Part shown: piece by piece, positions 1 to 64,000 of the stretch
Layout of the letters: each line of letters begins with the position of its first letter
Position numbering within the stretch: position 1 is the stretch's first letter
Origin: an uncultured Alphaproteobacteria bacterium
GTDB lineage: Bacteria; Pseudomonadota; Alphaproteobacteria; Rs-D84
NCBI GenBank assembly: GCA_934276735.1
Contig: CAKQTG010000001.1
Coordinates: 350,134-414,133, forward strand
Direction of reading: 5' to 3'
Length of the DNA stretch: 64,000 nucleotides
Position numbers and translations under genes: made by a program
Notes under the pieces: model-generated
What the model was told of the DNA's origin: nothing
What the model saw: only the letters and a program-made list of their open reading frames with translations
Database searches by the model: none

Positions 1-228
1 GCGTCCAGTCCGGATGCCGGAACCGCAACCCAGGAATTGGATATCGAATACAATGGTGATACATCGTTCACGGTTACGTTTAATGTGAAATTCTTGATGG
101 ATGTCGCCGGCCAGGTCGAGGGCGAAAAATTCCAGATGGAAATGCAAGACCCGTTGTCACCAACGATTATTAAATCAACGGATAAAAACACAGATGCGTT
201 GTTTATCTTGATGCCGATGAGAATGTAA
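1..228 (+). CDS. dnaN: DNA polymerase III beta sliding clamp, C-terminal fragment (5' end upstream of window)
   Basis: Frame 1 is open from nt 1. The tail ...FNVKFLMDVAGQ...DPLSPTIIKSTDKNTDALFILMPMRM matches the conserved DnaN C-terminus. A hairpin terminator follows. Confidence 0.8.
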   Translation, partial: ASSPDAGTATQELDIEYNGDTSFTVTFNVKFLMDVAGQVEGEKFQMEMQDPLSPTIIKSTDKNTDALFILMPMRM

Positions 229-241
229 GAACGTATTCCGA

Positions 242-266
242 AACGCCCCGATGGGGCGTTTTTTTA
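242..266 (+). terminator. Rho-independent terminator after dnaN
   Basis: Stem AACGCCCC / GGGGCGTT with a 3-nt loop, followed by a T-run. Confidence 0.75.
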
Positions 267-327
267 TTGGCCGATTCGTTTGCAATGGTGTTTTTTTCTG
301 GTAAAATTGGCCGGCTTTAGAAAAAGG

Positions 328-876
328 ATGAATATGACAATATCAGAAATTGCGCCGGGAAAATTACCCCCAAAGAAGATGAACGCAATTATAGAGGTTC
401 CAGAAAATGGATTTGTAAAATACGAAATTGATAAAGAAACCGGACTGCCCCGCGTGGACAGAATCTTGCACGCGCCAATGGCGTATCCGGCGAACTATGG
501 ATATTTTCCGGGCACATTGGGCGATGACGGCGACCCGTTGGATTGTGTGGTTGTTTGCAATGCGCCACTGCGTCCCGGTGTTTTGATAGAGGTGCGGCCC
601 ATCGGTGCCCTGATTATGGAAGACCAGGCGGGCGGCGACGAAAAAATTATTTGCGTTCCGTTGGATAGAATAGACCCATATTATACAACCACGGAATACA
701 TTGAACAGTTGCCGGAAATTCTGCGTTCAAAAATTGAATACTTTTTCCAGCATTACAAGGATTTGCAACCAAATTCTTGGTCCAAGGTATCTGGTTGGGC
801 GGATCGTGACGCGGCCGATAAACTGATTATGGACAGTATCGATCGTTACTGGGCGCATAAGCGCACCGCACAATAA
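328..876 (+). CDS. ppa: Inorganic pyrophosphatase
   Basis: Family I PPase motifs are present: IIEVPENGFVKYEIDKETG, YPANYGYFPGTLGDDGDPLDCVV, DEKIICVP, FFQHYKDL. The track ORF starts at 280, but AAAGGA precedes ATG 328 and ATG 334, so the start is 328 or 334. Confidence 0.9.
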   Translation: MNMTISEIAPGKLPPKKMNAIIEVPENGFVKYEIDKETGLPRVDRILHAPMAYPANYGYFPGTLGDDGDPLDCVVVCNAPLRPGVLIEVRPIGALIMEDQAGGDEKIICVPLDRIDPYYTTTEYIEQLPEILRSKIEYFFQHYKDLQPNSWSKVSGWADRDAADKLIMDSIDRYWAHKRTAQ

Positions 877-939
877 AAGCCTTGCATAGTGGCGGTCGCA
901 TTTTTATAATTCATACACAAAAATCAAAGAGGTAAAACA

Positions 940-1509
940 ATGGCATCATATATTGCAAATGATATGCGCGTGGGTTGGGTGATTTCGCACAATGGCCGCC
1001 GTTATTCTGTTACATCGATTACAAAGGTTAAACCAGGCAAGGGTGGCGCGTTCGTCCAGGCGGATTTGCGTGACATTGATTCTGGCAACAAGGGCGGCGA
1101 TCGCTGGCGTGCCGAAGACAAGGTTGAAAAACTGATGGTCGAGGATTTTGAATGCCAGTATTTGTATTCGGATGGCACAGACGCGTTCTTTATGAACCTG
1201 TCCGATTATGAACAATTCACAATGCCGGTTGAATCACTGGGCGAACAGATGAAATTCTTGGCCCCAGAAATGAACGTCAAGGCGAATTTTGTCGAAGGCA
1301 AACCTGTATCAATCTCGCTGCCGAAAACAGTTATCGCCACGGTCGAAGAAACCGAACCCGCATTAAAGGGCCAGACTGCGTCCAGCAGTGGTGGCAAACC
1401 GGCCGTTTTGGACAACGGTATTCGCGTCCAGGTTCCATTGTTTGTCGAAGCTGGCGAGAAAATCGTGGTCAATACTGAAACCCTGGAATATGTTGAACGC
1501 GCCAAATAA
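940..1509 (+). CDS. efp: Elongation factor P
   Basis: 189 aa. The N-terminus ...ANDMRVGWVISHNGRRYSVTSITKVKPGKGGAFVQADLRDIDSGNK carries the KPGKG loop typical of EF-P. The RBS AGAGG is upstream. Confidence 0.92.
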   Translation: MASYIANDMRVGWVISHNGRRYSVTSITKVKPGKGGAFVQADLRDIDSGNKGGDRWRAEDKVEKLMVEDFECQYLYSDGTDAFFMNLSDYEQFTMPVESLGEQMKFLAPEMNVKANFVEGKPVSISLPKTVIATVEETEPALKGQTASSSGGKPAVLDNGIRVQVPLFVEAGEKIVVNTETLEYVERAK

Positions 1510-1510
1510 A

Positions 1511-1600
1511 TTATAACGGCACATCTGTGCGCGGTGTGTTCTGCTCGTGTACGTCGTGTACACTTCGCCTTCGTCACACCCACCATCTGCGCCGTTATAA
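1511..1600. repeat. About 90-nt palindromic intergenic element, copy 1 (family E)
   Basis: Terminal inverted repeat TTATAACGGCACATCTG...CATCTGCGCCGTTATAA. The core is GTGCGCGGTGTGTTCTGCTCGTGTACGTCGTGTACACTTCGC, with the central palindrome GTGTAC..GTACAC. Confidence 0.8.
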
Positions 1601-1611
1601 TTCATTTATAA

Positions 1612-1699
1612 ATATGACACATCTGTGCGCGGTGTGTTTTGCTCGTGTACGTCGTGTACACTTCGCAATCCACACTACGCACATCTGCACCGTTCTAAT
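1612..1699. repeat. About 90-nt palindromic intergenic element, copy 2 (family E), tandem to copy 1
   Basis: The core ACATCTGTGCGCGGTGTGTTTTGCTCGTGTACGTCGTGTACACTTCGC is nearly identical to copy 1. It abuts the stop codon of the M16 peptidase gene. Confidence 0.8.
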
Positions 1700-2965
1700 T
1701 TATTTGAAATTATCGTTCCAGATTTTTTGTAAATTAGAATTCACATCTGGGCCCTGGGTCAGGATTGATACCGGTTGTGTAAAGAAATTTTTTGCGGCAC
1801 GGGCGATGTCGGCTGCGGTTATTTTATCGCTGATTTGCATTTCGTTCACCAGGTCATACACCGCGCCATATTGATGCCAGTGTTCCATCAGTTTCCCGCA
1901 ACGTTTTGACGCCGATTCCATAATGTCGGTAAATTGTAATTTCATCAGCATACGCAGTCGCGCAACATCGTCATCGGTAATTTCGGGGTTCTGTTGCGCA
2001 CTGGCACATTCGCGCGCGAGTGTTGCAATGATCGTGTCAATATTTTGCGGGCTGGTTGATGTGTTGATTGTGTGTGCTGATACAGTTGCACGCTCCATGC
2101 GCACAGTGGATATGCTGTATGCCATACCCAGTTTATTGCGAACAATTTCGTGCAGTTTTTTGCTAAATAAAAAAATGAATCTGTTGGCGGCCAGTGTTTG
2201 GGCTCTATGTTCTAAATCATTTGGAATTCTATTTTCAAATGCAATGCGCAGTTGGACGTTCGGCTGGCCGTCGTGTAAATTATGTGCAAAGACCTGCGTA
2301 ATTTTTTGTTGTGTGCGCGGCACCGGAAATGACGGAATCCATCCGAACAATTGTTCCAGTTTTTGTAATGTTTTTTCTGGGTCAGTAATTTTGCCAGATA
2401 TACAAATTGTCATATTTTGCGCAGACAAGATTTTATGCAAATAATTCATCAATTGTTCGCGCGAAAACGATTTTATTGTATCTGGGGTCCCCAGAATATT
2501 ATGTGCGCCAAATAATTTTTCATTGGAAAATATGCTAAACGCGGCCGCGTTGTCCATTGTTTTGCGTCTGTATTCGTCCAGAATTACGCCACGTTCAATT
2601 TCAATCTTGTGTGGGTCAAACAGTGAATCGCGCAATTGTTCTGAAAACAGCCCCAGCAGTTTATCCAGATTTTCGGCCAGCACGCGCCCAAACAAACACA
2701 TCTTGTCGTATGTTGTTCCGGCATTGCGCACACCGCCAATAGATATGGGAATATTGGTTGTGTTGTCCATTGTGTCCGGGTGTTGGTGCGTTCCCTTGGA
2801 CAGCATGTGTTCAACAAAGTGCGTTATGCCGAATTCTGATGCGTCGGATTCGTCCGTGGCCCCAGAGTGTATTGCGATTTCGACGCATGCGGTTGCGATA
2901 TCAAAATCGTCCAGAATAACATTCAGACCATTTGATAATTTGTGTATGCGTGGCGCGAATTCCAT
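1700..2965 (-). CDS. M16 (pitrilysin/insulinase) family zinc peptidase
   Basis: 421 aa. The inverted zinc motif HFVEH (HxxEH) lies about 50 aa from the N-terminus (GITHFVEHMLSKGT), as is typical of M16. It sits 9 bp downstream of fba on the same strand. Confidence 0.8.
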   Translation of the reverse strand: MEFAPRIHKLSNGLNVILDDFDIATACVEIAIHSGATDESDASEFGITHFVEHMLSKGTHQHPDTMDNTTNIPISIGGVRNAGTTYDKMCLFGRVLAENLDKLLGLFSEQLRDSLFDPHKIEIERGVILDEYRRKTMDNAAAFSIFSNEKLFGAHNILGTPDTIKSFSREQLMNYLHKILSAQNMTICISGKITDPEKTLQKLEQLFGWIPSFPVPRTQQKITQVFAHNLHDGQPNVQLRIAFENRIPNDLEHRAQTLAANRFIFLFSKKLHEIVRNKLGMAYSISTVRMERATVSAHTINTSTSPQNIDTIIATLARECASAQQNPEITDDDVARLRMLMKLQFTDIMESASKRCGKLMEHWHQYGAVYDLVNEMQISDKITAADIARAAKNFFTQPVSILTQGPDVNSNLQKIWNDNFK

Positions 2966-2974
2966 TTTATGCCT

Positions 2975-3919
2975 TTATAACTTGTTATCCGAACCCATGA
3001 TGTGTTTGATTTCGTCTATGCAGTTGTCATAGATGTTCTGACGGGCGGATTTCAGGAAATCGCGCGGGTTGAACATTTCTGGGTGTTGACCCAGTGACGC
3101 GCGAACGCCGGCGGTGAACGCCAGACGGGAATCACTGTCCACGTTTATTTTGCAAATGTTCATTTCGGTCGCCGCGCGCAGTTGTTGCGGGTCAATACCC
3201 AACGCCCCGGGCAGTGCGCCACCAAACTCATTTATGGTTTTGACAAAGTGTTGTGGAATACTGCTTGCCCCGTGCAAGACCAGTGGGAATTCTGGTAATC
3301 GTTTGGCGATTTCGTCCAGTATGTCCAGGCGCAACTGTTCGTTTTCGCTCTTGCGTTTATATGCGCCGTGACTGGTCCCGATGGCGATGGCCAGTGAATC
3401 AATCCCGGTTGCGTTCACAAACTTTACAACATCGTTTGGGTCGGTATAACTGGAATGGTCGGAAAATGTATTTTCATCTTCTATGCCTGATATAGTTCCC
3501 AATTCGGCTTCGGTGGTGGCGTCGTATTTGTGCGCCAGTTCGGCAACGCGCCGTGACAGTTCCACATTTTCATCAAACGGCAATTTGCTGGCGTCAATCA
3601 TCACAGATGAAAATCCCAATTCCAGTGCGTCGCGACATGCGTCAAAACTGGAACCGTGGTCCAGGTGCAGTGTGATGCGTTCGTTGTCGCGAATATTTGC
3701 GCCGCGTATCATACCCATCAGCAAATCGCCCCCCATGTATTTCAGTGCGGATTCCGACACGGCCAGTATAACCGGGCTGTGCGTGTCGCGGGCGGCGGAT
3801 AAAATTGCCTGTAATGTTTCCATATTATAGAAATTAAATGCCGGCACCGCATAGTGGCGACGAATTGCGTCGGCAAATATTGCGCGGGTATTTGTTAGAC
3901 CAAATTCATAATATTTCAT
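2975..3919 (-). CDS. fba: Class II fructose-bisphosphate aldolase family protein
   Basis: 314 aa. Motifs: YAVPAFNFYNMETLQAILSAA...SPVILAVSE, LHLDHGSS, HGASSIP, NVDSDSRLAF. These are hallmarks of class II FBA/tagatose-bisphosphate aldolases. Confidence 0.85.
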   Translation of the reverse strand: MKYYEFGLTNTRAIFADAIRRHYAVPAFNFYNMETLQAILSAARDTHSPVILAVSESALKYMGGDLLMGMIRGANIRDNERITLHLDHGSSFDACRDALELGFSSVMIDASKLPFDENVELSRRVAELAHKYDATTEAELGTISGIEDENTFSDHSSYTDPNDVVKFVNATGIDSLAIAIGTSHGAYKRKSENEQLRLDILDEIAKRLPEFPLVLHGASSIPQHFVKTINEFGGALPGALGIDPQQLRAATEMNICKINVDSDSRLAFTAGVRASLGQHPEMFNPRDFLKSARQNIYDNCIDEIKHIMGSDNKL

Positions 3920-4005
3920 GGTGCGTAATCCTTTAGGGTTTTTATCTTGGGCATAATTATATCATATTTGTGGGCGTCGCGCCCGGGGAATTTTTATAAC
4001 AAAAC

Positions 4006-4034
4006 TTGACAACGGGCGATTTTGTGCGATAATA
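4006..4034 (+). promoter_or_regulatory. Sigma70-like promoter for the 4093 lipoprotein gene
   Basis: TTGACA, 17-nt spacer, ATAATA, located about 60 nt upstream of the ATG. Confidence 0.45.
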
Positions 4035-4092
4035 AAATTACGAATCGGGGGGCTGGACAGAGAACGCAGATAAAAACCGTAAAGGGTGCGAT

Positions 4093-4452
4093 ATGAAAAA
4101 AGTTTTGGTTTCTGTTTTGGCGTTGTCGGCATTGGCGGCGTGCAGCAGCTATGATTATTACAAGGGTGGCGTTCGCTATACCCAAGATGGCGAAGATTGC
4201 ATTTACACGATGGGTGAAAATGGCCATCATTTCAGCAACGATATTTATGATATGAACAACGGCAAAAAGATTGTTTATCGCAACACACGTTGTGCCGATT
4301 TGTATGCGCGTGACAACCTGGGTCAGGCACCACGTCACGATCGCCAGATTATTGTTCCGACCGCGCGCGAGGTTACAGACGCCCCGTCCTGTGGTTGCAA
4401 GACGTGCAATCAGCCTGTTCTGAAACGTCGTTATATAATTGTTTCTCAGTAA
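4093..4452 (+). CDS. Small lipoprotein, hypothetical
   Basis: The N-terminus MKKVLVSVLALSALAAC has a lipobox (L-A-A-C). 119 aa with 6 further Cys. RBS AAGGG; a terminator follows. Confidence 0.6.
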   Translation: MKKVLVSVLALSALAACSSYDYYKGGVRYTQDGEDCIYTMGENGHHFSNDIYDMNNGKKIVYRNTRCADLYARDNLGQAPRHDRQIIVPTAREVTDAPSCGCKTCNQPVLKRRYIIVSQ

Positions 4453-4478
4453 AAAAATGCGCCAATGGCGCGTTTTTT
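4452..4478 (+). terminator. Rho-independent terminator
   Basis: AAAAAAATGCGCC-AAT-GGCGCGTTTTTT. Confidence 0.7.
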
Positions 4479-4595
4479 ACAGAGTGCAGAGTTCAGATAA
4501 TACGTGTGGTGGGTTGCCATGCGTATTTTTTATATTTGAAAGGGTGGGCGAATTATGATAAAATTAGCGTATCAAAGGAAACAAAGGGGATTTAT

Positions 4596-4940
4596 ATGAA
4601 AAAACTGATAAACAAATTAAACTTTGCGTTGATTGGCGTTATGGTGTCTGTTCCTGCGTTTGCGGCCGGAAACGGACTGTGTGAATTGATTACCCAGATG
4701 CACGGGGTGTTCAAGACTTTGCGAACATTGGCGTTTGTCGGTGCGGCGTTTGTTATTGCCGGATGGGCGTGGGGCTATATTTCCAAGGGCGAAGTGAAGA
4801 AGGAAGACCTGAAAGACAAGGGTATCGGTATGTTGGTTGGTTTTGTTTTGCTGTTTGGTATTGGTATTGTTTTGTCGTTCTTACTGAGCGAGAGCACCAT
4901 GCAAGGTATTGGTTGTCAGCAGCAAATTATGAACTGGTAA
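4596..4940 (+). CDS. Small secreted two-TM protein with TrbC/VirB2 pilin-like topology (hypothetical)
   Basis: The track ORF (from 4395) is trimmed to ATG 4596, which is preceded by AAGGGGA. It has a signal peptide MKKLINKLNFALIGVMVSVPAFA, then two hydrophobic helices (LAFVGAAFVIAGWAWGYI and GIGMLVGFVLLFGIGIVLSFLL) separated by a charged loop. That layout matches VirB2/TrbC pilins. No other T4SS genes are in the window. Confidence 0.4.
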   Translation: MKKLINKLNFALIGVMVSVPAFAAGNGLCELITQMHGVFKTLRTLAFVGAAFVIAGWAWGYISKGEVKKEDLKDKGIGMLVGFVLLFGIGIVLSFLLSESTMQGIGCQQQIMNW

Positions 4941-4954
4941 TTGCTCGCGATATA

Positions 4955-4991
4955 AAATTAAAACAGGCGGCCAAATGGTCGCCTGTTTTTT
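4955..4991. terminator. Bidirectional terminator between convergent genes
   Basis: A-run, stem ACAGGCG / CGCCTGT, T-run. It lies between the stop at 4940 (+) and the stop at 5001 (-). Confidence 0.7.
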
Positions 4992-5000
4992 ATGTTTTGT

Positions 5001-5225
5001 TTATTTTTGTTCTTCGATATTGGCCAGTGAAAATAATACCGACGATATCAGAGATTGATATGGGACATGTTGCTGTTCGGCCAGTTGTTTAATCCGGTCC
5101 AGAATAGGGCGCGGGATTCGCATATTTATAACGCAATCTGATTTGTTAAACGCGCGATACGCGGCATATTCACGCAGCAGTGATTCTATATTCATGATAA
5201 ATAATTGCTGCATAACGTTTGGCAT
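5001..5225 (-). CDS. BrnA/CopG-like (RHH) antitoxin-family protein, apparently orphan
   Basis: 74 aa. The C-terminal segment INMRIPRPILDRIKQLAEQQHVPYQSLISSVL resembles the BrnA-type antitoxin signature (...isiRlp..ll..lK..A...GipYQtLI...l). The palindrome TTGAC-N4-GTCAA at about 5275-5288 lies upstream. No toxin-sized ORF is adjacent. Confidence 0.5.
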   Translation of the reverse strand: MPNVMQQLFIMNIESLLREYAAYRAFNKSDCVINMRIPRPILDRIKQLAEQQHVPYQSLISSVLFSLANIEEQK

Positions 5226-5443
5226 ATACGAACTCCTATACTAACGTCTTTACAAGTGACTATAACATTGTGTTGACGTTTGTCAATACAAATGTGATGG
5301 CTGGTGTAATTACTGCTGTAATGACCGGCGTGTGGGCGGTTGTATGGTTGGTGGATAAAGCGGGGTGCGGATAATAGATGTTTGATTTTTGTTATTCTTG
5401 TGTGTAAAATTAAACGCGTATTTTATGGAAAGGAATTTTTATT

Positions 5444-6760
5444 ATGTTCAAGAAGGTGTTATTTGTATTTGTTGCGTGTGCGCTGGCGGTTGGTGCGGCA
5501 CGGGCCGAATTAAAGGTTGATATTATTGCGGGTGCAACCGAACCGATTTCAATTGCCGTCCAAAAGTTTGAAATCGCTGGTAATGCATCGGCCAAAGATG
5601 CGGCAATGATACGCGATGTTGTAGAGCGCGATTTAAAATCAACGGGGCTGTTTCGTATTGCAAATCATGACGCGTTCCCAGAATATGTAAAAATGGGCGA
5701 TATGCCGGACTTTAAATTATGGGCTGCGATAAAGACCCAGGTGCTGGTCCAGGCGAAACTGGTCACGACGGGCGGACAATATAAATTGGAATTCTATGTC
5801 TGGGACGTTGCCGGCAAAGAACAGATAGAGGCACAATCGCTGATTTCGTCCAAGAAATCGGCACGGCGTCTGGCGCATATTATGGCCGACGCGATTTATG
5901 AACGCCTGACGGGCGAGGTTGGCTATTTCGATACCCAAATCGTATTTATTGCCGAAACCGGGCCGGTGCACAATCGCATAAAACGCCTGGCCATAATGGA
6001 CCAGGACGGATATGGAATGCGGTATTTGTCCGATGACAAGACGTTTGTTATGTCGCCACATTTTTCGCCGAATATGCAAACAGTTGTATTTTTGTCGTTC
6101 CGCAATGACGACCCAATGGTTTGGACGCTGGATTTGAACACTGGGGCGCAACGTCGTTTGGGGCAATTTGGTGGGATGAATTTTGCGCCGCGCTTTTCGC
6201 CCGACGGGTCGCGTGTTGCGTTGTCCTTGGTTAAAAATGGAATTACGCACATATATGAATATGATATTGAATCAAAACAGTTGCGCCAATTGACGTTTGG
6301 GCATTCGTTGAATACCAGTCCATCGTATTCCCCGGACGGAAAAAAGATGGTATTTAATTCAGATCGCAGTGGCAATCAACAAATCTGGATTATGGATTTG
6401 GATACATTGGAACCAACGCGCCTGACGTATGGGGCGGGGCGGTATGCGACGCCGGCGTGGTCGCCCGATGGCCAGTTTATCGCGTTCACCAAAATGGCCG
6501 ACGACACATTTTACATTGGCATTATGGACCCGCGTGGGCGCAATGAAAAAATCTTGGCCGGTGGCTGGTATATGGAGGCACCATCCTGGGCCCCAGGCTC
6601 GCGCCGGGTGGTGTATTATGAAACAGAAAAGGCCCTGGACGGTATTGAACGTATCAGCCATATCCGCAGTGTTGATATAACCGGTCAAAACGTATATGAT
6701 ATTGAATTGCCGGAAAATGTCAACGGTGTTGAACCAACATGGTCGCCAAAATTACCGTAA
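5444..6760 (+). CDS. tolB: Tol-Pal system periplasmic beta-propeller protein TolB
   Basis: 438 aa with a signal peptide. The N-terminal domain (IAVQKFE...) is followed by repeated P.FSPDG / PSYSPDG / PAWSPDG propeller blades. Confidence 0.9.
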   Translation: MFKKVLFVFVACALAVGAARAELKVDIIAGATEPISIAVQKFEIAGNASAKDAAMIRDVVERDLKSTGLFRIANHDAFPEYVKMGDMPDFKLWAAIKTQVLVQAKLVTTGGQYKLEFYVWDVAGKEQIEAQSLISSKKSARRLAHIMADAIYERLTGEVGYFDTQIVFIAETGPVHNRIKRLAIMDQDGYGMRYLSDDKTFVMSPHFSPNMQTVVFLSFRNDDPMVWTLDLNTGAQRRLGQFGGMNFAPRFSPDGSRVALSLVKNGITHIYEYDIESKQLRQLTFGHSLNTSPSYSPDGKKMVFNSDRSGNQQIWIMDLDTLEPTRLTYGAGRYATPAWSPDGQFIAFTKMADDTFYIGIMDPRGRNEKILAGGWYMEAPSWAPGSRRVVYYETEKALDGIERISHIRSVDITGQNVYDIELPENVNGVEPTWSPKLP

Positions 6761-6785
6761 AAAATGCGCCACATGGCGCATTTTT
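6761..6785 (+). terminator. Rho-independent terminator after tolB
   Basis: AAAATGCGCC-ACA-TGGCGCATTTTT. Confidence 0.7.
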
Positions 6786-6801
6786 AGAGCATAGAGAATA
6801 G

Positions 6802-7212
6802 ATGTTCAAGATAGTTTCGTTTTTGGTGGCTTTATTTGTTACTGAGGTGGCAAATGCCACGCCGGTTGTGGTGGACTATATCATTGATGGCGATACGTTT
6901 GCCGGGCGGGTTGCATTGGCGGATGATACAAAAATTACGGTGCGTGTTCGTCTGATAAATGTTGATACGCCCGAAATCCATGGCGAGTGTGAATCCGAGA
7001 TTCGTGCGGCATTTGCGGCCAAGGCGCGATTGGCGGAATTGCTGCCAGTGGGGACCATGGCCGAATTACAAGAAATCAAGGACGATAAATACCTGGGGCG
7101 GATTGATGCGCGTGTGTTGGACGCGTCGGGTCGTGATGTTGGGAAAATATTGGTAAATGAAAAATTGGGCCGGCCATACAGTGGCGGCCACCGCGCCGGC
7201 TGGTGCGAGTAA
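6802..7212 (+). CDS. Secreted thermonuclease (staphylococcal nuclease, SNase-like) family protein
   Basis: Signal peptide, then VVDYIIDGDTF...VRVRLINVDTPE...KYLGRIDARV...VGKILVNEKLGRPY. The DGDT / D.PE / R motifs are those of the SNase fold. Confidence 0.78.
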   Translation: MFKIVSFLVALFVTEVANATPVVVDYIIDGDTFAGRVALADDTKITVRVRLINVDTPEIHGECESEIRAAFAAKARLAELLPVGTMAELQEIKDDKYLGRIDARVLDASGRDVGKILVNEKLGRPYSGGHRAGWCE

Positions 7213-7331
7213 CAGAGAGCAATGACGACACCCCGCACGCTATCGCGTGCACCCCTCTGGCCAGAGGGGAACTTGGTCCGCGACAGTGACTGACAACCAT
7301 TGCTCTCTGCTCTCTGCGCGTTGCTCTCTAA
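7213..7331. repeat. MITE-like mosaic palindromic element (families A and B)
   Basis: The termini AGAGAGCAATG (7214-7224) and CATTGCTCTCT (7298-7308) are inverted repeats. An internal hairpin is CCCCTCTGGCCAGAGGGG. Positions 7298-7331 are the exact reverse complement of 62225-62258. Confidence 0.85.
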
Positions 7332-7362
7332 AAAAAAACACCGCCAAACGGCGGTGTTTTTT
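7330..7362. terminator. Bidirectional terminator (SNase gene / plsC)
   Basis: A9-CACCGCC-AAAC-GGCGGTG-T6; it overlaps the plsC stop codon. Confidence 0.75.
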
Positions 7363-8068
7363 ATGCACTGTGACGGTTGATTGCGTCACGAATTTCATCC
7401 AAGGACGCATTGCATGGTAATATCGGCTCTATCCAAATGTTGGCCGTGCCGCCACGCATGCGGCCATGTTTTGGCCAATACAGGCCAGCATCGGTGCCAA
7501 CCGGTAAAATCGGTAACTTTAATTCATGGGCCAAGAATAATAATCCACGGCGCAGTTGTGGGCGCGCGCCAGGTTTAACACGTGTGCCTTCGGGGAAAAT
7601 GACCAGTGTTTGTCCGTTCATAATTTTTTCGCCAACCGCATGGGCCAATTTTTTCATATTTGTTGCACCACGCGCACGATTTACCGGTTGCAGCCCCATG
7701 CGCCAAAATGCCCAGCCATAAATTGGCAACCACATTATCTCACGCTTTACAATAAAAAATGAATTCGGAATATGGGTTGATAAAATCGCGATTTCCAGAA
7801 TAGACATATGCTTTGCTGCGACAATTGCCTTGCCGTCCAGGCGTGAATTCTCGTTCGGGGCAACCGGGATACCATTTTCTTCGACCGGGGGATAATGAAT
7901 TTCGTATTTTATTCCGACAATCAGTCGAGCCAGAACCAATACCCCACCAGCACAGGTGACCACCAGAAAATCGTTTAACGGTTTATATATCAGACCAATC
8001 AATATGATTGGTGACCAGGCGATATAATATACGGCTAATAAAAATTTAAACAAAATCGTTTTTAACAT
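7361..8068 (-). CDS. plsC: 1-acyl-sn-glycerol-3-phosphate acyltransferase
   Basis: 235 aa with an N-terminal TM helix. Acyltransferase block I variant KHMSILE (HxxxxD/E), then FIVKRE, VIFPEGTR and PILPV blocks. Confidence 0.78.
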   Translation of the reverse strand: MLKTILFKFLLAVYYIAWSPIILIGLIYKPLNDFLVVTCAGGVLVLARLIVGIKYEIHYPPVEENGIPVAPNENSRLDGKAIVAAKHMSILEIAILSTHIPNSFFIVKREIMWLPIYGWAFWRMGLQPVNRARGATNMKKLAHAVGEKIMNGQTLVIFPEGTRVKPGARPQLRRGLLFLAHELKLPILPVGTDAGLYWPKHGRMRGGTANIWIEPILPCNASLDEIRDAINRHSA

Positions 8069-8101
8069 TTCACTGCATTTCCTTAATTTACGTTGTGTTT
8101 T

Positions 8102-8611
8102 TTACCCTTCCTTGATACCAAGCATAGTGGCAATGTACTTCACATACTCGATTGTCCAGCGTTCCAGACGGCGTGCCGGCGGCATTCCTGCTAATCGGGC
8201 AGGGCATGCAACGACCTCTACATTTGGTAATTCTGAACGCACCAGGTATGATGCCCGGTTCATATGATCTTCGGTTGTGATTAAAACAATTCGGTCCAGG
8301 CCAGCACGCACGACAATGTCGTGAATCGCTCGTGCGTTTTGATATGTGGACTTTGATTCTGATTCAACCGTAACGCGTCGTGTCATTTCGTATGATGCAT
8401 CGGCCCCAACGCCAATGATATATAAATCTGCATCTGGATATGTGCGCAGCATTCGCATTGCAAACGGAATTCGACGCATGTCACCCGTCAGGACAAATAT
8501 ACTGTCATCTGGCAATATCGTGCCACACTGGGTCGGGGCCATTGACTTGAACATCATACCACCCAATACAAACAGGCCTAAAAATAATAAAGACGGGGTC
8601 AGTAGTTTCAT
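8102..8611 (-). CDS. DUF218 (YdcF/ElyC-like) domain protein
   Basis: N-terminal TM helix, then IFVLTGD..., ESESKSTYQNA and IVLITTEDHMNRA, resembling DUF218 signatures. Its start overlaps the ftsX stop. Confidence 0.62.
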   Translation of the reverse strand: MKLLTPSLLFLGLFVLGGMMFKSMAPTQCGTILPDDSIFVLTGDMRRIPFAMRMLRTYPDADLYIIGVGADASYEMTRRVTVESESKSTYQNARAIHDIVVRAGLDRIVLITTEDHMNRASYLVRSELPNVEVVACPARLAGMPPARRLERWTIEYVKYIATMLGIKEG

Positions 8612-9450
8612 CAGTTGTTTTCAAGAATCTTTAAAGTTGTGCGACGCGTGATATATATCGCAAATATTATAATCGCAATCGGCAGCATTGCCAACGTAAT
8701 CCAGCCCGCGCCCGACAATCCCATCATTGCCATCAGACCAACACGCACGCCGTGCGCCGCCCCCAGAATCATCAGCAGCACCAGTGCCGCCGCACAGAAC
8801 CCCGCCAACGCGGCCACCGCAGAAATCTTTGTCACGATGATTTGCATCTGGCGCGCAACAAATGAATCGGTTGCGCCGACCTGGTTTAATATTTCCAATT
8901 CGCGTTTATGCAACAATGCCGTATTGCGCGCGATATACGATATACAGACACCAATCGCGCCCAACACCAATGCCAAAACCAACGCAGAAATCAGTATCAT
9001 TTGCCAGCCAGCCGATGCCGAATTTTTCAATGCCGCACTGTGCGACAAGAATCGCGCGTTATTACCAATCTGGCGACCAAACGCGTCCAAATCAGATTTT
9101 GTTTTAAACTGAATTTCATACATCTGGGGCAGGTAATTTTTCAGCGCGTCACCCCCAGACGACATCCACGGGCGCATTAAATCGGCCATTTGTTCGGACG
9201 TAACCTCGGTCACGGAAACGGTCTTGTCCGTGTTTTCGTTGATTATTTTTTTGACCGCCGCACTGTTATCAGAATTCATAACCTGGACCGTGGCAAACAG
9301 GTCCCACTGGGCATTCCAACGCATAACGCCCGTCCCAATCGACAGGCAAATTCCAAACGCCAGCACCGCCAAAAATGTCAACAGCGACATAATCGCGGTC
9401 ATAAAAATTGATTGGCTGCGAACCAGTGAAAATACAACAGGTGTCTTCAT
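8611..9450 (-). CDS. ftsX: Cell division ABC transporter permease FtsX
   Basis: Four predicted TM helices with a large loop after TM1. The signature ELEILNQVGATDSFVARQ is present. Its start overlaps the ftsE stop (ATGA). Confidence 0.82.
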   Translation of the reverse strand: MKTPVVFSLVRSQSIFMTAIMSLLTFLAVLAFGICLSIGTGVMRWNAQWDLFATVQVMNSDNSAAVKKIINENTDKTVSVTEVTSEQMADLMRPWMSSGGDALKNYLPQMYEIQFKTKSDLDAFGRQIGNNARFLSHSAALKNSASAGWQMILISALVLALVLGAIGVCISYIARNTALLHKRELEILNQVGATDSFVARQMQIIVTKISAVAALAGFCAAALVLLMILGAAHGVRVGLMAMMGLSGAGWITLAMLPIAIIIFAIYITRRTTLKILENN

Positions 9451-10265
9451 TATGCGTTCCCAATGTCGTCAAATTGTTTTGATAATTCGGTGAAATAGTT
9501 TTGTGGTTTTGGTCCCTTCCATACTTTTTTGATATCGGGCTTTGCATCCACAGATGGCGCAGTGGTTGCCGCCGGATGGGTGCCAAAACCAACGCGATGA
9601 TTTTCGACATGGATTACCGGGAATTTATAAATATCCATCAGTTTTTTATTATGTGTCGCCAGGATAATCGTCGTGCCAAACATTTTGTTCATCTGGATAA
9701 ACAACTCCATCAGACGCGACGCGTTTTCATCGTCCAGATTTCCGGTCGGTTCGTCGGCCAGTAATATTGACGGCTGGACAATAATTGCGCGCGCAACTGA
9801 AACGCGTTGTTGTTGCCCGCCGGACAGTGCCATCGGATTTGCATCCGTATATTTGGCCAGGCCAACCCATTCCAGAACCTTGGCCACCAGCTTCTTGATT
9901 TTATCTTCGGCAACGCCGCGCACGCGCAACGGCAATGCAATATTGTCAAACACCGTCAGGTGCGACAGCAATGAATATTCCTGGAATACGATTGCCATTT
10001 TGTGTCGCATACGCGCGATGTCGTCACGCGACATTTCATTTGTAACGCGACCAAATAATTTGATTTGCCCGCGCAGTGGTTTGTGCAATTGGTAAATCAG
10101 TCGCAACAGGGTTGTTTTCCCCGCGCCCGATGCGCCTGATAAAAAATAGAACGCGCCCGCGCTGATGTTAAATGATACGTCGGTCAAAACCTCGCGTCCA
10201 TCGTCATATGCGGCGGCCACATTTGCGAACGAAATTGCTGTCTTGTCTTCCATGGTGTGAATCAT
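9450..10265 (-). CDS. ftsE: Cell division ABC transporter ATP-binding protein FtsE, with about 55-aa C-terminal extension
   Basis: Walker A GASGAGKTTLL, signature LSGGQQQRV, Walker B ILLADEPTGNLD. The start is uncertain: TTG 10289 (track), ATG 10265 or ATG 10253. The Pro/Lys-rich C-terminal tail is atypical. Confidence 0.85.
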   Translation of the reverse strand: MIHTMEDKTAISFANVAAAYDDGREVLTDVSFNISAGAFYFLSGASGAGKTTLLRLIYQLHKPLRGQIKLFGRVTNEMSRDDIARMRHKMAIVFQEYSLLSHLTVFDNIALPLRVRGVAEDKIKKLVAKVLEWVGLAKYTDANPMALSGGQQQRVSVARAIIVQPSILLADEPTGNLDDENASRLMELFIQMNKMFGTTIILATHNKKLMDIYKFPVIHVENHRVGFGTHPAATTAPSVDAKPDIKKVWKGPKPQNYFTELSKQFDDIGNA

Positions 10266-10292
10266 AGTAAAAAAACTTTTTTCGGTCAAAAG

Positions 10293-10320
10293 AAAAAAAT
10301 GCGCCGTTGGCGCACTTTTT
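10293..10320 (-). terminator. Rho-independent terminator after pal
   Basis: On the minus strand: GTGCGCC-AAC-GGCGCAT followed by T7. Confidence 0.7.
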
Positions 10321-10723
10321 ATTTCTGGTCAACCACTTGGGTTGTGGCATTTCTGTTCTTGGCCCAAATTTCTTCGCCAGAGCCCGGATACTGTGGATTT
10401 TCCTTGCCATAAGAAATTGTTTTAATACGTTCCGGCTCAATCCCGTCATGAATCAAAACGTGTGCAGCATTTCCCGCGCGTAACGCGCCCAGTGCCAGGT
10501 TGTATTCGGTCGAACCGCGTTCGTCACAGTGGCCCGCCATAACGATATTTTTGTCTGGGTTTTTCTTCATATACAACGCCTGGGATTCCAGATTTTCGCG
10601 TGCGGCATCTGAAACCTCGGCCGAGTCAAATGCATAAAAAACCTTGTCATTGTTGATGTTGCTGGGCACATTGGTGCATGCAGCCACAGTTAAAATTGCA
10701 AAACCAATCAGAACCTTTTTCAT
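10319..10723 (-). CDS. pal: Peptidoglycan-associated lipoprotein Pal (OmpA family)
   Basis: Lipobox LTVAAC. OmpA-like domain FDSAEVS...L..QA.YMKKNPDKNIVMAGHCDERGSTEYNLALGALRA...ISYGKE. Confidence 0.9.
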   Translation of the reverse strand: MKKVLIGFAILTVAACTNVPSNINNDKVFYAFDSAEVSDAARENLESQALYMKKNPDKNIVMAGHCDERGSTEYNLALGALRAGNAAHVLIHDGIEPERIKTISYGKENPQYPGSGEEIWAKNRNATTQVVDQK

Positions 10724-10874
10724 TTAAATTCCTTTCTAATTTTATAAAACTATTACTAGTTGCTGATAATAATTTAGCAGAATTTGCAAAAAAATGTCAA
10801 CAACTGTTTTTTATGTTTTGGAAAGCGAATCGAAATGTGATATACTGTCTTAAAGTTTAGGAGGGTATTTTACT

Positions 10875-11591
10875 ATGAAAAAATTATTCACTTTATTTGT
10901 TGCATTGGGCGTAACAACGGCGGCATCTGCGGCCCCCAGCTATGTGCGTCCTGATTCAAATGGCGGGTATAATGTTACATATAACTATACTGACAAGGCC
11001 AAGACAGGCTGGTATATCACTGGCCGTGCCGAGGTTAGTTTTCTAAATTGGAAGAATAAATATTCGTCTGATGATAATTTTGCGGCGAATAATGATTATT
11101 CTTCTGATGATTATTCGTTCGAGCCTGTATTTGGTGGCAGTTTGGCTGGCGGTTATCATTTTGGTTACTTCTGGCGGGGCGAGGTAGAAGCCGGCTATAT
11201 CGGGTATTTCAGCGATAAAGACAGTGCGGCTGAATTCACAATGTCAATTCCGTATTTGACGGCCAATGCATATTATGATTTTACCAGCGGCCTGTATGTT
11301 GGTGGTGGTCTGGGACTGGCGATGCCGACAACAACGATTGATTCTGTCTTCTTTGATGGCAGTGACCGCAAAAAAACATCTGTCGCGCCGATGGCGGCGT
11401 TGATGTTGGGCTATGCCCAGAAACTGGACGACAACTTGGTTTTGGATATCCGCTATCGCTTGGCGGGCATGACGGGTATGAAACAGAAATTTGATTTCCA
11501 AACAACCGACGAAACCAATCACTGGTTCCAAAATAAAATTGACACAATTCTGGATAATTCGATTTCTGTTGGTATCAGATATGAATTTTAA
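10875..11591 (+). CDS. Outer-membrane beta-barrel protein (OMP_b-brl / Opa-like)
   Basis: Signal peptide ...TAASAA. Alternating aromatic/Gly-rich strands and a C-terminal ...SVGIRYEF with terminal Phe, typical of BAM substrates. Confidence 0.65.
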   Translation: MKKLFTLFVALGVTTAASAAPSYVRPDSNGGYNVTYNYTDKAKTGWYITGRAEVSFLNWKNKYSSDDNFAANNDYSSDDYSFEPVFGGSLAGGYHFGYFWRGEVEAGYIGYFSDKDSAAEFTMSIPYLTANAYYDFTSGLYVGGGLGLAMPTTTIDSVFFDGSDRKKTSVAPMAALMLGYAQKLDDNLVLDIRYRLAGMTGMKQKFDFQTTDETNHWFQNKIDTILDNSISVGIRYEF

Positions 11592-11603
11592 CTTAGAAAG
11601 GTA

Positions 11604-11633
11604 TTGACCCCGATTCGCAAAATATGATAAACT
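11604..11633 (+). promoter_or_regulatory. Candidate promoter of the fibre-protein cluster
   Basis: TTGACC, 18-nt spacer, TAAACT (preceded by TG), about 20 nt upstream of ATG 11654. Confidence 0.35.
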
Positions 11634-11653
11634 AGGTATCAGTAGAGAGAGTT

Positions 11654-13549
11654 ATGAAAAAAGACTTGAAAATATCAACGTGGGCAATCGTGTGCGTGCT
11701 GTGTGCGGCGACTTCTGTGGCCAACGCGGCATCATCTGTGCGCAGTCTGGGTGGGTCTGGGACATACAACAGTGCGGCTGCTGCGTCTGGCAACGGTAAC
11801 GGTTCAGTGTCTGGTGTTCGTGGCGGCTCGCTGCGTGTTACGCCAACGTCCGATAAATCATCAACTGGTTCGACAAATTCATCTGCGACAACGACCAATG
11901 GTCGTGTTGCCACGGGTTCACGTTTGTCGATTGGCAAGTATTTAGGTGGTGGTACATCCGTCAGTGGGGGCAGTTCGATAAAACGTCCGACAGGCGATAC
12001 GTCGTCTGGTGGTTCTGGCGTTACCCCGGGCGAGGCGAGTGCCTTGCGCCGTGATATTGAAAACTTGAAAAATGCCGACGTTGCGCTGGGGGACAAGATT
12101 GACAGAAAACAGGACGTGCTGACACCGGCGTCTGATGGTTTTGTTGCGATTGATGATCGGACAAATGAAATCACGGTTGATATTGATCGGGTCAAGGATG
12201 CGATTGGCACAATTGCGGGCCAAGATGGGCGCGAGGTTGTAATTGGTTCCAATGAAACGGACCTGTTGTGGAAATACGATGGTGATACCGCGTGGCAGAA
12301 TTTGATTCCTAAATCTGAAATTATGGGTGCGCCTGGTGAGCGCGGACCCGAAGGGCCCGAGGGACCACGTGGGCCCGAAGGTCCGATGGGCCCCCAGGGA
12401 CCAAAAGGCGATGGGGCGGATGTTGATTTGACGCCGTATGCAAAGACTGCGGATGTTAATGCGGGTTTGGCGTTAAAGGCAGATGTTTCTGCTATGAACA
12501 ACGCGATTGCAAATGCAATTGCATTGGCGTTGGGCGAATATGCAAAAACGGTATATGTTGATGCCAAGTTAGCGGACAAACAGGATAAACTGTCCGATGC
12601 ACAAATTGCGGCAACGAATTCTGGTATCACTTCGACTGCGGTCGGTCAAATTGAAACAAATAAATCTGATATAGCGGCATTAAATACCGGCCTGGCGAAA
12701 AAGGCAAATTCTGACGATGTTTATGACAAAGCAGCGGTTGATGCAAAAATAGACGCGATTCCAGCCGGGGTCAAGGGCGACAAGGGTGACCCAGGTGAAC
12801 AAGGTCCCCAGGGTCCCCAAGGTGAACAAGGTCCAGCCGGCGAGAAAGGTGACAAGGGTGATACCGGTCCCGCCGGTCCTGCTGGTGAAAAGGGCGAGAA
12901 AGGCGATACAGGTCCCGCTGGTCCTGCCGGTGAAAAGGGCGAGAAAGGCGATACTGGTCCCCAGGGTCCCCAAGGTGAACAAGGTCCAGCCGGCGAGAAA
13001 GGTGACAAGGGGGATACCGGTCCCGCGGGTGTGGTTGCGGTTACCGGAACCGGTGACGCCAATGGTGTTGTAAATGGCATTACCTATGACGCGGCGACCC
13101 AGACGGTGACATATAACCGTGCGATGGTTGGCCTGGATAACATCAGTGCCGACGCGATTGACGATGTCCCGACGGCGGGTTCGAATAAACTGGTCCGTTC
13201 ATCTGGCGTGCAAGATGCAATTGCTGAGGCTGCGCTGAATGGTGAAATTACTTTAAAGGGATACGCGACCGAAACATACGTTAATAATGCGGTTGCTGCC
13301 AAACAGGATAAATTAAACGACGAACAAATGGCGGCGGCGAATTCTGGTATCAACGCGACATTGGTTGACACGTATAACAATTATGGCACGACGATTGCCA
13401 CGGCGGTTGCGACGGCGAACGACGCCAAAACAGATGCAGGCGAGGCGAAAAAAACGGCGGCAGGTAAGTTATCTGCGCCAGAAGGTAACGGAATGTTTCT
13501 GTATAATGGCAGCGGAAAACAGTGGACCGAGGTTAGTATTGTAGAATAA
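11654..13549 (+). CDS. Secreted collagen-like triple-helix repeat fibre protein (fibre paralog P1)
   Basis: 631 aa. Signal peptide ...SVANA. Two G-X-Y tracts of 10 and 29 triplets. Ala/Thr/Asp/Lys-rich flanks with [10 protein letters not shown] / AAKQDKLND repeats. The C-terminal module is ...[25 protein letters not shown]. Confidence 0.85.
12767..13030 (+). repeat. Collagen G-X-Y coding repeat tract with internal near-identical DNA units
   Basis: 29 consecutive Gly-X-Y codon triplets. An approximately 71-bp unit GGTCCCCAGGGTCCCCAAGGTGAACAAGGTCCAGCCGGCGAGAAAGGTGACAAGGG.GATACCGGTCCCGC occurs twice (about 12803 and about 12956). A shorter [15 protein letters not shown] unit is tandemly duplicated. 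Confidence 0.9.
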
Positions 13550-13637
13550 AGGGAAAACACCAACACGGAATTTGGACCAACATCACCGCCATAACGGGAA
13601 ACGGGCCCAAGTAAAAAGGGAAAGAAAGGAAAGAACG

Positions 13638-14813
13638 ATGAAAATAAAGAACATAGCTTTTTCTGGATTTATGGCGGCGATAATGTTGTCGGCTGGGGCC
13701 ACGGCGGCTAATGCCAAAATTGAAATCGCCAGCCGTCAATATGTTGATAAGATTGACAAGGCGACCACAGAAAAGATTACTAATTTGACCACAACAGTCG
13801 AAGGCAAGGCCGATAAAACCACGGTGAACGAATTGCAACAAAATGTTACCAATTTGTCCACGACGATTGATGGCAAGGCGGACGCGGCTGACTTGGATGG
13901 TTACTTGAAATCTGCGGATGCAGAAACAACATATGCCAAGAAAGACGCTGTAACAGGTGCCGAAAATGCTGCGAACGCGGCCAAGGAAGCGGCCGCTGCG
14001 GCCCAGGCCACGGCCAATGAGAACAAAACGGCAATCGGTGATGCGCAATCTGGTTTGACCAAGGGTGTCGCCGACGCGGCCCAGGCTGCCGCCGCCGCCG
14101 CCGCCGCCGCCGCCGCTGCAGACACCAGGGCCGGTAATGCTGCAACAGCTGCATCAACCGCCCAGAATACTGCAGTTTCTGCAAAGTCAACAGCGGAGGC
14201 GAACAAGGCTGCAATAGAAAATGAAACAACTGGTTTGGCTGCAACTAAAACGATTGCAGATAATGCTGCATCTGCTGCCGCAAAAAATGCCGGTGATATA
14301 ACCCAATTGAAAACAGACATCTCTGGCAAAGAAGATTCTAAAAACAAAATTACGGAAATTACCGATGTGAATTCTGGCTCGAACGAATTGTTCCCGACCG
14401 TTGGTGCGGTTATGAAGAAGATTTCAGGTCTGTCAGAATTGCCGGTCAACCCCAGCTTGATTGAAGATGGCACTTTGGATGGCTCTAAATTAAAAGATGG
14501 CACAGTTACAAAGACAAAGTTGTCTTCGGATGTTCAAACAACATTGGATAATGCCCAGACCGCCGAAGAAGTCACAGCTGCCATTACCGCGGCATTAAAT
14601 GGCTATACCAATACCGACGATTTGAACGCGGAATTGGCGAAAAAGGCGAATTCTGACGATGTTTACAATAAAACACAGGTCAATGAAAAATTTAACAAAA
14701 CTATTCCAACCCCAGAGGGCCCATGTGCTGCCGAATCCGGTCGTTGTGTTCTGTCTGTTGATAAGGCAACCAATGGCATGATGTGGATGGATGTAACCGC
14801 CCCATTGGAATAA
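13638..14813 (+). CDS. Secreted coiled-coil/fibre-like protein (fibre paralog P2)
   Basis: The track ORF is trimmed to ATG 13638 (RBS AAAGGAAAG). Signal peptide ...ATAANA, then IEIASRQYVD. Periodic ITNLTTTVEGKADKTTV / VTNLSTTIDGKADAADL repeats, a poly-Ala run, and the C-terminal module IPTPEGPCAAESGRCVLSVDKATNGMMWMDVTAPLE. Confidence 0.8.
   Translation: MKIKNIAFSGFMAAIMLSAGATAANAKIEIASRQYVDKIDKATTEKITNLTTTVEGKADKTTVNELQQNVTNLSTTIDGKADAADLDGYLKSADAETTYAKKDAVTGAENAANAAKEAAAAAQATANENKTAIGDAQSGLTKGVADAAQAAAAAAAAAAAADTRAGNAATAASTAQNTAVSAKSTAEANKAAIENETTGLAATKTIADNAASAAAKNAGDITQLKTDISGKEDSKNKITEITDVNSGSNELFPTVGAVMKKISGLSELPVNPSLIEDGTLDGSKLKDGTVTKTKLSSDVQTTLDNAQTAEEVTAAITAALNGYTNTDDLNAELAKKANSDDVYNKTQVNEKFNKTIPTPEGPCAAESGRCVLSVDKATNGMMWMDVTAPLE
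14088..14111 (+). repeat. (GCC)8 trinucleotide microsatellite inside P2 (poly-Ala)
   Basis: Eight perfect GCC units encode part of AAAAAAAAAAAA. Confidence 0.95.
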
Positions 14814-14883
14814 GCGAACCAGTCAACCAAAGATTTAAACAAACAAAATAAAAACAATAAACAAAAAAAGAAAGGAAAAAAAC

Positions 14884-16113
14884 ATGAAAAAATTAACCGC
14901 TGGAATATTTACAGTATTGCTGGGTGTTGTTGCGGCAAACTCGGCTGACGCAGCCCTGACATCACAAAAATACGTTGATGCAAAGGTGAAAGTGAACGCT
15001 GATGCGATTGCTGATTTGACAACAACTGTCGGGAACAAGGCTGATGCTTCGACTGTTACAGATTTATCTGAAAAAGTTACAGCAAATACAGGTGCGATCG
15101 CCAAAAAAGCAGACCAAACAGCCATGGAAACAGCATTGGCAGGAAAACAGCAGAAGTTGAATTCTACAAACTTCAAGAAAGATGGCACTGGTAACGTTAT
15201 CTCTGGTGTAACAGTTGATGAATCTGGTAATGTTACATTTGAAACATCCACCGTTGCAACCGCAGAAGGTTTGGAGAATTTGACAAATACAGTTGCTGAA
15301 CATACCACGGCATTGGGTACATTAAACGGCACCGCTGAAACCACTGGTTCTGTTGCAAACAAAATTGCTGCTGCAATTACAGCTGAAACAACACGTGCCG
15401 ATGGTGCATACGATGCCAAGGGCGCAGCCACCACAGCGGAAACAAATGCCAAGGCATACGCAGATGGTTTAGCCAAGAACTATGCAACCGCTGACCAAGG
15501 TAAAAAAGCCGATTCTGCTTTGCAAAAGACGGGGACATTGACCGCGGGTAATCTGCTGACGACGGATGAAAGTGGTAACATAATTGATGCAGGTAAAAAG
15601 GGTGCATTGGCGGCATTGGATACCGTAGACAAGGCGAATTTGAGTGAAGGTGTTCAGGCTTCGTTGGGCAAGGCAGATTCTGCGTTACAGGCAGCGGCTC
15701 TGAATGATTATGCAAAAACAACTGATGTAGCGGCAACATATGAAACAATTACAAATTCCAATGCAATCAAGAATACCGCTGACGCCAACAAGGCTGCAAT
15801 CGCAACTTTGAATGGAACAGGTGATGGTTCTGTGTCCAAGGCTGTTGCGGATGCCAAAACTGAATTGACAACAGCGATTGGTAAGAAACAAAATACTTTA
15901 ACTGCTGCTGATGTAACAGTAAGTGGTGGCGGTAATGTTATCACCGGTATTACTGCGGCTGATGGGAAAATTACAGCGACATTGGGAACAACATTGGGTG
16001 CTTTGGCAACAGCTGCGCCGGGCGAATGCAGCGAAGCAACCAAGTTCTGTGCGTTGACATTTAATGGCACAACTTATAAATGGGAAGTCATTGAACGTGT
16101 AGATGGTGAATAA
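14884..16113 (+). CDS. Secreted coiled-coil/fibre-like protein (fibre paralog P3)
   Basis: 409 aa. Signal peptide ...ANSADA, then ALTSQKYVD. Repeats: IADLTTTVGNKADASTV, AKKADQTAM, GKKADSAL, GKADSAL. C-terminal module AAPGECSEATKFCALTFNGTTYKWEVIERVDGE. Confidence 0.8.
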   Translation: MKKLTAGIFTVLLGVVAANSADAALTSQKYVDAKVKVNADAIADLTTTVGNKADASTVTDLSEKVTANTGAIAKKADQTAMETALAGKQQKLNSTNFKKDGTGNVISGVTVDESGNVTFETSTVATAEGLENLTNTVAEHTTALGTLNGTAETTGSVANKIAAAITAETTRADGAYDAKGAATTAETNAKAYADGLAKNYATADQGKKADSALQKTGTLTAGNLLTTDESGNIIDAGKKGALAALDTVDKANLSEGVQASLGKADSALQAAALNDYAKTTDVAATYETITNSNAIKNTADANKAAIATLNGTGDGSVSKAVADAKTELTTAIGKKQNTLTAADVTVSGGGNVITGITAADGKITATLGTTLGALATAAPGECSEATKFCALTFNGTTYKWEVIERVDGE

Positions 16114-16202
16114 ATAAAAAATACTGTGTCGGGGGCGGGGGATTCCCCGACACAGGTTCAGGGATTGTGGTTAAAATATAAAAATAAAAAGGTTTTAGGG
16201 TT

Positions 16203-17645
16203 ATGAAAAAATTATCTGGATTGTTAGCTGTTTCATTGATTGCGATTATGATGGCACCCGCGGCCCGTGCAGACATCGCATCAACCGGGTTTGTCACAAC
16301 AGCATTGAATGGTAAAGAAAACGTAACGAATAAGGTAACTAATGCATCTGGTTACACAGATGATATAACATCGCCAGATAAGTATCCGAGTATGGCAGTA
16401 GCGAATGATATGGTAAAGCAGGCGGTTAAATCGGTGAACGATGCAAAGCTGGATGAGGTTTTTGATAAATCACTGAACAATGTAATGGTAACCGATGCCG
16501 CCGGAGTTGTGAGTCCATCTGAGATTAAGACGGACGGTTCAGGTAATGCAGTTACTGGCATTGAGGTTAAGAATGGTGTATATACCCTGAACAAGGAGAC
16601 AACGTTCGCGACCAAGGAACAGTTGGGTACGACAGACACAAACGTTACGAATTTGACGACTCGTGTTTCTACGGCCGAGGGGACGATCAAAACATTGAAA
16701 ACAAGCAAGCAGGATAATTTGACCGCTGGCACCGGTATCAAGATTGAGAATAATACAATCAGCACGGATGGATTGGCAACTGATGCCGATTTAACAACGT
16801 TGCAGGCAACCGTTGCAGGGCATACGACAGCTATTGATAAGTTAGATGGCGCGGCTACGGTTACTGGATCTGTAAAACAACAGATTGAGACGGCGAAAAA
16901 TGAATTAACAACAAGTATTGAAGCTAATACAACCGCGGCGGCCAATGCAAAATCAGCGGCAGATGCAGCCCAGGCGACAGCAAATAAGGCAGTTGTGGCC
17001 AATACCGCGATTACAGGTGGCACCAAGACAAAAATTACATATGACGCGAAAGGTTTGGTAACTGGTGGTGCTGACCTGACTGCTGCCGATATCCCGGCGG
17101 GGTTAATCAAGAACGGGACAAATGTCACAGTTTCGCGTAATGCAACGACTGGCGTCGTGACGATTAGTTCGGCGGATACTAAATACACATTGCCAACCGC
17201 GACGGATACAGTCCTGGGTGGTGTAAAGGTTGATACAGCAATGAGTGATACCAGCACGAACCCTGTTCAGAACAAGGTAGCGAATGTGGCCATTGCAGAT
17301 GCGAAGAAAGCGGGTACTGATGCAGCTACCGCGGCGGCCAATGCAAAATCAGCGGCAGATGCAGCCCAGGCGACAGCAAATAAGGCAGTTGTGGCAAATA
17401 CCGCGATTACAGGTAACACCAAAACAAAAATTACATATGACGCGAAGGGGCTGGTAACTGGTGGTTCTGACCTGACTGCGGACGATATCCCGGCATTGGA
17501 AACGTCCAAGATTACTGGGTTGGATACGGCATTGGCGGGTAAAATTCCTGTGCCATCGGAGACTAATTCAAAGGGTACCTTGGTATTGACATATAATACC
17601 ACTACGCAAAAATATGCATGGGAATCAATTGGTCGTGGTGATTAA
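16203..17645 (+). CDS. Secreted tail-fibre-like repeat protein (fibre paralog P4)
   Basis: 480 aa. Signal peptide ...PAARA, then DIASTGFV. Two copies of AAANAKSAADAAQATANKAVVANTAITG.TKTKITYDAKGLVTGG.DLTA.DIP, then SKITGLDTALAGKIPVPSE...TTQKYAWESIGRGD. Confidence 0.8.
   Translation: MKKLSGLLAVSLIAIMMAPAARADIASTGFVTTALNGKENVTNKVTNASGYTDDITSPDKYPSMAVANDMVKQAVKSVNDAKLDEVFDKSLNNVMVTDAAGVVSPSEIKTDGSGNAVTGIEVKNGVYTLNKETTFATKEQLGTTDTNVTNLTTRVSTAEGTIKTLKTSKQDNLTAGTGIKIENNTISTDGLATDADLTTLQATVAGHTTAIDKLDGAATVTGSVKQQIETAKNELTTSIEANTTAAANAKSAADAAQATANKAVVANTAITGGTKTKITYDAKGLVTGGADLTAADIPAGLIKNGTNVTVSRNATTGVVTISSADTKYTLPTATDTVLGGVKVDTAMSDTSTNPVQNKVANVAIADAKKAGTDAATAAANAKSAADAAQATANKAVVANTAITGNTKTKITYDAKGLVTGGSDLTADDIPALETSKITGLDTALAGKIPVPSETNSKGTLVLTYNTTTQKYAWESIGRGD
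16305..16626 (+). repeat. 322-bp cassette shared between P4 and P5 (copy in P4)
   Basis: It matches 18061-18382 with only 5 mismatches by eye, all of them non-synonymous. Confidence 0.9.
16932..17098 (+). repeat. Intragenic 167-bp direct repeat in P4, copy 1
   Basis: ACCGCGGCGGCCAATGCAAAATCAGCGGCAGATGCAGCCCAGGCGACAGCAAATAAGGCAGTTGTGGC... recurs at 17328-17494 with a handful of substitutions. Confidence 0.9.
17328..17494 (+). repeat. Intragenic 167-bp direct repeat in P4, copy 2
   Basis: See copy 1 at 16932-17098. Confidence 0.9.
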
Positions 17646-17699
17646 TGTTTGATTTTTGTGGTGCGGACGGATTTGTCTGTGCGCACCATGGAAATAGAC

Positions 17700-17728
17700 T
17701 TGTCACAATGTGACGAATTTGGTATCAT
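17700..17728 (+). promoter_or_regulatory. Candidate promoter of P5 with overlapping palindrome
   Basis: TTGTCA, 17-nt spacer, TATCAT. The -35 region lies within the inverted repeat TGTCACA-A-TGTGAC, a possible operator. Confidence 0.4.
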
Positions 17729-17763
17729 AGTTCAGAGAGATTAAATATACAGAATGTAGCGTT

Positions 17764-18531
17764 ATGAGATGTGTTAAAAGTATCTTTACCGTTTCGATTT
17801 TTGCCATGTTGATTGCAACCGGTGCGCGTGCGGAAATTGTGTCCAAGACACAACTTGATAGCACGATTGTTGCTGGCACAAATGTTACGATTGAAAAGCC
17901 AACATCGGGCACAAACAGTGGCAAAATTGTTATCAGTGCCACGGATACGAATACGACATATACCACCGGAACCGAGACTTATTCTGGGACAACAAAGTTG
18001 TATACCGCGACAGGCGATAGCACCGACGGAACAATGACCCGTGGCGCAATTACAACGGCGTTGAATGGTAAAGAAAACGTAACGAATAAGGTAACTAATG
18101 CATCTGGTTACACAGATGATATAACATCGTCAGATAAGTATCCGAGTATGGCAGTAGCGAATGATATGGTAAAGCAGGCGGTTAAATCGGTGAACGATGC
18201 AAAGCTGGATGAGGTTTTTGATAAATCACCGAACAATGTAATGGTAACCGATGCCGCCGGAGTTGTGAGTCCATCTGAGATTAAGACGAACGGTTCAGGT
18301 AATGCAGTTACTGGCATTGAGGTTAAGAATGGTGCATATACCCTGAACAAGGAGACAACGTTCGCGACCAAGGCACAGTTGGATGCCTTGGACAGCACGT
18401 CCACAGGCACGGGGGCGGTTGTGACGAATGTTACCCAGACAGATGGCAAGGTCACGGTGACCAAGGGAAATGTCCAGGTTCCAGTTGGATCATCAACGGC
18501 GACAACATATGCCGCGATTTGGATTGAATAA
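17764..18531 (+). CDS. Secreted fibre-like protein (fibre paralog P5, short)
   Basis: 255 aa. Signal peptide ...TGARA, then EIVSKTQLD. The central 107 aa are almost identical to P4 residues about 35-141. C-terminus: VQVPVGSSTATTYAAIWIE. Confidence 0.8.
   Translation: MRCVKSIFTVSIFAMLIATGARAEIVSKTQLDSTIVAGTNVTIEKPTSGTNSGKIVISATDTNTTYTTGTETYSGTTKLYTATGDSTDGTMTRGAITTALNGKENVTNKVTNASGYTDDITSSDKYPSMAVANDMVKQAVKSVNDAKLDEVFDKSPNNVMVTDAAGVVSPSEIKTNGSGNAVTGIEVKNGAYTLNKETTFATKAQLDALDSTSTGTGAVVTNVTQTDGKVTVTKGNVQVPVGSSTATTYAAIWIE
18061..18382 (+). repeat. 322-bp cassette shared between P4 and P5 (copy in P5)
   Basis: See 16305-16626. Confidence 0.9.
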
Positions 18532-18535
18532 AAGG

Positions 18536-18562
18536 ACGCGCCATCGGCGCGTTTCTTGTTTT
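18536..18562 (+). terminator. Rho-independent terminator after P5
   Basis: ACGCGCC-ATC-GGCGCGT followed by a T-rich tract. Confidence 0.6.
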
Positions 18563-18962
18563 AGAGTGCAGGGTCAACGATTTTGCGCATGCGTGCCTTT
18601 TAAACCACTACCCCGGCCGCCTGGGGCGGCCACCCCTTCGCCAGCGAAGGGGAATTTTCATGCCATAGGGCACTCACCCCTTGTCATTGCGAGCATAGCG
18701 CGGCAATCCACAGAAAGACCACCCCGTCCTGGCGGACACCCCTCCACGCAATCACCCACAAAATCTAGCGATTTTGCGGGGCTCGATGGAGGGGAACTTA
18801 GTCCGCAACAGAAAGAACAAGTGCGCCATTGGCGCACGTCATTGCTCTCTGCTCTCTACACTCTGCTCTCTAAAATAGACGACATCCCGACGCGTTGCGT
18901 CACCCCGGCTCTCCAGAGGGGGAACTTTACTAAGTCACTCTATCACTAAATCACCATATCAC
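18563..18962. repeat. Non-coding tract built from mosaic palindromic repeats (families A-D)
   Basis: It contains a 48-nt unit at 18605-18652 (reverse complement of 54199-54244 and 62811-62858), GTCATTGCGAGCATAGCGCGGCAATCC, GGAGGGGAACTTAGTCCGCAACAG, CATTGCTCTCTGCTCTCTACACTCTGCTCTCTAA and CCAGAGGGGGAAC. The track ORF 18470-18949 is a read-through of these repeats. Confidence 0.85.
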
Positions 18963-19538
18963 TTAGAACAGTGATATCAGGCAGATGCCCAGGCCGGCGG
19001 CGATAATTGCGCCCAGTGTCAATGGCCAGAAATACTTTTTTACAATTGCGTTTGCGCGTTCTTGGAATTGCCACAACAGGTAACCCACAATTGCAAAACG
19101 CGCCGTGCGGAATATTGCCGACACGCCTAAAAATAACCATATTGGAAATCCAATAAAGCCCAGCCAGATTGCCAATAACTTATACGGTATCGGTGTTACC
19201 GCCGTCAGGACAATTATCAGCACCCCATATTTTGTGAACATTGGGCGGACGGTGGATTCAATCAATTCGGGGTCTGAAAATGTTGTTATCAGCCACATCC
19301 CGACCGAGTCATACAGCCACGCGCCAATCATATACGCAATCGCACCGCCGACAACTGACCCCAATGCCGCCGCCGTCACGATTGGTACGGCGCGTCGCTT
19401 GTTCGCGATGATGGGCGGGGTCATAAACACCTCGGGTGGGACGAATAAAAATATAGACTCGCATATTGTCAGAATAAACACGACCCACGAATACATGGGG
19501 CGTTCAGATTGCTTTAATACAAAATCGACCAATTTCAT
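18963..19538 (-). CDS. YqaA/DedA-related (SNARE-associated) inner-membrane protein
   Basis: 191 aa, multi-TM. The N-terminal ...ICESIFLFVPPEVFMTPP... resembles the YqaA family motif (E..i.P.PpDv.l.p). Confidence 0.55.
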   Translation of the reverse strand: MKLVDFVLKQSERPMYSWVVFILTICESIFLFVPPEVFMTPPIIANKRRAVPIVTAAALGSVVGGAIAYMIGAWLYDSVGMWLITTFSDPELIESTVRPMFTKYGVLIIVLTAVTPIPYKLLAIWLGFIGFPIWLFLGVSAIFRTARFAIVGYLLWQFQERANAIVKKYFWPLTLGAIIAAGLGICLISLF

Positions 19539-19628
19539 GATGATACCATCCCACAGGTAAAAATTTTTCTTGATTATAGCGGAATTTCTACTAATTTACA
19601 ATATGAGATATCAAATACAGGGGTAATT

Positions 19629-19991
19629 ATGCCAAAAAAGCAGGCCACAAATAATTCAAATCGTGCGTCGCGCGTCGCGTCCAAGGTACAAACGTTGGTC
19701 GCAGAAATCCTGCGCGATAATTACAGCGATGATAAAATCATATCTGGGGTGTCGCTGGTCGGGGCGGTTGCGCATGGTGGGTTACAGTTTGTGCGTCTGT
19801 TTTATTATTCGCGTAATTCTGATGTGGCGGCGGTGCAAAAGCGTATGGACGAAATCACACGTAGGGTGCGATATGAACTGGCCGCGCGCATGGACCAGAA
19901 ATACGTTCCTGATATAAAATTTGAATATGATGATACGCTGGAACGCGCGGCGCGGATTGACGCGTTGCTGGATAATTTAGAATTGGAGTAA
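19629..19991 (+). CDS. rbfA: Ribosome-binding factor A
   Basis: 120 aa. RASRVASKVQTLVAEILR... and C-terminal ...VPDIKFEYDDTLERAARIDALLDNL fit the RbfA pattern (R..Rv...i...la.il ; P.l.F..D......ri..ll). Confidence 0.62.
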   Translation: MPKKQATNNSNRASRVASKVQTLVAEILRDNYSDDKIISGVSLVGAVAHGGLQFVRLFYYSRNSDVAAVQKRMDEITRRVRYELAARMDQKYVPDIKFEYDDTLERAARIDALLDNLELE

Positions 19992-19996
19992 GTAAA

Positions 19997-20428
19997 ATGG
20001 CCGGATTACGACAGGTTTTTCAAGTTCCCGACGCATTATTGCGTGATTGCTATTACATTGTGAATCAAATTCGCCCGGACGAGGCGGTGAATTTATATTA
20101 CAGCCTGGCCCAGGAGGTAGAGAAGGCGGGTCATACGATGTTCGTGTTTGACGGTGCGCATGCCCCGATGGGATTTATCAAAGGGCACAAGGTTTCGGGC
20201 AAAAATCATATGCATGTGGACTATCTGTTTGTGGACGGAATATATCGTCGCAGCGGCGTTGGCACGGTCTTGATACAGGCATACGAGGATTTTTGTCGTA
20301 AAAACAATTTCGATTTGATTCAGTTGTATTCGGCCCCGACGGTCCAGGCCAAGAGCTTTTATGCCAAGCATGGTTTTGAGTTGGTTGGGCATAATATGCT
20401 GATGCAAAAAACATTGAAAAACCGCTAA
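19997..20428 (+). CDS. GNAT family N-acetyltransferase
   Basis: Motif A region YLFVDGIYRRSGVGTVLIQAYEDFCRKN and C-terminal FYAKHGFELVG. Confidence 0.78.
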   Translation: MAGLRQVFQVPDALLRDCYYIVNQIRPDEAVNLYYSLAQEVEKAGHTMFVFDGAHAPMGFIKGHKVSGKNHMHVDYLFVDGIYRRSGVGTVLIQAYEDFCRKNNFDLIQLYSAPTVQAKSFYAKHGFELVGHNMLMQKTLKNR

Positions 20429-20498
20429 GAAACAGGTTGCATGTTCGAATATACTGGTGTATCATTGCCGCGAGTGGACCAGGTAAAGGCATTCGCGA

Positions 20499-22295
20499 AT
20501 GAGCCAAAAGAACATCAGAAACTTTGCAATTGTTGCCCATATTGATCACGGTAAATCGACGTTGTCGGACCGGTTGATTGAATATACCGGTGGCCTGCAA
20601 TCGCGCGAGATGAAGGCCCAAGTCCTGGATTCTATGGATATTGAACGCGAACGTGGCATTACGATAAAGGCCCAGACGGTGCGTCTGAATTACCGCGCAC
20701 ACGATGGGCAAACATATCAACTGAATTTAATGGATACGCCGGGACACGTGGACTTTTCTTACGAGGTGTCGCGCAGTCTGGCCGCATGCGAGGGGGCGTT
20801 GGTTCTGGTTGACGCAACCCAGGGTGTCCAGGCGCAAACGCTGGCAAATGCATATTTAGCGTTGGATAATGATTTGGAAATGTTGCCGGTGCTGAACAAG
20901 ATTGATTTACCGTCCAGCGATGTTGCGGCGACGCGTGAACAAATTGCCGATGTTATTGGGCTGGACGCCGCGAACGCGATGTGTGTATCGGGCAAAACGG
21001 GGGCGGGCGTGCCCGAATTATTGGAAGAAATCGTTCATAAATTACCTGCGCCACATGGTGATGAAAATGCGCCGACGCGCGCGCTGTTGGTGGATTCGTG
21101 GTATGATTCTTATTTGGGCGTGGTGATTTTGGTGCGTGTGGTTGATGGGAAATTATCACGCGGGCAAAAGATAAAATTCTTGGCCACGGGGGCAGAATAT
21201 ACGGTTGAAAAAATCGGATACTTTACACCCAAGATGGTTGACGCGGCCGCGCTGGATACCGGCGAAATCGGATTTATTATTACCGGGATGAAGACAATTC
21301 ACGATTGTCGCGTGGGCGATACGATTGTCGATGCGAAATCGGCCGATGTGGCCGACGCGTTGCCGGGGTTCAAGCCATCGGTGCCGGTGGTATTTTCGTC
21401 GTTCTTTCCGGTATCTGCTGATGACTATCCTAATTTGCGCGACAGTGCGGAAAAGTTGGCGTTAAATGATGCGTCATTTATGTTCACAACGGAAAAGTCG
21501 TCTGCGCTGGGGTTTGGGTTGCGCTGTGGATTCTTGGGACTGTTGCATATGGAAATTATCAGCGAACGCCTGGCGCGTGAATTTAATCTGACGCTGATAA
21601 ACACGGTGCCCAGTGTGTTATACAAGGTGCATTTGCGTGACGGCACGACGATTGATTTGGAAAATCCGGCGGATATGCCTGAATTGACCAAGATTGAATC
21701 CATCGAAGAACCATGGGTGCGCGCAACGATTATGATGCCTGATAAATACATGGGCGGAATTATGTCCCTGTGTTCAGAGCGGCGCGGAATCCAGGAAAAT
21801 ATTTCCTATGTCGGGAATCGTGCGGTTCTGGTATATCAATTACCGCTGGCGGAAATCGTGTTTGATTTCTATGATCGGGTGAAATCTATATCGTCGGGGT
21901 ATGCGTCGTTTGACTATGTCGTGAACGGATACCAGCTGTCTGATTTGGTCAAGGTATCGATTCTGGTCAATGATGAAAATGTAGAGCCGCTGTCGTTTAT
22001 GTGCCATCGCAGTTTCGCGGAAAAGCGTGGTCGCCAGATTGTTGAAAAACTGAAAGATTTAATTCCGCGTCACCAGTTCAAGATACCACTGCAGGCGGCA
22101 ATCGGTGGCAAAATTATTGCGCGTGAAACAATCGCCGCGTATCGCAAGGATGTTACGGCGAAATGTTATGGCGGGGATATCACCCGTAAACGCAAACTGT
22201 TAGAGAAGCAGAAGGAGGGAAAAAAGCGTATGCGGACATTCGGTAATGTCGAAATCCCGCAGAGCGCATTTATCAATGCACTGAAAGTGTCATAG
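20499..22295 (+). CDS. lepA: Translation elongation factor 4 (LepA)
   Basis: 598 aa. [29 protein letters not shown], and a characteristic LepA C-terminal domain ending ...[26 protein letters not shown]. Confidence 0.95.
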
Positions 22296-22316
22296 CATAG
22301 TAAAGGAGTGTTTTAA

Positions 22317-22664
22317 ATGCTGATTGATAAATTGACCTATTACCTGGTAACAAGCAAAGACGCGCGCGTCGCAGATAAATATATCTATGAACGTATCAAG
22401 GATAAAGAGCAAGAAAGTATTCAACGGGCAGAATTGGCATACAAAAATATGATGCGTGGCACCCCGGAATGCCATTGTATTGGTTTTGATGCGTCTGGGA
22501 TGAAGGAACGCTGCCAACACTACAAGGATAACAGACCGTGTGATAATTCCAAGTGTGCGCTGTATGGCGACAATATGGAATATTATGAGGCGCGTCAAAA
22601 AATGGCATGCTATGCTGCATTGCGTCGTGACTTCTGGAAAACGGGCAAGAAACACCAAAAATAA
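22317..22664 (+). CDS. Hypothetical small Cys-containing protein, IKYYL-family paralog a (1 module)
   Basis: 115 aa with no signal peptide. N-terminus MLIDKLTYYLVTSKDARVADK. Cys module ECHC...C-x8-C-x4-C-ALY...YYEARQK...DFW. The RBS AAAGGAG is 22 nt after the lepA stop. Confidence 0.7.
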   Translation: MLIDKLTYYLVTSKDARVADKYIYERIKDKEQESIQRAELAYKNMMRGTPECHCIGFDASGMKERCQHYKDNRPCDNSKCALYGDNMEYYEARQKMACYAALRRDFWKTGKKHQK

Positions 22665-22693
22665 AAAGTCGGATTAAAACGCGGGGGATTGAA

Positions 22694-23473
22694 ATGTTGT
22701 TCAAAACGATAAAATATTACCTGGCAACAAATGCAGAAATGCGTGCGGCGGATCGTGCGGCGTTTCGCGCATTGTGGAATGATATGCAGAAAAAACGCAT
22801 AAAACTGGAAGAGGTCAAGACCGAATTGTCGCATCGCGGTGGATGTGTGCATCGCTATTTGAAAAAGCCCGGTGGAATTTGGAGTGAAATATTGCCTGGC
22901 AAAATTGTAGAGAAGCATTGTGAGAGGTTTTGGATTTTTTCTTATAATGACGGATGTTTGGAAAAAACATGTATGTATTACCCCGAGTATGTAAAGTATC
23001 GCGATGTGTATCGTGAGTATGCCAAGGCCAAGGAAGATGTAAAAGCATTTTGGGAAGATAGAAAGGTATCACGTATCGAGGTCGCCAAGTATCCAAACAG
23101 TCCTGCAGCCCAGACAGCAATAGATACCCTGGACGCCCAATGTGCGGATTTGTATCGCGAACTTGAACAGGCCCGGCAGGCAATAACTTGTTATGAATTC
23201 GCTACGCCAGAGTGGGTGCTCCCACGGAAAAACGGCTGTTTTGTAGATGTGTCGTATAGTTCTAAATCATTTGACACCAGTGATGATTACCCGGGAATGA
23301 TATGGTCACGAATGGAACACTGTCCGGAATTTAGTGTGCCATGCACACGCGTCGATTGTTATTACAGGGCGCGAAATCAACACTATGCCAATGTTCGGGC
23401 GCAATACAGAAAGGCGTGCGAGGCATACAGATTGATGACGGAACGCGAGTGGAAACCATTAAATGAACGCTAA
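22694..23473 (+). CDS. Hypothetical Cys-containing protein, IKYYL-family paralog b (2 modules)
   Basis: 259 aa. N-terminus MLFKTIKYYLATNAEMRAADR. Modules: GGCVHRY...C-x11-C-x4-C-MYY...FW and NGCFVDVSY...C-x6-C-x4-C-YY...EW. RBS GGGGGA. Confidence 0.7.
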   Translation: MLFKTIKYYLATNAEMRAADRAAFRALWNDMQKKRIKLEEVKTELSHRGGCVHRYLKKPGGIWSEILPGKIVEKHCERFWIFSYNDGCLEKTCMYYPEYVKYRDVYREYAKAKEDVKAFWEDRKVSRIEVAKYPNSPAAQTAIDTLDAQCADLYRELEQARQAITCYEFATPEWVLPRKNGCFVDVSYSSKSFDTSDDYPGMIWSRMEHCPEFSVPCTRVDCYYRARNQHYANVRAQYRKACEAYRLMTEREWKPLNER

Positions 23474-23489
23474 GTTCAAGGGGGCGAAA

Positions 23490-24245
23490 ATGATGTTGAA
23501 AAGAATTAAATATTATTTGAATACGGATGCCACACAGCGTGCGCAAGATAGGGCGGATTTTAAACAGTTGGTCCATGATGCCAAGGAAAAAGAGGCGCGT
23601 GTAAAGGATATGGAACATGCGCTGGTATGCAGTGGCGAGCATATTGGGGCGACACGCGGAATATTTGATGATTTACTGGATAATACAGATACGCGTTGCG
23701 CGGCGTTCCAGCCAGAAATACAGGGGCCGTGCATGGATAAAGAATGTCCGTATCTGGGTGAAAATCATAAATATTTTGACGCGTTTCGTGCGTATGGGAC
23801 GGCCCTGGTCAGGGAAAAGGAATTCTGGCCAGAGCGTTGTGCGTTGCGTATTGCCCAGGCGGCGCGTGCCCGGCAAGAACGGAATACGGAAATTGCACAT
23901 TTAAATGCGCAATGCGCCGATTTGGAAAATGAATTGACGTTGGCGAAATCTGCGATATCGACACATGTGTGTATCAATCCAAACAGTGGCCCGCTGGTAA
24001 AAATGGGCTGCTTTGTGTCGGCGTATTATGGGGCTGGTGATTGGCCAATATTGGGCCTGGATGAACCATCGCACAGTTTTACTGTAAATGAAAAATGCAC
24101 AAAATTTGCGATGCCATGCGAACGCAATTGCCCATATCGCGAGAAAAATGCGCATTATGCCGATGTTTTAAATCGCTATGATGCGGCATGTGCGGCATAT
24201 CGTGCGATTGCTGGCAAGGATTGGATATCAACAAAAACAAAATAA
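23490..24245 (+). CDS. Hypothetical Cys-containing protein, IKYYL-family paralog c (2 modules)
   Basis: The track ORF 23463 is trimmed to ATG 23490 (RBS AAGGGGG). N-terminus MMLKRIKYYLNTDATQRAQDR. Modules: C-x10-C-x4-C-PY...FW and MGCFVSAYY...C-x6-C-x3-C-PY...DW. It shares L(D/N)AQCADL with paralog b. Confidence 0.7.
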   Translation: MMLKRIKYYLNTDATQRAQDRADFKQLVHDAKEKEARVKDMEHALVCSGEHIGATRGIFDDLLDNTDTRCAAFQPEIQGPCMDKECPYLGENHKYFDAFRAYGTALVREKEFWPERCALRIAQAARARQERNTEIAHLNAQCADLENELTLAKSAISTHVCINPNSGPLVKMGCFVSAYYGAGDWPILGLDEPSHSFTVNEKCTKFAMPCERNCPYREKNAHYADVLNRYDAACAAYRAIAGKDWISTKTK

Positions 24246-24261
24246 CAATTGGGGGACGATT

Positions 24262-24696
24262 ATGAATTTTTTTGCCAAAATAAAATATTATTTAACAACC
24301 AGTGCCGCCCAGCGCGCACAAAATAGTGCCGTGTTGGAAGACCTGGAACTGAAATGTTTCGAGACGGGGCGTGACATGGAACAGGCGCGCGAGGCGTTGC
24401 GTATCGTGGCCGATGGAATGTCCCAAACAGAAGTTTTAAGAAAGGCGTGTGTTGTATATCTGACGTATCCGAACAATATGTTGGGCGGAGATGACCTGAG
24501 CAGATATACACCCATGTTGGTAAGGGAGAATAATTGTCGGTATTTTGCCGAAGGCGACAAAAAATGTCCGCGCAAGGACTGTGCCTTTTATGAAAAAAAT
24601 ATCGCATATTTTGCGGCCAAGGACCGCTATGACGCCGCCGTTGCTGCACGTGATGCGTTTTTGGCACGTGCAACGGGGCGCGCTAAAAACAAATAA
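24262..24696 (+). CDS. Hypothetical Cys-containing protein, IKYYL-family paralog d (1 module)
   Basis: The track ORF 24178 is trimmed to ATG 24262 (RBS GGGGGA). N-terminus MNFFAKIKYYLTTSAAQRAQN. Module: KACVVYL...C-x9-C-x4-C-AFY...YFAAKDRY. Confidence 0.7.
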   Translation: MNFFAKIKYYLTTSAAQRAQNSAVLEDLELKCFETGRDMEQAREALRIVADGMSQTEVLRKACVVYLTYPNNMLGGDDLSRYTPMLVRENNCRYFAEGDKKCPRKDCAFYEKNIAYFAAKDRYDAAVAARDAFLARATGRAKNK

Positions 24697-24708
24697 AGGA
24701 TTAAATAA

Positions 24709-25101
24709 ATGAACATTAAAAAAATAAAATATTGGCTGAAAACGCCGGCTGGTGTTCGACGCCAGAACGCGGGCGAATATCGCACGCTGTGTATGAAATA
24801 TGGGGTTGCAAAAAATAAATATGCCCGTGCATTAAACCGGATTAGTGTTGATTTGGATTATTACGAAGATCCGGCCGACGTATCTGGTTGTGTAAAGTTT
24901 AAGATTCTGGAAAAGGTGCCGGGTGTTAAATACACAACAACACACACATGCCCGCACTTTATTCACGGTGTTTCGTGCAATCAACAGAATTGCCCGTTGC
25001 GCCCCGCGAATAATGAGTGCGCAAAATTGTACACTGTATGCGAATTGGCACTGAATAAAAAAGCAATATTTTGGGAAAATATATACAGTAAGGTAAGATA
25101 A
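24709..25101 (+). CDS. Hypothetical Cys-containing protein, IKYYL-family paralog e (1 module)
   Basis: 130 aa. N-terminus MNIKKIKYWLKTPAGVRRQN. Module: SGCVKFK...C-x8-C-x4-C-PL...IFWENIY. RBS AAAGGA. Confidence 0.7.
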   Translation: MNIKKIKYWLKTPAGVRRQNAGEYRTLCMKYGVAKNKYARALNRISVDLDYYEDPADVSGCVKFKILEKVPGVKYTTTHTCPHFIHGVSCNQQNCPLRPANNECAKLYTVCELALNKKAIFWENIYSKVR

Positions 25102-25102
25102 A

Positions 25103-25519
25103 ATGTTGATACAGAAGTTGAAATATTATTTAAAGACATCTGCGGCCCAGCGTGCGCATGACAGACGAGATTACCAGGCGGTCTTGAATCATTATGATGA
25201 TGCGTTGGCGGATTTGAAAGTGGCGCGCGATGCGATGACCGCGGTGGTTGACGACAAAGAAACGGCCGACGACACATGGGCGTGCGTTGTTGAATACACA
25301 TATCAATCGCCAATGGCGGGGGCAATTATGGGATTGCGTTCTGCACCACTGACAGCGCGCGAAGATTGTTGTTTCTTGAACGAAGAAGGTTGTTGTATTT
25401 TTAGTGGTTGCAAAAATCATGGTAAAAATGTGCGCTATTTTTACCAGAAAAAAATTTTGGATTTTTGGCGTCAAAAACGTGATACCTTTTGGGCCCAGAA
25501 ATACGCAAATGTAAAATAA
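25103..25519 (+). CDS. Hypothetical Cys-containing protein, IKYYL-family paralog f (1 module)
   Basis: 138 aa. The ATG is 1 nt after the stop of paralog e. N-terminus MLIQKLKYYLKTSAAQRAHDR. Module: WACVVEY...CC-x6-CC-x4-C...YFYQKKILDFW...FW. Confidence 0.7.
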   Translation: MLIQKLKYYLKTSAAQRAHDRRDYQAVLNHYDDALADLKVARDAMTAVVDDKETADDTWACVVEYTYQSPMAGAIMGLRSAPLTAREDCCFLNEEGCCIFSGCKNHGKNVRYFYQKKILDFWRQKRDTFWAQKYANVK

Positions 25520-25543
25520 TCAACCAACGCGGGGGCACACACC

Positions 25544-26539
25544 ATGGCGCACCAGTTCTTTTTTAATCCGTTCATATTGGACAACCTGCCGGCACCCAGT
25601 GCGGGTTTTGATGTTGTTCAGGATTTGTCAGAACCGCGTTTACGCATGTATGTGACCAGCCGTGGGGTCAAGACGTTCTTTGTTCGTCATCGTGTGCGTG
25701 GGCGCGATCGTCGCTTTATCATCGGAAATTATCCGGATATGGATATCGAAGATGCGCGCAGTGCCGTGGCTGACATTTTGGCGCGTGCTGATGCACCGGT
25801 GCCGACGCGTCGTCGCAAAATTAAATTTTCAAAATTTGTTGATTTGTATATGACGAATCGCGTGCGTCGCGTGCCGGCGTCGCGTGAAAAATTGCGTCGT
25901 GCGATAACGCGCCATCTGGGGCGTCTGGCGGATAAAAACATGTCCGATATTACGCGCGATGATTGTGAACGTGTGATATCAAATATCGATGGCGTTGCAA
26001 TACGTGGTCGCATGCAGGAATTATTACAGAGCATGTTCGCATATGCCGCAGAAAACGGGTACGTGGAAAACATAATTTCTGATTTGCCCAAGGTCGCGCA
26101 AAACCGTCGTGTGCGTCCGCTGAACATATTTGCGTTTCATCAATTGATGGATTCGATAAATGCGGAAAAATCACCTGTTCTGCGTGCGGCGTTTTTGATG
26201 TTGGTGTATGGATTTGCGCCAAAGTCACGCGTGTTTGCAATGCAGTGGCGTGACCTGGATTTCAATCATTATATGTGGAACGATATGCCACTGTCAGACC
26301 AGGCGGTTGTGCTGTTACAGGATTTGCCGCAAAATGGTCGCTGGGTTTTCCCGGGGCGTGGCCGTGGGCATTTGACCGATCCACGTCGTGCGTGGCGTGC
26401 GGTTGCGGTTGCGGCTGGAATACCGACACTGACTATGGATGATGTTCATAAATTTTTAATGCGCAGATTGGTCTGGTCGCCTGACCGCGAAGATTTTCGC
26501 GAAAATATGAATTCTGTGCTGAACGAAATTATGGCCTAA
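25544..26539 (+). mobile_element. Tyrosine recombinase (P4-like integrase family), probably degenerate or inactive
   Basis: The N-terminal arm-binding-type segment (LPAPSAGFDVVQDLSEPRLRMYVTSRGVKTFFVRHRVRGRDRRFIIGNYPDMDIEDAR) and core-binding region are recognisable. In the C-terminal part, the expected HxLRRT box reads MDDVHKFLMRR, and no LGH...Y catalytic-Tyr box precedes the stop. At 331 aa it is short for the family. Confidence 0.6.
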
Positions 26540-26673
26540 ACATATAATAGGTAAAATGTCAAGCCTTTGTTACCGTTTGTTATAATTTCTTGACACCAAT
26601 GTCATAAAATGATAGCGTTAAATAATGACGTCCCATATTGGGCCACAAATTTAACCGAAACAAAGGATAAAAA

Positions 26674-26907
26674 ATGACAACTTTTGAAAAAGTAAAAAAA
26701 ATCGTAGCTGAAAAACTGAATGTCAAAGAAGACACAATCACAGAAGCTTCTACATTCGTCAACGATTTGGGTGCTGATTCTTTGGATGTTGTAGAATTCG
26801 TTATGGAAGTTGAAAAAGAATTCGATATTACAATTCCTGACGAAGAAGCTGCAAAGCTGAACACAGTTGGTGATGCTGTTAAGTACATCGAAGCGCACCA
26901 GAAATAA
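26674..26907 (+). CDS. acpP: Acyl carrier protein
   Basis: 77 aa. The phosphopantetheine site is [19 protein letters not shown]. Confidence 0.95.
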
Positions 26908-26928
26908 TCCGGCGTTTCATAAAAAATG

Positions 26929-26966
26929 TCCGTCGCACGGGTATGACTCGGCGACGGATTTTTTTC
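26929..26966 (+). terminator. Terminator/attenuator between acpP and fabF
   Basis: TCCGTCGC...GCGACGGA stem followed by T8. Confidence 0.6.
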
Positions 26967-27030
26967 TGTATTTTACAGGACAAAGAGTTTATCATAAGAG
27001 TATGTTAAATCATGACAAAGGAAAAATTAT

Positions 27031-28281
27031 ATGAGAAGAGTCGTTATTACCGGTATGGGTATTGTATCGCCGTGCGGCACAGGTGTTGAGGTTGCATGGA
27101 AAAATGTTGTCGCAGGAAATTCTGGGATTCGTAAAATTGATACGTTTGATGCATCAATGCTGGCAACACAGATTGCGGGTTTGCCAATTCACGGGACAGA
27201 ACCAGGTCAATATAATCCCGAGGCTGTGCTGAATCCAAAAGAATTGCGCAAAATGGATAAATCAATTGTATACGGTGTTGTTGCCGCGGACGAGGCATTG
27301 CGTGATGCGGGACTGATTGATTATGACGGGGACAAGGAACGTTTTGGCGTGTCTGTGGGGGCTGGTATCGGCGGCCTGACGTCTATTTATGAAAATTGTA
27401 TTGAATTGTATAATGGCGGTCCGCGTCGCATCAGCCCGTTCTTTATTCCAAAATCTATTATCAATATGACGGCTGGTCACATTTCTATTAAATACGGATT
27501 AAAGGGCCCAAATCTGGCGGTGGTGACGGCGTGTGCGACTGGTGCTCATTCTATTGGCGAGGCTGCGCGTCTGATTGAACACGGCGATGCTGACATTATG
27601 GTTGCTGGTGGAACCGAAGGCGCGATTGACGTAATAGGCATTGCTGGGTTTAATGCAATGAAGGCATTGTCCACACGTAATGATAATCCGGCGGCGGCGT
27701 CACGTCCGTGGGATAAAGACCGCGATGGTTTCGTTATGTCCGAAGGTGCCGGCATTTTAATTCTGGAAGAATACGAACACGCCGTTGCACGTGGTGCCAA
27801 AATTTATGCCGAGGTTGCTGGATACGGCCTGTCGGGTGACGCGTATCACATCACTGCGCCGGCCGAAGGGGGCGAGGGCGGTCTGCGCGCAATGCGTGCG
27901 GCATTAAATGACGCCGGACTGAACCCGTCAGACGTTGATTATATAAACGCGCACGGCACATCAACGGGATTGGGCGACATTGGCGAATTGATGGCGGTTA
28001 AAAGCCTGTTTGGTGACGCGCCGGTATCAATGTCATCAACTAAATCTGTGACGGGACACCTGTTGGGTGCCGCCGGCGCGGTAGAGGCGATATTCTGCAC
28101 GCTGGCGATTCGTGACGGCGTTGTGCCACCAACAATCAACCTGGAAAATCCAGAAGATGCAGTTGGCGACTTTGACCTGGTGCCAAATGTGGCCAAGAAA
28201 CGCAAAGTTGATGTTGCAATCAGCAACAGTTTCGGATTTGGCGGAACAAACGCATCGTTGGTCTTGAAACGTGTAAAGTAA
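27031..28281 (+). CDS. fabF: 3-oxoacyl-ACP synthase II
   Basis: 416 aa. Active-site Cys context VVTACATGAHSIGEA. His motifs INAHGTSTGLGD and SSTKSVTGHLLGAAG. C-terminus NSFGFGGTNASLV. Confidence 0.93.
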   Translation: MRRVVITGMGIVSPCGTGVEVAWKNVVAGNSGIRKIDTFDASMLATQIAGLPIHGTEPGQYNPEAVLNPKELRKMDKSIVYGVVAADEALRDAGLIDYDGDKERFGVSVGAGIGGLTSIYENCIELYNGGPRRISPFFIPKSIINMTAGHISIKYGLKGPNLAVVTACATGAHSIGEAARLIEHGDADIMVAGGTEGAIDVIGIAGFNAMKALSTRNDNPAAASRPWDKDRDGFVMSEGAGILILEEYEHAVARGAKIYAEVAGYGLSGDAYHITAPAEGGEGGLRAMRAALNDAGLNPSDVDYINAHGTSTGLGDIGELMAVKSLFGDAPVSMSSTKSVTGHLLGAAGAVEAIFCTLAIRDGVVPPTINLENPEDAVGDFDLVPNVAKKRKVDVAISNSFGFGGTNASLVLKRVK

Positions 28282-28294
28282 AAGGCGGTGGCGT

Positions 28295-28513
28295 ATGAGT
28301 AAGTCTGTCAAATCCGTATTGACGTTTGTGGTGCTTTTTGTGCTTTTATTAGTTGGGGAACTGATAAAGGCTGCATTTGGCGATTTTTCTATGTCCGGCA
28401 TTGATGTGTTGGCTGTCGCGCTGGCGATTTATATGTGGGGCTTTTTTGAACTGATCCCAAACAAGATTGCTGGCAAGACATGGAGTGACGTCCGCAGTAA
28501 AAAAGCAAACTAA
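28295..28513 (+). CDS. Small two-TM membrane protein, hypothetical
   Basis: 72 aa with two hydrophobic helices. It starts 14 nt after the fabF stop, and a terminator follows. Confidence 0.45.
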   Translation: MSKSVKSVLTFVVLFVLLLVGELIKAAFGDFSMSGIDVLAVALAIYMWGFFELIPNKIAGKTWSDVRSKKAN

Positions 28514-28538
28514 AAAACGCCCGAACGGGCGTTTTTTA
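28512..28538. terminator. Bidirectional terminator
   Basis: AAAAAACGCCC-GAA-CGGGCGTTTTTT. An identical sequence recurs at 29784-29809. Confidence 0.75.
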
Positions 28539-29546
28539 TTTGTTCAGTTCAGAACGTAATTTTTCCAATTTTTGCAACGCGTCGCATGCGTCTGCCTCGT
28601 GGGGTTCTGTGCCATATATATAGTGTTTGATGTTTGTATAATCCCAATTTGGCGTGATGCACAGTGCCTGTTCCTGGGTCAGTGTTACGTAATTATGCGT
28701 AATTTCGCGTCCGTCACGGTCGGCGACTTGCTTTTGTGCGATGTCAACGGCTATACCGCCATCTTCGGAAACGACGATAATGCTGTTTATGCGACGGGCA
28801 CAGATTTTATGTTGTTCCAGTTTAATTGTCTGGGTGCATGCGCCAGCGAAACTCGATGCACTGGGGTCCCGGGCCACATATATATTCTCTGATGGCAGAT
28901 ATCCGACAACAATACCATTGGTGCCCAAATAATCCACGGTATCAAAGCCTTCTCTGTCGGTAACAGCGGATATTGTTTGTGGTGCCGATATGCCATTGTC
29001 CATGCATATTATGTTGCTATCATTTGGACATTTAACCAGTGTTATATATTCGTATGCGGCGTTACGAAAGTTCGGGCAACTTAGATAAATTTCTTGCCCG
29101 TTATCGCATTTTTTCATTGCCGTGTCACAATTGTTCGTAATGTCACCGGCACGACGGACAGGAACGCCGTCTTTGAAATCTGCGGGGACAAATGTTGTTG
29201 TGTAATTATACCTTGGGCCGCCTGAATTCGTAATATATTTAAAAAGCACAATTTTATTTTCGGTGTCATATATTCCATGGATTGTAAATGTTTGGTCATC
29301 GTATGTGCAATCCCATGCTAATTCTGGTTGAATTGCATCATTGTTGTCATCCATTATCCCCCGGGGAACTAATTTTATATCCTGGCCGTGTATGGTCGCG
29401 ATAACATTATCAACATCATATATGCGCAGTGTGATTGGTCCGGTCAAGTCCCCCAACGCAGCCTCGGGCCGCAGCACCGTTGTGGCGATTGGGCGGTCGC
29501 ACGCGGCCAGTATCAGTGCAAACAGCACGGTAAGTATTTTTTTCAT
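28536..29546 (-). CDS. Cys-rich lipoprotein, hypothetical
   Basis: The track ORF is trimmed to ATG 29546 (RBS GGGGGA). MKKILTVLFALILAAC has a lipobox. 336 aa, with no recognisable family. Confidence 0.6.
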   Translation of the reverse strand: MKKILTVLFALILAACDRPIATTVLRPEAALGDLTGPITLRIYDVDNVIATIHGQDIKLVPRGIMDDNNDAIQPELAWDCTYDDQTFTIHGIYDTENKIVLFKYITNSGGPRYNYTTTFVPADFKDGVPVRRAGDITNNCDTAMKKCDNGQEIYLSCPNFRNAAYEYITLVKCPNDSNIICMDNGISAPQTISAVTDREGFDTVDYLGTNGIVVGYLPSENIYVARDPSASSFAGACTQTIKLEQHKICARRINSIIVVSEDGGIAVDIAQKQVADRDGREITHNYVTLTQEQALCITPNWDYTNIKHYIYGTEPHEADACDALQKLEKLRSELNK

Positions 29547-29783
29547 TTGTGTTCCCCCTTGGTTATATAAACAAAATGCCACCAAAAAAATTGGTGGGTT
29601 GGAGTTTAAGCACAATCAGAAAGGATTGCGTGTCTTATTCAATATATTCGACACACCCCAACCCCAATCAATTGGGTTGGCGATTTTTTTCGTCATCACT
29701 GACGCTTTCTGATGGGTGCTTAAACCCAGTGCGGCAACACGCCACACGTGCGAATTATATCATAATGGATTTTTGTCGCCAAT

Positions 29784-29809
29784 AAAAAACGCCCGAACGG
29801 GCGTTTTTT
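29784..29809 (-). terminator. Terminator after the acyl-CoA synthetase gene
   Basis: AAAAAACGCCCGAACGGGCGTTTTTT lies immediately 3' of the stop at 29811. Confidence 0.7.
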
Positions 29810-29810
29810 A

Positions 29811-31502
29811 TTATTTTTTGTCCTTGTCATCGTCCTTGCCAAAACCGATGGTGGTTTTAATTGGATCGATGATGGTGCTTTTCGTGCTGTCAATTGTTCG
29901 TATCAGGGCACGACGTATTTTTCCACTGATCGTCATGGGCAGGCTGTCCACAAATTCAATCACGCGGGGGCATTTGTAATGCGCGGTGCGATTGCGAACG
30001 TGCTGTTGCAATTGACCCTTTAGAAATTCGGTCGGTTGAAAATATTTGTTCAGCACGATTGTCGCCTTGACCGCCATGCCACGCGATGCGTCGGGAATAC
30101 CGGTAACGGCACATTCGCGCACGGCGGGATGTTCAATCAGAACACTTTCCACCTCGAACGGGCTGACGCGATAACCTGATGTTTTAATCAGGTCGTCATT
30201 ACGGCCCACGAACCAGTAATATCCATCGGCGTCACGATATGCAACGTCGCCGGTATGATAGTATCCGTCGCGGAAAACGCTTGCCGTCAATTTTTCGGCA
30301 TTGTGATAGCCCTGGAACAGGCCGACTGGGCGACCGTTTTTCAGTGAAATGCAAATTTCACCAACTGTGTCATCTGGGACCGGGCGACCGCGTTCGTCCA
30401 GTAATTCCACGTCCCAACCGGCCGCCGGCATACCCATACTGCCGGGGCGTGGTTCAATCCATTCGTTGGTGAACAACATTACACAGGTTTCTGTCTGGCC
30501 AAAACCTTCGCGCAGTTTTATGCCGGTCTGGGCCAAAAATCTGTCATATACTTCGGGATTTAATGCTTCGCCTGCGATGTCAACCTTGGTCAAAGATGAC
30601 AAATCATACCTGGACAGGTCGCCGTGTATCAGCATCTTGTATGCGGTTGGTGGCGCACAGAACGATGTCACGTGATTTTCAGACATCGCGGTCAGCAAAT
30701 CGTGTGCAGTCGCAATCCCAGCAAAGTCATACACGAACACAGTCGCGCCTGCCATCCATTGGCCATACATTTTCCCCCACGAGCATTTTGCCCACCCGGA
30801 TTCTGATACCGTCAGATGTATGTCGCCATCACGCAGACGTTGCCAAAACACGGCCGTGTTTATGTGTCCCAATGGATATGTAAAATCGTGTGCAACCATT
30901 TTTGGCAAATCGGTTGTGCCACTGGTGAAATAAATCACCATTGTATCAGAATTCTGGTTTGGGACGCGTTCAAATGTTGTTGGCATTTCATCAATCGCGC
31001 GCGCAATTTCTGTGTTTGAAATCAGTTGAATCGCACTGTCGCCAATGGCGGCCGTGATTTCGTTCATCACCGTGCCGTCATCAAATGCGATGATTGCCTG
31101 AACGCCGGCCGTATCAATACGGTATTTAATATCTTCGGCCTTTAATTGATTGGTGGACGGAATTGGAATCGCCCCCAGTTTGTGCATAGCCATCATTAAA
31201 ATCCAATATTCCCAACGACGGCGCATAAATAACAGGGCAGTATCGCCTTTTTTTAATCCACGCGCGGCCAAGAAATTTGCCACCGAATTAGACATCAGTG
31301 ACAGGTCGCGATATGTGAATCTTTTTTTCTCGCCACTGTCATCAGTCCACAACAGGGCAACGTGGTCAGGTTCTTCGTTGGCCAGGACGTCAATAACATC
31401 GTATGCGAAATTAAAGTTATCAGGGACGTGAACAACGGCGTTCTGGCGATAATCATCATAACTGTCAAATTTATCTTTTGGCAAAAATCGTAATGCAAAC
31501 AT
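29811..31502 (-). CDS. AMP-forming acyl-CoA synthetase (medium-chain/acetyl-CoA synthetase-like)
   Basis: 563 aa. AMP-binding motif IYFTSGTTDLPKMV, then GQTE, YHTGDVAYRDADGYYWFVGRNDDLIKTSGYRVSPFEVE, and C-terminal ...SGKIRR. An extra roughly 30-aa Lys/Asp-rich tail follows. Confidence 0.85.
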   Translation of the reverse strand: MFALRFLPKDKFDSYDDYRQNAVVHVPDNFNFAYDVIDVLANEEPDHVALLWTDDSGEKKRFTYRDLSLMSNSVANFLAARGLKKGDTALLFMRRRWEYWILMMAMHKLGAIPIPSTNQLKAEDIKYRIDTAGVQAIIAFDDGTVMNEITAAIGDSAIQLISNTEIARAIDEMPTTFERVPNQNSDTMVIYFTSGTTDLPKMVAHDFTYPLGHINTAVFWQRLRDGDIHLTVSESGWAKCSWGKMYGQWMAGATVFVYDFAGIATAHDLLTAMSENHVTSFCAPPTAYKMLIHGDLSRYDLSSLTKVDIAGEALNPEVYDRFLAQTGIKLREGFGQTETCVMLFTNEWIEPRPGSMGMPAAGWDVELLDERGRPVPDDTVGEICISLKNGRPVGLFQGYHNAEKLTASVFRDGYYHTGDVAYRDADGYYWFVGRNDDLIKTSGYRVSPFEVESVLIEHPAVRECAVTGIPDASRGMAVKATIVLNKYFQPTEFLKGQLQQHVRNRTAHYKCPRVIEFVDSLPMTISGKIRRALIRTIDSTKSTIIDPIKTTIGFGKDDDKDKK

Positions 31503-31640
31503 ATTTATTCCTTTCGTTGTTGCTCTGATAAATATGGCAAAAAAAATGATATTTACAAGTATAAAGAAAAAATAAAAACAGTTGATTTTTTATTCAGTGC
31601 GTTGCATAATCCAACGCGCATAGAGAAAAACGCCAGTTTT

Positions 31641-31700
<60 letters not shown>

Positions 31701-31717
<17 letters not shown>

Positions 31718-31769
31718 CAATAAAAAAATACCGCGTCAGCGGTGTTTTTTTATTGTGCGCGCAGCGTGG
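31701..31769 (+). repeat. Direct repeat copy 1: tRNA-Pro 3' end plus downstream terminator
   Basis: CCCAGTCACTCCGACCACAATAAAAAAATACCGCGTCAGCGGTGTTTTTTTATTGTGCGCGCAGCGTGG. Confidence 0.9.
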
Positions 31770-31869
31770 GTTCGAACCAGCGAAAAAAGCGGTTCGAACC
31801 GCCGGCGCGAGGCAGACGGCAGTATGCCGGTGAACGTCAGTGAACGAGCCAAGGTCGCGCATAGCGCAG

Positions 31870-31937
31870 CCCAGTCACTCTGACCACAATAAAAAATCAC
31901 CGCGTCAGCGGTGTTTTTTATTGTGCGCGCAGCGTGG
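31870..31937 (+). repeat. Direct repeat copy 2: duplicated tRNA-Pro 3' end (att-like scar)
   Basis: CCCAGTCACTCTGACCACAATAAAAAATCACCGCGTCAGCGGTGTTTTTTATTGTGCGCGCAGCGTGG is nearly identical to 31701-31769. The intervening 100 bp contains GGTTCGAACC T-arm-like fragments. Confidence 0.9.
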
Positions 31938-32009
31938 ATGCTCCAGCGAGAAAAGTCCAAAAGATTAAATCAGTGGCAATTGATTTTTTATCTGTAATAA
32001 TACATCATT

Positions 32010-33023
32010 ATGCGTCGTAAAAAATTATATGATAAAAAATTAGTAAAGTTGGCCGGTGCTGTTATCGCAATGGGACTGGTTGGTATAATATATACGTTTG
32101 GAATCCAGTCGCCAATTCGTGAAAATACAACGTTCACGCTGGCGCGTGGCACGTCGGTTGCGTCGGTCGCGGGTGCGCTGGCGGCCCAGAATTTGATTCC
32201 GTCGCCTGATTTGTTCAAATTTGCGGTGCGCGTCCACGGCGGTAAAATCCAAAGCGGGGTATATGATATTCCACGTGGGGCCAGTGTGTGGCGCGTTGCG
32301 CGAATGTTGGCACGGGGCGATATTGCAACAACACAGGTTGTTATCCCCGAAGGGCTGACCATAAAACAGACCAAACAATTATTGTTGACCAGTGCGGCAT
32401 TGACGGGCGATGTGGAATGTGCAGTCGGAAACAATGCGCCGGTATGCAATTTGCGCGATGGCGATATATTCCCTGATACGTATCGGGTGGCGCGTGGGAC
32501 ATCACGCTTGGCGTTGTTGGAACTGGCACGCAAAAAGATGTCAAATATTCAGGACGCCTGGGGCAAGGCAGGGCGCGTTATGCCAAAGCCACTGAAAAAT
32601 TGGAACCAGGTTATAACATTGGCATCAATCGTTCAAAAGGAAACACCACGCGAATCGGAAATGCCGATTGTGGCCAGTGTGTATTTAAACCGTCTGAACA
32701 AAAATATGCGATTGCAGGCGGACCCGACCGTCGTTTATGCAATCACAAACGAATTGGGCGATATGCAGGGTGCACCGTTGTTGCGGGGGCATCTGCGCGT
32801 GGACAGTCCGTATAACACGTATACAAATAATGGTCTGCCACCGGCACCGATTGCCAATGTTGGCCAGGCGGCGATTCGTGCAGTGTTGCGTCCGGCGGAT
32901 ACCAATTACCTGTTTTTTGTTGCCGATGGGCGCGGTGGACACAAGTTTTCAAATTCATACCAAGAACACTTGCGCAATCATGCCGACTGGCGCGAGATAA
33001 AAAAAGTCAGAAACAAAAACTAA
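32010..33023 (+). CDS. mltG: Endolytic murein transglycosylase MltG (YceG-like)
   Basis: N-terminal TM helix. VVIPEGLTIKQ, ASIVQKETPRESEMPIVASVYLNRL...LQADPTVVY, SPYNTYTNNGLPPAPIANVG and YLFFVADGRGGHKFS match the YceG signature. Confidence 0.88.
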   Translation: MRRKKLYDKKLVKLAGAVIAMGLVGIIYTFGIQSPIRENTTFTLARGTSVASVAGALAAQNLIPSPDLFKFAVRVHGGKIQSGVYDIPRGASVWRVARMLARGDIATTQVVIPEGLTIKQTKQLLLTSAALTGDVECAVGNNAPVCNLRDGDIFPDTYRVARGTSRLALLELARKKMSNIQDAWGKAGRVMPKPLKNWNQVITLASIVQKETPRESEMPIVASVYLNRLNKNMRLQADPTVVYAITNELGDMQGAPLLRGHLRVDSPYNTYTNNGLPPAPIANVGQAAIRAVLRPADTNYLFFVADGRGGHKFSNSYQEHLRNHADWREIKKVRNKN

Positions 33024-33278
33024 AAATACGACAATCGTTAAAAAAATTAATGTTTTTTGATTTTGTGCGAAAATTGTATAAAAATGAAAAATGCCCGGAA
33101 AACAGGGCGTTTTTTATATGTTTTGGGAATTAAATCCGAATCGCGAACTCGCGAATTATAACATAAATTTGGAACTTTTGCAAAAATCTTTATTGTTGAA
33201 AATGGGTATATATTCACAGTAAAATGCTTATAACTAGAAAGCAATCTAGTGTTCTTTAACCAAAGGAAAGGATATATT

Positions 33279-34064
33279 ATGAAAAAATTAACGTTAACTT
33301 CCTTGATGGCTGTATTTGCGGTTTCGGCTGCGAACGCTGCGGCGATTAATGATAATCCGCTGTATCGTCCAGACCAGGGCAAATTTTACAGCGTGACTGC
33401 GGTGGCGTCTAATTCCAAGGCGACAACCAGTTGGGCAGCGTCCGAAGAATTCGGATATGGAATCACAGATAAATTGGCGATTGCGGTTGCAACATCTGTC
33501 AATGAAACCGATTGGTTTGATTCTTCTGATTGGGATACAATGGGCCTGGGTTTGTCCTATCGCGTAATGGATATGAATGGCTGGATGGTTGATTTGACCG
33601 GCAGTTATGGTGTTGGTCCAGTTATGCCATACAAAGGTTCGTTCCTGGATAAGGATTTGACATACTATCAGTGGTCAATTGGTGCCCAGGTTGGTAAAAC
33701 AATGGGTAATTTGACACTGGCTGGTCACGTTGCAATGGATTATGTGAACAGTGAATCGTTCAATTGGAATGATGACGGCTGGCACACAGTTCGCTTGGGC
33801 GCAGATGCGTTCTTGACATTGAACGACAACTGGGCATTGGTTGGTGGTGTTGAATATACCGGCACGACTGATGACAAGATGTTTGGTAAAGTCAAAGTTG
33901 AAAACGCTGGCACATGGACAGGCACAGTTGGTGTGAACTATAACTTCTGTGAAAACTCGTTTGTTGGCGCGTATGTTGGACGCGCAATGTCCCACAAAGC
34001 TGCCGGTGAATGGTCCACAGATGCAGGATTTGCATTTGGTGGCAAATTCGGTATCCAGTTCTAA
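33279..34064 (+). CDS. Outer-membrane beta-barrel protein, hypothetical
   Basis: The track ORF is trimmed to the MKKLTLTSLMAVFAVSAANA signal peptide (RBS AAAGGAAAGGA). Amphipathic strands and C-terminal ...FGGKFGIQF. Confidence 0.65.
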   Translation: MKKLTLTSLMAVFAVSAANAAAINDNPLYRPDQGKFYSVTAVASNSKATTSWAASEEFGYGITDKLAIAVATSVNETDWFDSSDWDTMGLGLSYRVMDMNGWMVDLTGSYGVGPVMPYKGSFLDKDLTYYQWSIGAQVGKTMGNLTLAGHVAMDYVNSESFNWNDDGWHTVRLGADAFLTLNDNWALVGGVEYTGTTDDKMFGKVKVENAGTWTGTVGVNYNFCENSFVGAYVGRAMSHKAAGEWSTDAGFAFGGKFGIQF

Positions 34065-34169
34065 TGATTTAATTAGAGAAAGGTATTGGCCCGCGCAGAT
34101 TGCGCGGGTCTTTGTTTTGAATTTTGTCCTGTTGTGCGATTGGGGCGCGGACGGTAACCTGGGGGATAA

Positions 34170-34931
34170 ATGATGGTCCGTGTGCGCTGGCTTTTTATAA
34201 TGATGATTGGTGTCGGTTTGGGCGCGGCGCGCGCCGACATTGGTGACGTCAGTCGTATTGTGCACCCCGGTGAATTTTCGGCACACTTTGGCGCGGCATT
34301 TGTCACGGGGCGCACGCGCGATGGACATTCCCAGACGGATTTTTCGGCCGGTCGCATACATAATACCAGTTTGACATTGGATTACAGTCCCGATGACAAT
34401 TTCACGGTGCAATTCAGCACGGATAACGATTATTCCGATACGCAAATTGGCGTGCTGTATAAAATATGGACAACCCCGCCATTGAAATTTGAGGCCGGCC
34501 TGGCATACGGTCCGGCGTGGACCCGGCGTGCCGACAATGGCGCGCGATATGGGCGAAATAACGTGACGCTGGATATGCGATTGCACGGTGTGCGGTGGCG
34601 ACGCGCGCAATGGTCGGTCAAATTGTCGCCCCAGTTTGTCAAGGACGGCGATGGAAATTTTTGGAATATTAAAATTTCGCCCCAGGTTATGTATTATTTC
34701 TTGGACGATGTTGCGGCAATTTTGGGGCTGGATTATGCGTTCTTGCAAATTTCGCGGCCCAAGACAATATATAATCGCGCCATCAGTGCCCAGGTTGTGT
34801 ATAATATGTCCACCGCCGCGTCAATAAATCCATATGTTAAATATCATTTTGAAACCAGGGACGCCGATAACAATTTGATGGACTATGATAACTATTGGAA
34901 ATTGGGTGTCGGTTTTTCGGTAAAATTCTGA
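34170..34931 (+). CDS. Outer-membrane beta-barrel protein, hypothetical
   Basis: Signal peptide ...GLGAARA. Strand-like alternation and C-terminal ...WKLGVGFSVKF. Confidence 0.55.
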   Translation: MMVRVRWLFIMMIGVGLGAARADIGDVSRIVHPGEFSAHFGAAFVTGRTRDGHSQTDFSAGRIHNTSLTLDYSPDDNFTVQFSTDNDYSDTQIGVLYKIWTTPPLKFEAGLAYGPAWTRRADNGARYGRNNVTLDMRLHGVRWRRAQWSVKLSPQFVKDGDGNFWNIKISPQVMYYFLDDVAAILGLDYAFLQISRPKTIYNRAISAQVVYNMSTAASINPYVKYHFETRDADNNLMDYDNYWKLGVGFSVKF

Positions 34932-35054
34932 TTGGTTTCTATATTTTTTATTTGTCCAGTTTTAGTCTTACACAAATAAATTGTTTGTCATTTGTGTGGC
35001 GGCGAATAACCCTTAAAAACAGGCGGTTTTTCAATGCGCGTGTTATAAAAATCC

Positions 35055-35083
35055 TTGACAATGTTGGGCTGTGTGATTATAGT
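35055..35083 (+). promoter_or_regulatory. Strong sigma70-like promoter of the str operon
   Basis: TTGACA, 17-nt spacer, TATAGT, about 150 nt upstream of rpsL. Confidence 0.6.
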
Positions 35084-35231
35084 ATGTTCGCTTTCCGTGT
35101 AAACAAGGAAAGTGAAAAACACAGAAATCTGCACGTTTGACAGGTTTATAATCGCGGAATTTCCGTTGAGATAAATCTGTGGGGCGGTTTTTGTGCAAGC
35201 AAAAAAAGAAGAACAAACAAAGAGATTTTGA

Positions 35232-35603
35232 ATGCCAACAGTAAATCAACTGATTCGGAAACCTCGTAAAAAGGTCGTTGTTAAGTCAACGGCCCCTGAT
35301 ATGATGGAGGCTCCGCAGAAACGTGGTGTTTGCACACGTGTGTACACAACCACACCAAAAAAACCTAACTCGGCGCAGCGTAAGGTTGCACGTGTTAAAC
35401 TGGCTAATGGTCGCGAAGTGACCGCATACATTCCAGGCGAAGGTCATAATTTGCAGGAACACAGCGTTGTTATGATTCGTGGCGGCCGTGTAAAGGACTT
35501 GCCTGGTGTGAAATATCACATCATTCGTGGTGTTTTGGATACCAAGGGCGTTGACAGCAGAAAGCAGGGTCGTTCCCTGTATGGTGCCAAAGCCGGCAAA
35601 TAA
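35232..35603 (+). CDS. rpsL: 30S ribosomal protein S12
   Basis: [14 protein letters not shown]...[16 protein letters not shown]... Confidence 0.97.
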
Positions 35604-35682
35604 TTATAAGATAACCCATGCACATGGCACTGTCATGTGAGTAATCTGAACGAACAGATGAAGAAATAAAAGGAAAACAAAA

Positions 35683-36156
35683 ATGTCAAGACGTAAAAGT
35701 GCAGCAAAACGCGAAATTCTGCCAGATTCCAAATACAACAATCTGGTTGTTGCAAAATGTATTAATATTGTTATGTGGGACGGCAAGAAAGAAGTTGCCG
35801 AAAATATCGTGTATGGTGCACTGGAAAAACTGAAGAAAGTTGCAAAAGACGGCGATGAATTGGCCGCATTCTTGGAAGCGGTTGATGCATTGAAACCATC
35901 AGTTGAGGTTAAAGGCCGTCGTGTTGGCGGTGCAACTTACCAGGTTCCTGTCGAAGTTCGTCCGGCGCGTCAACAGACATTGGCGTTGCGTTGGTTGGTG
36001 ATGTTCGCACGTAAACGTGGCGAACGCGCAATGGAAGATCGCTTGTTCGGTGAACTGCGTGATGCATTGTCAGGCCAGGGTGGTGCGTTCAAGAAAAAGA
36101 TTGATACGCATAAAATGGCAGATGCGAACAAGGCGTTTGCGCACTTCCGTTGGTAA
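35683..36156 (+). CDS. rpsG: 30S ribosomal protein S7
   Basis: [18 protein letters not shown]...; position after rpsL. Confidence 0.96.
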
Positions 36157-36213
36157 TTTTATCAACAAAACAACAAATTGGGTTAAAACAAAACATAAAC
36201 AAGGAAAGAATCT

Positions 36214-38295
36214 ATGTCAGTCGGAAAAACCGCACCTTTACATATGTACCGCAATATCGGCATTATGGCCCATATTGACGCGGGTAAAACAACAACATCA
36301 GAACGTATTCTTTTCTATACAGGAAAAACATATAAAATCGGCGAAGTTCACGATGGTGGCGCGACGATGGACTGGATGGAACAGGAACAAGAACGTGGCA
36401 TCACGATTACGTCTGCGGCAACAACGTGCTTTTGGCGTGATCACCGTATCAATTTGATTGATACCCCGGGACACGTTGACTTTACAATGGAAGTAGAACG
36501 TTCGCTGCGCGTTTTGGACGGCGCGGTCGCAGTGTTTGAATCTGTGTCCGGTGTTCAGCCCCAGACAGAAACTGTATGGCGTCAGGCGGATCGTTATAAT
36601 GTTCCACGTATTTGCTTTATCAATAAGATGGATCGTATTGGTGGAAACTTTTTCCGCTGTGTTGATATGATTCGTGAACGTTTGGGTGCAAATCCGTTGG
36701 TCATCAATTTCCCAATCGGCGCAGAATCTGATTTCCGTGGCGTTGTTGACGTCGTTGAAATGCGCGCCATTGTTTGGGAAGATGATTTGGGCAAGGACCC
36801 ACACATCAAAGAAATCCCAGAAGATTTGCGCGAAAAAGCCGAAGAATTGCACAACAAATTGATTGAAGAAGTTGTGACACTGGACGATGATATTATGGAA
36901 GCCTATATGGAAGGCAACAAACCAGATGTCGCCACAATCAAAAAGTTGATTCGCAAGGGAACAATCGCCCAGAACTTTAACCCGGTATTGTGCGGAACAG
37001 CGTTCAAGAACAAGGGTGTTCAGCCGTTGTTGGATGCAATCGTTGACTATCTGCCCAGCCCATTGGATGTCCCGGCAATCAAGGGAACCAAGATGGACCG
37101 TGAAACAGTCACCGAACGTCACCCAGATCCAAAAGAACCGTTCAGCGCGCTGGCGTTCAAGGTTGCAAATGACCCGTTCGTTGGAAACTTGATGTTCATC
37201 CGTATCTATTCTGGTAAATTGACATCGGGCTCTTATATCTACAATTCTAACCGTGACAAACGTGAACGTGTTGGTCGTATGTTGTTGATGCATTCTAATC
37301 AACGCGAAGAAATCAAAGAAGCGTCCGCAGGCGACATTATCACATTGGTTGGTATGAAAGAAACAATCACTGGTGATACACTGTGCGACGAAGCGAATCC
37401 GATTATCTTGGAAAATATTCACGTTCCAGAACCGGTTATCAGCATTGCGGTTGAACCCAAGACCAAGGCCGACATTGAAAAGATGTCCTTGGGATTGCAG
37501 GCGTTGGCCAAAGAAGATCCGTCGTTCCGCGTGTCGGTTGACGAAGAATCTGGCCAGACAATTTTGGCCGGTGTTGGTGAATTGCACTTGGAAATTTTGG
37601 TTGATCGTCTGTTGCGCGAATTCAAGGTTGATGTGAACGTTGGTGAACCACGTATTGCATACCGTGAAACATTCCGCAAACCGGTTACCGAAGAATACAC
37701 CCACAAGAAACAGTCTGGTGGTTCGGGTCAGTATGCCCAGGTTAAAATTGAATTTGAACCGTTGGAACCGGGCAAAGGATACGAATTTGAAAACAAGATT
37801 GTCGGTGGTGCGATTCCAAAAGAATACATCCCGGGTGTTGAAAAGGGTTTAAAGATAGCCCAACAGACAGGTGTTCTGATTGGCTATCCGACAGTGGATT
37901 TCAAGGCTACATTGGTTGATGGTAAATATCACGAAGTTGACTCCAATGTATTGTGCTTTGAAATTGCGGCGCGTGCTTGCTTCCGCGAAGCTATGAAAAA
38001 AGCATCGCCAAAGTTGCTGGAACCGATTATGAAGCTTTCGGTCAATACACCGGAAGAATACGTCGGTGACATTATCGGTGACTTGAACAGCCGCCGCGGA
38101 CAAATCAATGGCATTGAAACGCAGTTTGGTAACCAGCAGATTTCAGCCTATGTTCCGTTGGCAAATCTGTTCGGATATGTCAAGACCTTGCGTTCTTTGT
38201 CCCAGGGGCGTGCAAATCCATATATGGAATTGTCGCACTATGACGAAGTGCCGCAGAACGTCGCAGATGAGGTTATCAAAAAGCTGACGAAGTAA
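36214..38295 (+). CDS. fusA: Elongation factor G
   Basis: 693 aa. [33 protein letters not shown]. Confidence 0.97.
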
Positions 38296-38422
38296 AGAAA
38301 AAAATAATAAAAAAAAGATTGTGATTTTTGATTTCTGGTTTATTATTGGGTTTGAAATCCAAAAAATCGGAAATCAAATTTCGAAATCGTTTTAACAAGC
38401 CAAAGCCTAAGGAGAAAAAACT

Positions 38423-39610
38423 ATGGCAAAAGAAAAGTACGTAAGAACCAAACCGCATGTGAATGTTGGTACTATCGGTCACGTTGACCACGGTAAAACA
38501 ACATTGACTGCTGCTATCGTTCATTACTATGGTGTCGGCGCCGATAAAGAAAAGGGCGTTGATAAAATCGATAACGCACCAGAAGAACGTGCACGTGGTA
38601 TAACAATCAATACTGCACACGTTGAATATGAAACAGAACATCGCCACTATGCGCACGTTGACTGCCCGGGACACGCGGACTATGTTAAAAACATGATTAC
38701 CGGTGCGGCCCAGATGGACGGTGCTATCTTGGTTGTTGCTGCAACTGATGGTCCAATGCCTCAGACCCGTGAACACATCTTGTTGGCGCGTCAGGTTGGT
38801 ATTCCAAAAATTGTTGTTTATTTGAACAAATGCGATTTGGCGAACGATCCTGAATTGTTGGAATTGGTCGAAATGGAAATCCGCGAACTGTTGTCCGCAA
38901 ATGATTTCGACGGTGACAATGCACCAATCATCCGTGGTTCTGCTGTTTCCGCATTGGAAGGCAAAAACGACGGTTTGGGCAAAGAATCTATCGACGCGTT
39001 GTTAAAGGCGTTGGATGAATACATCCCACTGCCAGAACGTCCAGTTGATAAGCCGTTCTTGATGCCAATCGAAGACGTATTCTCGATCACGGGTCGTGGT
39101 ACCGTTGTTACAGGCCGTATCGAATCCGGCACTGTCAAGGTTGGTGACGAATGCGAAATCGTTGGTTTGCGTCCAACACAGAAAACAACAGTTACTGGCG
39201 TAGAAATGTTCCGCAAGATGTTGGATCAGGGTGAAGCCGGTGATAACGTTGGTTTGCTGTTGCGTGGAACCAAGAAGGAAGATGTTGAACGTGGCCAGAT
39301 TATCTGCAAACCAGGTTCCATCACACCACACACAGAATTTGAAGCCGAAGTTTATATCTTGACGAAAGAAGAAGGTGGACGTCACACAGCGTTCTTCAGC
39401 AACTATCGTCCTCAGTTCTACTTCAGCACAACAGACGTAACTGGTACAATCACATTGCCAGCAGACAAAGAAATGGTTCTGCCAGGCGATAACGTTCGTA
39501 TCTCTGTGCAATTGATTGCACCTATTGCTATGAGCGAAGGCCGTCGCTTTGCTATCCGTGAAGGCGGACGCACAGTTGGCGCTGGTGTTGTATCTAAAAT
39601 TGTTAAATAA
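38423..39610 (+). CDS. tuf: Elongation factor Tu
   Basis: 395 aa. [24 protein letters not shown](L). Confidence 0.98.
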
Positions 39611-39691
39611 GTAACAGGTCGCGGGTCGGTGTAACTGGATAAAATAACGCCAGTGATTACCGGCCCGGATAAACATAAGGAAAACGAACAA

Positions 39692-40003
39692 ATGGTACCT
39701 GCATCTAAAATTCGAATCAAATTGACAGCATTTGACCATCGCGTATTGATGGAATCTGTTGATGAAATCGTCAAAACAGCAAAGCGCACAGGCGCAGATG
39801 TCGTTGGACCCGTTCGCTTGCCGACATTGGTTCAGAAATTTACAGTCAACCGTTCGCCACACGTTGATAAAAAATCACGCGAACAGTTCGAAATCCGCAA
39901 TCACAAGGCGGTCGTAGATATTGTGAATCCAACCCCTCAGACAGTTGATGCCTTGATGAAGTTGGATTTGGCATCTGGTGTTGATGTAAAAATTAAATTG
40001 TAA
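39692..40003 (+). CDS. rpsJ: 30S ribosomal protein S10
   Basis: The track ORF is trimmed to [23 protein letters not shown]... (103 aa). Confidence 0.93.
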
Positions 40004-40082
40004 AATTGAAACGTTGTTAGCGTCGGTCCCCGGATTCTGAACGAGGGCAGCCGACCTACTGACAGAATAAAAGGCATAAAAA

Positions 40083-40793
40083 ATGAAACGTAGCGGATTG
40101 ATTACAACAAAAATAGGAATGACGCGTCTGTATGATGATGCCGGCGCAGCCCACCCAGTAACGGTTTTGTCTGTGGGTGATTGCACCGTCATTGGAAATC
40201 GCACGCAAGAAAAGAACGGCTATGTCGCGAATATTTTGGGTATGCGCGAAGCCAAGGCAAAGCATGTTGCCAAACCCCAGGCAATTGCAGCAGAAAAGGC
40301 AGGGGTAAAGCCGTATCGCAAGGTTGTCGAATTCCGCGTATCGGATGACTGTGTTATCCCAGCGGGGACAGTTTTGTCTGCGTCTCATTTTGTTGCCGGT
40401 CAATTTGTCGATGTCCAAGCGACAAGCAAAGGTAAAGGCTTTCAGGGTGCAATGAAACGCCACAACTTCGGTGGTAAAGAAGCAACCCACGGTGTTTTAA
40501 AGGCGCATCGTTCATTGGGTGGTACTGGTATGCGTGAATGGCCAGGCCGCGTTCTGAAAGGTAAAAAGATGGCCGGTCAGATGGGTAATGAAACAGTTAC
40601 TGTCCAGAATCTGAAAGTTTTCGGAACAGACGCGACTGAAAATCTGATTTTCGTCGAAGGCGCGGTTCCGGGTGCAAACGGCACATTCGTTCTGATTACC
40701 GATGCGGTAAAGAAAGAACAGAAAGATTTGCCAGTTCCGACTGTTGCAAATGTGACAGAAGCAACGGCAGAAACAGAAACTGTTGCAGAATAA
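40083..40793 (+). CDS. rplC: 50S ribosomal protein L3
   Basis: MKRSGLITTKIGMTRLYD...; Gln-containing FQGAMKRHNF motif. Confidence 0.95.
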   Translation: MKRSGLITTKIGMTRLYDDAGAAHPVTVLSVGDCTVIGNRTQEKNGYVANILGMREAKAKHVAKPQAIAAEKAGVKPYRKVVEFRVSDDCVIPAGTVLSASHFVAGQFVDVQATSKGKGFQGAMKRHNFGGKEATHGVLKAHRSLGGTGMREWPGRVLKGKKMAGQMGNETVTVQNLKVFGTDATENLIFVEGAVPGANGTFVLITDAVKKEQKDLPVPTVANVTEATAETETVAE

Positions 40794-40826
40794 CAATGGG
40801 TCAACAGCAAAGTAAGGTGAATTAAA

Positions 40827-41447
40827 ATGCAAATAGACATTATAAATTTTGATGGCAAAGCGGTTGGCAAAGTTGAATTGGCCGACAGCATCTTTGGTTT
40901 GGACCCACGCGCAGACATTCTGCACCGGGTTGTTACCTGGCAGCGCGCGAACGCCCGTGCCGGCACACATGCGGTAAAGACCGTATCTGATGTCGAAGGC
41001 AGCGGCAAAAAAGCGTTCAAACAAAAGAAAACTGGTAATGCACGCCAGGGTGAAAAATACAATGTTCACATGCGTGGCGGTGGCGTTGTTCATGGACCGG
41101 TTGTCCGTGACCACTCTATCGATTTGCCAAAGAAAATTCGCAGCTTGGGTCTGAAGATGGCGTTGTCATCCAAGGCAAAAGACGGCAGCTTGGTCGTTAT
41201 CGATTCTGAAAAGTTGTCAGCGGCAAAGACTGGCGCATTTGCGAAACAGTTAAAGAAACTGGGTCTGAATTCAGTTCTGTTCGTTGGTGCGGACAAGTTG
41301 GACGAAAACTTCAAGAAATCTGCGGCTAACATCGCGAACGTTGATGCGTTGCCGACGATTGGTTTGAATGTTTTGGATATCTTGAAACATGAAAAATTGG
41401 TTTTGACGGCTGACGCGGTCAAAGCGGTAGAAGCAAGATTGGCATAA
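40827..41447 (+). CDS. rplD: 50S ribosomal protein L4
   Basis: 206 aa. ...VTWQRANARAGTHAVKT..., KQKKTGNARQG; operon position. Confidence 0.93.
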   Translation: MQIDIINFDGKAVGKVELADSIFGLDPRADILHRVVTWQRANARAGTHAVKTVSDVEGSGKKAFKQKKTGNARQGEKYNVHMRGGGVVHGPVVRDHSIDLPKKIRSLGLKMALSSKAKDGSLVVIDSEKLSAAKTGAFAKQLKKLGLNSVLFVGADKLDENFKKSAANIANVDALPTIGLNVLDILKHEKLVLTADAVKAVEARLA

Positions 41448-41464
41448 AATAAAAGGTCAATAAA

Positions 41465-41791
41465 ATGGCAGAAAAGAAAGTTGAAAAGAAAATCGTTGCG
41501 ACCGCCGGTATTTATGATATACTGCGTCGTCCGATAATCTCGGAAAAGACTGCAAAGTTGTCCGAGAGCAATGGTATTGCGTTCGAAGTTGCAGCGGACG
41601 CCACAAAAGAAGATGTGGCACGTGCAATTCAGGCGATTTACAATGTAAAGCCGACCAAGGTGAACATTGTTGTTGCCAAGGGCAAGGTTAAATCCTTCCG
41701 TGGTCGCTGCAGCGGCACACAACGCACTGTAAAGAAGGCATATGTGTCTTTGCCAGCCGATGCGAAATTGGATTTGGCGGCAAACGCATAA
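41465..41791 (+). CDS. rplW: 50S ribosomal protein L23
   Basis: YDILRRPIISEKT...; operon position. Confidence 0.9.
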   Translation: MAEKKVEKKIVATAGIYDILRRPIISEKTAKLSESNGIAFEVAADATKEDVARAIQAIYNVKPTKVNIVVAKGKVKSFRGRCSGTQRTVKKAYVSLPADAKLDLAANA

Positions 41792-41867
41792 GTAAAAATC
41801 GTCTGGGCAGAGAATCCGGAATCTCTGGACGTTAGTGCCCAGACAGGAAACATAAGGTAAGAAAAAA

Positions 41868-42701
41868 ATGGCATTAAAGCATTACAAGCCGATGACCCCG
41901 GGAACCCGTGGCTTGACCCAGGTTGACCGCAGCGAATTGCATCGCGGCGCGCCGGAAAAGGCATTGACAGTCGGCTTAAAATCCAAGGGTGGTCGTAACA
42001 ATTTTGGTCATGTGACCGTTATGCACCAGGGTGGTGGTCACAAACGTAAATATCGTTTGATTGACTTTGATCGTAAAAAGACAGGCGTTCCTGCGACAGT
42101 TGTTCGTTTGGAATATGACCCGAACCGCACTGCGTTTATCGCATTGATTGAATACAAAGATGGCGTGCGTTCATATATTTTGGCACCACGTGATTTAAAG
42201 GCTGGGGATGTTGTTATCTCGGGCACACGTGAAGATATCAAGCCGGGTAATGCGATGCCATTAAAAAATATGCCAATCGGAACGATTGTGCACAACGTTG
42301 AACTGAAACCGGGTGCTGGCGGTCAATTGGCGCGTAGTGCCGGTTGCTATGCTCAGTTAATGGGTAAGGACGGCGTTTATGCACAGATTAAAATGAACAG
42401 TGGTGAATTGCGCAAAGTTCATTCCGATTGTATGGCCACAGTTGGCAGCGTTTCCAATCCGGACCAACGCAATGTCAATTTGGGCAAGGCCGGTCGCGCA
42501 CGTTGGTTGGGCATCCGTCCATCTGTCCGCGGTATGGCGATGAACCCGAACGATCACCCGATGGGTGGTGGTAATGGTCATTCCAAGGGCCACGAACCTG
42601 TGTCGCGTACTGGTATTCCAGCCAAGGGATATCGCACTCGCAGCAACAAACGTACTGCAAAGATGATTATCCGCAGCAGACATTTGGCAAAGAAGAAATA
42701 A
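41868..42701 (+). CDS. rplB: 50S ribosomal protein L2
   Basis: [15 protein letters not shown]..., [24 protein letters not shown]. Confidence 0.97.
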
Positions 42702-42708
42702 TAAATAG

Positions 42709-42731
42709 CCCTGCATCTATATGGTGCAGGG
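42709..42731 (+). other. Intercistronic hairpin with TATAT pentaloop (rplB|rpsS)
   Basis: CCCTGCATC-TATAT-GGTGCAGGG. Confidence 0.7.
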
Positions 42732-42755
42732 GAATACAGAAAAACGGAGTAATTG

Positions 42756-43037
42756 ATGTCTCGTTCAGTTTGGAAAGGTCCGTATGTTCACCCATCTGTC
42801 TTGAAAAAGACCGCTGTGGCGAATGAAAAAGATGACCGTAAACCAATTAAAACTTGGTCACGCGGCAGCACAATTGTGCCGCCGATGGTTGGGCTGACTT
42901 TTGAAGTCCATAATGGTAATAAATTTATCCCTGTGTCTATTGTTGAAGATATGATTGGGCACAAATTGGGTGAATTTGCACCAACACGCACGTTCAAAGG
43001 TCATGCGGCGAATAAAAAGGCCGCTGCCAAGAAATAA
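42756..43037 (+). CDS. rpsS: 30S ribosomal protein S19
   Basis: [11 protein letters not shown]... The start is ATG 42756; the track start 42753 is a TTG. Confidence 0.95.
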
Positions 43038-43038
43038 T

Positions 43039-43055
43039 GATTTCTATATGGAATC
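43039..43055 (+). other. Intercistronic hairpin with TATAT pentaloop (rpsS|rplV)
   Basis: GATTTC-TATAT-GGAATC. Confidence 0.6.
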
Positions 43056-43079
43056 TGCAAGAATATAAGGTAAGTAGTT

Positions 43080-43490
43080 ATGACAACGACAAGATATGGA
43101 ATCAAAGATAATCAGGTTCGCGCGTTCAATAAAATGATTCGCGTCAGCCACCAGAAATTAAATCTGGTTTGCGATACCGTCCGCGGTTTGCCGGTCGATC
43201 GCGCAATTGATGTCTTGAAATTTTCTAAAAAACGCGTATCTGGCGAAGTCTTGAAGACTTTGATGTCCGCGATTGCAAATGCAGAACACAACAAAAATCT
43301 GTCGGCAGACACATTGTTTGTTAAAGAAATTTGGTGTGGCAAGGCTTTGACAATGAAACGCATCATGGCTGGTCCACGTGGCAGTGCACGTCCAATTTTG
43401 AAACCTTTTTCTAATTTGACAATCGTTTTGGAATCTGGTGCGGCGCCAACAAAGAAAACAGCAGAAAAAACTGCGAAAAAGGCAAAATAG
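43080..43490 (+). CDS. rplV: 50S ribosomal protein L22
   Basis: ...KMIRVSHQKLNLVCDTVRGLPVDRAIDVLKFS...; operon position. Confidence 0.93.
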   Translation: MTTTRYGIKDNQVRAFNKMIRVSHQKLNLVCDTVRGLPVDRAIDVLKFSKKRVSGEVLKTLMSAIANAEHNKNLSADTLFVKEIWCGKALTMKRIMAGPRGSARPILKPFSNLTIVLESGAAPTKKTAEKTAKKAK

Positions 43491-43527
43491 TAAAACCGTG
43501 GCACGTGGTATGGGGTAACCCTGAATA

Positions 43528-43542
43528 AAACCTATATGGTTT
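43528..43542 (+). other. Intercistronic hairpin with TATAT pentaloop (rplV|rpsC)
   Basis: AAACC-TATAT-GGTTT, nested inside a longer imperfect stem (TGGCACGTG...CATGTGCCA, about 43499-43557). Confidence 0.55.
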
Positions 43543-43578
43543 CAAGAACATGTGCCATAAACGTAAGGAAAAAATAAG

Positions 43579-44280
43579 ATGGGACAGAAAGTATCACCAA
43601 TCTCATTGCGCGAATTTATCAATAAAATTACTGATTCGCGTTGGATAGCGGGCAAAAAGGACTATGCGAACCTGTTGGCCGAAGATATTAAAATTCGCAA
43701 ATTTATTGAAAAGAAACTGAAAAAAGCCGGTCTGGCCAAGGTTGTCATTGAACGCTTTGCCAAAAAGGTTGTTGTGACAATTCACACATCACGTCCGGGT
43801 ATGATTATCGGTAAAAATGGTGCCGACATCGAAGCACTGCGTAACGATATAAAAAAATTGGTTAAAAATGACCAGGTTGTTGTGAATATCTACGAAGTTC
43901 GTCGACCAGATTTGAATGCCCAGTTGGTTGCACAGAACATTGCCCAGCAGATTGAAGGTCGTGTTTCGTTCAAACGTGCAATGAAAAAGGCGGTTCAAAA
44001 TGCACAGAAAGCAGGTGCCCAGGGTATCAAAGTAATGTGCAGTGGTCGTCTGAACGGTGCAGAAATTGCCCGCAGCGAACAAATCCGCGAAGGTCGTATT
44101 CCTTTGCATACATTGCGTGCTGATATTGACTATGCGTCAATTCAGGCGAAAACAACCTATGGCGTTATCGGTGTAAAGGTTTGGATTTACACAGGTGACG
44201 TTGTGAACAAGGAAAAGCTGGCTTCTGAAATGGCACGCCCAACTGAATATGCCGGCAGCAGCGAAAAGAGAAACAAGTAA
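43579..44280 (+). CDS. rpsC: 30S ribosomal protein S3
   Basis: [11 protein letters not shown]..., KH domain, ...[10 protein letters not shown]. Confidence 0.96.
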
Positions 44281-44286
44281 TTTTTG

Positions 44287-44307
44287 CTGGCATCTATATG
44301 GTGCCGG
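44287..44307 (+). other. Intercistronic hairpin with TATAT pentaloop (rpsC|rplP)
   Basis: CTGGCATC-TATAT-GGTGCCGG. Confidence 0.7.
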
Positions 44308-44347
44308 AGAAAACAAAAATTAGCAAAGCAATAAAAGGTAGTTTATT

Positions 44348-44761
44348 ATGTTGATGCCAAATAAAACAAAGTTTCGCAAACAGCACAAAGGCCGTATTCA
44401 CGGCGTCGCCAAGGGCGGCAGCGAACTGGCATTTGGTTCGTTTGGACTGAAAGCCATGACACCAGAACGCGTGACCGCGCGTCAAATCGAAGCGGCACGT
44501 CGCGCAATCACACGTCATATGAAACGTATGGGTAAATTGTGGATTCGTATTTTCCCTGACGTTCCTGTGACCAAGAAGCCAGCCGAAGTCCGTATGGGTA
44601 AAGGTAAGGGTGCGGTTGAATACTGGATTTGCCGTGTAAAACCAGGTCGTATCATGTTCGAAATTGACGGTGTTAAACCTGAAATCGCATACGAGGCGTT
44701 TGCACTGGCTGCGGCAAAGTTACCGGTTAAAACCAAAATTGTTGAACGCAAAGCTAACTAA
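44348..44761 (+). CDS. rplP: 50S ribosomal protein L16
   Basis: [16 protein letters not shown]... Confidence 0.96.
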
Positions 44762-44784
44762 TTTAAACAGAAAAGGTTTATAAA

Positions 44785-44979
44785 ATGGCAGAAAAGAAAG
44801 TTGCAAAAGAATCTTTGACAGTCGAAGCTTTGCAGAGCGAACTGGCTGATTTAAAGAAAGAGCAAATGAACCAGCGTTTCCAACACGCTGCGGGTCAGTT
44901 GCCCAAATCGCATGTCATTCGTCAGACTCGTCGTGAAATCGCACGCGTCAAGACTAAATTGAATGCGGACAAAAAATAA
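44785..44979 (+). CDS. rpmC: 50S ribosomal protein L29
   Basis: 64 aa. ...LKKEQMNQRFQHAAGQL...; operon position. Confidence 0.9.
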   Translation: MAEKKVAKESLTVEALQSELADLKKEQMNQRFQHAAGQLPKSHVIRQTRREIARVKTKLNADKK

Positions 44980-45134
44980 AAAATTGTCGATTTTTGTTGA
45001 GATTTCTAAAAAATTAGTTATCATACACCGAAATCGGTAAGATGAACCCAAGGAATCAGTTGCTGTTTTGCGCGTTTTAGTGTAGAATGGACGCCGCAAA
45101 ACAAGCGCTGGGCAAATGTATAAGGACACAAGTT

Positions 45135-45404
45135 ATGCCAAGACGTATACTGCAGGGAACAGTTAAAAGTACAGCGAACGACAAAACTGTCGTCGTCGAA
45201 GTGGAACGCCGTTTCCGTCATCCGCTGTATGGCAAGTTCGTAAAGCAGAACAAAAAGTATAAGGCGCACGATGAAAACAACGAATACAAGGTTGGTGACA
45301 TCGTTGCAATTGAAGAACATCGTCCAATCTCCAAGACAAAATCTTGGGTGGTCAAGGGACGCGTTGGCGTTTCCAAGGACGAATCAGTCGAGGTCGCAGA
45401 CTAA
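45135..45404 (+). CDS. rpsQ: 30S ribosomal protein S17
   Basis: The track ORF is trimmed to [34 protein letters not shown]... Confidence 0.93.
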
Positions 45405-45518
45405 GACTGGCCTGGACAGGGTCTTTGAGGTCGGTGTTGCGCACGCAACATGCGGACAGTCGGGCCCTATAACAAAGCGGCGGGGGATTGCCCCGCGCGC
45501 AGGACAAGGAAAAAAGTT

Positions 45519-45893
45519 ATGATTCAGAATGAAACAGTTATGACAGTCGCTGACAACTCTGGCGCACGTAAAGCAATGTGCATCAAGGTTTTGGGCGGTT
45601 CCCACCGTCGTTATGCGACAGTTGGCGATAAAATTGTCGTCGCCATCAAAGAAGCGATTCCACGTGGCAAGGTCCAGAAAGGAACAGTTCAACGTGCAAT
45701 CATCGTTCGCACAAAATTCCCGGTAAAACGTCCGGACGGATCTATTATCCGCTTTGACGATAACGCGGTTGTTTTGATAAACAAAAACAATTTTGAACCG
45801 ATTGGCACACGTATCTTTGGGCCAATTGCACGTGAAGTTCGCCGCAAATACGATGTTCAGAAAATCGTATCTCTGGCACCGGAAGTTATATAG
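45519..45893 (+). CDS. rplN: 50S ribosomal protein L14
   Basis: The track ORF is trimmed to [27 protein letters not shown]... Confidence 0.96.
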
Positions 45894-45915
45894 TCTGAAA
45901 TAAAGGGTTATAAAG

Positions 45916-46218
45916 ATGAAAATCAAAAAAGGCGACGAAGTCGTAGTTATTTCGGGAAAATACAAGGGTGTCAAAGGCAAAGTGCTGGAAGCGCGCCCAA
46001 CAGAATCCCGCGTTGTGGTCGAAGGTGTCAACCGCCACAAATGGCATGTCAAACCAACCCAGGACCAGCCAGGTCACATTGTTGACCGCGAAGCACCGGT
46101 CCATGTTTCCAACGTTGCGTTGGTTGACCCAAAGACGAAAAAAGCAACCCGCGTTGGATATAAAATGTCCGGCGACAAAAAGGTTCGTGTTGCTAAGAAG
46201 TCTGGCACAGAATTATAA
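45916..46218 (+). CDS. rplX: 50S ribosomal protein L24
   Basis: [22 protein letters not shown] (KOW motif). Confidence 0.94.
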
Positions 46219-46227
46219 GAATAATCG

Positions 46228-46247
46228 GTTCCCGCTGTTACGGGAAC
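46228..46247 (+). other. Intercistronic hairpin with CTGTTA loop (rplX|rplE)
   Basis: GTTCCCG-CTGTTA-CGGGAAC. Confidence 0.65.
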
Positions 46248-46267
46248 GTAAAGTGTAAGGATAAAAA

Positions 46268-46813
46268 ATGCAAAGCAGATTGCGTGAAATTTATGAAAAA
46301 GAAATTGTACCTGAATTGATTAAAGAATTCGGATACACAAATGCGTTCGCAGTGCCAAAATTGTCCAAAATTGTTTTGAACATGGGGGTTGGTGCCGCTG
46401 TCAGCGATAAAAAGAAATTGGATTCTGCCGCGGCAGATTTGACCGCGATTGCAGCCCAAAAGTCTGTTATCACACATGCAAAAAAATCCATCGCGACATA
46501 TCGTCTGCGCGAAGGTCAGCCTATTGGAACCAAGGTCACACTGCGTGGTAAAAGAATGTATGACTTCTTGGATAAACTGATTACGGTTGCATTGCCGCGT
46601 GTCAAGGACTTTCGTGGTTTGTCAAAATCTAAATTTGATGGTCGTGGCAACTATGCGTTCGGTATCAAGGAACACTTGATTTTCCCGGAAATTTCCGTGG
46701 ACAAGATTGACGCAATTCGCGGTATGGACATCGTCATCGCGACAACAGCGAAAACTGACGACGAGGCACGTGCGTTGCTGACGAAAATCGGCTTGCCGTT
46801 GGTTTTGAAATAA
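46268..46813 (+). CDS. rplE: 50S ribosomal protein L5
   Basis: ...[21 protein letters not shown]...[13 protein letters not shown]... Confidence 0.95.
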
Positions 46814-46831
46814 TTATAAAAGGGTATAAAA

Positions 46832-47134
46832 ATGGCTAAATTAGCGTTGATAAATAAACAGAAAAAACGTGAAAAGATGGTCGCCCAGTATGCTAAAAAG
46901 CGCGAAGCGATTAAAGCGAAAATGTCTGTGAATGCAACACCTGATGAACGTATGGATGCGATGAAGAAGTTGGCAAAATTGCCACGTAACGCGAATCCAA
47001 CACGTCTACACAATCGTTGCTCGGTTACTGGTCGTGCACGCGGGTTCTCTCGCTTGTTCGGTCTGTGTCGTCAGCAATTGCGCACCATGGCGTCCGAAGG
47101 GAAATTGCCAGGCGTTCGCAAGTCCAGCTGGTAA
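46832..47134 (+). CDS. rpsN: 30S ribosomal protein S14 (long, non-zinc type)
   Basis: MAKLALINKQKKREK...NRC..TGR.RG......LCR...R.....G.LPGVRKSSW. Confidence 0.94.
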   Translation: MAKLALINKQKKREKMVAQYAKKREAIKAKMSVNATPDERMDAMKKLAKLPRNANPTRLHNRCSVTGRARGFSRLFGLCRQQLRTMASEGKLPGVRKSSW

Positions 47135-47222
47135 ACAAAAAACAACCCAGTTGTGGACAATGCAGCTGGGGTTAAACAAAAGTGCATGGGGCAGGGTGTC
47201 CTGTGTAACGAAGGAGTAAAAG

Positions 47223-47621
47223 ATGTCATTATCACACCCAATCGGCGATATGTTGACCCGCATTCGCAATGGTCAGAATGCTGGTAAAGAAACAATCACC
47301 GTTCCAAACAGCAAACTGCGTGCTGCAGTTTTGGCCGTCTTGAAAGACGAAGGCTTTATTACAGATTTCCACAAAGAACAGATTGACGAACATCGTGCCA
47401 ATTTGGTTGTCGAATTGAAATATGTCGGCGGCAATGGCGCAATCCAGGAAATTTCCGTCGTATCTAAACCAGGTCGCCGTGTTTATTCCGGCAGTGCAAA
47501 AATGCCAAAGGTTATGGGCGGACTGGGTATCGCAATCGTTTCCACACCAAATGGCGTTATGACTGATCACAAGGCGCGTTTGATGAACGTTGGTGGCGAA
47601 GTGCTGTGCAAGGTTATCTAA
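47223..47621 (+). CDS. rpsH: 30S ribosomal protein S8
   Basis: MSLSHPIGDMLTRIRNGQ... Confidence 0.96.
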   Translation: MSLSHPIGDMLTRIRNGQNAGKETITVPNSKLRAAVLAVLKDEGFITDFHKEQIDEHRANLVVELKYVGGNGAIQEISVVSKPGRRVYSGSAKMPKVMGGLGIAIVSTPNGVMTDHKARLMNVGGEVLCKVI

Positions 47622-47640
47622 TAGAAGTAAGGATGAAGTT

Positions 47641-48192
47641 ATGTCTCGTGCAGGAAAATATCCAGTAAAATTGAAAGATGGCACGTCAGCGGCGATTGTT
47701 GGTGACGTTCTGGTTGTCAAGGGCCCCAAGGGTGAAATTAAATTGCCGTTGGATACAAAACATGCCGGCTTGGTTCATGTCGCAATCGAAGATGGGCACG
47801 TTGTTGTCACACCAAAAGATGCCGAAGACAAAATCTCGCGCGCGATGTGGGGCACAATGGCCCGTAACGTTCGCAGTGCGGTCGAAGGTGTATCCGAAGG
47901 CTTTACCAAGGCTATGTATATGAAGGGTGTTGGTTACAAGGCATCTGTTTCTGGTAACAAATTGGTTTTGGTCGCGGGTTATTCTCATGACGTTGTTATG
48001 GAAATTCCGGCTGGCTTGACCGTTGTTATGGGCGAAACACCGACAGAATTTTCTATCAATGGTATTGATAAATGTTTGGTTGGCCAATTTGCAGACAAGG
48101 TTCACAAGGTTCGCAAGGCTGATCCATACAAGGGCAAAGGTATCTTCTATAAGGGCGAAGTAATCCGCCGCAAGGAAGGTAAAAAGAAATAA
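47641..48192 (+). CDS. rplF: 50S ribosomal protein L6
   Basis: The track ORF is trimmed to MSRAGKYPVKL... C-terminus ...DPYKGKGIFYKGEVIRRKEGKK. Confidence 0.95.
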   Translation: MSRAGKYPVKLKDGTSAAIVGDVLVVKGPKGEIKLPLDTKHAGLVHVAIEDGHVVVTPKDAEDKISRAMWGTMARNVRSAVEGVSEGFTKAMYMKGVGYKASVSGNKLVLVAGYSHDVVMEIPAGLTVVMGETPTEFSINGIDKCLVGQFADKVHKVRKADPYKGKGIFYKGEVIRRKEGKKK

Positions 48193-48204
48193 TAAATAAA
48201 CGGT

Positions 48205-48226
48205 AATCCCCGCTGTTACGGGGATT
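48205..48226 (+). other. Intercistronic hairpin with CTGTTA loop (rplF|rplR)
   Basis: AATCCCCG-CTGTTA-CGGGGATT. Confidence 0.65.
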
Positions 48227-48243
48227 GAAAAAAAGGAAACAAA

Positions 48244-48600
48244 ATGTTGAAACATTTGTCTAGTGAAGAAAGACGCACATTGGCAAATCGTGGTGCGTTG
48301 AAAAGAAAAAATCCTGGCAAGATTCGTCTGTCGGTTTTCCGTTCGGGCCGTCACATTGAAATCCAGGCAATTGATGATGTTCGTGGTCACACAGTATGTG
48401 CGGCATCATCCAAAGAAAAAGATTTCCAGGGCAAAGGCTGGAATGTCGCTGGTGCAGAACTGGTTGGCAAGGCGTTTGCAGCGCGTGCTGTGGCGGCAGG
48501 CATTGCCGACAATTGTTACTTTGACCGTGGCGGTTATCGCTATCACGGCCGTGTAAAGGCACTGTGTGAAGCAATCCGCGCAGGCGGCGTAAGAATCTAA
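48244..48600 (+). CDS. rplR: 50S ribosomal protein L18
   Basis: 118 aa. ...[18 protein letters not shown]..., ...[19 protein letters not shown]. Confidence 0.94.
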
Positions 48601-48621
48601 TGGAATATACGGAGTAATAAG

Positions 48622-49191
48622 ATGGCACGTTTTGATGATAAAAAATTGCAAACGGATAACCTGGTCGATAAACTGGTTTCCATCAACCGCGTATCCAAAA
48701 CCGTAAAGGGCGGCCGCAACATGTCGTTCTCGGCATTGGTTGTGGTTGGTGACAAGGCTGGTCGTGTTGGCTTTGGCAAGGGTAAGGCATTGGAAGTTCA
48801 GTCTGCGGTGCAGAAAGCAACCAAGGCAGCCAAGGCGAAAATGATTCGCGTTCCGCTGAAAGAAGGTCGCACATTGCACCATGATTGCAGCGCGAAATAC
48901 GGCGCCAGCAAACTGGTTGTGCGCAGTGCTGTTCCTGGTACTGGTATCATTGCCGGTGGTGCGTTGCGTGCGGTGTTTGAATGCTTGGGCGTTCAGGACG
49001 TCGTTGTGAAGTCCCAGGGTTCTAACAATCCAAACAACATGATTCGCGCTGCGTTCTTGGCGTTCTCGAAGATGAATTCGCCCAAGACAGTGGCCGCGCG
49101 TCGTGGTAAAACAGTTGCAGAAATCATTGCTGGCCGTGATGGCAAGAAAATTGATGATGCAGTATGTGAATGTGCAACCGAAGATAAATAA
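48622..49191 (+). CDS. rpsE: 30S ribosomal protein S5
   Basis: ...[37 protein letters not shown]... Confidence 0.96.
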
Positions 49192-49221
49192 TCTGGGCAC
49201 TGAAAACAACGGAGAATAATT

Positions 49222-49401
49222 ATGGCTAAAATAACTGTAAAGCAAGTTAAAAGCATTGTTGGTCGCCCGGAATCTCAGCGCAAGATTGTTGCCGCATTGG
49301 GATTGGGTCGCATTGGCAAGACCAAAGAATTGGGTGACACACCGGCCGTTCGCGGCATGGTGGCCAAGGTTTCCCATCTGGTCGAAATTGTCGAAAAATA
49401 A
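49222..49401 (+). CDS. rpmD: 50S ribosomal protein L30
   Basis: Not in the ORF track (59 aa). I translated it by hand: MAKITVKQVKSIVGRPESQRKIVAALGLGRIGKTKELGDTPAVRGMVAKVSHLVEIVEK. RBS GGAG; the expected slot between rpsE and rplO. Confidence 0.9.
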   Translation: MAKITVKQVKSIVGRPESQRKIVAALGLGRIGKTKELGDTPAVRGMVAKVSHLVEIVEK

Positions 49402-49485
49402 TAAATGAAAAACCGAGTATGCGGACAGTACTTGTCCGCATGCGAAAAAAGACTATATACTGGTCATAGGATAAAGGAAAAAATT

Positions 49486-49944
49486 ATGAAACTGAATGCA
49501 TTGATGGACAACTTTGGCGCACGTCGTGATGTTAAACGTGTTGGCCGTGGTATGGCGTCGGGTTATGGCAAAACATCTGGTCGTGGTAACAAGGGTCAGA
49601 AAGCACGCAGCGGTTCACGCAAACAGGCGACTTTCCAGGGTGGTCAGATGCCGATTTTGCGTCGCTTTCCGAAATTCGGGTTTAACAATCCGTTTGCCAA
49701 GGAATACATCACAATCAACCTGGGCGATATTGAAAAGTTTATTGCATCTGGCAAGATTGATGCAAAATCCCCAATCACAATTGATTCGTTGATGGCTACA
49801 AAAATTATCAACCGCAAAATGTCTGGGTTAAAGGTTTTGGCCAAGGGCGAAATCAAATCGTCTGTGAACGTTATTGCCGACAAATGGTCCAAGGCGGCCG
49901 AAGCGGCAATCGTCAAAGCAGGTGGCACAATTAAAAATAAATAA
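49486..49944 (+). CDS. rplO: 50S ribosomal protein L15
   Basis: The track ORF is trimmed to MKLNALMDNFGARRDVKRVGRGMASGYGKTSGRGNKGQKARSG... Confidence 0.95.
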   Translation: MKLNALMDNFGARRDVKRVGRGMASGYGKTSGRGNKGQKARSGSRKQATFQGGQMPILRRFPKFGFNNPFAKEYITINLGDIEKFIASGKIDAKSPITIDSLMATKIINRKMSGLKVLAKGEIKSSVNVIADKWSKAAEAAIVKAGGTIKNK

Positions 49945-49999
49945 TTGCATCTCGCATCCCGGGAAACCGGGATGCCTTATCTGATTACAAGAGCAACGC

Positions 50000-51316
50000 A
50001 TGAAATTCTTGAAAGATTTTTTTGGAAACCTGTCTGATTTGCAAAAGCGCATTTTGTTCACATTGGGTGCGCTGATTGTTTATCGTATTGGTTCGTTTAT
50101 ACCGTTGCCGGGGGTAAATGCATCGGCTGTGTTGCATTTGTTCTCGGGCGAGGGCAGTGGTATGATGGGCATGTTTGATATGTTCTCGGGCGGGTCGCTG
50201 TCGCGTATGTCCGTGTTGGCATTAAACATATTCCCGTATATTTCTGCGTCGATTGTATTGCAATTGTTGACCGCAACCAGCAAATCGCTTAGCGAACTGC
50301 GCAAAGAGGGCGAATCCGGCCGCGTTAAAATCAACCAATACACACGTTACCTGGCGGTGTTTCTGGCCGTGGTCCAGGGTTGGGCCGTTGTGCGTGGTTT
50401 GGAAATCATGGCACCAGTAAATGGTGTTGCGGCGGTTGTGAACCCCGGTTTCGCATTTGAATTGTCGGCCATTATCGCATTGGTTGGGGGCACGGTGTTC
50501 GTTATGTGGCTGGCAGAGCAGATTACCGCGCGTGGTATCGGCCAGGGCGCGTCGCTGTTGATTTTTGCCGGCATTATTGCCGAGGTTCCGGGTGGTATCG
50601 CCAAGATATTCTCGCTGGGGTCGGTTGGCCAGATGTCGCCGGCAATGATTATGTTGGTCGTTGCATTTGTGATTGGTATCATCGCGTTGATTGCGTTCTT
50701 TGAACAGGCCCAGCGTCGTATCCAGATTCTGTATCCGCGCCAGGTCATGGCAAATGGCGTTACAAACACTAATGCGTCGTATCTGCCGATAAAGGTGAAT
50801 ATGTCTGGCGTTATGGGACCGGTTTTCGCGGCCAGTATCATGATGCTGCCGGCGTTCGTTCAACGCTTTGTCCAGAGCGAGAATTTGGTTGTTCAAAATA
50901 TCATGGCGTTCTTTACGTATGGTGCGTGGTCTTATATCATCTTGTACACGATATTGATTGCGTTCTTTGCGTATTTCCAGACCGCGGTGATATTTAATTC
51001 CGAAGAAACCAGCACAAACCTGAAGAACGCAGGCGGTTATATCCCGGGTGTGCGCCCAGGCGAACAGACCGTGCACTATTTGGATTCTGTTGTGTCGCGC
51101 ACAACGGCGATTGGTGTTATGTATCTGATTGTTGTTTGCGTTGTACCAATTATTTTGAACACGCATTTTGGTATGCCGCTGATGATTGGTGGAACCAGTG
51201 TTCTGATTGTGGCGGGCGTTGTTCTGGATACAATGAACCAGGTGCAGTCGTATTTGGTTGCAAATAAATATCGCAGCGTCATTAAATCGGCGCAAAGGAA
51301 GGGCCGTTTCCGTTAA
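50000..51316 (+). CDS. secY: Preprotein translocase subunit SecY
   Basis: 438 aa, about 10 TM helices. ...LGALIVYRIGSFIPLPGV..., ALNIFPYISASIVLQLL; follows rplO. Confidence 0.96.
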   Translation: MKFLKDFFGNLSDLQKRILFTLGALIVYRIGSFIPLPGVNASAVLHLFSGEGSGMMGMFDMFSGGSLSRMSVLALNIFPYISASIVLQLLTATSKSLSELRKEGESGRVKINQYTRYLAVFLAVVQGWAVVRGLEIMAPVNGVAAVVNPGFAFELSAIIALVGGTVFVMWLAEQITARGIGQGASLLIFAGIIAEVPGGIAKIFSLGSVGQMSPAMIMLVVAFVIGIIALIAFFEQAQRRIQILYPRQVMANGVTNTNASYLPIKVNMSGVMGPVFAASIMMLPAFVQRFVQSENLVVQNIMAFFTYGAWSYIILYTILIAFFAYFQTAVIFNSEETSTNLKNAGGYIPGVRPGEQTVHYLDSVVSRTTAIGVMYLIVVCVVPIILNTHFGMPLMIGGTSVLIVAGVVLDTMNQVQSYLVANKYRSVIKSAQRKGRFR

Positions 51317-51343
51317 AGACGGGGGCGCACCTAAAACAAAGAT

Positions 51344-51371
51344 TTGACTTTTGCCACGTTTTGTATAAAAT
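51344..51371 (+). promoter_or_regulatory. Sigma70-like promoter upstream of rpsM
   Basis: TTGACT, 16-nt spacer, TAAAAT. Confidence 0.5.
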
Positions 51372-51483
51372 TATGCGGCAAAATAAAATACTCTGATAAT
51401 CTGACGGCAGATTACCAGGGGACAGCAGAGCGGGGCGTGTGGCGACACACAAACCATGGTAATAATAAAAAGGAAAATAGAAA

Positions 51484-51861
51484 ATGGCACGTATAGCAGG
51501 TGTTAACATCCCGACAGAAAAGCGTATTGAAATTGCGCTGCGCTATATCCACGGTATTGGTCCGGCCAAATCTGCCCAGATTTGCAAGGCACTGAAACTG
51601 AAAGATGGTCTGCGCGCGAAAGACTTGACTGACGAAGATGTTGTTAAAATTTCAAGTTACATTGAACAGAACTTCAAGGTAGAAGGTGATGTCCGTCGCG
51701 AAGTTGCAATGAACATCAAACGTTTACAGGACTTAAAGGCATATCGTGGCATCCGCCATCGTAATCGTCTGCCGGTTCGTGGTCAGCGCACCCAGACAAA
51801 CGCACGTACCCGCAAGGGCAAACGCGTGGTTGTTGCAGGTTCCGCAACCAAGGGTAAATAA
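51484..51861 (+). CDS. rpsM: 30S ribosomal protein S13
   Basis: [14 protein letters not shown]... Confidence 0.96.
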
Positions 51862-51865
51862 AATT

Positions 51866-51960
51866 TAATATAACGCCACATCTGTGAGCGTTGGGCTCTG
51901 GTCATGTACTACTTGTACACTCCCGTCGCCCACCATCTCACATCTGTAACGTTCTATTAA
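51866..51960. repeat. Family E palindromic element, third copy (rpsM|rpsK spacer)
   Basis: ATATAACGCCACATCTGTGAGCG...GTACTACTTGTACAC...CACCATCTCACATCTGTAACGTTCTATT has the same architecture and conserved blocks as 1511-1600 and 1612-1699. Confidence 0.75.
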
Positions 51961-52033
51961 ATTAATCCACAGATAAATAAGGTAGAGAATAACACGACAG
52001 TTATTTGAAGACATCTAACAAAGGTAAAAAATA

Positions 52034-52417
52034 ATGGCAGTAACAAAAGCTAAAAAGAAAGTAGTAAAAAAAGTATCGCACGGCATTGCACACGTCGTTG
52101 CGACAAATAATAACACACGTATCACAATCACAGACCAGTCTGGTGCTGTGCTGACATGGGCGACCGCCGGTGCGAATAATTTCAAGGGCGCAAAAAAGTC
52201 CACACCGTATGCAGCGACCGTCGTCGCAGACGCAGTTGGCAAGAAAGTTGCCGAAATGGGCATGAAGACTGTTGACGTTCTGATGCGTGGCATTGGCCAG
52301 GGTCGTGAATCTGCTGTTCGCGGTTTGGCAAATGCGGGCTTGGTTGTTCAGTCCATTACCGACACAACGCGCATTCCACATAATGGTTGCCGTCCAAAGA
52401 AAGTGCGCCGCGTCTAA
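52034..52417 (+). CDS. rpsK: 30S ribosomal protein S11
   Basis: ...GIAHVVATNNNTRITITDQSG....WATAG...FKGAKKSTPYAA... Confidence 0.96.
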   Translation: MAVTKAKKKVVKKVSHGIAHVVATNNNTRITITDQSGAVLTWATAGANNFKGAKKSTPYAATVVADAVGKKVAEMGMKTVDVLMRGIGQGRESAVRGLANAGLVVQSITDTTRIPHNGCRPKKVRRV

Positions 52418-52437
52418 ATTAAATATAATAACACATC

Positions 52438-52466
52438 AAAACCGTCCCAATTTTGGACGGTTTTTT
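52438..52466 (+). terminator. Rho-independent terminator directly after rpsK
   Basis: AAAACCGTCC-CAATTTT-GGACGGTTTTTT. Confidence 0.7.
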
Positions 52467-52469
52467 ACA

Positions 52470-52556
52470 AGAGAGCAATGCGCAGAGAGCAGAGAGCAAT
52501 GAAGCGCGCCACCGGCGCGCTTGCTTTTTTACCGTCGCAGTCTAAATTGCTCTCTG
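52470..52556. repeat. Family A mosaic element between rpsK and rpoA
   Basis: AGAGAGCAATGCGCAGAGAGCAGAGAGCAATG ... internal hairpin AAGCGCGCC-ACC-GGCGCGCTT ... ATTGCTCTCTG. The termini form an inverted repeat. Confidence 0.8.
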
Positions 52557-52594
52557 AAATCTGAACTCTAAAAAACGGGGCGCGGCCCCGTTTT

Positions 52595-52954
52595 TTAATA
52601 TTCAATCACGCGGCGGGTGGTGTGCGTGCCGACGGGGACATATTGCACAACGGGTTGATATTCTTGGTAATGGTCTATGACCTCGGTATATTTTTTTACG
52701 CGAACCGGGCGCAGTGCCGCGCCAGTGTTGCAATTACGTGCGCGTGACGCCAGGTCAATAGATGAACGAACGCGACAAGGTGCGGCAATGTGTGCCGGTT
52801 TTGATTTGGGAATGTATGCGTCGTCTGAAATTTCAACAGTGCTTATTTGAATTGATTCATACGTTGTTTCGGTTGTTGTTTCGCGACACGGACATGCGTA
52901 TGCGCCGGCCATCAATGACGCAGTCAGCAAACAAAATACAGCAATTTTTTTCAT
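52595..52954 (-). CDS. Small secreted Cys-containing protein, hypothetical (antisense to the ribosomal operon)
   Basis: 119 aa with signal peptide MKKIAVFCLLTASLMAGAYA. It has its own terminator (52570-52596) and an upstream AAGGA RBS. Confidence 0.55.
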   Translation of the reverse strand: MKKIAVFCLLTASLMAGAYACPCRETTTETTYESIQISTVEISDDAYIPKSKPAHIAAPCRVRSSIDLASRARNCNTGAALRPVRVKKYTEVIDHYQEYQPVVQYVPVGTHTTRRVIEY

Positions 52955-53067
52955 AGTTAAAATCCTTGGTTATTTTTGTGTCGTAATCATAGGACAATAA
53001 TTCTTGATTGTCAACTTTTTTGATGTGACGCCAGGGGGCAAAAATATCGTGCGTTTCTAATATTTAT

Positions 53068-53096
53068 TTGACTTTTATGGGGGCTGGGTATAGAAT
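53068..53096 (+). promoter_or_regulatory. Sigma70-like promoter for rpoA-rplQ
   Basis: TTGACT, 17-nt spacer, TAGAAT, about 70 nt upstream of rpoA. Confidence 0.55.
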
Positions 53097-53167
53097 ACGC
53101 ACGCGCGAAAAAAAATTTGCGCAACCGAACGGTGAAAATAATAAACTAAGCCCAAAGGAAAAACGGT

Positions 53168-54196
53168 ATGATTGAAAAGAACTGGATGACCCTGATAAAG
53201 CCGAAAAAGCTGAATATCACGGTTGATGAACATAACCCAAATTTAGCAAAACTGGTTGCTGAACCATTGGAAAAAGGATTTGGACTGACATTGGGCACGG
53301 CGTTGCGTCGCGTGCTGTTGTCGTCATTGCAGGGTTGTGCCCCAATCTATATCAAGATTGACGGTGTGCAACACGAATTTTCCAGCCTGCAAGGTGTCCG
53401 CGAAGACATCACAGATATTATCTTGAACCTGAAAGGTGTTTATTTCAAAGCATTGACCGAAGGTCAACACAAGGCAACCCTGAAAGTCAAGGGGCCGGCC
53501 GTTGTGACCGCAGGTATGATTGAAACATCTGGCGGGGTCGAGGTTATGAACAAAGACGCGGAAATCTGCACACTGGATAAAAACGCGAATTTGGATATGG
53601 AAATCACATTGGCAACCGGCCGCGGTTATGTGCCGGCGTCTGCACATGCAGATGGTCTGCCACTGGGTGTGATTCCGGTTGATTCAATTTTCTCGCCAAT
53701 TTTGAATGTTGCGACGGCTGTATCGGAAACCCGTGTTGGCCAGTCGACAGACTATGACAAATTGGAAATGACCGTCAAAACCAATGGTTCTGTTTCGCCC
53801 GAAGATGCAATCGCATTTGCGGCGCGTATTTTGACAGACCAGTTGGTTGTCTTTATCAATTTTGAAGATCCGGCGCAAATCAATGCTCCGACCGAAGAAG
53901 AAAAGGCCAAGGACGCATTGCCGTTTGATCCGAAATTGTTAAAGCATGTTGATGAATTGGAATTGTCTGTTCGTGCGAATAATTGCTTGAAGAACGACAA
54001 AATCAATTGGTTGGGCGAATTGGTCCAAAAGACCGAAGCAGATATGTTAAAGACCCCGAACTTTGGCCGCAAGTCATTGAACGAAATCAAGGTTCAGTTA
54101 GAGGCTATGGGTCTGGGACTGGGCATGGAAGTACCGGGTTGGCCACCAGAAAATATTGCAGAGTTGGCCAAGAAGTACGAAGACCCTTATAAATAA
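53168..54196 (+). CDS. rpoA: DNA-directed RNA polymerase alpha subunit
   Basis: 342 aa. ...[27 protein letters not shown]..., C-terminal domain ...[22 protein letters not shown]...[18 protein letters not shown]. Confidence 0.96.
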
Positions 54197-54198
54197 AT

Positions 54199-54244
54199 CC
54201 CCTTCGCTGGCGAAGGGGTGGCCGCAGGGCGGACGGGGTAGTGG
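54199..54244. repeat. 48-nt-type palindromic unit (family C) after rpoA
   Basis: CCCCTTCGCTGGCGAAGGGGTGGCCGCAGGGCGGACGGGGTAGTGG is nearly identical to 62811-62858 and to the reverse complement of 18605-18652. Confidence 0.85.
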
Positions 54245-54368
54245 CAAGCTATTCTGTTCCGTTTTGTGGAAACTAAATCCCACGCTGCTGGTGTAAATCA
54301 GGGTGTGGCGTCTCAGTAAAATCCCCAGATGGTCTGGGGCAGAAACAAAAATACAAAGGAGTAATCTG

Positions 54369-54893
54369 ATGAGACACGCAAAAGCAGGTCGCACATTTAA
54401 CCGCGACACAAACGCACGCAAAGCACTGATGGTTGGCTTGGCGAAAAACTTGATTGAAAAAGAACAAATCAAAACAACATTGCCCAAGGCAAAAGATTTG
54501 CGCAGCGTTGTTGAAAAACTGATTACTCGCGCCAAGGTTGACACAGTTGCCAATCGTCGTTTGACAGCGTCTGAACTGGGTAACAGCTCGGCGGCCACCG
54601 TGAAAAAATTGTTCACAGTTTTGGGCCCACGCTATGCAAAACGCCCGGGTGGATATACCCGCGTATTAAAGGCCGGTTTCCGTTATGGTGATGCCGCGCC
54701 GATGGCGATTATTGAATTGGTTGACCGCGATGTAAATGCGAAAAAGGTTGTAAAGCCTGCCGCCACAGACGAAGCCGCTGCCCAGGCACCGGCCGCCAAA
54801 AAGGAAAAGGCAGACGCGCCAGCGACAGATGCCAAGGAAGCTGCAAAGGCAACCAAGGCTGCGCCAAAGGCACGCCGCACAACCAGCAAATAA
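54369..54893 (+). CDS. rplQ: 50S ribosomal protein L17 with Ala/Lys-rich C-terminal extension
   Basis: The track ORF is trimmed to [20 protein letters not shown]... The tail is ...[35 protein letters not shown]. Confidence 0.93.
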
Positions 54894-54925
54894 GATTATG
54901 TAGTGCGTAATTTTATTTCACAAAC

Positions 54926-54957
54926 AAAACAACCGCCCGATTGGGCGGTTGTTTTTT
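54926..54957. terminator. Bidirectional terminator after rplQ
   Basis: AAAACAACCGCCC-GATT-GGGCGGTTGTTTTTT. Confidence 0.75.
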
Positions 54958-54969
54958 ATGGCGCGTGGG

Positions 54970-55719
54970 TTATCGGGTGCGCTGGAATACATGCATGCGG
55001 TCAAAACAGGTTTTGCGCTCTGTCTTTTCATGCTGTAATACTTCACCTGTTTTTAATTCGATTTTGAAATTTTCGTAACTGATGTTTGATGATTGTGGCA
55101 TTGAAATAATGCGACCGCCAAGCATCAGGCATTTGGTCAACCGCGCCAAAATATCAATCTGGTCGCGTCGTTCATAGCCATAATCAAATATGTTTGATAT
55201 GTCGATTAAATCGTATTTTTTTATTGCGCGCAGGTTTAATTCCGTGATGTCGCAGTTAAAGAATTCAAACGGCCCGCGGATGATTTGTTGCAGGTGTTTG
55301 TATTCGTCGTCTGTGAATTGATTTTGCGGATATGCGTCGACCGATGTGCCACGACTGAAATTGATAACGCCAATGCGGCTGCGCATTAAATCGATTGTTT
55401 GCGGGCGCAGGCGCGGGGTCACAGGGTCCATACTGACCATATTCAGTGCGTTCGTGCTGTAACGCAATTCGCGCAATAATTGATAGTATTCGTCGCGTGG
55501 CATAATCGGGATTGCGGCGGTTTTGATTTCTTGGATAATGCCGGCGCATTTTGTGATGTCGTATGTGTCAACGGTTTTTGCCCCGCCCAGGCGGTATGTC
55601 AGGGCCTGGTCGCCACTGCCGGCGACGGTCAGGACGTGTTGTGCGCCCTGGGTTATTTTGCGTGCCCAACGCCAGTCTTCGTTTGTAATCGTGTATGCGG
55701 GAATATAGAATTTTTCCAT
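54970..55719 (-). CDS. DUF3419-like SAM-dependent methyltransferase-fold protein (putative)
   Basis: The track ORF is trimmed to MEKFYIP... (RBS AAGGAA). TNEDWRWA...VLTVAGSGDQALTYRLGGAKTVDTYDITKCAGIIQEIKTAAI and ...YDLIDISNIFDY resemble, from memory, the DUF3419/BtaA-like signature. Confidence 0.45.
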   Translation of the reverse strand: MEKFYIPAYTITNEDWRWARKITQGAQHVLTVAGSGDQALTYRLGGAKTVDTYDITKCAGIIQEIKTAAIPIMPRDEYYQLLRELRYSTNALNMVSMDPVTPRLRPQTIDLMRSRIGVINFSRGTSVDAYPQNQFTDDEYKHLQQIIRGPFEFFNCDITELNLRAIKKYDLIDISNIFDYGYERRDQIDILARLTKCLMLGGRIISMPQSSNISYENFKIELKTGEVLQHEKTERKTCFDRMHVFQRTR

Positions 55720-55869
55720 AACTGTGGTTCCTTGGTGTTTATGTTTTATATGTAGCACAAAACGCAAAATTGTCAAGCGGTGTATAGGAATAAGTAAAAA
55801 AGATGCTTTTATTATGGCGGGTTTTGTGATAAAATCAAACGACAGGGAGAGGTTCAAAGGATTCAGAAT

Positions 55870-58812
55870 ATGAGAAAGTTTGCAATTTTTTCAATGTTGG
55901 TTGCCGGTTTCTTTACCGCGGCAAATGCCGCCGTCCCGGTTCAACGTCGTGGTCAAAATGCTGCAAATTCCGGTGCGTCTGGCGCATCGGCCGCGCGCAG
56001 TGCAACCACATCGCCGCGTGGTGTGACCAATTCATCGGGCACGTTGACCGCGCGCAGCGCGACATCGGGTCGCACGACCGTATCGCGCAGTGCAACAACC
56101 CAGCCCACAACCCAGGGCGTCGTTGCGCGTGCCGGCACCACACAAAAAGTTATTGGCACCGGGACCAAGGTCGCGTCGGCCGCCAAAAACATTGTCGTCA
56201 GCGAGGCATGCCAACAGAAATACGACGGTTGTATGGATTCATTCTGTATGATTGATAACGCCAGTGGCGGTCGTTGCCTGTGCAGTGACCGAAACGCCGA
56301 ATTGGATTCTGTCCTGGCCGAGATAGAGAAGTTAGACCAGCAATCATATCAAATGGCAACCACCGGCGTTGAACGCATTGAAATGGGTGCCGATGCCGAC
56401 GCGGCAATGGCGACAGCAAATGCGGTGGCGGCCGACCTGCGTGGGGACAATGACAAGAAAAGTGCGCGTAAGTCGTTGGATTTAACGATGTGGAATTCGA
56501 CGGTTGATTTTGATGGCGATGATGACGTGTGGGCAGATGAGAGCACTAATGTGATAGAGGGTAAAACCGGTGACGCATTGTATCGCGTGTCGCACCAGAT
56601 TTGCGTGGCACAAATCCCAGAATGCGCCGGTGAAATGTCCATGTTGCAAATGATGTATTCCCAGCGGATAAAGTCTGATTGCGCCGCGTATGAGAACAGT
56701 TTAAAGCAACAGAAAAACGCCAGTGCAAATAAATTGTCGGCCGCGGAAAAGGCCCTGCGCGAGGCGGCGTTGGAACAATATCGCACGGCAAACAAATATG
56801 ATCTGGGGCAATGCACGGTTGAATTTAAAAACTGTATGATTTCGACCGGTGGTTGTGGCGATGATTTTTCGAAATGCGCATCGGTTGTGGCATCTGATAA
56901 CACCAACGTCAGAAAAAGCCGTCGCAGCAAAAACACAACATATGCGATTACTGGCGCGACAACGACGATTGAAATTTCAACATCAACGTATGACACGCTG
57001 GTTGCAAAGAAGCCCCTATGTGAAACCGTAACTAAACAGTGTGTAGCGGTTGCGGACCAGGTCTGGGATACTTTTTTGCGCGAGGTCGCACCTCAAATCA
57101 AATCTGCTGAACTTATTGCAGAAGACAATGCCAGACAATCTTGTATTTCTTCTATTTCAGATTGTTTCCAAAAGGCTTGTAAAGACACCATGGATCCTAA
57201 TGATCCCGATGGTTCTTATGACATGTGCTTGACCCGGCCGGAAACCATGCTCAATCTGTGCAAGATTCCACTGAACGCATGTGGTATTGATGCTTCTTCT
57301 GCCGCCAAGGCCGCAGAGTCACAGATTTGGGATTTCGTGGTCGCCAGATTGGCATCTATGCGCGTCGATGCCTGCACCAAGGAAGTCAAGTCTTGTCTGC
57401 AATCTGATGACCGCTGTGGCAAGGATTATGCTCAATGTGTAGGATTGGATACTGACACGATTATTCGTATGTGTCCATATGACAAGTTGGTTGGCTGTCA
57501 AAAAGTTTATGGCGAGAGTGAGGTTCGTGGTGACGCGGTGTATGAACAGTTGGCTGATATGGTCCAGGGTATCATGTTAAATATTGATAACAACATGCTG
57601 ACCCAGTGTCAAAATGCCGCCAATGCCGCAATGATAAAGGTCTGTGGTGATACCGAAAATTGCAACGGTTTGACCACTGACGACAATATTGGCGCGCGTT
57701 CATTAGAATACAAGATTTGCGAATATTCCAATTCAAGCGATTCGTTGGATATAAATTATTCCAAATGTCGCACGGATGTATCCCAGATTCTGGATTCTGA
57801 ATTGGGACGCGTCGAAGGTTCGACCAGCACCGAATTGGGACCGGTTACCCCGTTCGCGGGCGTATTGGATGGAACAATATATTGGGAAAGTGTTGACATT
57901 GACGAAGATGGCAAAGTATCAAGCGTTGATGATTATTTAAACAAAATTGATGGTGGTTCTATGTCTGCCGCCCAAAAGGAAAAGGTAAAATCTGAATTGG
58001 CGGTGTTACAGAAAAACATTGATGTTGCAATCGGCGCAATAGAGGCCGATCCAACAGTGCAATACTGTATGACCGGACGCGAGGTCCAGGGTATGAAGCG
58101 CAATGGTCGCGAGGTTCGCGATCGTCTTGGCAGCAAGTCCGCAGATGCCGTGCGTTTCCCAGGACTGACCAAGCAAATGCGTATGATTATCGCAACGCAT
58201 GCGCTGAAAGTTGCCAAGGATAATTATTATGCAAAATATGACAAATTAAATACCCAAATGTTGAAAGATTATGCGACGTTGGGTGAACGTATGGCGGAAA
58301 TCCAGGGTAAAAATGCATTGGATGCGCGTCGTGAAATTGCGCGCGAGGCATGTGTAACATTTGCAGAAGCCTCGTCGTTACCGAAATCACCAAATCCACC
58401 CAAGAGTGCGTTTGGCAAAATACTGGCGGCAACGGCAATTGTTGGCGCAGCGGTCGCGATACCGTTCACTGGTGGTGCATCAGCGGCCGTGGTCGCAATG
58501 GGACTCTCTTCATCTGGCCTGGCTGTTGCTGGTGCAGGTGTTGCAGTAGCTGGCATAGGTTTAGCCGGCAATATAGGCGGTGGAGCTAACGGCGAGGACG
58601 GTGGTGCACAGCGTCAATTGATTGGGTCCAAGCAATTGAACCAGTGGAATTACAAGGAAACAATTACATCCACATTTGAATGGGAAACACTGAATTGCCA
58701 TAAATGCGTTCGTGCACAAAAATGTGGCAAAACAGGCAGTCCGCTGTTCGGTAGTAAATATTGTAAATCTTGGGAAGAACCCAAAGAAACATGCAATGAT
58801 ACACAATTCTAA
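55870..58812 (+). CDS. Giant Cys-rich secreted/membrane-anchored protein, hypothetical
   Basis: 980 aa. It has signal peptide ...FTAANA and a Ser/Thr/Arg low-complexity stretch (ARSATTSPRG...ARSATSGRTTVSRSATT). Dozens of Cys follow in paired C-x(2-8)-C arrangements through a mostly helical-looking body. A Gly/Ala-rich hydrophobic segment (ILAATAIVGAAVAIPFTGGASAAVVAMGLSSSGLAVAGAGVAVAGIGLAGNIGGG) precedes a Cys-rich tail ending in ...CNDTQF. Confidence 0.75.
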   Translation: MRKFAIFSMLVAGFFTAANAAVPVQRRGQNAANSGASGASAARSATTSPRGVTNSSGTLTARSATSGRTTVSRSATTQPTTQGVVARAGTTQKVIGTGTKVASAAKNIVVSEACQQKYDGCMDSFCMIDNASGGRCLCSDRNAELDSVLAEIEKLDQQSYQMATTGVERIEMGADADAAMATANAVAADLRGDNDKKSARKSLDLTMWNSTVDFDGDDDVWADESTNVIEGKTGDALYRVSHQICVAQIPECAGEMSMLQMMYSQRIKSDCAAYENSLKQQKNASANKLSAAEKALREAALEQYRTANKYDLGQCTVEFKNCMISTGGCGDDFSKCASVVASDNTNVRKSRRSKNTTYAITGATTTIEISTSTYDTLVAKKPLCETVTKQCVAVADQVWDTFLREVAPQIKSAELIAEDNARQSCISSISDCFQKACKDTMDPNDPDGSYDMCLTRPETMLNLCKIPLNACGIDASSAAKAAESQIWDFVVARLASMRVDACTKEVKSCLQSDDRCGKDYAQCVGLDTDTIIRMCPYDKLVGCQKVYGESEVRGDAVYEQLADMVQGIMLNIDNNMLTQCQNAANAAMIKVCGDTENCNGLTTDDNIGARSLEYKICEYSNSSDSLDINYSKCRTDVSQILDSELGRVEGSTSTELGPVTPFAGVLDGTIYWESVDIDEDGKVSSVDDYLNKIDGGSMSAAQKEKVKSELAVLQKNIDVAIGAIEADPTVQYCMTGREVQGMKRNGREVRDRLGSKSADAVRFPGLTKQMRMIIATHALKVAKDNYYAKYDKLNTQMLKDYATLGERMAEIQGKNALDARREIAREACVTFAEASSLPKSPNPPKSAFGKILAATAIVGAAVAIPFTGGASAAVVAMGLSSSGLAVAGAGVAVAGIGLAGNIGGGANGEDGGAQRQLIGSKQLNQWNYKETITSTFEWETLNCHKCVRAQKCGKTGSPLFGSKYCKSWEEPKETCNDTQF

Positions 58813-58839
58813 AAAACGCCCATTCGGGCGTTTTTTTTT
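58811..58839. terminator. Bidirectional terminator between convergent genes
   Basis: AAAAAACGCCC-ATT-CGGGCGTTTTTTTTT; it overlaps both stop codons. Confidence 0.75.
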
Positions 58840-59899
58840 ATATCAAAACATCCAGGTCGTTTGTGATCACGACGCCGGCTTTTTCCCAGTCTGCGCGGCG
58901 GGCGTCGATGTTCATGATATTATCACATGTCATATATAATACTGGCACGACGCCCCGTGCGGCGGCAACACGGGTTGCGGCGACGACGGGCGATGGCTTT
59001 TGCCGGCCGGTTGCGAACCATGTGTCGCCATCGGCAACCCAGAAACTGGGGTCGTCATGTGTTGCGATTGCGTATTTGTCGGTGACGACTACGTCATCGT
59101 CGGTCGCAATAATCGGCATGTTGTGCGCGCCCAGAAAATCGGTTACCGTCGGTGCGCCGCTTGTATGGGTTGCGTCCACTGTGTTGGGCGTCGTGTCCGC
59201 CGTGGCCGGCACATCGTCGTGTGGAATTTCAACCGCAGTGTCGTCGTCAAATCCATCAAATTTTATTTCATGAAATACCGGGGCAGGGGTGTCGGAAATA
59301 TCGTGCCCAGTTGCGGCGTCAGGCGAAAAATCGTCAAACGTGCCAATATCGTCAAAGTCCGTGGGCAGTGGCAAATCGCCCGCGATATCTGTGGTTGGTT
59401 TTTGTGATGTTGTAATTTGTGATGCGACATTGTCCATCGCGCGCATGTCAAATGATGAAATCTGTTCGGTCCCAACGCGCCCGCGTGCGCGCAGGAACGC
59501 CCCACGCAGTTCCAGGGGCAGGCTGTCTGGTAATGGTTTCGCGGCCGGGGTGTCGTCCGCGGGTGCGGGTGTGTCGTCGGCGGGTGCATCGGCGGCGGCG
59601 GGCGGTGCAAACGCGCGCTTTAAAAATTTGGGAATTGGTATCGTGAACAGTGGTGCACCGCTGCGCGCGACCAATGTGGTTGTTGCGATATACATCGGCA
59701 CCGCGGCCAGAATTAAAATTCCAAACACAAAACCGGCGAACCCGCGCAGGTGTGCGTGTGCCAAATATGACCAGTGCAGCGATGAAAACATATTGAAATT
59801 AAACAGACCGCGCAAAATCGCCCACATTATGAACACATATGTGATTGTCCATGTGATTATGTGCCGGCGAGATTTGATAAAGTCTGTAACTTTTTGCAT
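58838..59899 (-). CDS. Membrane protein with acidic disordered linker, hypothetical
   Basis: 353 aa. Two N-terminal TM helices, then a Pro/Ala/Asp/Thr-rich region (APADDTPAPADDTPAAKP...), then a globular C-terminal domain (...SFWVADGDTWFATG...VLYMTCDN...). Confidence 0.65.
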   Translation of the reverse strand: MQKVTDFIKSRRHIITWTITYVFIMWAILRGLFNFNMFSSLHWSYLAHAHLRGFAGFVFGILILAAVPMYIATTTLVARSGAPLFTIPIPKFLKRAFAPPAAADAPADDTPAPADDTPAAKPLPDSLPLELRGAFLRARGRVGTEQISSFDMRAMDNVASQITTSQKPTTDIAGDLPLPTDFDDIGTFDDFSPDAATGHDISDTPAPVFHEIKFDGFDDDTAVEIPHDDVPATADTTPNTVDATHTSGAPTVTDFLGAHNMPIIATDDDVVVTDKYAIATHDDPSFWVADGDTWFATGRQKPSPVVAATRVAAARGVVPVLYMTCDNIMNIDARRADWEKAGVVITNDLDVLI

Positions 59900-60025
59900 G
59901 CGATTATTATAGACAATATATTATTTTTGTCAAGATTATAATCAAACGGTATTTTTGTCTAAAAAGGGCTTTTTTTTAGGTCTTTTTTATGGCATAATAA
60001 TGGGGATAAAAGTAGGAGATTTTTT

Positions 60026-62167
60026 ATGCAGAATTTGCTGAAAATGTTTGGTGTATCGGGCGCGCTGTTGGGGCTGGTTGCCACGGTTTCTGGGGCGGAC
60101 GCCGCCACAGGACGTGCGGCATACTCGAATATTCGTACGTCTGTAAATGCAAATACCGCGATTGGTCGTATGCCGTCGATGCCGACATTGCCGATAAATT
60201 CTGTGGGAAATTTGTCGCCAGATTTGCCGTCTGATGGTGGCACAACGCCCGATAATCCCAAGCCCGATGATCCAAAGCCGGACGATCCGAAACCAGATGA
60301 CCCCAAACCGGAATGCCCAGATGGTGGTGTTAAAAATTCAACGTATACAGTTGAAAACTGTATGACGGATATTCTGTCGTGTGTCAACGGTGGCGCGTTA
60401 CCGGGCGGTCTGAACGATTTGTTTAACGAAGATTTGCGTAACGCAATCGTCAACGGTATGGGATTGTGCACGGTCCAGGTGGAAAAGTGTATCGCAACCG
60501 TTCGTCGCAATTGCAGAAATGTTTATCGCACATCGGCCGACGTGTGGTTGGATTTCAATTCCCGCCGGATTCAGCCGGAATATTACAACTTTGTTTTGCG
60601 CAAAACGGGTCTGACCCCGAACCAGGCGGAAAACACATGCCGTTTGTTGGACAAGAACACATATGGCACATCGTTTAATGCGGTCGCCAATAATGGCGGT
60701 GTGACATCAGAATACAATAAACGCACCGGTGCGTATAACAGTCAACAGGGCAATGTCTTGGTCAAAAATAATCCCCAGGGTGTCCAGGTGAACGATAATA
60801 ACCCCGGCGTTGATGGCCAGCGTGGCCACTATGCGCGTTGGGACGCAACAACGGCGGATTGCTGGATTCGTGTTGCCGCGTATAACAAAGACAGCCAGAT
60901 TAAAAACAGCTGGTTGTTCGGTGCCGCCGGTGACGACAAAATGGCCGAAGCCTGGAAACAGGCTGGTGACACATTTACGTGTAACAAGGACCTGTTTGGA
61001 TTTTCATTGATGAACCAAACTAGCACGGCCGCGGTTGTCGGTATTGGTGGTGGAACATTGGTTGGTGCTGGTATCGGTGCAATTGCCGGACATGGTGCGC
61101 GCAATTTTGATTGCAGTAATGATGGCCAGGTGAAAAAACTGGGTGAACAGTTAAAGGCGTCGGGCAAGATTGCAATCTTGAACGAATATCTGGACGCGAG
61201 TAATCGTATCAGCAATAATTTCACAACATTGTCGCGGGCCCAGTGCGAGGATATCGTTGACCTGGCAGCATTGTATCCACAGTTGAGCTCGGCATTGTCG
61301 GATTGCGAAAGTATCAGCAACGTTTCGACATTGAATACGTGGACATTGACGCTCCATTGGGTGTCGACAGAACAGGAGAAAGCTCAAAACGCCCAAGCTA
61401 TAATGGAAAGCGTTTTCCCAAAGTGTAAAGGCATGACATTGCAACAGTGTGGCAACCTGTTGGCAAACCAGTGCCAGATGGGAACAAGTGACTGTATTGA
61501 ACAGTTAAAGACCGAAGGATATATTGATGGCGATTATGCACAGAACTTTACCCTTGATGTTAAAAGCAAGGAAGAACTGATTGGCAAGTGCACGTTCAAA
61601 CCGATAAACATTGCTAAAAGAAACGGTGAAATGATTTATTGCCAGAATCCAGAAGGCCAGGGTTGTCAAACCGCCACGGATCTTAGCTCTGATGTCAGAC
61701 GGCTGGGCGGGGCGTTGGATGATTTGGAAATCCTGAACGGTGAAAAATCCAATATGGCGAAAAGTATCGGTATCGGTGCAGCGGCGGGTGCTGGCACGGG
61801 TGGATTGGCCACGGCGATTACGGCATTTGTCGAACGCAGTAACATCAACTGTCGCGTTGGCGATGGTCTGGAACAGGTCGGATTCGGAAAATCGTATTCA
61901 ATTGGCACGCTGAAAGATTTCTATGTGAAATGGAATCTGCACCTGCCGGATACAATTGCGCCGACGGCAAATGTAACTGATTGCACGACATGGCGGGCGG
62001 CATGTGGAACGCTGACTGATTTGAAACAGTGCGCTGCGGCCCAAGTAAATTACCGGCCGGCCGACGCCCCAACAATCAGATTGATTCAGGCGGCGTGCAC
62101 CCCATCGGGCAGTGTGTGTATCGAAAACTATCCGGTTGCGGTATCATACGGCGCGTGCCAAGAGTAA
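60026..62167 (+). CDS. Large Cys-rich secreted/membrane protein, hypothetical
   Basis: 713 aa with RBS AGGAG and signal peptide ...VSGADA. A (PDDPK)x4 linker precedes a Cys-rich body (ENCMTDILSCVNGG...LCTVQVEKCIATVRRNC...). Two Gly/Ala-rich hydrophobic segments are present (AAVVGIGGGTLVGAGIGAIAG and SIGIGAAAGAGTGGLATAITAFV). Confidence 0.75.
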   Translation: MQNLLKMFGVSGALLGLVATVSGADAATGRAAYSNIRTSVNANTAIGRMPSMPTLPINSVGNLSPDLPSDGGTTPDNPKPDDPKPDDPKPDDPKPECPDGGVKNSTYTVENCMTDILSCVNGGALPGGLNDLFNEDLRNAIVNGMGLCTVQVEKCIATVRRNCRNVYRTSADVWLDFNSRRIQPEYYNFVLRKTGLTPNQAENTCRLLDKNTYGTSFNAVANNGGVTSEYNKRTGAYNSQQGNVLVKNNPQGVQVNDNNPGVDGQRGHYARWDATTADCWIRVAAYNKDSQIKNSWLFGAAGDDKMAEAWKQAGDTFTCNKDLFGFSLMNQTSTAAVVGIGGGTLVGAGIGAIAGHGARNFDCSNDGQVKKLGEQLKASGKIAILNEYLDASNRISNNFTTLSRAQCEDIVDLAALYPQLSSALSDCESISNVSTLNTWTLTLHWVSTEQEKAQNAQAIMESVFPKCKGMTLQQCGNLLANQCQMGTSDCIEQLKTEGYIDGDYAQNFTLDVKSKEELIGKCTFKPINIAKRNGEMIYCQNPEGQGCQTATDLSSDVRRLGGALDDLEILNGEKSNMAKSIGIGAAAGAGTGGLATAITAFVERSNINCRVGDGLEQVGFGKSYSIGTLKDFYVKWNLHLPDTIAPTANVTDCTTWRAACGTLTDLKQCAAAQVNYRPADAPTIRLIQAACTPSGSVCIENYPVAVSYGACQE

Positions 62168-62194
62168 TTTATTTATGGTTGCATTATGGTGTCC

Positions 62195-62223
62195 AAACGA
62201 ACCGCCCCACCGGGCGGTTTTTT
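62195..62223 (+). terminator. Rho-independent terminator after the 713-aa gene
   Basis: AACCGCCC-CACC-GGGCGGTTTTTT. Confidence 0.7.
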
Positions 62224-62224
62224 A

Positions 62225-63240
62225 TTAGAGAGCAACGCGCAGAGAGCAGAGAGCAATGAAAGTTCCCCTCCTGTGGAGGGGTGTCCGCCAGGACAGGGTG
62301 GTCTTGAGAATCCGTAATGTTGTAAAAAAAAGACCACCTCCCCGCTACGCGGGACTCCTCCACAGGAGGAGAACTTGCCACGCAACGGAAACGAAATAAA
62401 GTTCCCCTCTGGCCAGAGGAGGGGTGGCACGAAGTGCCGGGGTGTCGTATTCTTAGAGAGCAGAGTGTAGAGAGCAATGTTTGTGCTCGCGTTCGCTCGC
62501 AACACCACAGACCTGGATCCTGTGGTCAAGCCACAGGATGACGCCTATGAGAAAAAACGCGACGCAAATATGAACAATGTTCAGAAAATAAAATCTATAT
62601 CCAGCCTTCGTCATTCTGGGGCTTGACCCCAGAATCCAGGTGGATAGACTTGCGCGTATGCGCACCTTATGTGTCGCCTGCGGACTGCGTCCTTGCCGTA
62701 TCCTGCGCTTCGCTTGGATTCATTCCGGCCTACGCCGGTTGACGGTTCCCCATGGATTGCCGCGCTTCGCTCGCAATGACAAGGGGTGCGTGTCCTACGG
62801 TATGAAAATTCCCCTTCGCTGGCGAAGGGGTGGACGCCCCGGGCGGACGGGGTAGTGGTATTGTATGTCCCTGCGGGGCAATGGACCCCGGCCTGCGCCG
62901 GGGTGACGAGTATTTTGTAATTGGAAGCTTGTTTCTACGAATATTGTTCAAATTTAGGTGTGGTATTATTTTTAAGTCGTCATACCGGCGACGGCCGGTA
63001 TCCATTGCGTTCCCTTGGCATGTCGCAATTTGGTAATTAGTCACCAATAACAAAAAACGCACATGTTTGGACATGGCTCGCGTCCGCTCGCACTGTATAG
63101 TCCCTATTCCGGCCTGCGCAGGAATGACAAGGTCTTGGGAAAGGTCTGGGGTTTGTGCCATATTTTACGTGTATTGTGCACCGATGAAATACGAGAAAAT
63201 TTAAAATGGGGGCTGGCAATAATACTATCAGATAGTTGTG
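62225..63240. repeat. About 1 kb repeat-only tract of nested palindromic mosaic elements (families A-D and others)
   Basis: It begins with TTAGAGAGCAACGCGCAGAGAGCAGAGAGCAATG, the exact reverse complement of 7298-7331. It also contains GTTCCCCTC..GAGGGG hairpins, a second AGAGAGCA block at about 62455-62478, CGCTCGCAATGAC units, a 48-nt unit at 62811-62858, CCCAGAATCC / CCGGCCTGCGCCGGGGTGACG-type units and hairpins such as GGGGCTTGACCCC. The track ORFs here translate into known-looking junk peptides (RFARNDK, VIASEARQS, PAQAGI). Confidence 0.85.
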
Positions 63241-63274
63241 GGACTATTTCTGCCAGGAACGCAGAATATAAAAA

Positions 63275-64000
63275 CTAGGTATTGCTGATAAAGTCTGCTT
63301 CCCAGTAATACCATGACGCGCGTGTTGCGCCATAGCTGGTGCAACCACGGTTTACGTATGGGTATTTACTCTGTGCGGCGGCAGTTATTACACCATGATA
63401 ATTCCCAGGCGATACTGTTTCGGCACAGTCGTTATCATCTGTAACATAAAAATCAGGTTGAAAACACCGTGCGTAAAAACGAATTTTCTTTCTCTCTGTT
63501 TGGGTAACTGCGTAATAGCCACGCGTTGCCTGGGATAATTTTAGATAGCCATTTTCGGATTTGCATAATTCAAACATGGCTGCCAATTGTGATTCTTCGG
63601 TGGCGGTCAGATCGGTTGGATAATATTTGCTTTCGATACCGTTGGCGATAAGTGTTTGATTTCGTTCCTGGGATGTGATTTTTGTTTTCAGGTCACTGGA
63701 ATTTGTAACTGCAACAGCGGCGACATTTGTCGCCGCCGTGATATTTTGGTCGCTTGTTTGTTGTGTTGCAGTAATGCCGGCATTGTTTAACAACTGTTGC
63801 GCGGTATTTTGTATTGAACCTGCATTTGTGCCTGTGCCATCGCAGGTGCCTGCGGTAATTGTTACCTTGACGTGACGACATGTTTGATCGTTGGGTTGTG
63901 GGTGTCTGGTTGTGTCGCATTCCGTGTCGGCTTTTCCTGTTGATTCGAAGCTGGGAGCACCCTGGGTGAAAACTTGTTTTAATATTCCCGTAACCGCGTC
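63275..64000 (-). CDS. Hypothetical Thr/Cys-containing protein, 3' part (5' end beyond window)
   Basis: The track starts it at TTG 63793. My hand translation shows the frame stays open upstream to nt 64000 (…DAVTGILKQVFTQGAPSFESTGKADTECDTTRHPQPNDQTCRHVKVTITAGTCDGTGTNAGSIQNTAQQ-LLNNAG…). The gene therefore probably continues beyond the window. Confidence 0.55.
   Translation of the reverse strand, partial: DAVTGILKQVFTQGAPSFESTGKADTECDTTRHPQPNDQTCRHVKVTITAGTCDGTGTNAGSIQNTAQQLLNNAGITATQQTSDQNITAATNVAAVAVTNSSDLKTKITSQERNQTLIANGIESKYYPTDLTATEESQLAAMFELCKSENGYLKLSQATRGYYAVTQTERKKIRFYARCFQPDFYVTDDNDCAETVSPGNYHGVITAAAQSKYPYVNRGCTSYGATRASWYYWEADFISNT

What the first reader, a model, noticed from the sequence alone, without database searches (positions are those of the whole stretch)
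11654..18531. Five-gene tandem cluster of secreted collagen-like / tail-fibre-like proteins with no phage context: a candidate surface-fibre (adhesin) locus
Seen in the sequence: five co-directional ORFs (P1 11654-13549, P2 13638-14813, P3 14884-16113, P4 16203-17645, P5 17764-18531).
- Each has a Sec signal peptide ending A-x-A.
- Each then has a conserved N-proximal motif: SRQYVD, SQKYVD, STGFV or SKTQLD.
- Each has long Ala/Thr/Asn/Lys/Asp low-complexity segments with recurring units such as (I/V)TNL(T/S)TT(V/I).GKAD....(V/L) and AKKAD / GKADSAL.
- Each has a shared short C-terminal module.
- P1 adds two collagen G-X-Y tracts.
- P4 carries TKITYDAKGLVTGG.DLTA.DIP twice, followed by SKITGL.

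Established knowledge: G-X-Y tracts form trimeric collagen helices in bacterial and phage fibre proteins. From memory (not verified here), the motif K(I/V)T(Y/V)D.KG.VT.G..L...DIP...SKI..G is the repeat typical of phage tail-fibre-like proteins and of fibre adhesins of predatory bacteria.

Inference:
- No capsid, tail, baseplate, lysis or integrase genes flank the cluster, and the gene immediately upstream is an OM beta-barrel.
- It therefore looks like a chromosomal family of trimeric surface fibres rather than a prophage remnant.
- In a genome that otherwise looks streamlined, five paralogs suggest a role in attachment to a host, prey or partner cell, with paralog diversification supplying receptor or antigenic variation.
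Basis: partly seen in the sequence, partly recalled or inferred. Interest (0 to 1): 0.8.

Follow-up and report, generated by a model that had tools for sequence, protein, structure and literature searches.

The report
Hypervariable phage-like fibre locus in Enterousia
Five neighbouring genes in an uncultured, tiny-genome gut bacterium (Candidatus Enterousia) encode exported, probably three-stranded fibre proteins assembled from phage tail-fibre building blocks; the locus sits at the same chromosomal spot in every related genome examined and is far more variable than its neighbours, which makes it the best candidate so far for how these partner-dependent bacteria touch other cells.

Summary
Five co-directional ORFs sit at exactly the stated coordinates. 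All have cleavable-type signal peptides. P1 has two collagen tracts, and P4 carries the phage tail-fibre repeat twice.

The window is a chromosomal piece of Candidatus Enterousia (order Rs-D84, Alphaproteobacteria). These are uncultured gut bacteria with genomes under 1 Mb that are thought to depend on a partner organism.

In 37 species where both flanks were captured, the order is the same: FtsX-FtsE-Pal, an outer-membrane beta-barrel gene, 2-10 fibre genes, then DedA-RbfA-LepA. This is not a prophage.

The flanks are well conserved; the fibre genes are roughly ten times less so. Fibre gene ends are conserved while the centres are swapped as cassettes.

The N-proximal "IAS-K-x-YVD" motif and the recurring "GKAD....V" units match published beta-layer motifs of trimeric alpha/beta coiled coils. 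Those motifs occur in trimeric autotransporter adhesin (TAA) stalks and in phage fibres and tailspikes.

No TAA anchor, LPXTG motif, lipobox or MAT-type N-domain is present, so how the fibres are displayed is unknown. Trimeric state, surface exposure and adhesion are inferred, not shown.

Verdict: a new, large, unannotated family. It is a new variant of a known kind (bacterial surface fibres built from phage modules).

The parts
10875..11591 (+). Outer-membrane beta-barrel gene (238 aa; C-terminus ...GIRYEF). It always lies immediately upstream of the fibre genes and on the same strand. It may be a docking partner or simply the neighbouring major outer-membrane protein.
   Evidence: Pfam OMP_b-brl at 1.3e-5. 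Found upstream of the fibre genes in 65 related loci at a median 52% identity.
11654..13549 (+). P1, the slot-1 fibre (631 aa). Layout: signal peptide aa 1-25; a conserved [13 protein letters not shown]-terminus; a Gly/Ser/Thr-rich linker; heptad segments; two collagen tracts; a W-containing C-terminus.
   Evidence: PHROG tail-fibre families match, and the match to phrog_5073 extends beyond the collagen region (aa 370-585, 3.5e-38).
12326..12415 (+). P1 collagen tract 1 (aa 225-254, 10 G-X-Y triplets).
12767..13036 (+). P1 collagen tract 2 (aa 372-461, 30 G-X-Y triplets). The DNA is internally repetitive.
   Evidence: repeat family D1.
13638..14813 (+). P2, the slot-2 fibre (391 aa). Layout: signal peptide; IASRQYVD cap (aa 30-37, nt 13725-13748); four GKAD-type units; C-terminal C-x6-C ... 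W module.
14884..16113 (+). P3, the slot-3 fibre (409 aa). Layout: signal peptide; LTSQKYVD cap (nt 14956-14979); helical segments interrupted by short beta hairpins; four KAD-type units; a disulfide-capable C-terminal beta-hairpin module.
16018..16098 (+). P3 C-terminal module (aa 379-405, PGECSEATKFCALTFNGTTYKWEVIER). Its skeleton P..C......C.L........WE...R is invariant in 120 homologues. The AF2 monomer model shows a beta hairpin here.
16203..17645 (+). P4 (480 aa). Layout: signal peptide; IASTGFVT cap (nt 16275-16298); a module shared with P5; heptad segments; two copies of the phage tail-fibre repeat (nt 17022-17096 and 17418-17492); C-terminal ...YAWESIGR.
17764..18531 (+). P5, the last-slot fibre (255 aa, Thr/Val/Ser/Gly-rich, beta-rich). 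Its C-terminus ...VQVPVGSSTATTYAAIWIE is nearly invariant across species.
   Evidence: Foldseek top hits are phage tail fibres, but the evidence is weak (E = 8e-4) and the model is low-confidence.
16296..16595 (+). A 300-nt stretch of P4 that is 98% identical to nt 18052-18351 in P5. This points to recent gene conversion or duplication between the two paralogues.
   Evidence: repeat family D2. At protein level the shared region is 78% identical over 145 aa.
18534..18554 (+). Terminator-like hairpin (9 pairs followed by a T run) directly after the P5 stop codon. It probably marks the end of the transcription unit or units.
   Evidence: This is a consensus scan only.

Best explanation
The locus encodes a set of Sec-exported, parallel homotrimeric fibre proteins of Candidatus Enterousia. 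Each gene looks like a phage tail-fibre or tailspike shaft whose N-terminal virion-attachment domain has been replaced by a signal peptide.

Proposed mechanism:
1. After export and signal-peptidase cleavage, the mature chain starts almost at once with an 'A-S/T-K-x-Y-V-D' beta-layer. This caps and registers a trimeric coiled coil.
2. The shaft is a mosaic of heptad coiled coil, 'GKAD'-type beta-layers, short beta hairpins, collagen triple helix (P1) and the widespread phage fibre repeat TKITYDAKGLVT..DL...DIP (P4).
3. The chain ends in a small Trp-centred beta module. In slots 2 and 3 it carries a conserved Cys pair. It probably locks the three chains together, or forms the tip or docking element.
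4. The fibres are displayed on the cell surface by a route that is not yet identifiable. They may dock to the co-conserved upstream outer-membrane beta-barrel protein.
5. They mediate contact with the partner cell or host surface on which this metabolically dependent bacterium relies.
6. Variation is generated by recombination. Gene centres are replaced as cassettes, while conserved gene ends and intergenic DNA serve as homology arms.

Shown here: gene structure, motifs, synteny, hypervariability, mosaicism, and sequence relationship to phage fibre modules.
Inferred: trimeric state, cleavage of the signal peptide, surface exposure, and adhesive function.
For: Export:
- All five proteins, and 170 of 184 ORFs in the equivalent interval of 37 species, have Sec-type signal peptides by a crude test.
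- An invariant Cys pair in the C-terminal module fits folding outside the cytoplasm.

Trimer:
- P1 has 40 G-X-Y triplets.
- The N-proximal motif equals the beta-layer 'ATKAYVD' of prophage tail-fibre hyaluronidase 2C3F.
- The GKAD/KKAD units resemble the 'IENKADKAD' beta-layers of a TAA stalk. The paper reporting these says all such proteins it identified are homotrimers, apart from the pseudo-threefold SLH domain (PMC4786415).
- These motifs are enriched over shuffles.
- The best PDB matches of an N-cap profile are trimeric phage capsule-depolymerase tailspikes ('ATKGYVDTAVSPLATTIEA', E = 0.016-0.05).
- Heptad periodicity is above the 99th percentile of shuffles in segments of P1-P4.
- The AF2 monomer model of P3 shows long helices broken by hairpins, ending in a beta hairpin.

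Phage-module origin:
- PHROG tail-fibre hits for P1 and P4.
- At least 579 relatives of the P4 repeat region on viral contigs.
- Relatives without a signal peptide carry Collar or head-fibre domains and sit next to an integrase and a lysin.
- A P3 cassette (AKAY.DGLAKNYATADQG.KADSALQ) is 89% identical to part of a phage fibre-like protein on a 146-kb viral contig.

Chromosomal, conserved position.

Hypervariable and mosaic:
- blastp bits per residue are 0.12-0.35 for the fibre genes, against 1.4-1.9 for the flanks.
- Against a genome with 90-94% identical flanks, gene ends align at 93-95% but the centres do not align at all.
- N- and C-terminal cassette types assort in all four combinations.
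- Cassettes are shared within the locus.
- There are 1321 clusters at 50% identity for slot 3 alone.

Lifestyle: Rs-D84 genomes are under 1 Mb. They lack respiration, most biosynthesis and standard transporters, and are predicted to be obligately partner-dependent (PMC12306168).
Against: - No experiment or multimer model was possible, so the trimeric state rests on motifs and analogy.
- No known outer-membrane anchoring or secretion device was found. Pfam and NCBIfam scans returned no YadA-type anchor, the C-termini read show no LPXTG, and the signal peptides show no lipobox. The rest of the genome could not be surveyed for type II or other secretion systems. Display on the surface of a diderm is therefore unexplained.
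- The C-terminal module resembles the T4 foldon only loosely. Profile and hhalign tests were negative.
- Structure searches with the monomer models were uninformative or weak.
- Both ends are conserved and the middle is variable. That is not the usual adhesin layout of a variable distal tip.
- The 80 related loci were found through a slot-3 signal-peptide word, so 'every genome' means every genome that has that gene.
Confidence: 0.55

Rival explanations
1. The fibres are surface-exposed but mainly form a protective, antigenically variable coat: a fibrillar layer that evades IgA, or phage-receptor decoys or masks. On this reading they are not specific adhesins, and variation is driven by immune or phage pressure rather than by partner recognition.
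For: The same data show export, hypervariability and cassette exchange. The termini are conserved while the centres vary, as in other variable surface antigens. The phage-derived modules mean that phages of the same community carry related fibres.
Against: A genome under 1 Mb keeps 2-10 such genes at one locus in the species examined. Distinct slots with conserved identities suggest differentiated functions. The tail-fibre repeat modules belong to receptor-binding fibres in phages. None of this excludes a dual role.
Confidence: 0.2
2. The proteins stay in the periplasm as trimeric structural spacers or tethers of the envelope. They would be a functional analogue of Braun's lipoprotein, which Alphaproteobacteria lack (my own knowledge, not checked here), encoded next to Pal, TolB and an outer-membrane protein gene.
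For: A Sec signal peptide is present but no recognisable outer-membrane translocation or anchoring device. The genes lie next to Pal, TolB and an outer-membrane protein gene. The architecture is a trimeric coiled coil.
Against: Length varies widely (about 140 to 930 aa) and gene number varies (2-10). Sequences turn over roughly tenfold faster than the neighbouring genes. Collagen and phage receptor-fibre modules are present. All of these are unexpected for a periplasmic spacer of fixed geometry.
Confidence: 0.08
3. The proteins are released into the medium as soluble trimeric binding proteins, for example lectin-like or bacteriocin or tailocin-fibre-like factors acting at a distance, and are not cell-attached.
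For: No anchor was found. The mature N-terminus has no separate domain ahead of the coiled coil.
Against: No toxin, enzyme or tailocin genes are in or next to the locus. The N- and C-terminal elements are conserved and slot-specific, which suggests docking to a fixed cellular partner.
Confidence: 0.07
4. The cluster is a decayed prophage or a domesticated tail-like particle locus, and the genes are its tail fibres.
For: The module-level similarity to phage fibres is clear. An integrase-like gene lies 7 kb downstream.
Against: There are no capsid, tail, baseplate, lysis or terminase genes in the window around the cluster. The location between housekeeping genes is identical in 37 species with both flanks captured. 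Signal peptides are present, unlike in the phage relatives examined. The integrase-like gene is itself conserved at that position in 40 species and is separated from the cluster by DedA, RbfA, GNAT and LepA.
Confidence: 0.03

Closest known systems
Bdellovibrio bacteriovorus MAT (mosaic adhesive trimer) fibres (Caulton et al. 2024, PMC10769870)
   Same: Both are chromosomal multigene families of signal-peptide-bearing, phage-tail-fibre-like trimeric fibres in a bacterium that must contact other cells. Both are mosaic and chimeric. In both, the surface anchoring element is unknown.
   Different: [quoted passage not shown] They have beta-helical shafts with capping loops and variable C-terminal tips, often with an S74 chaperone-protease. 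The Enterousia proteins start directly with a beta-layer and coiled coil, are largely alpha/beta coiled coil, and have conserved small C-termini. No S74 domain appeared in the Pfam scan and P4 had no sequence match to any solved structure. MAT genes were not described as sitting in one syntenic locus.
Trimeric autotransporter adhesins (type Vc; YadA, BadA, OMP100)
   Same: Both have a Sec signal peptide, a long parallel trimeric coiled-coil stalk with beta-layer (IENKAD-type) and neck-like motifs, and a modular mosaic build.
   Different: There is no C-terminal YadA-type membrane anchor. The C-terminus is a module of about 30 aa containing charged residues, and no Pfam hit was found. The type Vc display mechanism therefore cannot apply.
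Phage tail fibres, tailspikes and fibritin-like proteins (for example HylP1 2C3F, capsule depolymerases 9m4c/9m4d, and IMG/VR fibre proteins carrying the TKITYDAKGLVT repeat)
   Same: The building blocks are shared at sequence level: the ATKxYVD beta-layer, the TKITYDAKGLVT..DL...DIP repeat, Ala-rich coiled-coil cassettes, and collagen-flanked fibre segments.
   Different: The phage relatives examined have an N-terminal virion-attachment region, lack a signal peptide, and lie in phage genomes. The Enterousia genes have a signal peptide in that position and lie in a fixed housekeeping neighbourhood.
Bacterial collagen-like surface proteins (Streptococcus Scl1/Scl2, Legionella Lcl, Bacillus BclA)
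   Same: P1 has long G-X-Y tracts flanked by non-collagen trimerisation-type segments, as these proteins do.
   Different: Scores lie far below the family cut-offs: Lcl 77 bits against a cut-off of 500, and SclA 85 bits against 400. The matches are driven by the collagen repeat. P1's C-terminus, read, has no LPXTG, and the only BclA match in the PDB search lies within P1's collagen tract. Collagen tracts occur in only 5 of 184 related ORFs, all in slot 1.

Membership tests
Trimeric autotransporter adhesin (type Vc) | C-terminal YadA-like beta-barrel membrane anchor (Pfam PF03895), four strands per chain, ending in an aromatic residue | tested here: not met
   The Pfam and NCBIfam scans of all five proteins gave no anchor hit. 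The C-termini are short, contain charged residues, and end in E, D or R.
Trimeric autotransporter adhesin (type Vc) | Coiled-coil stalk with beta-layer or neck motifs | tested here: met
   KAD-type and ASKxYVD motifs are enriched over shuffles and correspond to published beta-layer motifs. Heptad segments are present.
Bdellovibrio MAT fibre family | Conserved beta-rich domain of about 130 aa immediately after the signal peptide | tested here: not met
   In P2-P4 and most relatives the mature chain begins 1-6 residues before the YVD beta-layer and coiled coil. The AF2 model of P3 is helical from the start.
Bdellovibrio MAT fibre family | Variable C-terminal tip domain, or an S74 chaperone-protease | tested here: not met
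   No S74 domain appeared in the Pfam scan. P4 alone had no PDB sequence match, which includes the deposited MAT tip structures. The C-terminal skeleton is conserved within each slot.
Bdellovibrio MAT fibre family | Signal peptide plus a phage-fibre-like trimeric shaft on the cell surface | tested here: inconclusive
   The signal peptide and phage-module similarity are met. Trimer state and surface location could not be tested.
Phage tail fibre / tailspike | Sequence homology of shaft modules to phage fibre families | tested here: met
   PHROG tail-fibre hits for P1 (3.5e-38) and P4 (5.8e-8). At least 579 viral-contig relatives of the P4 repeat region. A P3 cassette occurs in a fibre-like protein on a viral contig.
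Phage tail fibre / tailspike | Encoded within a phage or prophage structural module and attached to a virion through an N-terminal domain | tested here: not met
   The neighbourhood is a conserved housekeeping one in 37 species with both flanks captured. A signal peptide stands in place of an attachment domain. No phage structural genes lie nearby.
T4 fibritin-type fibre | C-terminal foldon trimerisation domain | tested here: not met
The profile found no foldon-tagged chain in the PDB. The only likeness is a predicted terminal beta hairpin.
Bacterial collagen-like adhesins (Scl1/Scl2, Lcl) | Score at or above the NCBIfam family cut-off; LPXTG anchor (Scl) or Lcl C-terminal domain | tested here: not met
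   SclA 85 bits against 400; Lcl 77 against 500; SclB 75 against 325. The matches are collagen-driven, and P1's C-terminus has no LPXTG.
Collagen triple-helix repeat proteins (Pfam PF01391) | Uninterrupted G-X-Y repeats above the Pfam gathering score | tested here: met
   P1 only: 65.3 bits against a cut-off of 27.2; tracts of 10 and 30 triplets.

The most novel reading that the evidence does not exclude
The OMP-plus-fibre locus is the attachment organelle of the Rs-D84 / Enterousia lineage. On this reading it is a domesticated set of phage receptor-binding fibres, re-targeted to the bacterial surface by signal peptides and displayed by a mechanism that has not been described: no autotransporter barrel, no lipid or sortase anchor, possibly docking to the co-conserved small beta-barrel protein. 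Its cassette-shuffled centres would determine which partner cell or host surface each strain can parasitise. If so, fibre sequences could be used to predict, or fish out, the unknown partners of these uncultured bacteria.
Probability: 0.3. Interest if true: 0.8.

Novelty: new variant of a known kind. Interest (0 to 1): 0.62.

Why it matters
Rs-D84 / Enterousia bacteria are widespread in human and animal guts. Their genomes are under 1 Mb and they are predicted to live off other cells, yet neither their partner nor their means of contact is known (PMC12306168).

This locus takes up about 7 kb of such a genome. It sits at the same position in the species examined and is the fastest-evolving part of its neighbourhood. 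It is therefore a concrete, testable candidate for the contact apparatus. Recombinant fibres could serve as probes to identify partners.

It also adds a second, independent case, after the Bdellovibrio MAT fibres, of a cell-dependent bacterium building its surface fibres from phage tail-fibre parts. Here the architecture is different and the display route is again unknown.

The family comprises at least 1321 clusters at 50% identity for one slot alone, has no Pfam or NCBIfam model, and was not mentioned in any paper found here on Enterousia or Rs-D84.

Tried and rejected
- Foldon hypothesis for the C-terminal module. The layout 'IP.P...G..Y....W' looked like the T4 fibritin foldon. A profile search of the PDB found no foldon-tagged chain and hhalign against the foldon gave probability 0.2%. 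Rejected as homology. Only 'a terminal beta hairpin, possibly analogous' is kept.
- Fold searches. The P3 monomer model (pLDDT 67, pTM 0.26) gave nothing against the PDB or BFVD. The P5 model (pLDDT 58) gave only weak tail-fibre hits. Monomer models of fibrous trimers are not suitable queries.
- Direct PDB sequence searches with P4 and P5. P4 gave nothing. P5 gave weak matches to RuvB-like protein 2 (best E = 0.03), taken as chance. The OMP gave chance antibody matches.
- The P3 family profile weakly matched the SARS-CoV-2 HR1 trimeric coiled coil (E = 0.006). I treat this as compositional or heptad resemblance, not homology.
- A viral-contig scan with the P3 family alignment found nothing. 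The tool chose signal-peptide words as patterns, so this was a weak test. Repeating it with the mature region found one short cassette match.
- Prophage idea based on the downstream integrase. Rejected because that gene is conserved at the same position in 40 species.
- The called ORF at 18470-18949 as a sixth gene. Rejected: the DNA is a patchwork of dispersed intergenic repeats and has no family hits.
- Rfam scan of the window: only one tRNA was found.
- Cluster look-up of distant hits to find taxa outside the Alphaproteobacteria. Only one hit was named, an Alphaproteobacteria MAG, so distribution outside Rs-D84 remains open.
- The apparent invariance of the slot-3 signal peptide is partly an ascertainment artefact, because the loci were found through the word MKKLTAGI. 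I therefore measured slots 1 and 2 instead.

Full report
**1. The observation**

The five ORFs exist exactly as described: 11654-13549, 13638-14813, 14884-16113, 16203-17645 and 17764-18531, all on the + strand. A public gene caller made the same calls on the source scaffold.

Each protein starts with a basic n-region, a hydrophobic core and an A-x-A site. The intergenic gaps are 70-118 nt. A strong terminator-like hairpin follows P5.

Composition is dominated by Ala, Thr, Gly, Lys, Asp and Asn. The specific features check out as follows.
- P1 has G-X-Y tracts of 10 and 30 triplets and matches Pfam Collagen at 4e-18.
- P4 carries TKTKITYDAKGLVTGG.DLTA.DIP at aa 274-298 and aa 406-430.
- The N-proximal S..YVD-type motif is present in P2, P3 and P4, degenerate in P5, and absent from P1.
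- The GKAD-type units are enriched in P2 and P3 only.
- The C-terminal module is degenerate between the five paralogues but sharply conserved within each gene lineage.

**2. Where the window comes from**

The window is part of a 484-kb metagenomic scaffold. It carries ordinary chromosomal genes: TolB, FtsEX, Pal, RbfA, LepA, the ribosomal protein operon, EF-G and EF-Tu.

A scan of one genome per GTDB species with the P3 family alignment returned 80 loci. Almost all are titled Candidatus Enterousia, 'uncultured Rickettsiales' or Alphaproteobacteria MAGs from human, ruminant, horse and chicken guts. One is a circular MAG of 958,618 bp.

Enterousia belongs to the uncultured order Rs-D84. Its genomes are mostly under 1 Mb. 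They lack respiration, the TCA cycle, flagella, most biosynthesis and standard transporters. The lineage has been proposed to be obligately dependent on a partner organism (PMC12306168). None of the Enterousia or Rs-D84 papers I searched or opened mentions this locus.

**3. Synteny and variability**

I ran blastp with the window's proteins against all ORFs of the 80 loci. The order is the same everywhere: TolB ... FtsX-FtsE-Pal on the minus strand, then an outer-membrane beta-barrel gene, then fibre genes on the plus strand, then DedA, RbfA, (GNAT) and LepA.

In the 37 loci where both the OMP and DedA were captured, the interval is 2.4-15 kb. It holds 2-10 ORFs, nearly all co-directional.

Median blastp bits per query residue were as follows.

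| Gene(s) | Bits per residue |
|---|---|
| TolB, FtsX, FtsE, Pal, DedA, RbfA, LepA | 1.4-1.9 |
| OMP | 1.04 |
| Five fibre genes | 0.12-0.35 |

Against the closest genome (L004; flanks 90-94% nucleotide identity, 96-99% protein identity), P3, P4 and P5 are only 48-60% identical. The DNA alignment is patchy. Gene ends and intergenic DNA align at 93-95% (for example 16105-16295 and 18336-18581). The centres (14165-14623, 15513-16105, 16295-16932 and 18071-18336) do not align at all.

Among 120 slot-3 homologues, N-terminal and C-terminal cassette types occur in all four combinations for three pairs of types. Cassettes are also shared inside the locus:
- 300 nt at 98% identity between P4 and P5;
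- 167 nt at 94% within P4;
- 56 nt at 82% between P1 and P2.

A profile of slot 3 alone finds 1321 clusters at 50% identity, 469 of them at E <= 1e-10, among 1.84 billion representative proteins.

One caveat applies. The loci were retrieved through a slot-3 signal-peptide word, so they are by construction genomes that have that gene.

**4. The genes are positional lineages**

Across species, each position has its own signature.
- The first gene after the OMP starts MKK.LKISTL.IVCVLC...[12 protein letters not shown].
- The second starts MKVKNIAFSGFMAAIL...IASK.YVD and ends C...SG.CVLSV....W..VT.P.
- The third starts MKKLTAGI...IASKGYVD and ends C..P.NKCVLT.NN..Y.WEVIER.
- The last ends ...TKGNVQIPVGS..ATTYA.IWVE.

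Collagen tracts occur in only 5 of 184 ORFs, all in slot 1. The five genes are therefore old, differentiated members, not recent duplicates, although gene conversion between them still happens.

Unexpectedly, the signal peptides of slots 1 and 2 are better conserved than those of TolB, Pal and the OMP in the same genomes. Median identity is 0.58-0.60 against 0.33-0.47. I have no firm explanation for this. Conserved 5' ends acting as recombination anchors, or a dedicated targeting step, are both possible.

**5. What the motifs are**

The literature on alpha/beta coiled coils (Hartmann et al. 2016, PMC4786415) describes 'beta-layers'. These are three-residue beta segments that interrupt or cap trimeric coiled coils.
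- The consensus is [aliphatic]-A-T-K-[polar]-[D/E].
- A stalk variant, IENKADKAD, comes from a TAA.
- The paper lists the S. pyogenes prophage tail-fibre hyaluronidase (2C3F) segment 'HAATKAYVDKAISELKKL' as a beta-to-coiled-coil transition.
- It states that all the proteins it identified with this element are homotrimers, except the pseudo-threefold SLH domain.

The Enterousia N-proximal motif (I-A-S-K-G-Y-V-D, followed by heptads) is this element. The units V.GKAD...V, AKKADQTAM and KKANSDDVY are the stalk variant.

Independent checks agree.
- A profile of 27 N-cap segments finds trimeric phage capsule-depolymerase tailspikes as its best PDB matches ('ATKGYVDTAVSPLATTIEA', E = 0.016-0.05, borderline).
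- Heptad periodicity exceeds the 99th percentile of shuffles in defined segments of P1-P4, but not in P5.
- The AF2 monomer model of P3 (pLDDT 67) shows long helices broken by short hairpins and a terminal hairpin over CALTFN/YKWEVI.

Together with the collagen in P1, these are the grounds for calling the proteins trimeric. No multimer prediction or experiment was possible.

**6. Relation to phage fibres**

- P1 matches many PHROG tail-fibre families, and the match extends beyond its collagen tract (phrog_5073, aa 370-585, 3.5e-38). P4 aa 387-446 match tail-fibre phrog_7389 at 5.8e-8.
- P4's homologues include proteins of 590-830 aa with no signal peptide. They have a typical phage-fibre N-terminus and 4-6 copies of the same repeat, and some carry Collar (PF07484) or head-fibre (PF11133) domains. 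One of them lies next to an integrase and an amidase.
- At least 579 relatives of the P4 repeat region lie on IMG/VR viral contigs.
- A 27-residue P3 cassette is 89% identical to part of an Ala-rich fibre-like protein on a 146-kb viral contig. The neighbouring ORF there contains 'DIATKAYVD'.

The simplest reading is that these are phage-fibre shafts in which a signal peptide stands where the phage relatives examined have their virion-attachment domain.

**7. What it is not**

- No TAA anchor, Peptidase_S74 or other Pfam or NCBIfam domain was found apart from Collagen.
- By direct reading, no C-terminus carries LPXTG and no signal peptide carries a lipobox.
- The collagen-adhesin models Scl and Lcl score far below their cut-offs.
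- The MAT family's conserved 130-aa N-domain is absent.
- The foldon resemblance failed statistical tests.
- The integrase-like gene at 25544-26539 is a conserved chromosomal gene in 40 species.

**8. Mechanism and its weak points**

Export by Sec is well supported. It rests on the signal peptides and on a conserved Cys pair in the C-terminal module.

Surface exposure is inferred from three things: extreme, recombination-driven variability next to conserved neighbours; wide variation in length and copy number; and module types that in phages bind cell surfaces.

How a Sec-exported trimer crosses or attaches to the outer membrane is unknown. The invariable presence of the small beta-barrel gene directly upstream makes it a candidate docking partner. 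It may equally be just the neighbouring major outer-membrane protein. Its own lower conservation (52%) fits surface exposure.

Which end of the fibre is distal is also open. The C-terminal module keeps a fixed skeleton, but its inter-Cys loop and its hairpin turn vary. That would suit a tip.

Adhesion to a partner is the most economical function for a bacterium predicted to depend on other cells. A variable protective coat is a serious rival.

**9. Verdict**

It is a large, unannotated family, and I found no description of it. Its concept is known from the MAT fibres, TAAs and collagen-like adhesins. Its architecture, fixed locus organisation and unknown display route are distinct. I class it as a new variant of a known kind, with an interest score of about 0.6.

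Noticed in passing
window 22317-25519 (six ORFs), next to 25544-26539: There are six tandem small paralogues (115-260 aa, Cys-rich, no signal peptide). Each starts with a motif like (K)IKYYL.T.A.QRA.DR. They lie between LepA and a conserved integrase-like gene (phrog_1 at 1.6e-26; Arm-DNA-bind_3). The integrase-like gene is present after LepA in 40 related genomes. The small paralogues are present in only 4-10 of them, so this is a second variable gene array. No family hits of note.
   Followed up: partly
window 18532-18962; also about 62225-62859, 54195-54244, 52470-52554 and 7298-7333: The 430-nt spacer between P5 and DedA is a patchwork of short GC-rich hairpin-forming dispersed repeats (REP/MITE-like). 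They recur elsewhere in the window and at other intergenic sites in related genomes, in either orientation. The ORF called at 18470-18949 (159 aa) is almost certainly spurious.
   Followed up: partly
window 55870-58812 and 60026-62167: These are two large secreted proteins (980 and 713 aa). Both are very Cys-rich, with Ser/Thr/Arg-rich or Pro-rich N-terminal regions and a Gly/Ala-rich hydrophobic stretch further on. Neither has a Pfam or PHROG hit. They do not belong to the fibre family and may be further envelope or surface proteins of unknown type.
   Followed up: partly
window 16296-16595 versus 18052-18351: A 300-nt stretch is 98% identical between P4 and P5. The rest of the two genes is unrelated or much more diverged. 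This points to recent gene conversion between paralogues.
   Followed up: yes
signal-peptide codons of the slot-1 and slot-2 genes (window 11654-11728 and 13638-13715) and their orthologues in L003-L082: The signal peptides of the fibre genes are better conserved across species (median identity 0.58-0.60) than those of TolB, Pal and the OMP (0.33-0.47), even though the mature fibre sequences are far less conserved. In slot 3, synonymous codon variation shows that the conservation acts at protein level, though that set was ascertained through the peptide word. This remains unexplained.
   Followed up: partly
window 6802-7212: A small secreted protein (136 aa) directly after TolB shows a weak staphylococcal-nuclease-like match (PF00565, E = 0.004, below the Pfam cut-off). 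A secreted nuclease would suit a nucleotide-scavenging lifestyle.
   Followed up: no
L005 (CAVGNU010000018.1) and L045 (JAZSGM010000027.1): These public MAG contigs are labelled 'Bacteroides fragilis' and 'Clostridia bacterium'. L005 carries the full Enterousia synteny (TolB, FtsEX, Pal, OMP and fibre genes) and L045 a fibre gene. They are probably mis-binned contigs.
   Followed up: no
P3 family profile positions 123-158 (window about 15250-15355): The coiled-coil segment ATSEELGNLQTTVAEHTTALDTLNG weakly matches the SARS-CoV-2 spike HR1 segment [22 protein letters not shown] (whole-sequence E = 0.006 on constructs with repeated HR1). I take this as convergence of trimeric coiled-coil sequence patterns, not homology.
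   Followed up: no

Follow-up and report, generated by a model that had tools for sequence, protein, structure and literature searches.

The window (the whole stretch of 64,000 nucleotides that was analysed) contains a tandem array of small genes directly downstream of lepA, which we assign to one family, referred to as X. The array is followed by an integrase-like gene, named int*, so that the slot reads rbfA-lepA-[X units]-integrase-like gene-acpP-fabF. The features are as follows:

20499-22295, + strand: lepA (EF4), which anchors the slot on its upstream side (ORF call; the orthologues match Pfam GTP_EFTU, EFG_C and LepA_C)
22317-22664, + strand: X-a, 115 aa, single unit with a short head (ORF and HMM domain); Cys residues 54, 66, 75 and 80, with codon starts at 22476, 22512, 22539 and 22554
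22694-23473, + strand: X-b, 259 aa, two units fused in frame (two HMM domains), b1 at 22694-23068 and b2 at 23069-23470
23490-24245, + strand: X-c, 251 aa, two units fused in frame (HMM, BLASTP), c1 at 23490-23840 and c2 at 23841-24242
24262-24696, + strand: X-d, 144 aa, single unit, alternative ATG at 24178; Cys residues 63, 92, 102 and 107; the protein modelled by AF2
24709-25101, + strand: X-e, 130 aa, single unit, pI 9.5, the most basic paralogue
25103-25519, + strand: X-f, 138 aa, single unit, beginning 1 nt past the X-e stop
25544-26539, + strand: int*, a P4/CP4-57-type tyrosine recombinase derivative, the downstream anchor of the slot
26674-26907, + strand: acpP, housekeeping acyl carrier protein, a conserved downstream neighbour
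27031-28281, + strand: fabF, a conserved downstream neighbour
28511-28538, bidirectional: the first strong intrinsic terminator past lepA (12-bp stem with 5 GC pairs, T-runs on both strands)

The six co-directional ORFs at 22317-25519 described in the first-pass annotation were recovered by our ORF calls with the same lengths. The array starts 22 nt past the lepA stop (22295), as reported there, a purine-rich RBS stands ahead of every start, and the intergenic gaps from X-a to X-f are 29, 16, 16, 12 and 1 nt, within the 1-30 nt claimed earlier. X-c has a second possible start at an upstream ATG (23463), and its orthologues elsewhere are called at 251 or 260 aa. The family HMM found exactly eight domains in these ORFs, matching the earlier count of eight modules in six genes, and 0 further domains in the rest of the 64 kb window. 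The proposed paralogy was confirmed by all-against-all BLASTP, which joined all eight units (for example b1-c1 at 3e-18, b2-c2 at 3e-18 and d-f at 1e-15), with b1 and c1, and b2 and c2, as reciprocal best matches. The four Cys columns are invariant across the eight units, and the N-terminal motif of b2 is decayed (KYPNSPAAQTA) but still present. The array arose via tandem amplification in place. Neither flanking repeats nor an adjacent tRNA were found at the array, and its GC content is 0.42-0.48 vs. 0.45-0.51 in surrounding windows.

As had been noted before, a terminator search found none convincing within the array, where there are just weak stems of 5-6 bp, and none between lepA and the array. 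Judging from the sequence, the array is probably co-transcribed with lepA, and the terminator after fabF is the probable end of the array-containing transcription unit(s). The earlier statement that TM segments and signal peptides are absent also held: the maximum Kyte-Doolittle score over 19 residues was 0.85, GRAVY values were -0.45 to -1.0, and no Sec or Tat signal was found in the X proteins, which are predicted to be soluble and cytoplasmic. In a check for pseudogenes, the frames of orthologues in other strains were intact with dN/dS of 0.08-0.67, indicating that the X genes are functional genes and that each X allele is under purifying selection. The dN/dS was 0.05-0.16 for X-a (orthologues in other strains) and ~0.3 for X-b.

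Profile searches of Pfam, PHROGs, NCBIfam, PADLOC and PDB sequences gave no match, in agreement with the view that the family is undescribed. An exhaustive profile search (E ≤ 1e-3) gave 316 cluster representatives among 1.84 billion proteins. Of 142 single-unit homologues, 140-142 retain the four cysteines, and these columns do not vary in alignment A4 (136 sequences); their spacing across the family is C-x(10-36)-C-x(5-14)-C-x4-C. The metal site previously suggested from these cysteines is plausible because they are retained in distant homologues. Both termini are conserved (KY..KT at the N-terminus and FW..K..K at the C-terminus), 128 of 136 sequences (94%) end in K or R, and the median net charge is +7. 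Searches of phage, plasmid and viral collections yielded no X. It is a clade-restricted family at a single chromosomal slot of uncultured gut and rumen Alphaproteobacteria, and it appears to be inherited vertically.

We mapped the neighbourhood of X, since the first-pass annotation had asked whether the family always adjoins lepA or an integrase. All 11 look-ups starting from a family member led to the same slot. So did 52 of the 62 loci reached through the neighbouring int*, and the gene order around int* was identical in 80/80 loci found via int*. The slot carriers are gut and rumen Alphaproteobacteria MAGs. The number of X units in the 62 loci was 0 in 15, 1 in 21, 2 in 10, 3 in 4, 4 in 3, 6 in 3, 7 in 1, 8 in 1 and 9 in 4. 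Five of the 15 "zero" loci contain a divergent relative (hhalign probability 93%), and lepA directly abuts an intact int* with no X in 10 of the 62. Wherever the contig reaches beyond the family member, int* lies immediately 3' of X in the same orientation, with a gap of 0-27 nt (24 nt in the window; in locus L110 int* starts directly at the end of X).

In Pfam, int* matched Arm-DNA-bind_3 at 2.7e-07 and gave no match to PF00589. The match to the PHROG_1 integrase (1.6e-26) covers residues 29-292 only, and the PDB match is to the N-terminal domain of a CP4-like integrase. The alignment shows Ala/Pro (non-Arg) at the Arg-I position and DDVH in place of HxxR; the Tyr segment is deleted, and the last 88 aa contain no Tyr and thus no nucleophile. 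The arm-binding and core-binding parts are retained. Given these residues, int* is catalytically dead, and it is old. It is 58-97% conserved across 80 loci with a dN/dS of 0.07-0.11, which indicates purifying selection. The first-pass annotation had regarded the array as cargo of an integrative element, which can be maintained as ancient history only: this is not recent mobile cargo, since int* is dead and old and its sequence is constrained by purifying selection. The gene order, fixed across the clade as lepA-X(n)-int*-acpP-fabF, and the missing tRNA and flanking repeats point the same way. The array resembles integron cassette arrays in its packed co-directional small ORFs, the lack of convincing internal promoters and the adjoining tyrosine-recombinase-family gene. 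However, its gaps of at most 29 nt leave no room for attC, and it has neither an attI/Pc arrangement nor an IntI-type enzyme; its neighbour is the dead P4-type protein downstream. The X genes are mutual paralogues, whereas integron cassettes are unrelated.

The X proteins diverge rapidly: at distances where LepA still shows 93% identity and int* 76%, X is down to at most 33%. Between the closest strains, dN was 0.016-0.07 for X vs. 0.004-0.006 for lepA, and dN ratios put X protein divergence at ~3 to >30 times that of lepA. The dS values against L029 were 0.3-0.5 for X-a and X-b, saturated for X-c and X-d, and 1.6-2.3 for X-e and X-f (lepA, 0.82). The array of a sister species contains only a and c plus a d/f chimera, and P0006 is a mosaic allele. 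We infer that the slot behaves as a diversity-generating locus, in which unit number ranges from 0 to 9, deletions create chimeras, alleles are replaced in mosaic fashion and sequences diverge fast. Positive selection is not demonstrated, because the overall dN/dS of X is below 1; a young lineage-specific family under relaxed constraint would diverge fast as well.

X-d was modelled by AF2 with the 136-sequence alignment (pLDDT 89.8, pTM 0.80). The model has helices at residues 3-12, 15-44 and 110-142 and a small alpha/beta head at 47-109, which places the Cys domain between two long helices. Both the sequence and the length of the head vary. Net charge is approximately +8.6 for the helical regions and -1.8 for the head. 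In this model the two long helices would pack into an antiparallel stalk, with the conserved termini jointly forming a base. The N-terminal motif had been read as a possible shared recognition helix. A detachable recognition or secretion signal is less likely than a structural role for it, as a predicted short helix ahead of stalk helix A, because it would pack against the equally conserved C-terminal FW..K..K. The earlier suggestion of a zinc-ribbon or treble-clef fold was not borne out. Foldseek searches of PDB and BFVD gave no structural neighbour for the model (pLDDT 90), and paired CxxC knuckles would be spaced differently. The four cysteines may bind structural zinc in a Zn(Cys)4 site; an Fe-S cluster is the less likely alternative. 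The best Foldseek matches were non-significant (E of at least 0.3, TM-scores 0.2-0.5) and comprised prefoldin beta, V-ATPase subunit D and F1 gamma. These proteins likewise consist of a long helix, a small globular insert and a second long helix, but they lack the Cys site, and there is no hint of homology. The family and its predicted fold are new, and we regard the descriptive account (family, slot, tandem expansion and predicted fold) as very probably correct.

The diversity-generating behaviour of the slot, together with the conserved base and variable head, led us to propose, as the preferred reading but at a probability of roughly 0.35, that the X units are dimeric binding proteins which diversify as a set and serve in conflict or defence. 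The units would work as parallel dimers, as suggested by the in-frame two-unit genes X-b and X-c. The conserved base would do the same job in every unit, by letting units oligomerise or by anchoring them to an acidic surface or partner, and the variable head would supply specificity. Acting as stoichiometric binding or neutralising proteins in genetic conflict, the units might exclude, or give immunity to, phage or competitor molecules; duplication and divergence would widen the range of targets, and the array would probably be expressed constitutively by read-through from lepA. Against this proposal, genes for defence and immunity tend to be mobile and of mixed families, whereas X is tied strictly to one slot, seems to be passed on vertically and is missing from the phage, plasmid and viral collections. 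The ~100 neighbourhoods showed no cognate toxin, no effector and no enzymatic partner, and PADLOC and Pfam immunity-family searches with X gave no match. The conserved base and basic helical regions of the model would suit nucleic-acid or ACP binding equally well.

The constant position of int* directly behind X, in the same orientation and at such short distance, could instead mean that X is a domesticated partner of int*. It would derive from a small basic accessory gene of the excisionase or directionality-factor type that an ancestral P4-type element carried just ahead of int, and the two proteins would bind DNA together as an architectural or regulatory complex that possibly controls acpP-fabF. 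We consider this rather unlikely. X is small and basic, as are recombination directionality factors, a highly diverse group; X is confined to the int*-carrying clade, and int* retains its arm-type and core-type DNA-binding parts under strong purifying selection. The arrangement also resembles the xis-int pairs of phages and islands, in which an integrase-family gene directly follows a co-oriented gene for a small basic protein. However, int* is unable to catalyse recombination, and it does not need X, as it is intact without X in the 10 loci described above. Amplification to as many as nine units and hypervariability are unexpected for a regulator with a fixed DNA target. The positive charge lies on the helical regions, not on the Cys head, and X, a four-Cys head on a long helical stalk, matches no Xis, AlpA, Cox or HTH family, nor int* itself. 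The basic helical regions could also make X an adaptor for the very acidic ACP. It would then resemble in function the small basic adaptors that bind ACP, and would link acyl-ACP status to another process. One lineage has a 209-aa ACP::X fusion, which is not an assembly artefact because its 90% cluster holds 44 members on many contigs, and a second lineage has a free 108-aa ACP paralogue inside its array. The phosphopantetheine serine (DSL) is still present in each of the two ACP copies; they are 38-48% identical to housekeeping AcpP and 30% to each other, and two independent recruitments would be compatible with their sequences. The slot has acpP as a constant neighbour, but at a distance of ~1.2-2 kb local duplication could explain the recruitment without a functional link, and an ACP copy occurs in the array of just two lineages in ~100 loci. 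This role is quite unlikely: 0-9 copies and hypervariability are not expected of a housekeeping adaptor, X matches neither Complex1_LYR nor any other ACP-partner Pfam family, and the Foldseek match lists contain no ACP-adaptor structure.

Four invariant cysteines in a small, mainly helical, lineage-specific protein with several paralogues per genome would also fit an Fe-S or redox-active Zn-thiolate sensor that serves the transcription machinery as a small cofactor, in the way WhiB-like proteins do in Actinobacteria. Ferredoxin-type cluster motifs feature Cys-Pro; in X, Pro follows Cys4 in 59 of 136 sequences and precedes Cys3 in 47 of 136. The hosts are from anoxic gut habitats, according to sample sources. 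DksA/TraR (C4 coiled-coil) and WhiB-like proteins are, like X, small and soluble with long helices and four Cys ligands, and the latter are also lineage-restricted with several paralogues per genome. Yet X has no sequence or structural match to either, including no Whib match in Pfam, its Cys domain sits between two stalk helices, and its Cys spacing differs from both (WhiB-like pattern, C-x(14-22)-C-x2-C-x5-C). Hypervariability, copy-number change and lineage losses are unusual for core redox regulators, and we judge a sensor role improbable. It is very doubtful that the X proteins are secreted or polymorphic effectors directed at the host or competitors with the conserved termini as export signal. 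The unusual conservation of both termini, including the final K/R, the rapid divergence and variable copy number, and nearby signal-peptide-bearing proteins, possibly on the cell surface, would agree with it. However, X has no Sec/Tat signal or TM segment, secretion-system genes are absent from the window, and X was never found beside toxin domains or secretion loci in the neighbourhoods examined; the termini are co-conserved and lie in confidently predicted helices by the stalk, as would be expected of a folded base more than of a free signal. Tandem paralogues with a conserved N-terminus followed by Cys regions, next to an integrase-like gene, might finally be RiPP-type precursor peptides or decaying prophage remnants, which is scarcely credible. 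The precursor reading is effectively refuted by the size of 115-259 aa and the confident globular model, both unlike leader/core peptides, and by a maturation enzyme in 0 of ~100 neighbourhoods. Pseudogenes or remnants were ruled out by intact frames, dN/dS below 1 and the four Cys invariant across the 316 representatives.

[quoted passage not shown] The rAID-1 type has an apparently intact XerD-like recombinase at its 5' end, integron-like intergenic repeats, low-GC cargo, signs of mobility, and mixed immunity families with cognate toxin-linked homologues elsewhere (bioRxiv 10.1101/471110; PMC12247911). In the X slot, in contrast, the recombinase is at the 3' end, of P4 type and dead, the gaps of 1-29 nt are repeat-free, and all genes belong to one family with no homologue beyond the slot and no sign of mobility. 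The two have in common their occurrence in gut bacteria, small co-directional genes for fast-evolving cytoplasmic proteins beside a tyrosine-recombinase gene, and a variable number of genes.

The first-pass annotation had described six tightly packed, co-directional ORFs behind lepA, each with its own ribosome-binding site, and we confirmed their coordinates, their spacing and the 22-nt distance between the lepA stop codon and the start of the array. The six genes, here called a to f, encode proteins of 115–259 aa from a family of small four-Cys proteins (X), and they are followed by an integrase-like gene (int*).

Genes of the X array and the downstream integrase-like gene (coordinates in the window; a unit is one X domain)
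22317-22664: gene a, array ORF, single unit
22694-23473: gene b, array ORF, two units (b1, b2)
23490-24245: gene c, array ORF, two units (c1, c2)
24262-24696: gene d, array ORF, single unit; its protein was modelled
24709-25101: gene e, array ORF, single unit
25103-25519: gene f, array ORF, single unit
25544-26539: int*, just upstream of acpP-fabF, derivative of a P4/CP4-type tyrosine recombinase

The gaps from a to f measure 29, 16, 16, 12 and 1 nt, and a purine-rich ribosome-binding site precedes every gene. The proposed paralogy also holds: all-against-all BLASTP connects all eight units, four Cys columns are invariant across them, and the family HMM detects eight domains, all in the six array ORFs, with no further member elsewhere in the 64-kb window. 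Since b1 matches c1 and b2 matches c2, the two-unit gene itself appears to have been duplicated, and a decayed N-terminal motif retained in b2 (KYPNSPAAQTA) indicates in-frame fusion of whole units. As originally noted, the array proteins carry no transmembrane segments or signal peptides and no convincing terminator interrupts the array; the first convincing one after lepA lies past fabF, at 28511-28538. No Rfam element was found in the array region, and neither inverted-repeat families nor other repeats were detected between the genes or flanking the array. The GC content of the array (0.42–0.48) is close to that of the surrounding windows (0.45–0.51).

Searches with the six proteins bore out the suggestion of an undescribed family. 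Pfam, PHROGs, NCBIfam and PADLOC gave only chance-level matches (the sole hit in PADLOC-DB, which covers known anti-phage systems, was AbiEii at E = 0.055), a sequence-profile search of PDB sequences came back empty, and a Pfam scan of 136 homologues (E ≤ 1) revealed no recurrent family, including no zinc-finger, Whib, Complex1_LYR or immunity family. Word-indexed homologue searches recovered only close or near-identical orthologues (9 and 6 clusters). The breadth of the family became visible when 1.84 billion cluster representatives were searched exhaustively with HMMER; 316 proteins scored E ≤ 1e-3, and of these 60 reached E ≤ 1e-10. They are mostly 120–145 aa long, and a few contain two units. 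Cys retention in homologues, a check named in the first-pass annotation, proved nearly complete, with the four residues kept in 142, 141, 140 and 141 of 142 single-unit homologues. The consensus reads kY..kT....i.aD..eY..L ... C[IV] ... C..F....pC....Cp....N..Y ... FW..K[FY]...K, 128 of 136 sequences end in K or R, and the median net charge of whole proteins is +7. Close relatives come from MAGs of uncultured Alphaproteobacteria of the human gut (one is labelled Rickettsiales), and remoter ones from rumen and other gut metagenomes; a profile search of genome contigs with the c/b alignment found two species. No relatives were found in IMG/VR viral contigs searched with int* and c-type X alignments, or in phage and plasmid collections searched by tblastn with protein f. 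Searching the literature for the host clade yielded no specific information. X is a new family, with no relative by sequence or fold among the known families and structures searched.

AlphaFold2 modelling of protein d with a 136-sequence alignment gave a confident structure (pLDDT 89.8, pTM 0.80), in which a short helix (residues 3–12) and a long helix (15–44) lead into an alpha/beta head (47–109) that is followed by a long C-terminal helix (110–142). All four Cys lie in the head. Conserved residues concentrate at both termini and at the Cys positions, and the loops of the head differ in sequence and length among homologues. The conserved termini may form the base of an antiparallel stalk. The helical regions carry a net charge of approximately +8.6 and the head approximately −1.8. 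Foldseek searches of the PDB (with two models) and of BFVD found no neighbor, and the predicted fold therefore appears to be new; the weak matches (V-ATPase subunit D, F1 gamma and prefoldin) resemble it only in having a globular insert between two long helices. Zinc ribbons, treble clefs and the C4 fingers of DksA/TraR proteins are built on paired CxxC-type knuckles. In X the spacing is C-x(10-36)-C-x(5-14)-C-x4-C (x4 between the third and fourth Cys in 127 of 136 sequences), no zinc finger recurs in Pfam, and no Foldseek match is better than E = 0.3. Of the earlier idea of a zinc-ribbon-like module, four invariant Cys in a modelled head remain, and the assignment to a zinc ribbon or treble clef found no support. 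The four Cys may bind metal, either as a Zn(Cys)4 site or as an Fe-S cluster.

The window belongs to the core chromosome and contains ppa, efp, fba, tolB, rbfA, lepA, acpP, fabF, mltG, ribosomal protein genes, secY and rpoA. When we mapped the neighborhoods, as the first-pass annotation had proposed, X stood directly after lepA in all 11 family-based look-ups, including members only ∼20% identical to those of the window, and the order rbfA-lepA-X(n)-int*-acpP-fabF was found wherever the contig reached further. A metagenome scan with the int* protein added 80 loci (58–97% identity) with identical gene order around int*. X occupied only the lepA slot, without a toxin neighbor, in these 11 look-ups and 80 loci. 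Copy number was counted in the 62 loci that hold both lepA and int*.

X domains per locus (62 loci)
0 domains: 15 loci
1 domain: 21 loci
2 domains: 10 loci
3 domains: 4 loci
4 domains: 3 loci
6 domains: 3 loci
7 domains: 1 locus
8 domains: 1 locus
9 domains: 4 loci

In 10 of the 15 loci without X, lepA abuts int*. The other five (L051, L080, L094, L101 and L104) have a Cys-rich ORF of 150–177 aa between the two genes, which is a distant relative of X by hhalign (probability 93%, E = 3e-7), although the family HMM finds nothing there.

The N-terminal domain of int* is a CP4/P4-type arm-binding domain (Arm-DNA-bind_3), and precomputed Pfam annotation places a core-binding region (Phage_int_M) in its orthologues. 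PF00589 was not matched in int* at E ≤ 1. When int* was aligned with five orthologues and a phage integrase, the Arg-I position proved to be occupied by Ala or Pro (GFAPKS), the HxxR box to have become DDVH, and the segment with the nucleophilic Tyr to have been deleted (no Tyr occurs in the last 88 residues). Even so, every locus preserves an intact reading frame, purifying selection acts on it (omega 0.07–0.11), and the protein is 62–70% identical across lineages in which BLAST no longer aligns X. This combination of catalytic ruin, purifying selection and conservation marks int*, as judged from its sequence, as an ancient domesticated and catalytically dead recombinase and not as the sign of a present-day mobile element. 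The notion that the array is cargo of an integrative element survives only in the recombinase ancestry of int*; against it stand the inactivity of int*, the lack of a tRNA gene at the array (the nearest lies at 31641) or of flanking repeats, and a GC content near that of the surroundings. Recent genomic-island or prophage cargo was rejected on these grounds, together with the retention of the slot and int* in 80 loci and the lack of an IMG/VR match to int* or c-type X. A descent of X from int* was likewise rejected (hhalign probability 0.1%).

X genes evolve fast yet under purifying selection. Between the closest strains, omega is 0.08–0.67 and dN 0.016–0.07 for X, vs. 0.02 and 0.004–0.006 for lepA, which argues against the pseudogene-like pattern that had been named as a possible refutation. 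At 97% LepA and 90% int* identity, positional X orthologues share 41–83% of their residues; at 93% and 76%, respectively, X identity does not exceed 33%. Relative to locus L029, a and b have a dS of 0.3–0.5 and e and f one of 1.6–2.3, c and d are saturated, and lepA stands at 0.82; such a mosaic within one array suggests that recombination has replaced alleles. The c-type allele P0006 shows directly that divergent alleles recombine, since its flanks match the divergent P0005 and its middle matches the window allele (23490-24245). In the sister species (loci L010 and L014) the array is reduced to a, c and a 158-aa chimera in which d runs into the 3′ end of f; it has no b or e and lacks the greater part of f. 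This species also lacks the GNAT acetyltransferase gene that lies between rbfA and lepA.

Chimera of d and f (158 aa) in the sister species
L010, 10782-11258
L014, 10001-10477

Taken together, the copy numbers, fusions, chimera and mosaics indicate that one slot undergoes changes of copy number, in-frame fusions, unequal deletions and exchange of alleles.

Gut Bacteroidales provide the nearest analogy by behavior, the orphan-immunity array rAID-1 (10.1101/471110; PMC12247911). Those arrays are defined by repetitive intergenic sequences and by cargo of 41% GC or less, low relative to the recombinase (10.1101/471110). In contrast, the X array has no such repeats and a higher GC content, and its recombinase-like gene, at the 3′ end, is of the P4 type and catalytically dead. 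Immunity arrays of the rAID-1 and polymorphic-toxin kinds hold recognized immunity families or toxin-linked cognates, and neither was seen here (Pfam on 136 members; 11 + 80 loci). Integron cassette arrays and xis-int gene pairs offer further analogies. Each integron cassette ends at its 3′ side in an attC site, an imperfect inverted repeat of ∼57–141 bp, whereas the gaps between X genes, 29 nt at most, leave no such element. A functional IntI stands beside attI/Pc at the head of an integron; here a P4/CP4-type gene lies downstream in the same orientation and has lost the catalytic Tyr and HxxR. An integron or rAID-like array was rejected because the region has neither attC-type repeats nor an active recombinase, and the X array in fact shows none of the testable defining features of either system. 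It further differs from both in consisting of one family throughout, with no sign of mobility.

Since the array behaves as a locus that generates diversity, we favor the view that X proteins act in conflict or defence as stoichiometric binding or neutralizing proteins, to which we assign a probability of about one in three. The four Cys would hold a structural metal, and the array would be expressed by read-through from lepA. Units probably pair, given the in-frame two-unit fusions in b and c, and the conserved base probably serves a common function, with the variable head probably providing specificity. Against this reading, X is not mobile, a cognate partner was found nowhere in the neighborhoods inspected, and overall dN/dS is below 1. 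It is rather unlikely that X is instead a domesticated partner of int*: X proteins are small and basic and their genes lie immediately upstream of int* wherever the contig extends, sometimes abutting it, but int* persists without X in 10 of the 62 loci.

A role as ACP-linked adaptor is more doubtful than a partnership with int*, although two lineages speak for it. In one, the last array member recurs with an N-terminal acyl-carrier-protein domain (209 aa; 90% cluster, n = 44); in the other, an extra ACP gene lies inside the array.

Acyl carrier proteins associated with X arrays
L022, 10001-10630 (also L023 and L024): ACP fused to X
L019, 2277-2603 (also L020): free ACP paralogue, 108 aa

Both retain the DSL serine, and each is 38–48% identical to housekeeping AcpP compared with 30% to each other. 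These are, however, the only two lineages among ∼100 loci. LYR-motif (Complex1_LYR) adaptors bind acyl-ACP through a three-helix fold; X showed no match to them: Complex1_LYR did not appear in the Pfam scan of the 136 homologues, and no such structure appeared in the Foldseek lists. An Fe-S or redox sensor working in the WhiB-like mode seems less probable again: the Wbl motif is C-x(14-22)-C-x2-C-x5-C, and X differs from it in Cys spacing and gave no Whib match in Pfam. Secreted effectors are very improbable, below even the sensor. RiPP precursors or pseudogenes are effectively refuted, the former by the length and confident fold of X and by the absence of modifying enzymes from its neighborhoods, the latter by dN/dS.

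Extending the conflict and defence reading, X and the domesticated int* might constitute a previously unknown, chromosomally fixed recognition repertoire. Metal-stabilized, multi-paralogue binding modules, derived from what is left of an old integrase element, would recognize molecules of invading phage or competitors through their variable heads and would diversify at a single slot by tandem duplication, fusion, unequal deletion and allele exchange. We consider this improbable, less so than the ACP adaptor but more so than the partnership with int*. Variable gene sets described so far tend to be mobile and to combine several families. The dynamics of the X locus are unusual in that it is tied to one core-genome slot, yet varies from 0 to 9 copies, replaces alleles and diverges far faster than its neighbors. 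The new family with its predicted fold and invariant putative metal ligands presents a defined target for solving a structure and analyzing metal content, and int* offers a case of recombinase domestication with loss of catalysis and clade-wide purifying selection. These still uncultured hosts are widespread in the guts of humans and ruminants. A fast-evolving locus confined to their lineage could help to mark strains and open a route to studying how they interact with phages, competitors or hosts. At present the locus offers a well-defined lead rather than a mechanism.

Several other features near the array were recorded.

Other features near the array (window coordinates)
11654-18531, plus strand: five co-directional paralogous signal-peptide proteins of 631, 413, 409, 480 and 255 aa
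28295-28513, plus strand: hydrophobic ORF of 72 aa after fabF
28536-29615, minus strand: lipoprotein gene past fabF

The five signal-peptide paralogues share 27–80% mutual identity and their lengths vary between strains. The first has collagen triple-helix repeats, and the group may represent surface or adhesin-like proteins. The 72-aa ORF ends at the terminator at 28511-28538, which is strong, bidirectional and common to this ORF and the convergent lipoprotein gene. In some strains (L001, 16238-18550) the lipoprotein gene (92% identical) lies on the opposite strand and has beside it a Glyco_transf_61 gene that the window lacks, a difference that looks like an inversion or indel polymorphism.

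Follow-up and report, generated by a model that had tools for sequence, protein, structure and literature searches.

The window analysed here is a 64,000-nucleotide stretch of the genome of Candidatus Enterousia (Alphaproteobacteria, order Rs-D84), and all positions refer to it. Two large cysteine-rich proteins, A980 and C713, are encoded on either side of the gene for a membrane protein, B353, in the following setting:

54970-55719, minus strand: MT295, cytoplasmic class-I methyltransferase-like protein, matching the N-terminal part of DUF3419 only (PF11899, E=1.3e-11)
55870-58812, plus strand: A980, Sec-exported, 980 aa, 38 Cys, predicted to be mostly alpha-helical with a small C-terminal beta domain
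58811-58836, bidirectional: intrinsic terminator where the convergent genes A980 and B353 meet; A-tract and T-tract on either side of an 11-bp stem
58838-59899, minus strand: B353, membrane protein, 1 Cys, hydrophobic segments at residues 14-33 and 46-79, acidic Pro/Asp/Thr linker
60026-62167, plus strand: C713, Sec-exported, 713 aa, 26 Cys, predicted mixed alpha/beta
62199-62220, plus strand: intrinsic terminator after C713 (sequence feature)
63275-64000, minus strand: last 241 residues of E989, whose gene continues beyond the window

The ORFs A980, B353 and C713 of a preliminary description of this DNA, and the coordinates given there, proved exact, as did the 126-bp gap between B353 and C713. 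The same description placed the genes downstream of rplQ, passing over the minus-strand MT295 gene, which lies between rplQ and A980.

The following elements were distinguished within A980:

55870-55929, plus strand: signal peptide, residues 1-20, cleaved between ANA and AV (sequence features)
55930-56196, plus strand: low-complexity tether rich in Arg/Ser/Thr/Ala, "VPxQRRG" followed by ARSAT-type repeats (AlphaFold2 pLDDT <30)
56782-56901, plus strand: Cys motif copy 1, residues 305-344, CTVEFKNCMISTGGCGDDFSKC (motif HMM, E=2e-18)
57343-57462, plus strand: Cys motif copy 2, residues 492-531, CTKEVKSCLQSDDRCGKDYAQC (motif HMM; hhalign)
58405-58578, plus strand: Gly/Ala-rich hydrophobic segment, residues 846-903 (Kyte-Doolittle >1.8)
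58615-58809, plus strand: C-terminal beta domain, residues 916-980, with Cys 943, 946, 952, 965 and 975 (AlphaFold2 strands, pLDDT 58-72; conservation)

As judged by eye, the signal peptides of both A980 (MRKFAIFSMLVAGFFTAANA, followed by AVP) and C713 (ending in LVATVSGADA, followed by ATG) are of the Sec type with an AxA cleavage site, and the N-terminal pattern of A980 is kept in its homologues. The A980 tether (residues 21-109) contains three ARSAT/SRSAT units. N-terminal motifs similar to those of this tether are also present in C713, F519 (see below) and a collagen-repeat protein encoded at 11654-13549. The sole internal repeat detected in A980 is a 28-aa Cys motif occurring twice (hhalign probability of copy 1 versus copy 2, 94.9%). 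The hydrophobic segment is a variable insertion between the helix carrying Cys828 and the C-terminal beta domain; of 101 distant representatives, only 21 have it, at variable length, and it is specific to a subfamily. Since most distant members lack it, membrane anchoring is not a core property of the A family. The C-terminal beta domain ends with a conserved D(T/I)Q(F/M) sequence.

In C713, three further elements were recognized:

60251-60313, plus strand: Pro-rich PDDPK linker, residues 76-96, DNPKPDDPKPDDPKPDDPKPE, Pro-rich character kept in homologues
61028-61090, plus strand: glycine zipper 1, residues 335-355, G-x3-G ladder that hardly varies within the family
61766-61831, plus strand: glycine-rich segment 2, residues 581-602, nearly invariant

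The PDDPK units had been said to use different codons; indeed, they differ at synonymous positions (ccc/cca/ccg, aag/aaa and gat/gac), with TRF matches of only 78-81%. The signal peptides, linkers, Cys motifs and Gly-rich stretches previously reported for A980 and C713 were all found in their described places, and the two hydrophobic segments, linker and C-terminal domain of B353 were likewise confirmed. Two elements are associated with the latter gene:

58841-59152, minus strand: conserved C-terminal domain of B353, ~100 aa (family conservation)
59906-59933, minus strand: candidate sigma-70-type promoter, TTGACA, 16-nt spacer, TATAAT (12/12 consensus match only)

The candidate promoter lies just upstream of B353, within the 126-bp region separating it from the divergent C713 gene. 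The B353 linker carries the short conserved motifs ELRxAFxRAR, LPLPTDFD and PVFxxIxFD. The topology of the protein is ambiguous and would allow the C-terminal domain to lie in the cytoplasm or the periplasm, the positive-inside rule slightly favouring the former.

A direct comparison revealed no homology between A980 and C713. Searches of Pfam, NCBIfam, PHROGs, PDB sequences and profiles, and Foldseek yielded nothing for either protein, in agreement with the earlier failure to recognize any domain family, and neither matches any known protein family. The AlphaFold2 models were of low confidence (pLDDT 56.6 for A980 and 57.8 for C713; pTM 0.37 and 0.36, respectively), and Foldseek assigned no fold to them. 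The best match of the glycine-zipper type was to DUF1269 (E=0.86, C713 residues 343-379). No family match was obtained for B353 in Pfam, NCBIfam and further family searches. None of six island proteins (see below) matched PHROGs, which speaks against phage or defence-system proteins. A trimeric autotransporter or beta-barrel outer membrane protein was also rejected: there was no Pfam match, the C-terminal domain of A980 is short (65 aa), polar and contains five Cys, and the only conserved feature in common with an autotransporter/barrel anchor is a terminal aromatic/hydrophobic residue.

The preliminary description had proposed that these are disulfide-rich extracytoplasmic proteins and had suggested counting their cysteines. 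Both large proteins contain an even number (38 in A980, 26 in C713), compared with a single Cys in B353. The spacing C-x6-C occurs 11 times in A980 (1.6 expected, a 7-fold enrichment; 0 of 5000 shuffles reached 11) and five times in C713 (0.95 expected; 12 of 5000 shuffles), and is also enriched in F519 and G285. All 38 A980 cysteines are invariant in 45 close homologues, against a mean column identity of 66%. In a deeper set of 109 family members, down to ~30% identity, cysteines were lost only in matched pairs: 425-471 (5/5), 437-453 (9/9), 509-535 (5/5), 592-598 (2/2), 617-633 (40/45) and 946-975 (72/74), the last being the co-varying pair of the C-terminal beta domain. The nested pairs, 437-453 inside 425-471, would fit a stapled antiparallel hairpin. 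Among 158 homologues of C713, the pairs 427-522, 539-547 and 467-475 co-vary. Even counts were found in 99 of 109 A and 152 of 158 C homologues (91-96%). The invariance, parity and paired loss support the earlier proposal, and A980 and C713 are very likely disulfide-bonded.

An alternative is that the cysteines mainly bind metal or act as redox-active thiols, as in a periplasmic metal store, a scaffold for Fe-S or Zn, or a thiol buffer, rather than forming structural disulfides. This would suit an anaerobic host without a respiratory chain, in which periplasmic oxidation may be weak, and the four-Cys clusters C-x6-C-x4-6-C-x6-C superficially resemble metal-binding motifs. However, the cysteines are lost as pairs, often distant and spanning different motifs (509-535, 425-471), and never as clusters of three or four, which, like the even counts, argues against metal sites. 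Furthermore, no pattern of His, Asp or Met co-ligands stands out (His makes up only 0.3% of A980) and no metal-binding family was matched in Pfam or NCBIfam, so that this explanation is very improbable. Enterousia is an anaerobe reported to be without respiratory chains (PMC12306168), which places the usual DsbB-quinone route of disulfide oxidation in doubt; DsbA, DsbB and VKOR were absent from ~1.3 Mb of locus neighbourhoods, a scope uninformative for whole genomes.

The distribution of cysteines also bears on the hydrophobic segments. In A980, 33 cysteines precede the segment and 5 follow it; as both numbers are odd, one disulfide should bridge it. The region between the two Gly segments of C713 contains 10 Cys, including the co-varying pairs, and so is not cytoplasmic, which excludes that both segments are ordinary passages through the inner membrane. 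For the Gly-rich stretches, cysteine parity favours hairpins or re-entrant segments over single membrane crossings.

Comparison with related genomes bore out the linkage of A, B and C, for which a synteny search had been suggested, but not their treatment as a three-gene unit: the conserved entity is an island of six to seven genes (MT295, A980, B353, C713, E989, F519 and G285), apparently lineage-specific and occupying ~12 kb, about 1.4%, of a ~0.75-1.0 Mb genome (PMC12306168 for the genome size). F519 and G285, both Cys-rich, are encoded on the same strand as E989, upstream of it and outside the window, and the motif C-x6-C-x4-6-CGxDFxxC is common to A980 (2 copies), F519 (2 copies) and G285 (1 copy). 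Of 49 loci that span at least 15 kb, 39 contain A, B and C together. B and C are divergent neighbours at every locus where both were seen, and F and G, wherever both were seen, lie next to each other. All six genes are present in 13 loci, with changed order and orientation, and A, the DUF3419 gene, E989, F519 and G285 remain linked through rearrangements. MT295 (called as 249 aa in L078) is divergent from A980 and travels with the island, adjoining B353 instead in rearranged genomes. In several genomes (e.g. L016, L017, L021 and L062), A980 occurs without B and C within 10 kb. From this linkage we infer that the island proteins may interact physically.

Compared with other species, the median identities are 57% for A980, 56% for C713, 38% for B353 and 35% for MT295, pointing to moderate purifying selection. 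Full-length, intact homologues from dozens of species fall into more than 1000 clusters in the case of A and 759 in that of C. Together with the invariant cysteines, the predicted promoters and terminators of the genes themselves, and conservation well above that of neighbouring non-essential genes, these data effectively refute the notion of misannotated ORFs or of genes that are decaying or not expressed.

In its full length of 989 aa, E989 has a signal peptide, a CarboxypepD_reg-like domain and a Cys-rich region, besides Gly-rich segments and a probable OmpA/MotB-like domain for peptidoglycan binding. Its score against Pfam OmpA was 27.1 bits (cutoff 27.2; E=5.5e-6). Sixteen NCBIfam models matched the protein, all below their full-length cutoffs and 15 of them on the OmpA-like region (~665-800), among them TssL-OmpA (6.8e-12), the glycine-zipper/OmpA protein YiaD (4.7e-8, 33 bits) and MotB (2.5e-7). 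These matches most likely reflect a real domain within a novel architecture.

The OmpA/MotB-like neighbour, the invariant divergent pairing of B and C, the near invariance of the C713 glycine-rich segments and the strong consensus promoter upstream of B353 would all be compatible with inner-membrane-anchored periplasmic machinery, in which C713 (and A980 in this subfamily) would be anchored by their Gly-rich helices and form with B353 a lineage-specific trans-envelope system. It could act in envelope biogenesis, division or tethering, with a layout analogous to Tol-Pal/TonB and no coat. The N-terminal anchor, long Pro-rich linker and conserved C-terminal domain of B353 recall TonB/TolA, and one of 36 family members matched TonB, in its polyproline region only (E=0.0035). 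However, no TonB_C, TolA or MotA/ExbB-like domain was found, neither of the first two in any of the 36 proteins, and no ExbB/TolQ-like gene within the island, and a TonB/TolA-like identity of B353 was rejected. As the preference for a cytoplasmic C-terminal domain and the cysteines between the C713 Gly segments also count against such machinery, we consider it rather unlikely.

Candidatus Enterousia and the order Rs-D84 are gut bacteria widespread in humans, ruminants, birds and termites; they have no cultured member, Enterousia genomes are below 1 Mb and the lifestyle is presumed to be partner-dependent (PMC12306168). Amino acid, nucleotide and lipid pathways and standard transporters are missing, and the authors of that study, who remarked on many hypothetical membrane proteins, propose uptake via cell-cell connections (PMC12306168). 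MreB, RodA and PBP2 are retained (PMC12306168), so Enterousia presumably has a peptidoglycan wall. The missing pathways and proposed uptake would agree with a device of surface adhesion and membrane insertion that attaches to another cell and draws metabolites from it, its Gly-zipper or Gly/Ala loops entering the partner membrane as in glycine-zipper or alpha-pore-forming toxins. In line with this, the hydrophobic loop of A980 varies in length and make-up from one species or subfamily to another, the long predicted helices of the protein appear to adjoin the hydrophobic hairpin, the A family is expanded by paralogues and tandem duplication in some genomes (e.g. L021, L031, L032, L016 and L017), and residues 849-881 show a weak compositional match to the glycine-zipper T6SS effector Ssp4 (E=0.81). 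On the other hand, no significant toxin or adhesin match was obtained; alpha-pore-forming toxins (ClyA/Hbl/Nhe/Smh) were rejected, the Foldseek hit of the low-confidence model to SmhA (7a26) having E=2.0, probability 0.02 and TM 0.04-0.09. A980 and C713 are fairly conserved and show no clear hypervariable domain; as all C-terminal cysteines are retained, a polymorphic toxin family is ruled out. The neighbour with the peptidoglycan-binding domain suggests a place inside the envelope, and no secretion system across the outer membrane was seen within the island. We regard a contact device as unlikely.

The best reading would be a lineage-specific, disulfide-stapled envelope assembly, linked to peptidoglycan and held at a membrane by glycine zippers, which could serve as a structural coat or as a partner-contact device. 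We give a probability of roughly 45% to the proposal that the island encodes such an envelope scaffold or coat, with A980 and C713 stapled by intramolecular disulfides. The island proteins would be (i) exported and oxidatively folded, the folds of A980 and C713 being held by many intramolecular disulfides, much of them joining alpha-helices with Cys at i and i+7; (ii) held at a membrane, inner or outer, by glycine-zipper or Gly/Ala-rich hairpins whose flanks both remain in the same oxidising compartment; (iii) tied to peptidoglycan through the OmpA-like domain of E989; and (iv), in the case of C713, partnered by B353 in the inner membrane. Together they may constitute a proteinaceous scaffold or coat. 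A bolder version, a disulfide-laddered envelope organelle specific to Rs-D84, in which a new C-x6-C helical-staple family and glycine-zipper hairpins form an interface for partner-cell attachment and metabolite uptake, is distinctly improbable.

That a sub-1-Mb genome gives ~1.4% of its length to large conserved proteins matching no known family raises the questions of which envelope or contact structure Rs-D84 bacteria build and how an anaerobic host, reported to lack a respiratory chain, oxidises dozens of Cys pairs. From the co-variation data come a disulfide map open to testing and the definition of a new Cys-motif domain, a possible Pfam entry with which the family could be traced. Should the function prove purely structural, what is left is a new, well-documented protein family of moderate interest.

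Several known systems invite comparison. The chlamydial proteins OmcB and OmcA form a disulfide cross-linked outer membrane complex, whose disulfides are thought to stabilise the envelope mechanically. A980 and C713 resemble them as Sec-exported envelope proteins with ~4% Cys whose genes are neighbours in a host-dependent Gram-negative bacterium with a reduced genome. However, there is no sequence or profile similarity (membership of the Chlam_OMP6/OmcB family was rejected, with no Pfam or NCBIfam match at E<=1 and empty PDB profile searches), the Enterousia proteins are predicted to be helical, with C-x6-C ladders and glycine zippers that OmcB lacks, and the host presumably has a peptidoglycan wall. 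Like A980 and C713, the Hcp proteins of Helicobacter, built of Sel1-like repeats, are secreted proteins of helical-repeat type from a proteobacterium associated with the gut, in which Cys pairs at regular spacing staple helices, but a Sel1/Hcp identity was rejected, as no Sel1/SLR match was found in Pfam and A980 and C713 have no regular ~36 aa repeat.

The glycine-zipper outer-membrane lipoproteins SlyB/Pcp and the Rickettsia 17-kDa antigen, as well as lipoproteins of the YiaD type, share the G-x3-G ladders in short hydrophobic segments, likely a membrane or oligomerisation element, and E989, like YiaD, joins Gly-rich segments to an OmpA-like domain, although its score comes nowhere near the 175 bits required by the YiaD model. 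Unlike SlyB/Pcp and YiaD, A980 and C713 are 5-10 times larger, carry their zippers between large Cys-rich domains and have no lipobox, the signal peptides ending in AxA without Cys (ANA before AV, ADA before AT); an assignment to Gly-zipper lipoproteins was rejected on this ground, DUF1269 being the sole HMM match.

The twin CX3C/CX9C (CHCH) proteins of the mitochondrial intermembrane space differ in their spacing (x3/x9 versus x6), and A980 and C713 are very large, multi-domain, bacterial and not homologous to them. When the twin-CXnC pattern was examined in A980, C-x6-C was enriched and nested co-varying pairs were present, but the pair 509-535 leaves the motif. What the two groups would share, as an analogy of principle only, is cysteines at fixed spacing on one face of a helix, antiparallel stapling and an oxidising compartment, a ladder that the nested A980 pairs would fit.

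The three ORFs singled out in the preliminary description were recovered at exactly the same coordinates, and the observation was confirmed overall. Two of them encode large cysteine-rich proteins, A980 and C713 (980 and 713 aa), and the one between them encodes a membrane protein, B353 (353 aa). The following features were identified in this region:

55870-58812 (+), A980 ORF, 38 Cys; Gly/Ala-rich hydrophobic stretch at residues 846-903
58811-58836, predicted bidirectional terminator between the convergent A980 and B353 genes
58838-59899 (-), B353 ORF, 1 Cys
59933-59906 (-), putative B353 promoter, 12/12 consensus match, inside the 126-bp divergent region
60026-62167 (+), C713 ORF, 26 Cys; Gly/Ala-rich hydrophobic stretches at residues 335-355 and 581-602
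62199-62220, predicted terminator after C713

Judging from these features, the three genes appear to form separate transcription units. The N-terminal signal peptide of both large proteins is of the Sec type and ends in AxA. It is followed by a low-complexity linker, which in A980 is Arg/Ser/Thr/Ala-rich with three ARSAT-type units and in C713 is DNPKPDDPKPDDPKPDDPKPE, encoded by DNA units that differ at synonymous positions. The C-terminal domain of B353 (approximately 100 aa) is conserved, as are three short motifs in its acidic Pro/Asp/Thr linker, and the protein contains two hydrophobic segments. The N-terminal layout, the variable codons of the C713 repeat, the Gly/Ala-rich stretches and the architecture of B353 had all been described beforehand, and each was borne out.

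The earlier statement that no domain family was recognized also held. Scans of A980, B353 and C713 against Pfam, NCBIfam and PHROGs gave no family match, Pfam revealed no domain in nine distant members of the A980 family or in any of the 36 aligned members of the B353 family, and neither phmmer nor profile searches of PDB sequences returned a match. AlphaFold2 models of A980 and C713, generated from 45- and 50-sequence alignments, were of low confidence (pLDDT 56.6 and 57.8), with the Gly-rich segments and N-terminal linkers unmodelled in both. At this confidence, A980 is predicted to be mostly helical, its helices reaching 71 residues in length (764-834), with beta structure in a small unit (approximately 612-668) and a C-terminal domain (916-979), while C713 is predicted to be mixed alpha/beta. 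Foldseek searches against the PDB yielded nothing credible (best E=0.12 and 1.4, with tiny TM-scores, taken as noise), and no description of these proteins was found in the literature on Enterousia, Rs-D84 or CX6C in connection with the periplasm. The possibility that A980 and C713 are paralogs was rejected (BLASTP E=0.7; hhalign probability 2.7%; motif-level comparison probability <3%). It can be considered established that the proteins define two or more new protein families and, in addition, a new Cys-motif domain.

The arrangement of cysteines in both proteins is far from random. The spacing C-x6-C occurs 11 times in A980 (1.6 expected; 0/5000 shuffles) and five times in C713 (0.95 expected). 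All 38 cysteines of A980 are invariant across 45 sequences with a mean column identity of 66%, and 22 of the 26 in C713 are invariant or nearly so. In a deeper alignment of 109 A980-family proteins, extending down to approximately 30% identity, most Cys columns are retained in >95% of the sequences. Where losses do occur, they fall in exact pairs: 425+471 (5/5), 437+453 (9/9), 509+535 (5/5), 592+598 (2/2), 617+633 (40/45) and 946+975 (72/74), although some of these may represent one evolutionary event inherited by several sequences. Paired losses were also detected in the C713 family (427-522, 539-547 and 467-475). The proposed count of cysteines gave even numbers in both A980 (38) and C713 (26), as well as in 99 of the 109 A980-family sequences (after the signal peptide) and in 152 of 158 members of the C713 family.

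Loss of cysteines in twos, often 16-46 positions apart, is what disulfides predict, unlike tetrahedral metal sites. Metal-cluster cysteines were therefore judged unlikely, and a role of these residues in metal binding or redox buffering, which fits the pairwise losses poorly, is very improbable. The preliminary reading of A980 and C713 as disulfide-rich extracytoplasmic proteins is in turn strongly supported by the even counts, the invariant cysteines and the paired losses. That these proteins are real, exported and stapled by disulfides can be regarded as established. As a whole, the preliminary interpretation, in which they may form a surface layer or a host-contact structure, is supported in part. 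The A980 pair 437-453 is nested within 425-471, suggesting a ladder that staples an antiparallel hairpin, of which C432-C464 would be the middle rung.

Homologs of these proteins are numerous, forming >1000 (A980), 759 (C713) and 204 (B353) clusters at 90% identity, all of them without a name or annotated as “hypothetical protein”. An exhaustive HMMER search with A980 retrieved 755 representatives at 50% identity, 252 of them at E<=1e-30, and the distant representatives sampled again came from alphaproteobacterial MAGs. The GTDB species genomes encoding A980 relatives are assigned to Candidatus Enterousia, uncultured Alphaproteobacteria or uncultured Rickettsiales, and originate from the guts of humans, ruminants, horses, chickens and mice; the exact A980 sequence is present on human-gut contigs, including those from Hadza samples. 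Three contigs with the Enterousia gene island described below (L014, L072 and L075) appear in genome bins that bear the names “Bacteroides fragilis” and “uncultured Muribaculaceae”. These contigs are probably mis-binned; rpoA, where present (L014 and L075), is 85-99% identical. Members of Enterousia (order Rs-D84) have genomes of 0.75-1.0 Mb, lack amino acid, nucleotide and lipid biosynthesis, respiratory chains and standard transporters, retain MreB, RodA and PBP2, and are presumed to live as obligate symbionts or parasites (PMC12306168).

The linkage of the three genes was surveyed in 77 species loci, with co-occurrence counted in the 49 loci of at least 15 kb. The B353 and C713 genes are adjacent and divergent wherever both were seen, and the A980 gene usually adjoins this pair and rplQ. 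The linkage survives varied gene order and orientation (B-C-A, A...C-B, or rpoA-rplQ inserted between A and B), and all three genes occur together in 39 of the 49 loci. The suggested three-gene module thus stood as regards linkage; its limits did not, as the unit extends to an island of six to seven genes. Three of the additional members, located mostly or wholly beyond the end of the window, are:

63275-64000 (-), last 241 residues of E989 (989 aa); it continues, with F519 and G285 upstream on the same strand, in L078 (a longer contig of the same genome), 17406-22817
F519 (519 aa), Cys-rich and secreted: signal peptide, N-terminus of the form “VPRG...SARMPTLT”, A980 Cys motif in two copies, glycine zipper, acidic tail
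G285 (285 aa), Cys-rich and secreted: 20 Cys, one copy of the Cys motif, C-x7-C-x4-C...C-x2-C start like A980 residues 114-138

These three genes are linked to those of A980, B353 and C713 in most Enterousia genomes; F519 and G285 are adjacent and co-oriented wherever both were seen, and all six genes lie within approximately 20 kb in 13 of the 49 loci. Besides its signal peptide, Cys-rich region and Gly-rich segments, E989 has a CarboxypepD_reg-like domain (E=6e-13) and an OmpA/MotB-like domain. The latter scored 27.1 bits in Pfam (cutoff 27.2) and gave NCBIfam matches to TssL-OmpA (6.8e-12), YiaD glycine-zipper/OmpA (4.7e-8) and MotB (2.5e-7). Its C-terminal part alone, used as a BLAST query, had no match among the 77 loci; the full-length protein did give matches. 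A980, B353 and C713 can be regarded as established members of a conserved island that includes a predicted peptidoglycan-binding protein, E989. Phage origin was rejected, since there was no PHROGs match and the island lies on the chromosome, beside the ribosomal operon, in every species.

Median identity to other species is 94% for rpoA and 91% for SecY, compared to 57% for A980, 56% for C713, 38% for B353 and 35% for MT295. The latter, located between rplQ and A980 (54970-55719, -) and divergent from A980, encodes a DUF3419-type class-I methyltransferase-like protein with the SAM motif VLTVAGSGDQ. Among the 77 loci it lies beside A980 or beside B353, and its position next to B353 in rearranged genomes indicates that it travels with the island. 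The spacer of approximately 1 kb following C713 (62222-63160) is non-coding and contains GC-rich palindromes and short direct repeats (e.g. AAGTTCCCCTCCTGTGGAGGGGT plus an inverted copy; CCGGCCTGCGCCGG three times), which look like REP-type elements; the predicted 143-aa gene at this site (62730-63161) is probably spurious. In some Enterousia species the A980 gene is duplicated in tandem, namely in L021 (9926-16120), L031 (9983-15855) and L032 (9998-15829). More distant paralogs of 750-1000 aa with 29-42 Cys, sharing only residues ~110-600, are present in L016, L017 and L029 (at 14-21 kb), L021 and L009.

Comparative analysis revealed an internal repeat in A980, a Cys motif of 28-40 aa (residues 305-344 and 492-531; hhalign of one copy against the other, probability 94.9%, E=5e-8) with the pattern C-x6-C-[MIL]-x4-5-C-G-x-D-[FY]-x-x-C. 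An HMM of this motif matched 163 ORFs, exclusively A980, F519, G285 and their homologs. The hydrophobic segment of A980 lies in a variable linker between the long helix bearing Cys828 and the conserved C-terminal beta domain, which ends in ...D(T/I)Q(F/M). A hydrophobic stretch occupies this position in only 21 of 101 full-length distant representatives, and its length differs even in close relatives (~58 aa in the window and ~25 aa in the relative P0120); the segment is thus an insertion and not a family constant. Since 33 cysteines precede this segment and five follow it, with 946 paired with 975, one of Cys 943, 952 and 965 should bond to a residue of the N-terminal part, Cys828 being a plausible partner. 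A disulfide would then close the stretch into a loop whose two ends lie in one compartment. The variability of this stretch, together with the expansion of A980-family paralogs and the dependence of the host on other cells, is in line with a partner-contact or membrane-inserting “feeding” device, a somewhat unlikely alternative to an envelope assembly. Two other assignments were rejected: a polymorphic toxin whose C-terminal domain varies (Cys 733, 828, 943, 952 and 965 are kept in >90% of the 109 homologs) and a trimeric-autotransporter anchor (no match; the A980 C-terminal domain is polar and Cys-rich).

In C713, both Gly-rich segments are nearly invariant. The 226 residues between them contain 10 Cys with co-varying pairs, which suggests that each of the three parts of the protein resides in an oxidizing compartment. 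Instead of forming two ordinary inner-membrane spans, the segments more likely represent glycine-zipper hairpins, re-entrant segments or oligomerization elements. Straight after the signal peptide, A980, C713, F519 and a collagen-repeat protein of 631 aa (11654-13549) have short Arg-containing motifs in a Ser/Thr/Ala/Gly-rich tract (VPxQRRG, ARSAT, SARMPTL, GRMPSMPTLP, SVRSLGG); this shared pattern may serve as a tether or in sorting.

The collagen-repeat protein (triple-helix repeats, Pfam E=4e-18; N-terminus Arg/Ser/Gly-rich, resembling A980 and C713) belongs to a row of six secreted proteins (10875-18531, +), including an outer-membrane beta-barrel. The other four had no family match, two of the proteins other than the collagen-repeat protein have a near-identical segment in common (TALNGKENVTNKVTNASGYTDDITS-DKYPSMA), and these proteins may form surface fibers. 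The row of ribosomal genes, otherwise highly conserved, is interrupted between rpsK and rpoA by the opposite-strand gene of a secreted protein of 119 aa with 5 Cys (52595-52954, -). No family match was obtained for this protein, whose conservation extends to 17 related loci (median identity 48%). Five small ORFs (22694-25519, +; 259, 260, 172, 130 and 138 aa), paralogous and arranged in tandem, share the N-terminal motif “IKYYLxTxAxQRAxDR”, contain 4-5% Cys in the four counted and have neither a signal peptide nor a convincing Pfam match; they are a second, unrelated Cys-rich family, which is apparently cytoplasmic. Two predicted Cys-rich lipoproteins (28536-29615, -, 13 Cys/359 aa; 4093-4452, +, 6 Cys/119 aa) suggest that an exported proteome rich in disulfides is a general trait of this organism.

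The most likely mechanism, with a probability of approximately 0.45, is a lineage-specific envelope assembly, in which glycine-zipper or Gly/Ala hairpins would anchor the disulfide-stapled, mostly helical proteins at a membrane, E989 would link the assembly to the wall and B353 would act as the inner-membrane partner of C713. A trans-envelope machine based in the inner membrane is an unlikely alternative. Every reading must explain how an anaerobe without a respiratory chain oxidizes approximately 60 or more cysteine pairs; DsbA and DsbB were looked for in the window and in the 77 loci (one neighborhood per genome), and no match was obtained. The island constitutes a well-supported, wholly uncharacterized envelope system, with a concrete disulfide map, in an uncultured gut lineage with reduced genomes.

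The closest analogies to the island proteins are (i) the chlamydial OmcB/OmcA cysteine-rich envelope complex, (ii) glycine-zipper outer-membrane lipoproteins (SlyB/Pcp, YiaD), (iii) mitochondrial twin-CXnC helical hairpins and (iv) Helicobacter Hcp/Sel1 proteins. Where the features that define membership of these systems could be checked, none was clearly present, and the island protein families are therefore new. The likeness is an analogy of principle, not a family assignment; disulfide stabilization, glycine-zipper anchoring and OmpA-type wall tethering are already familiar principles.
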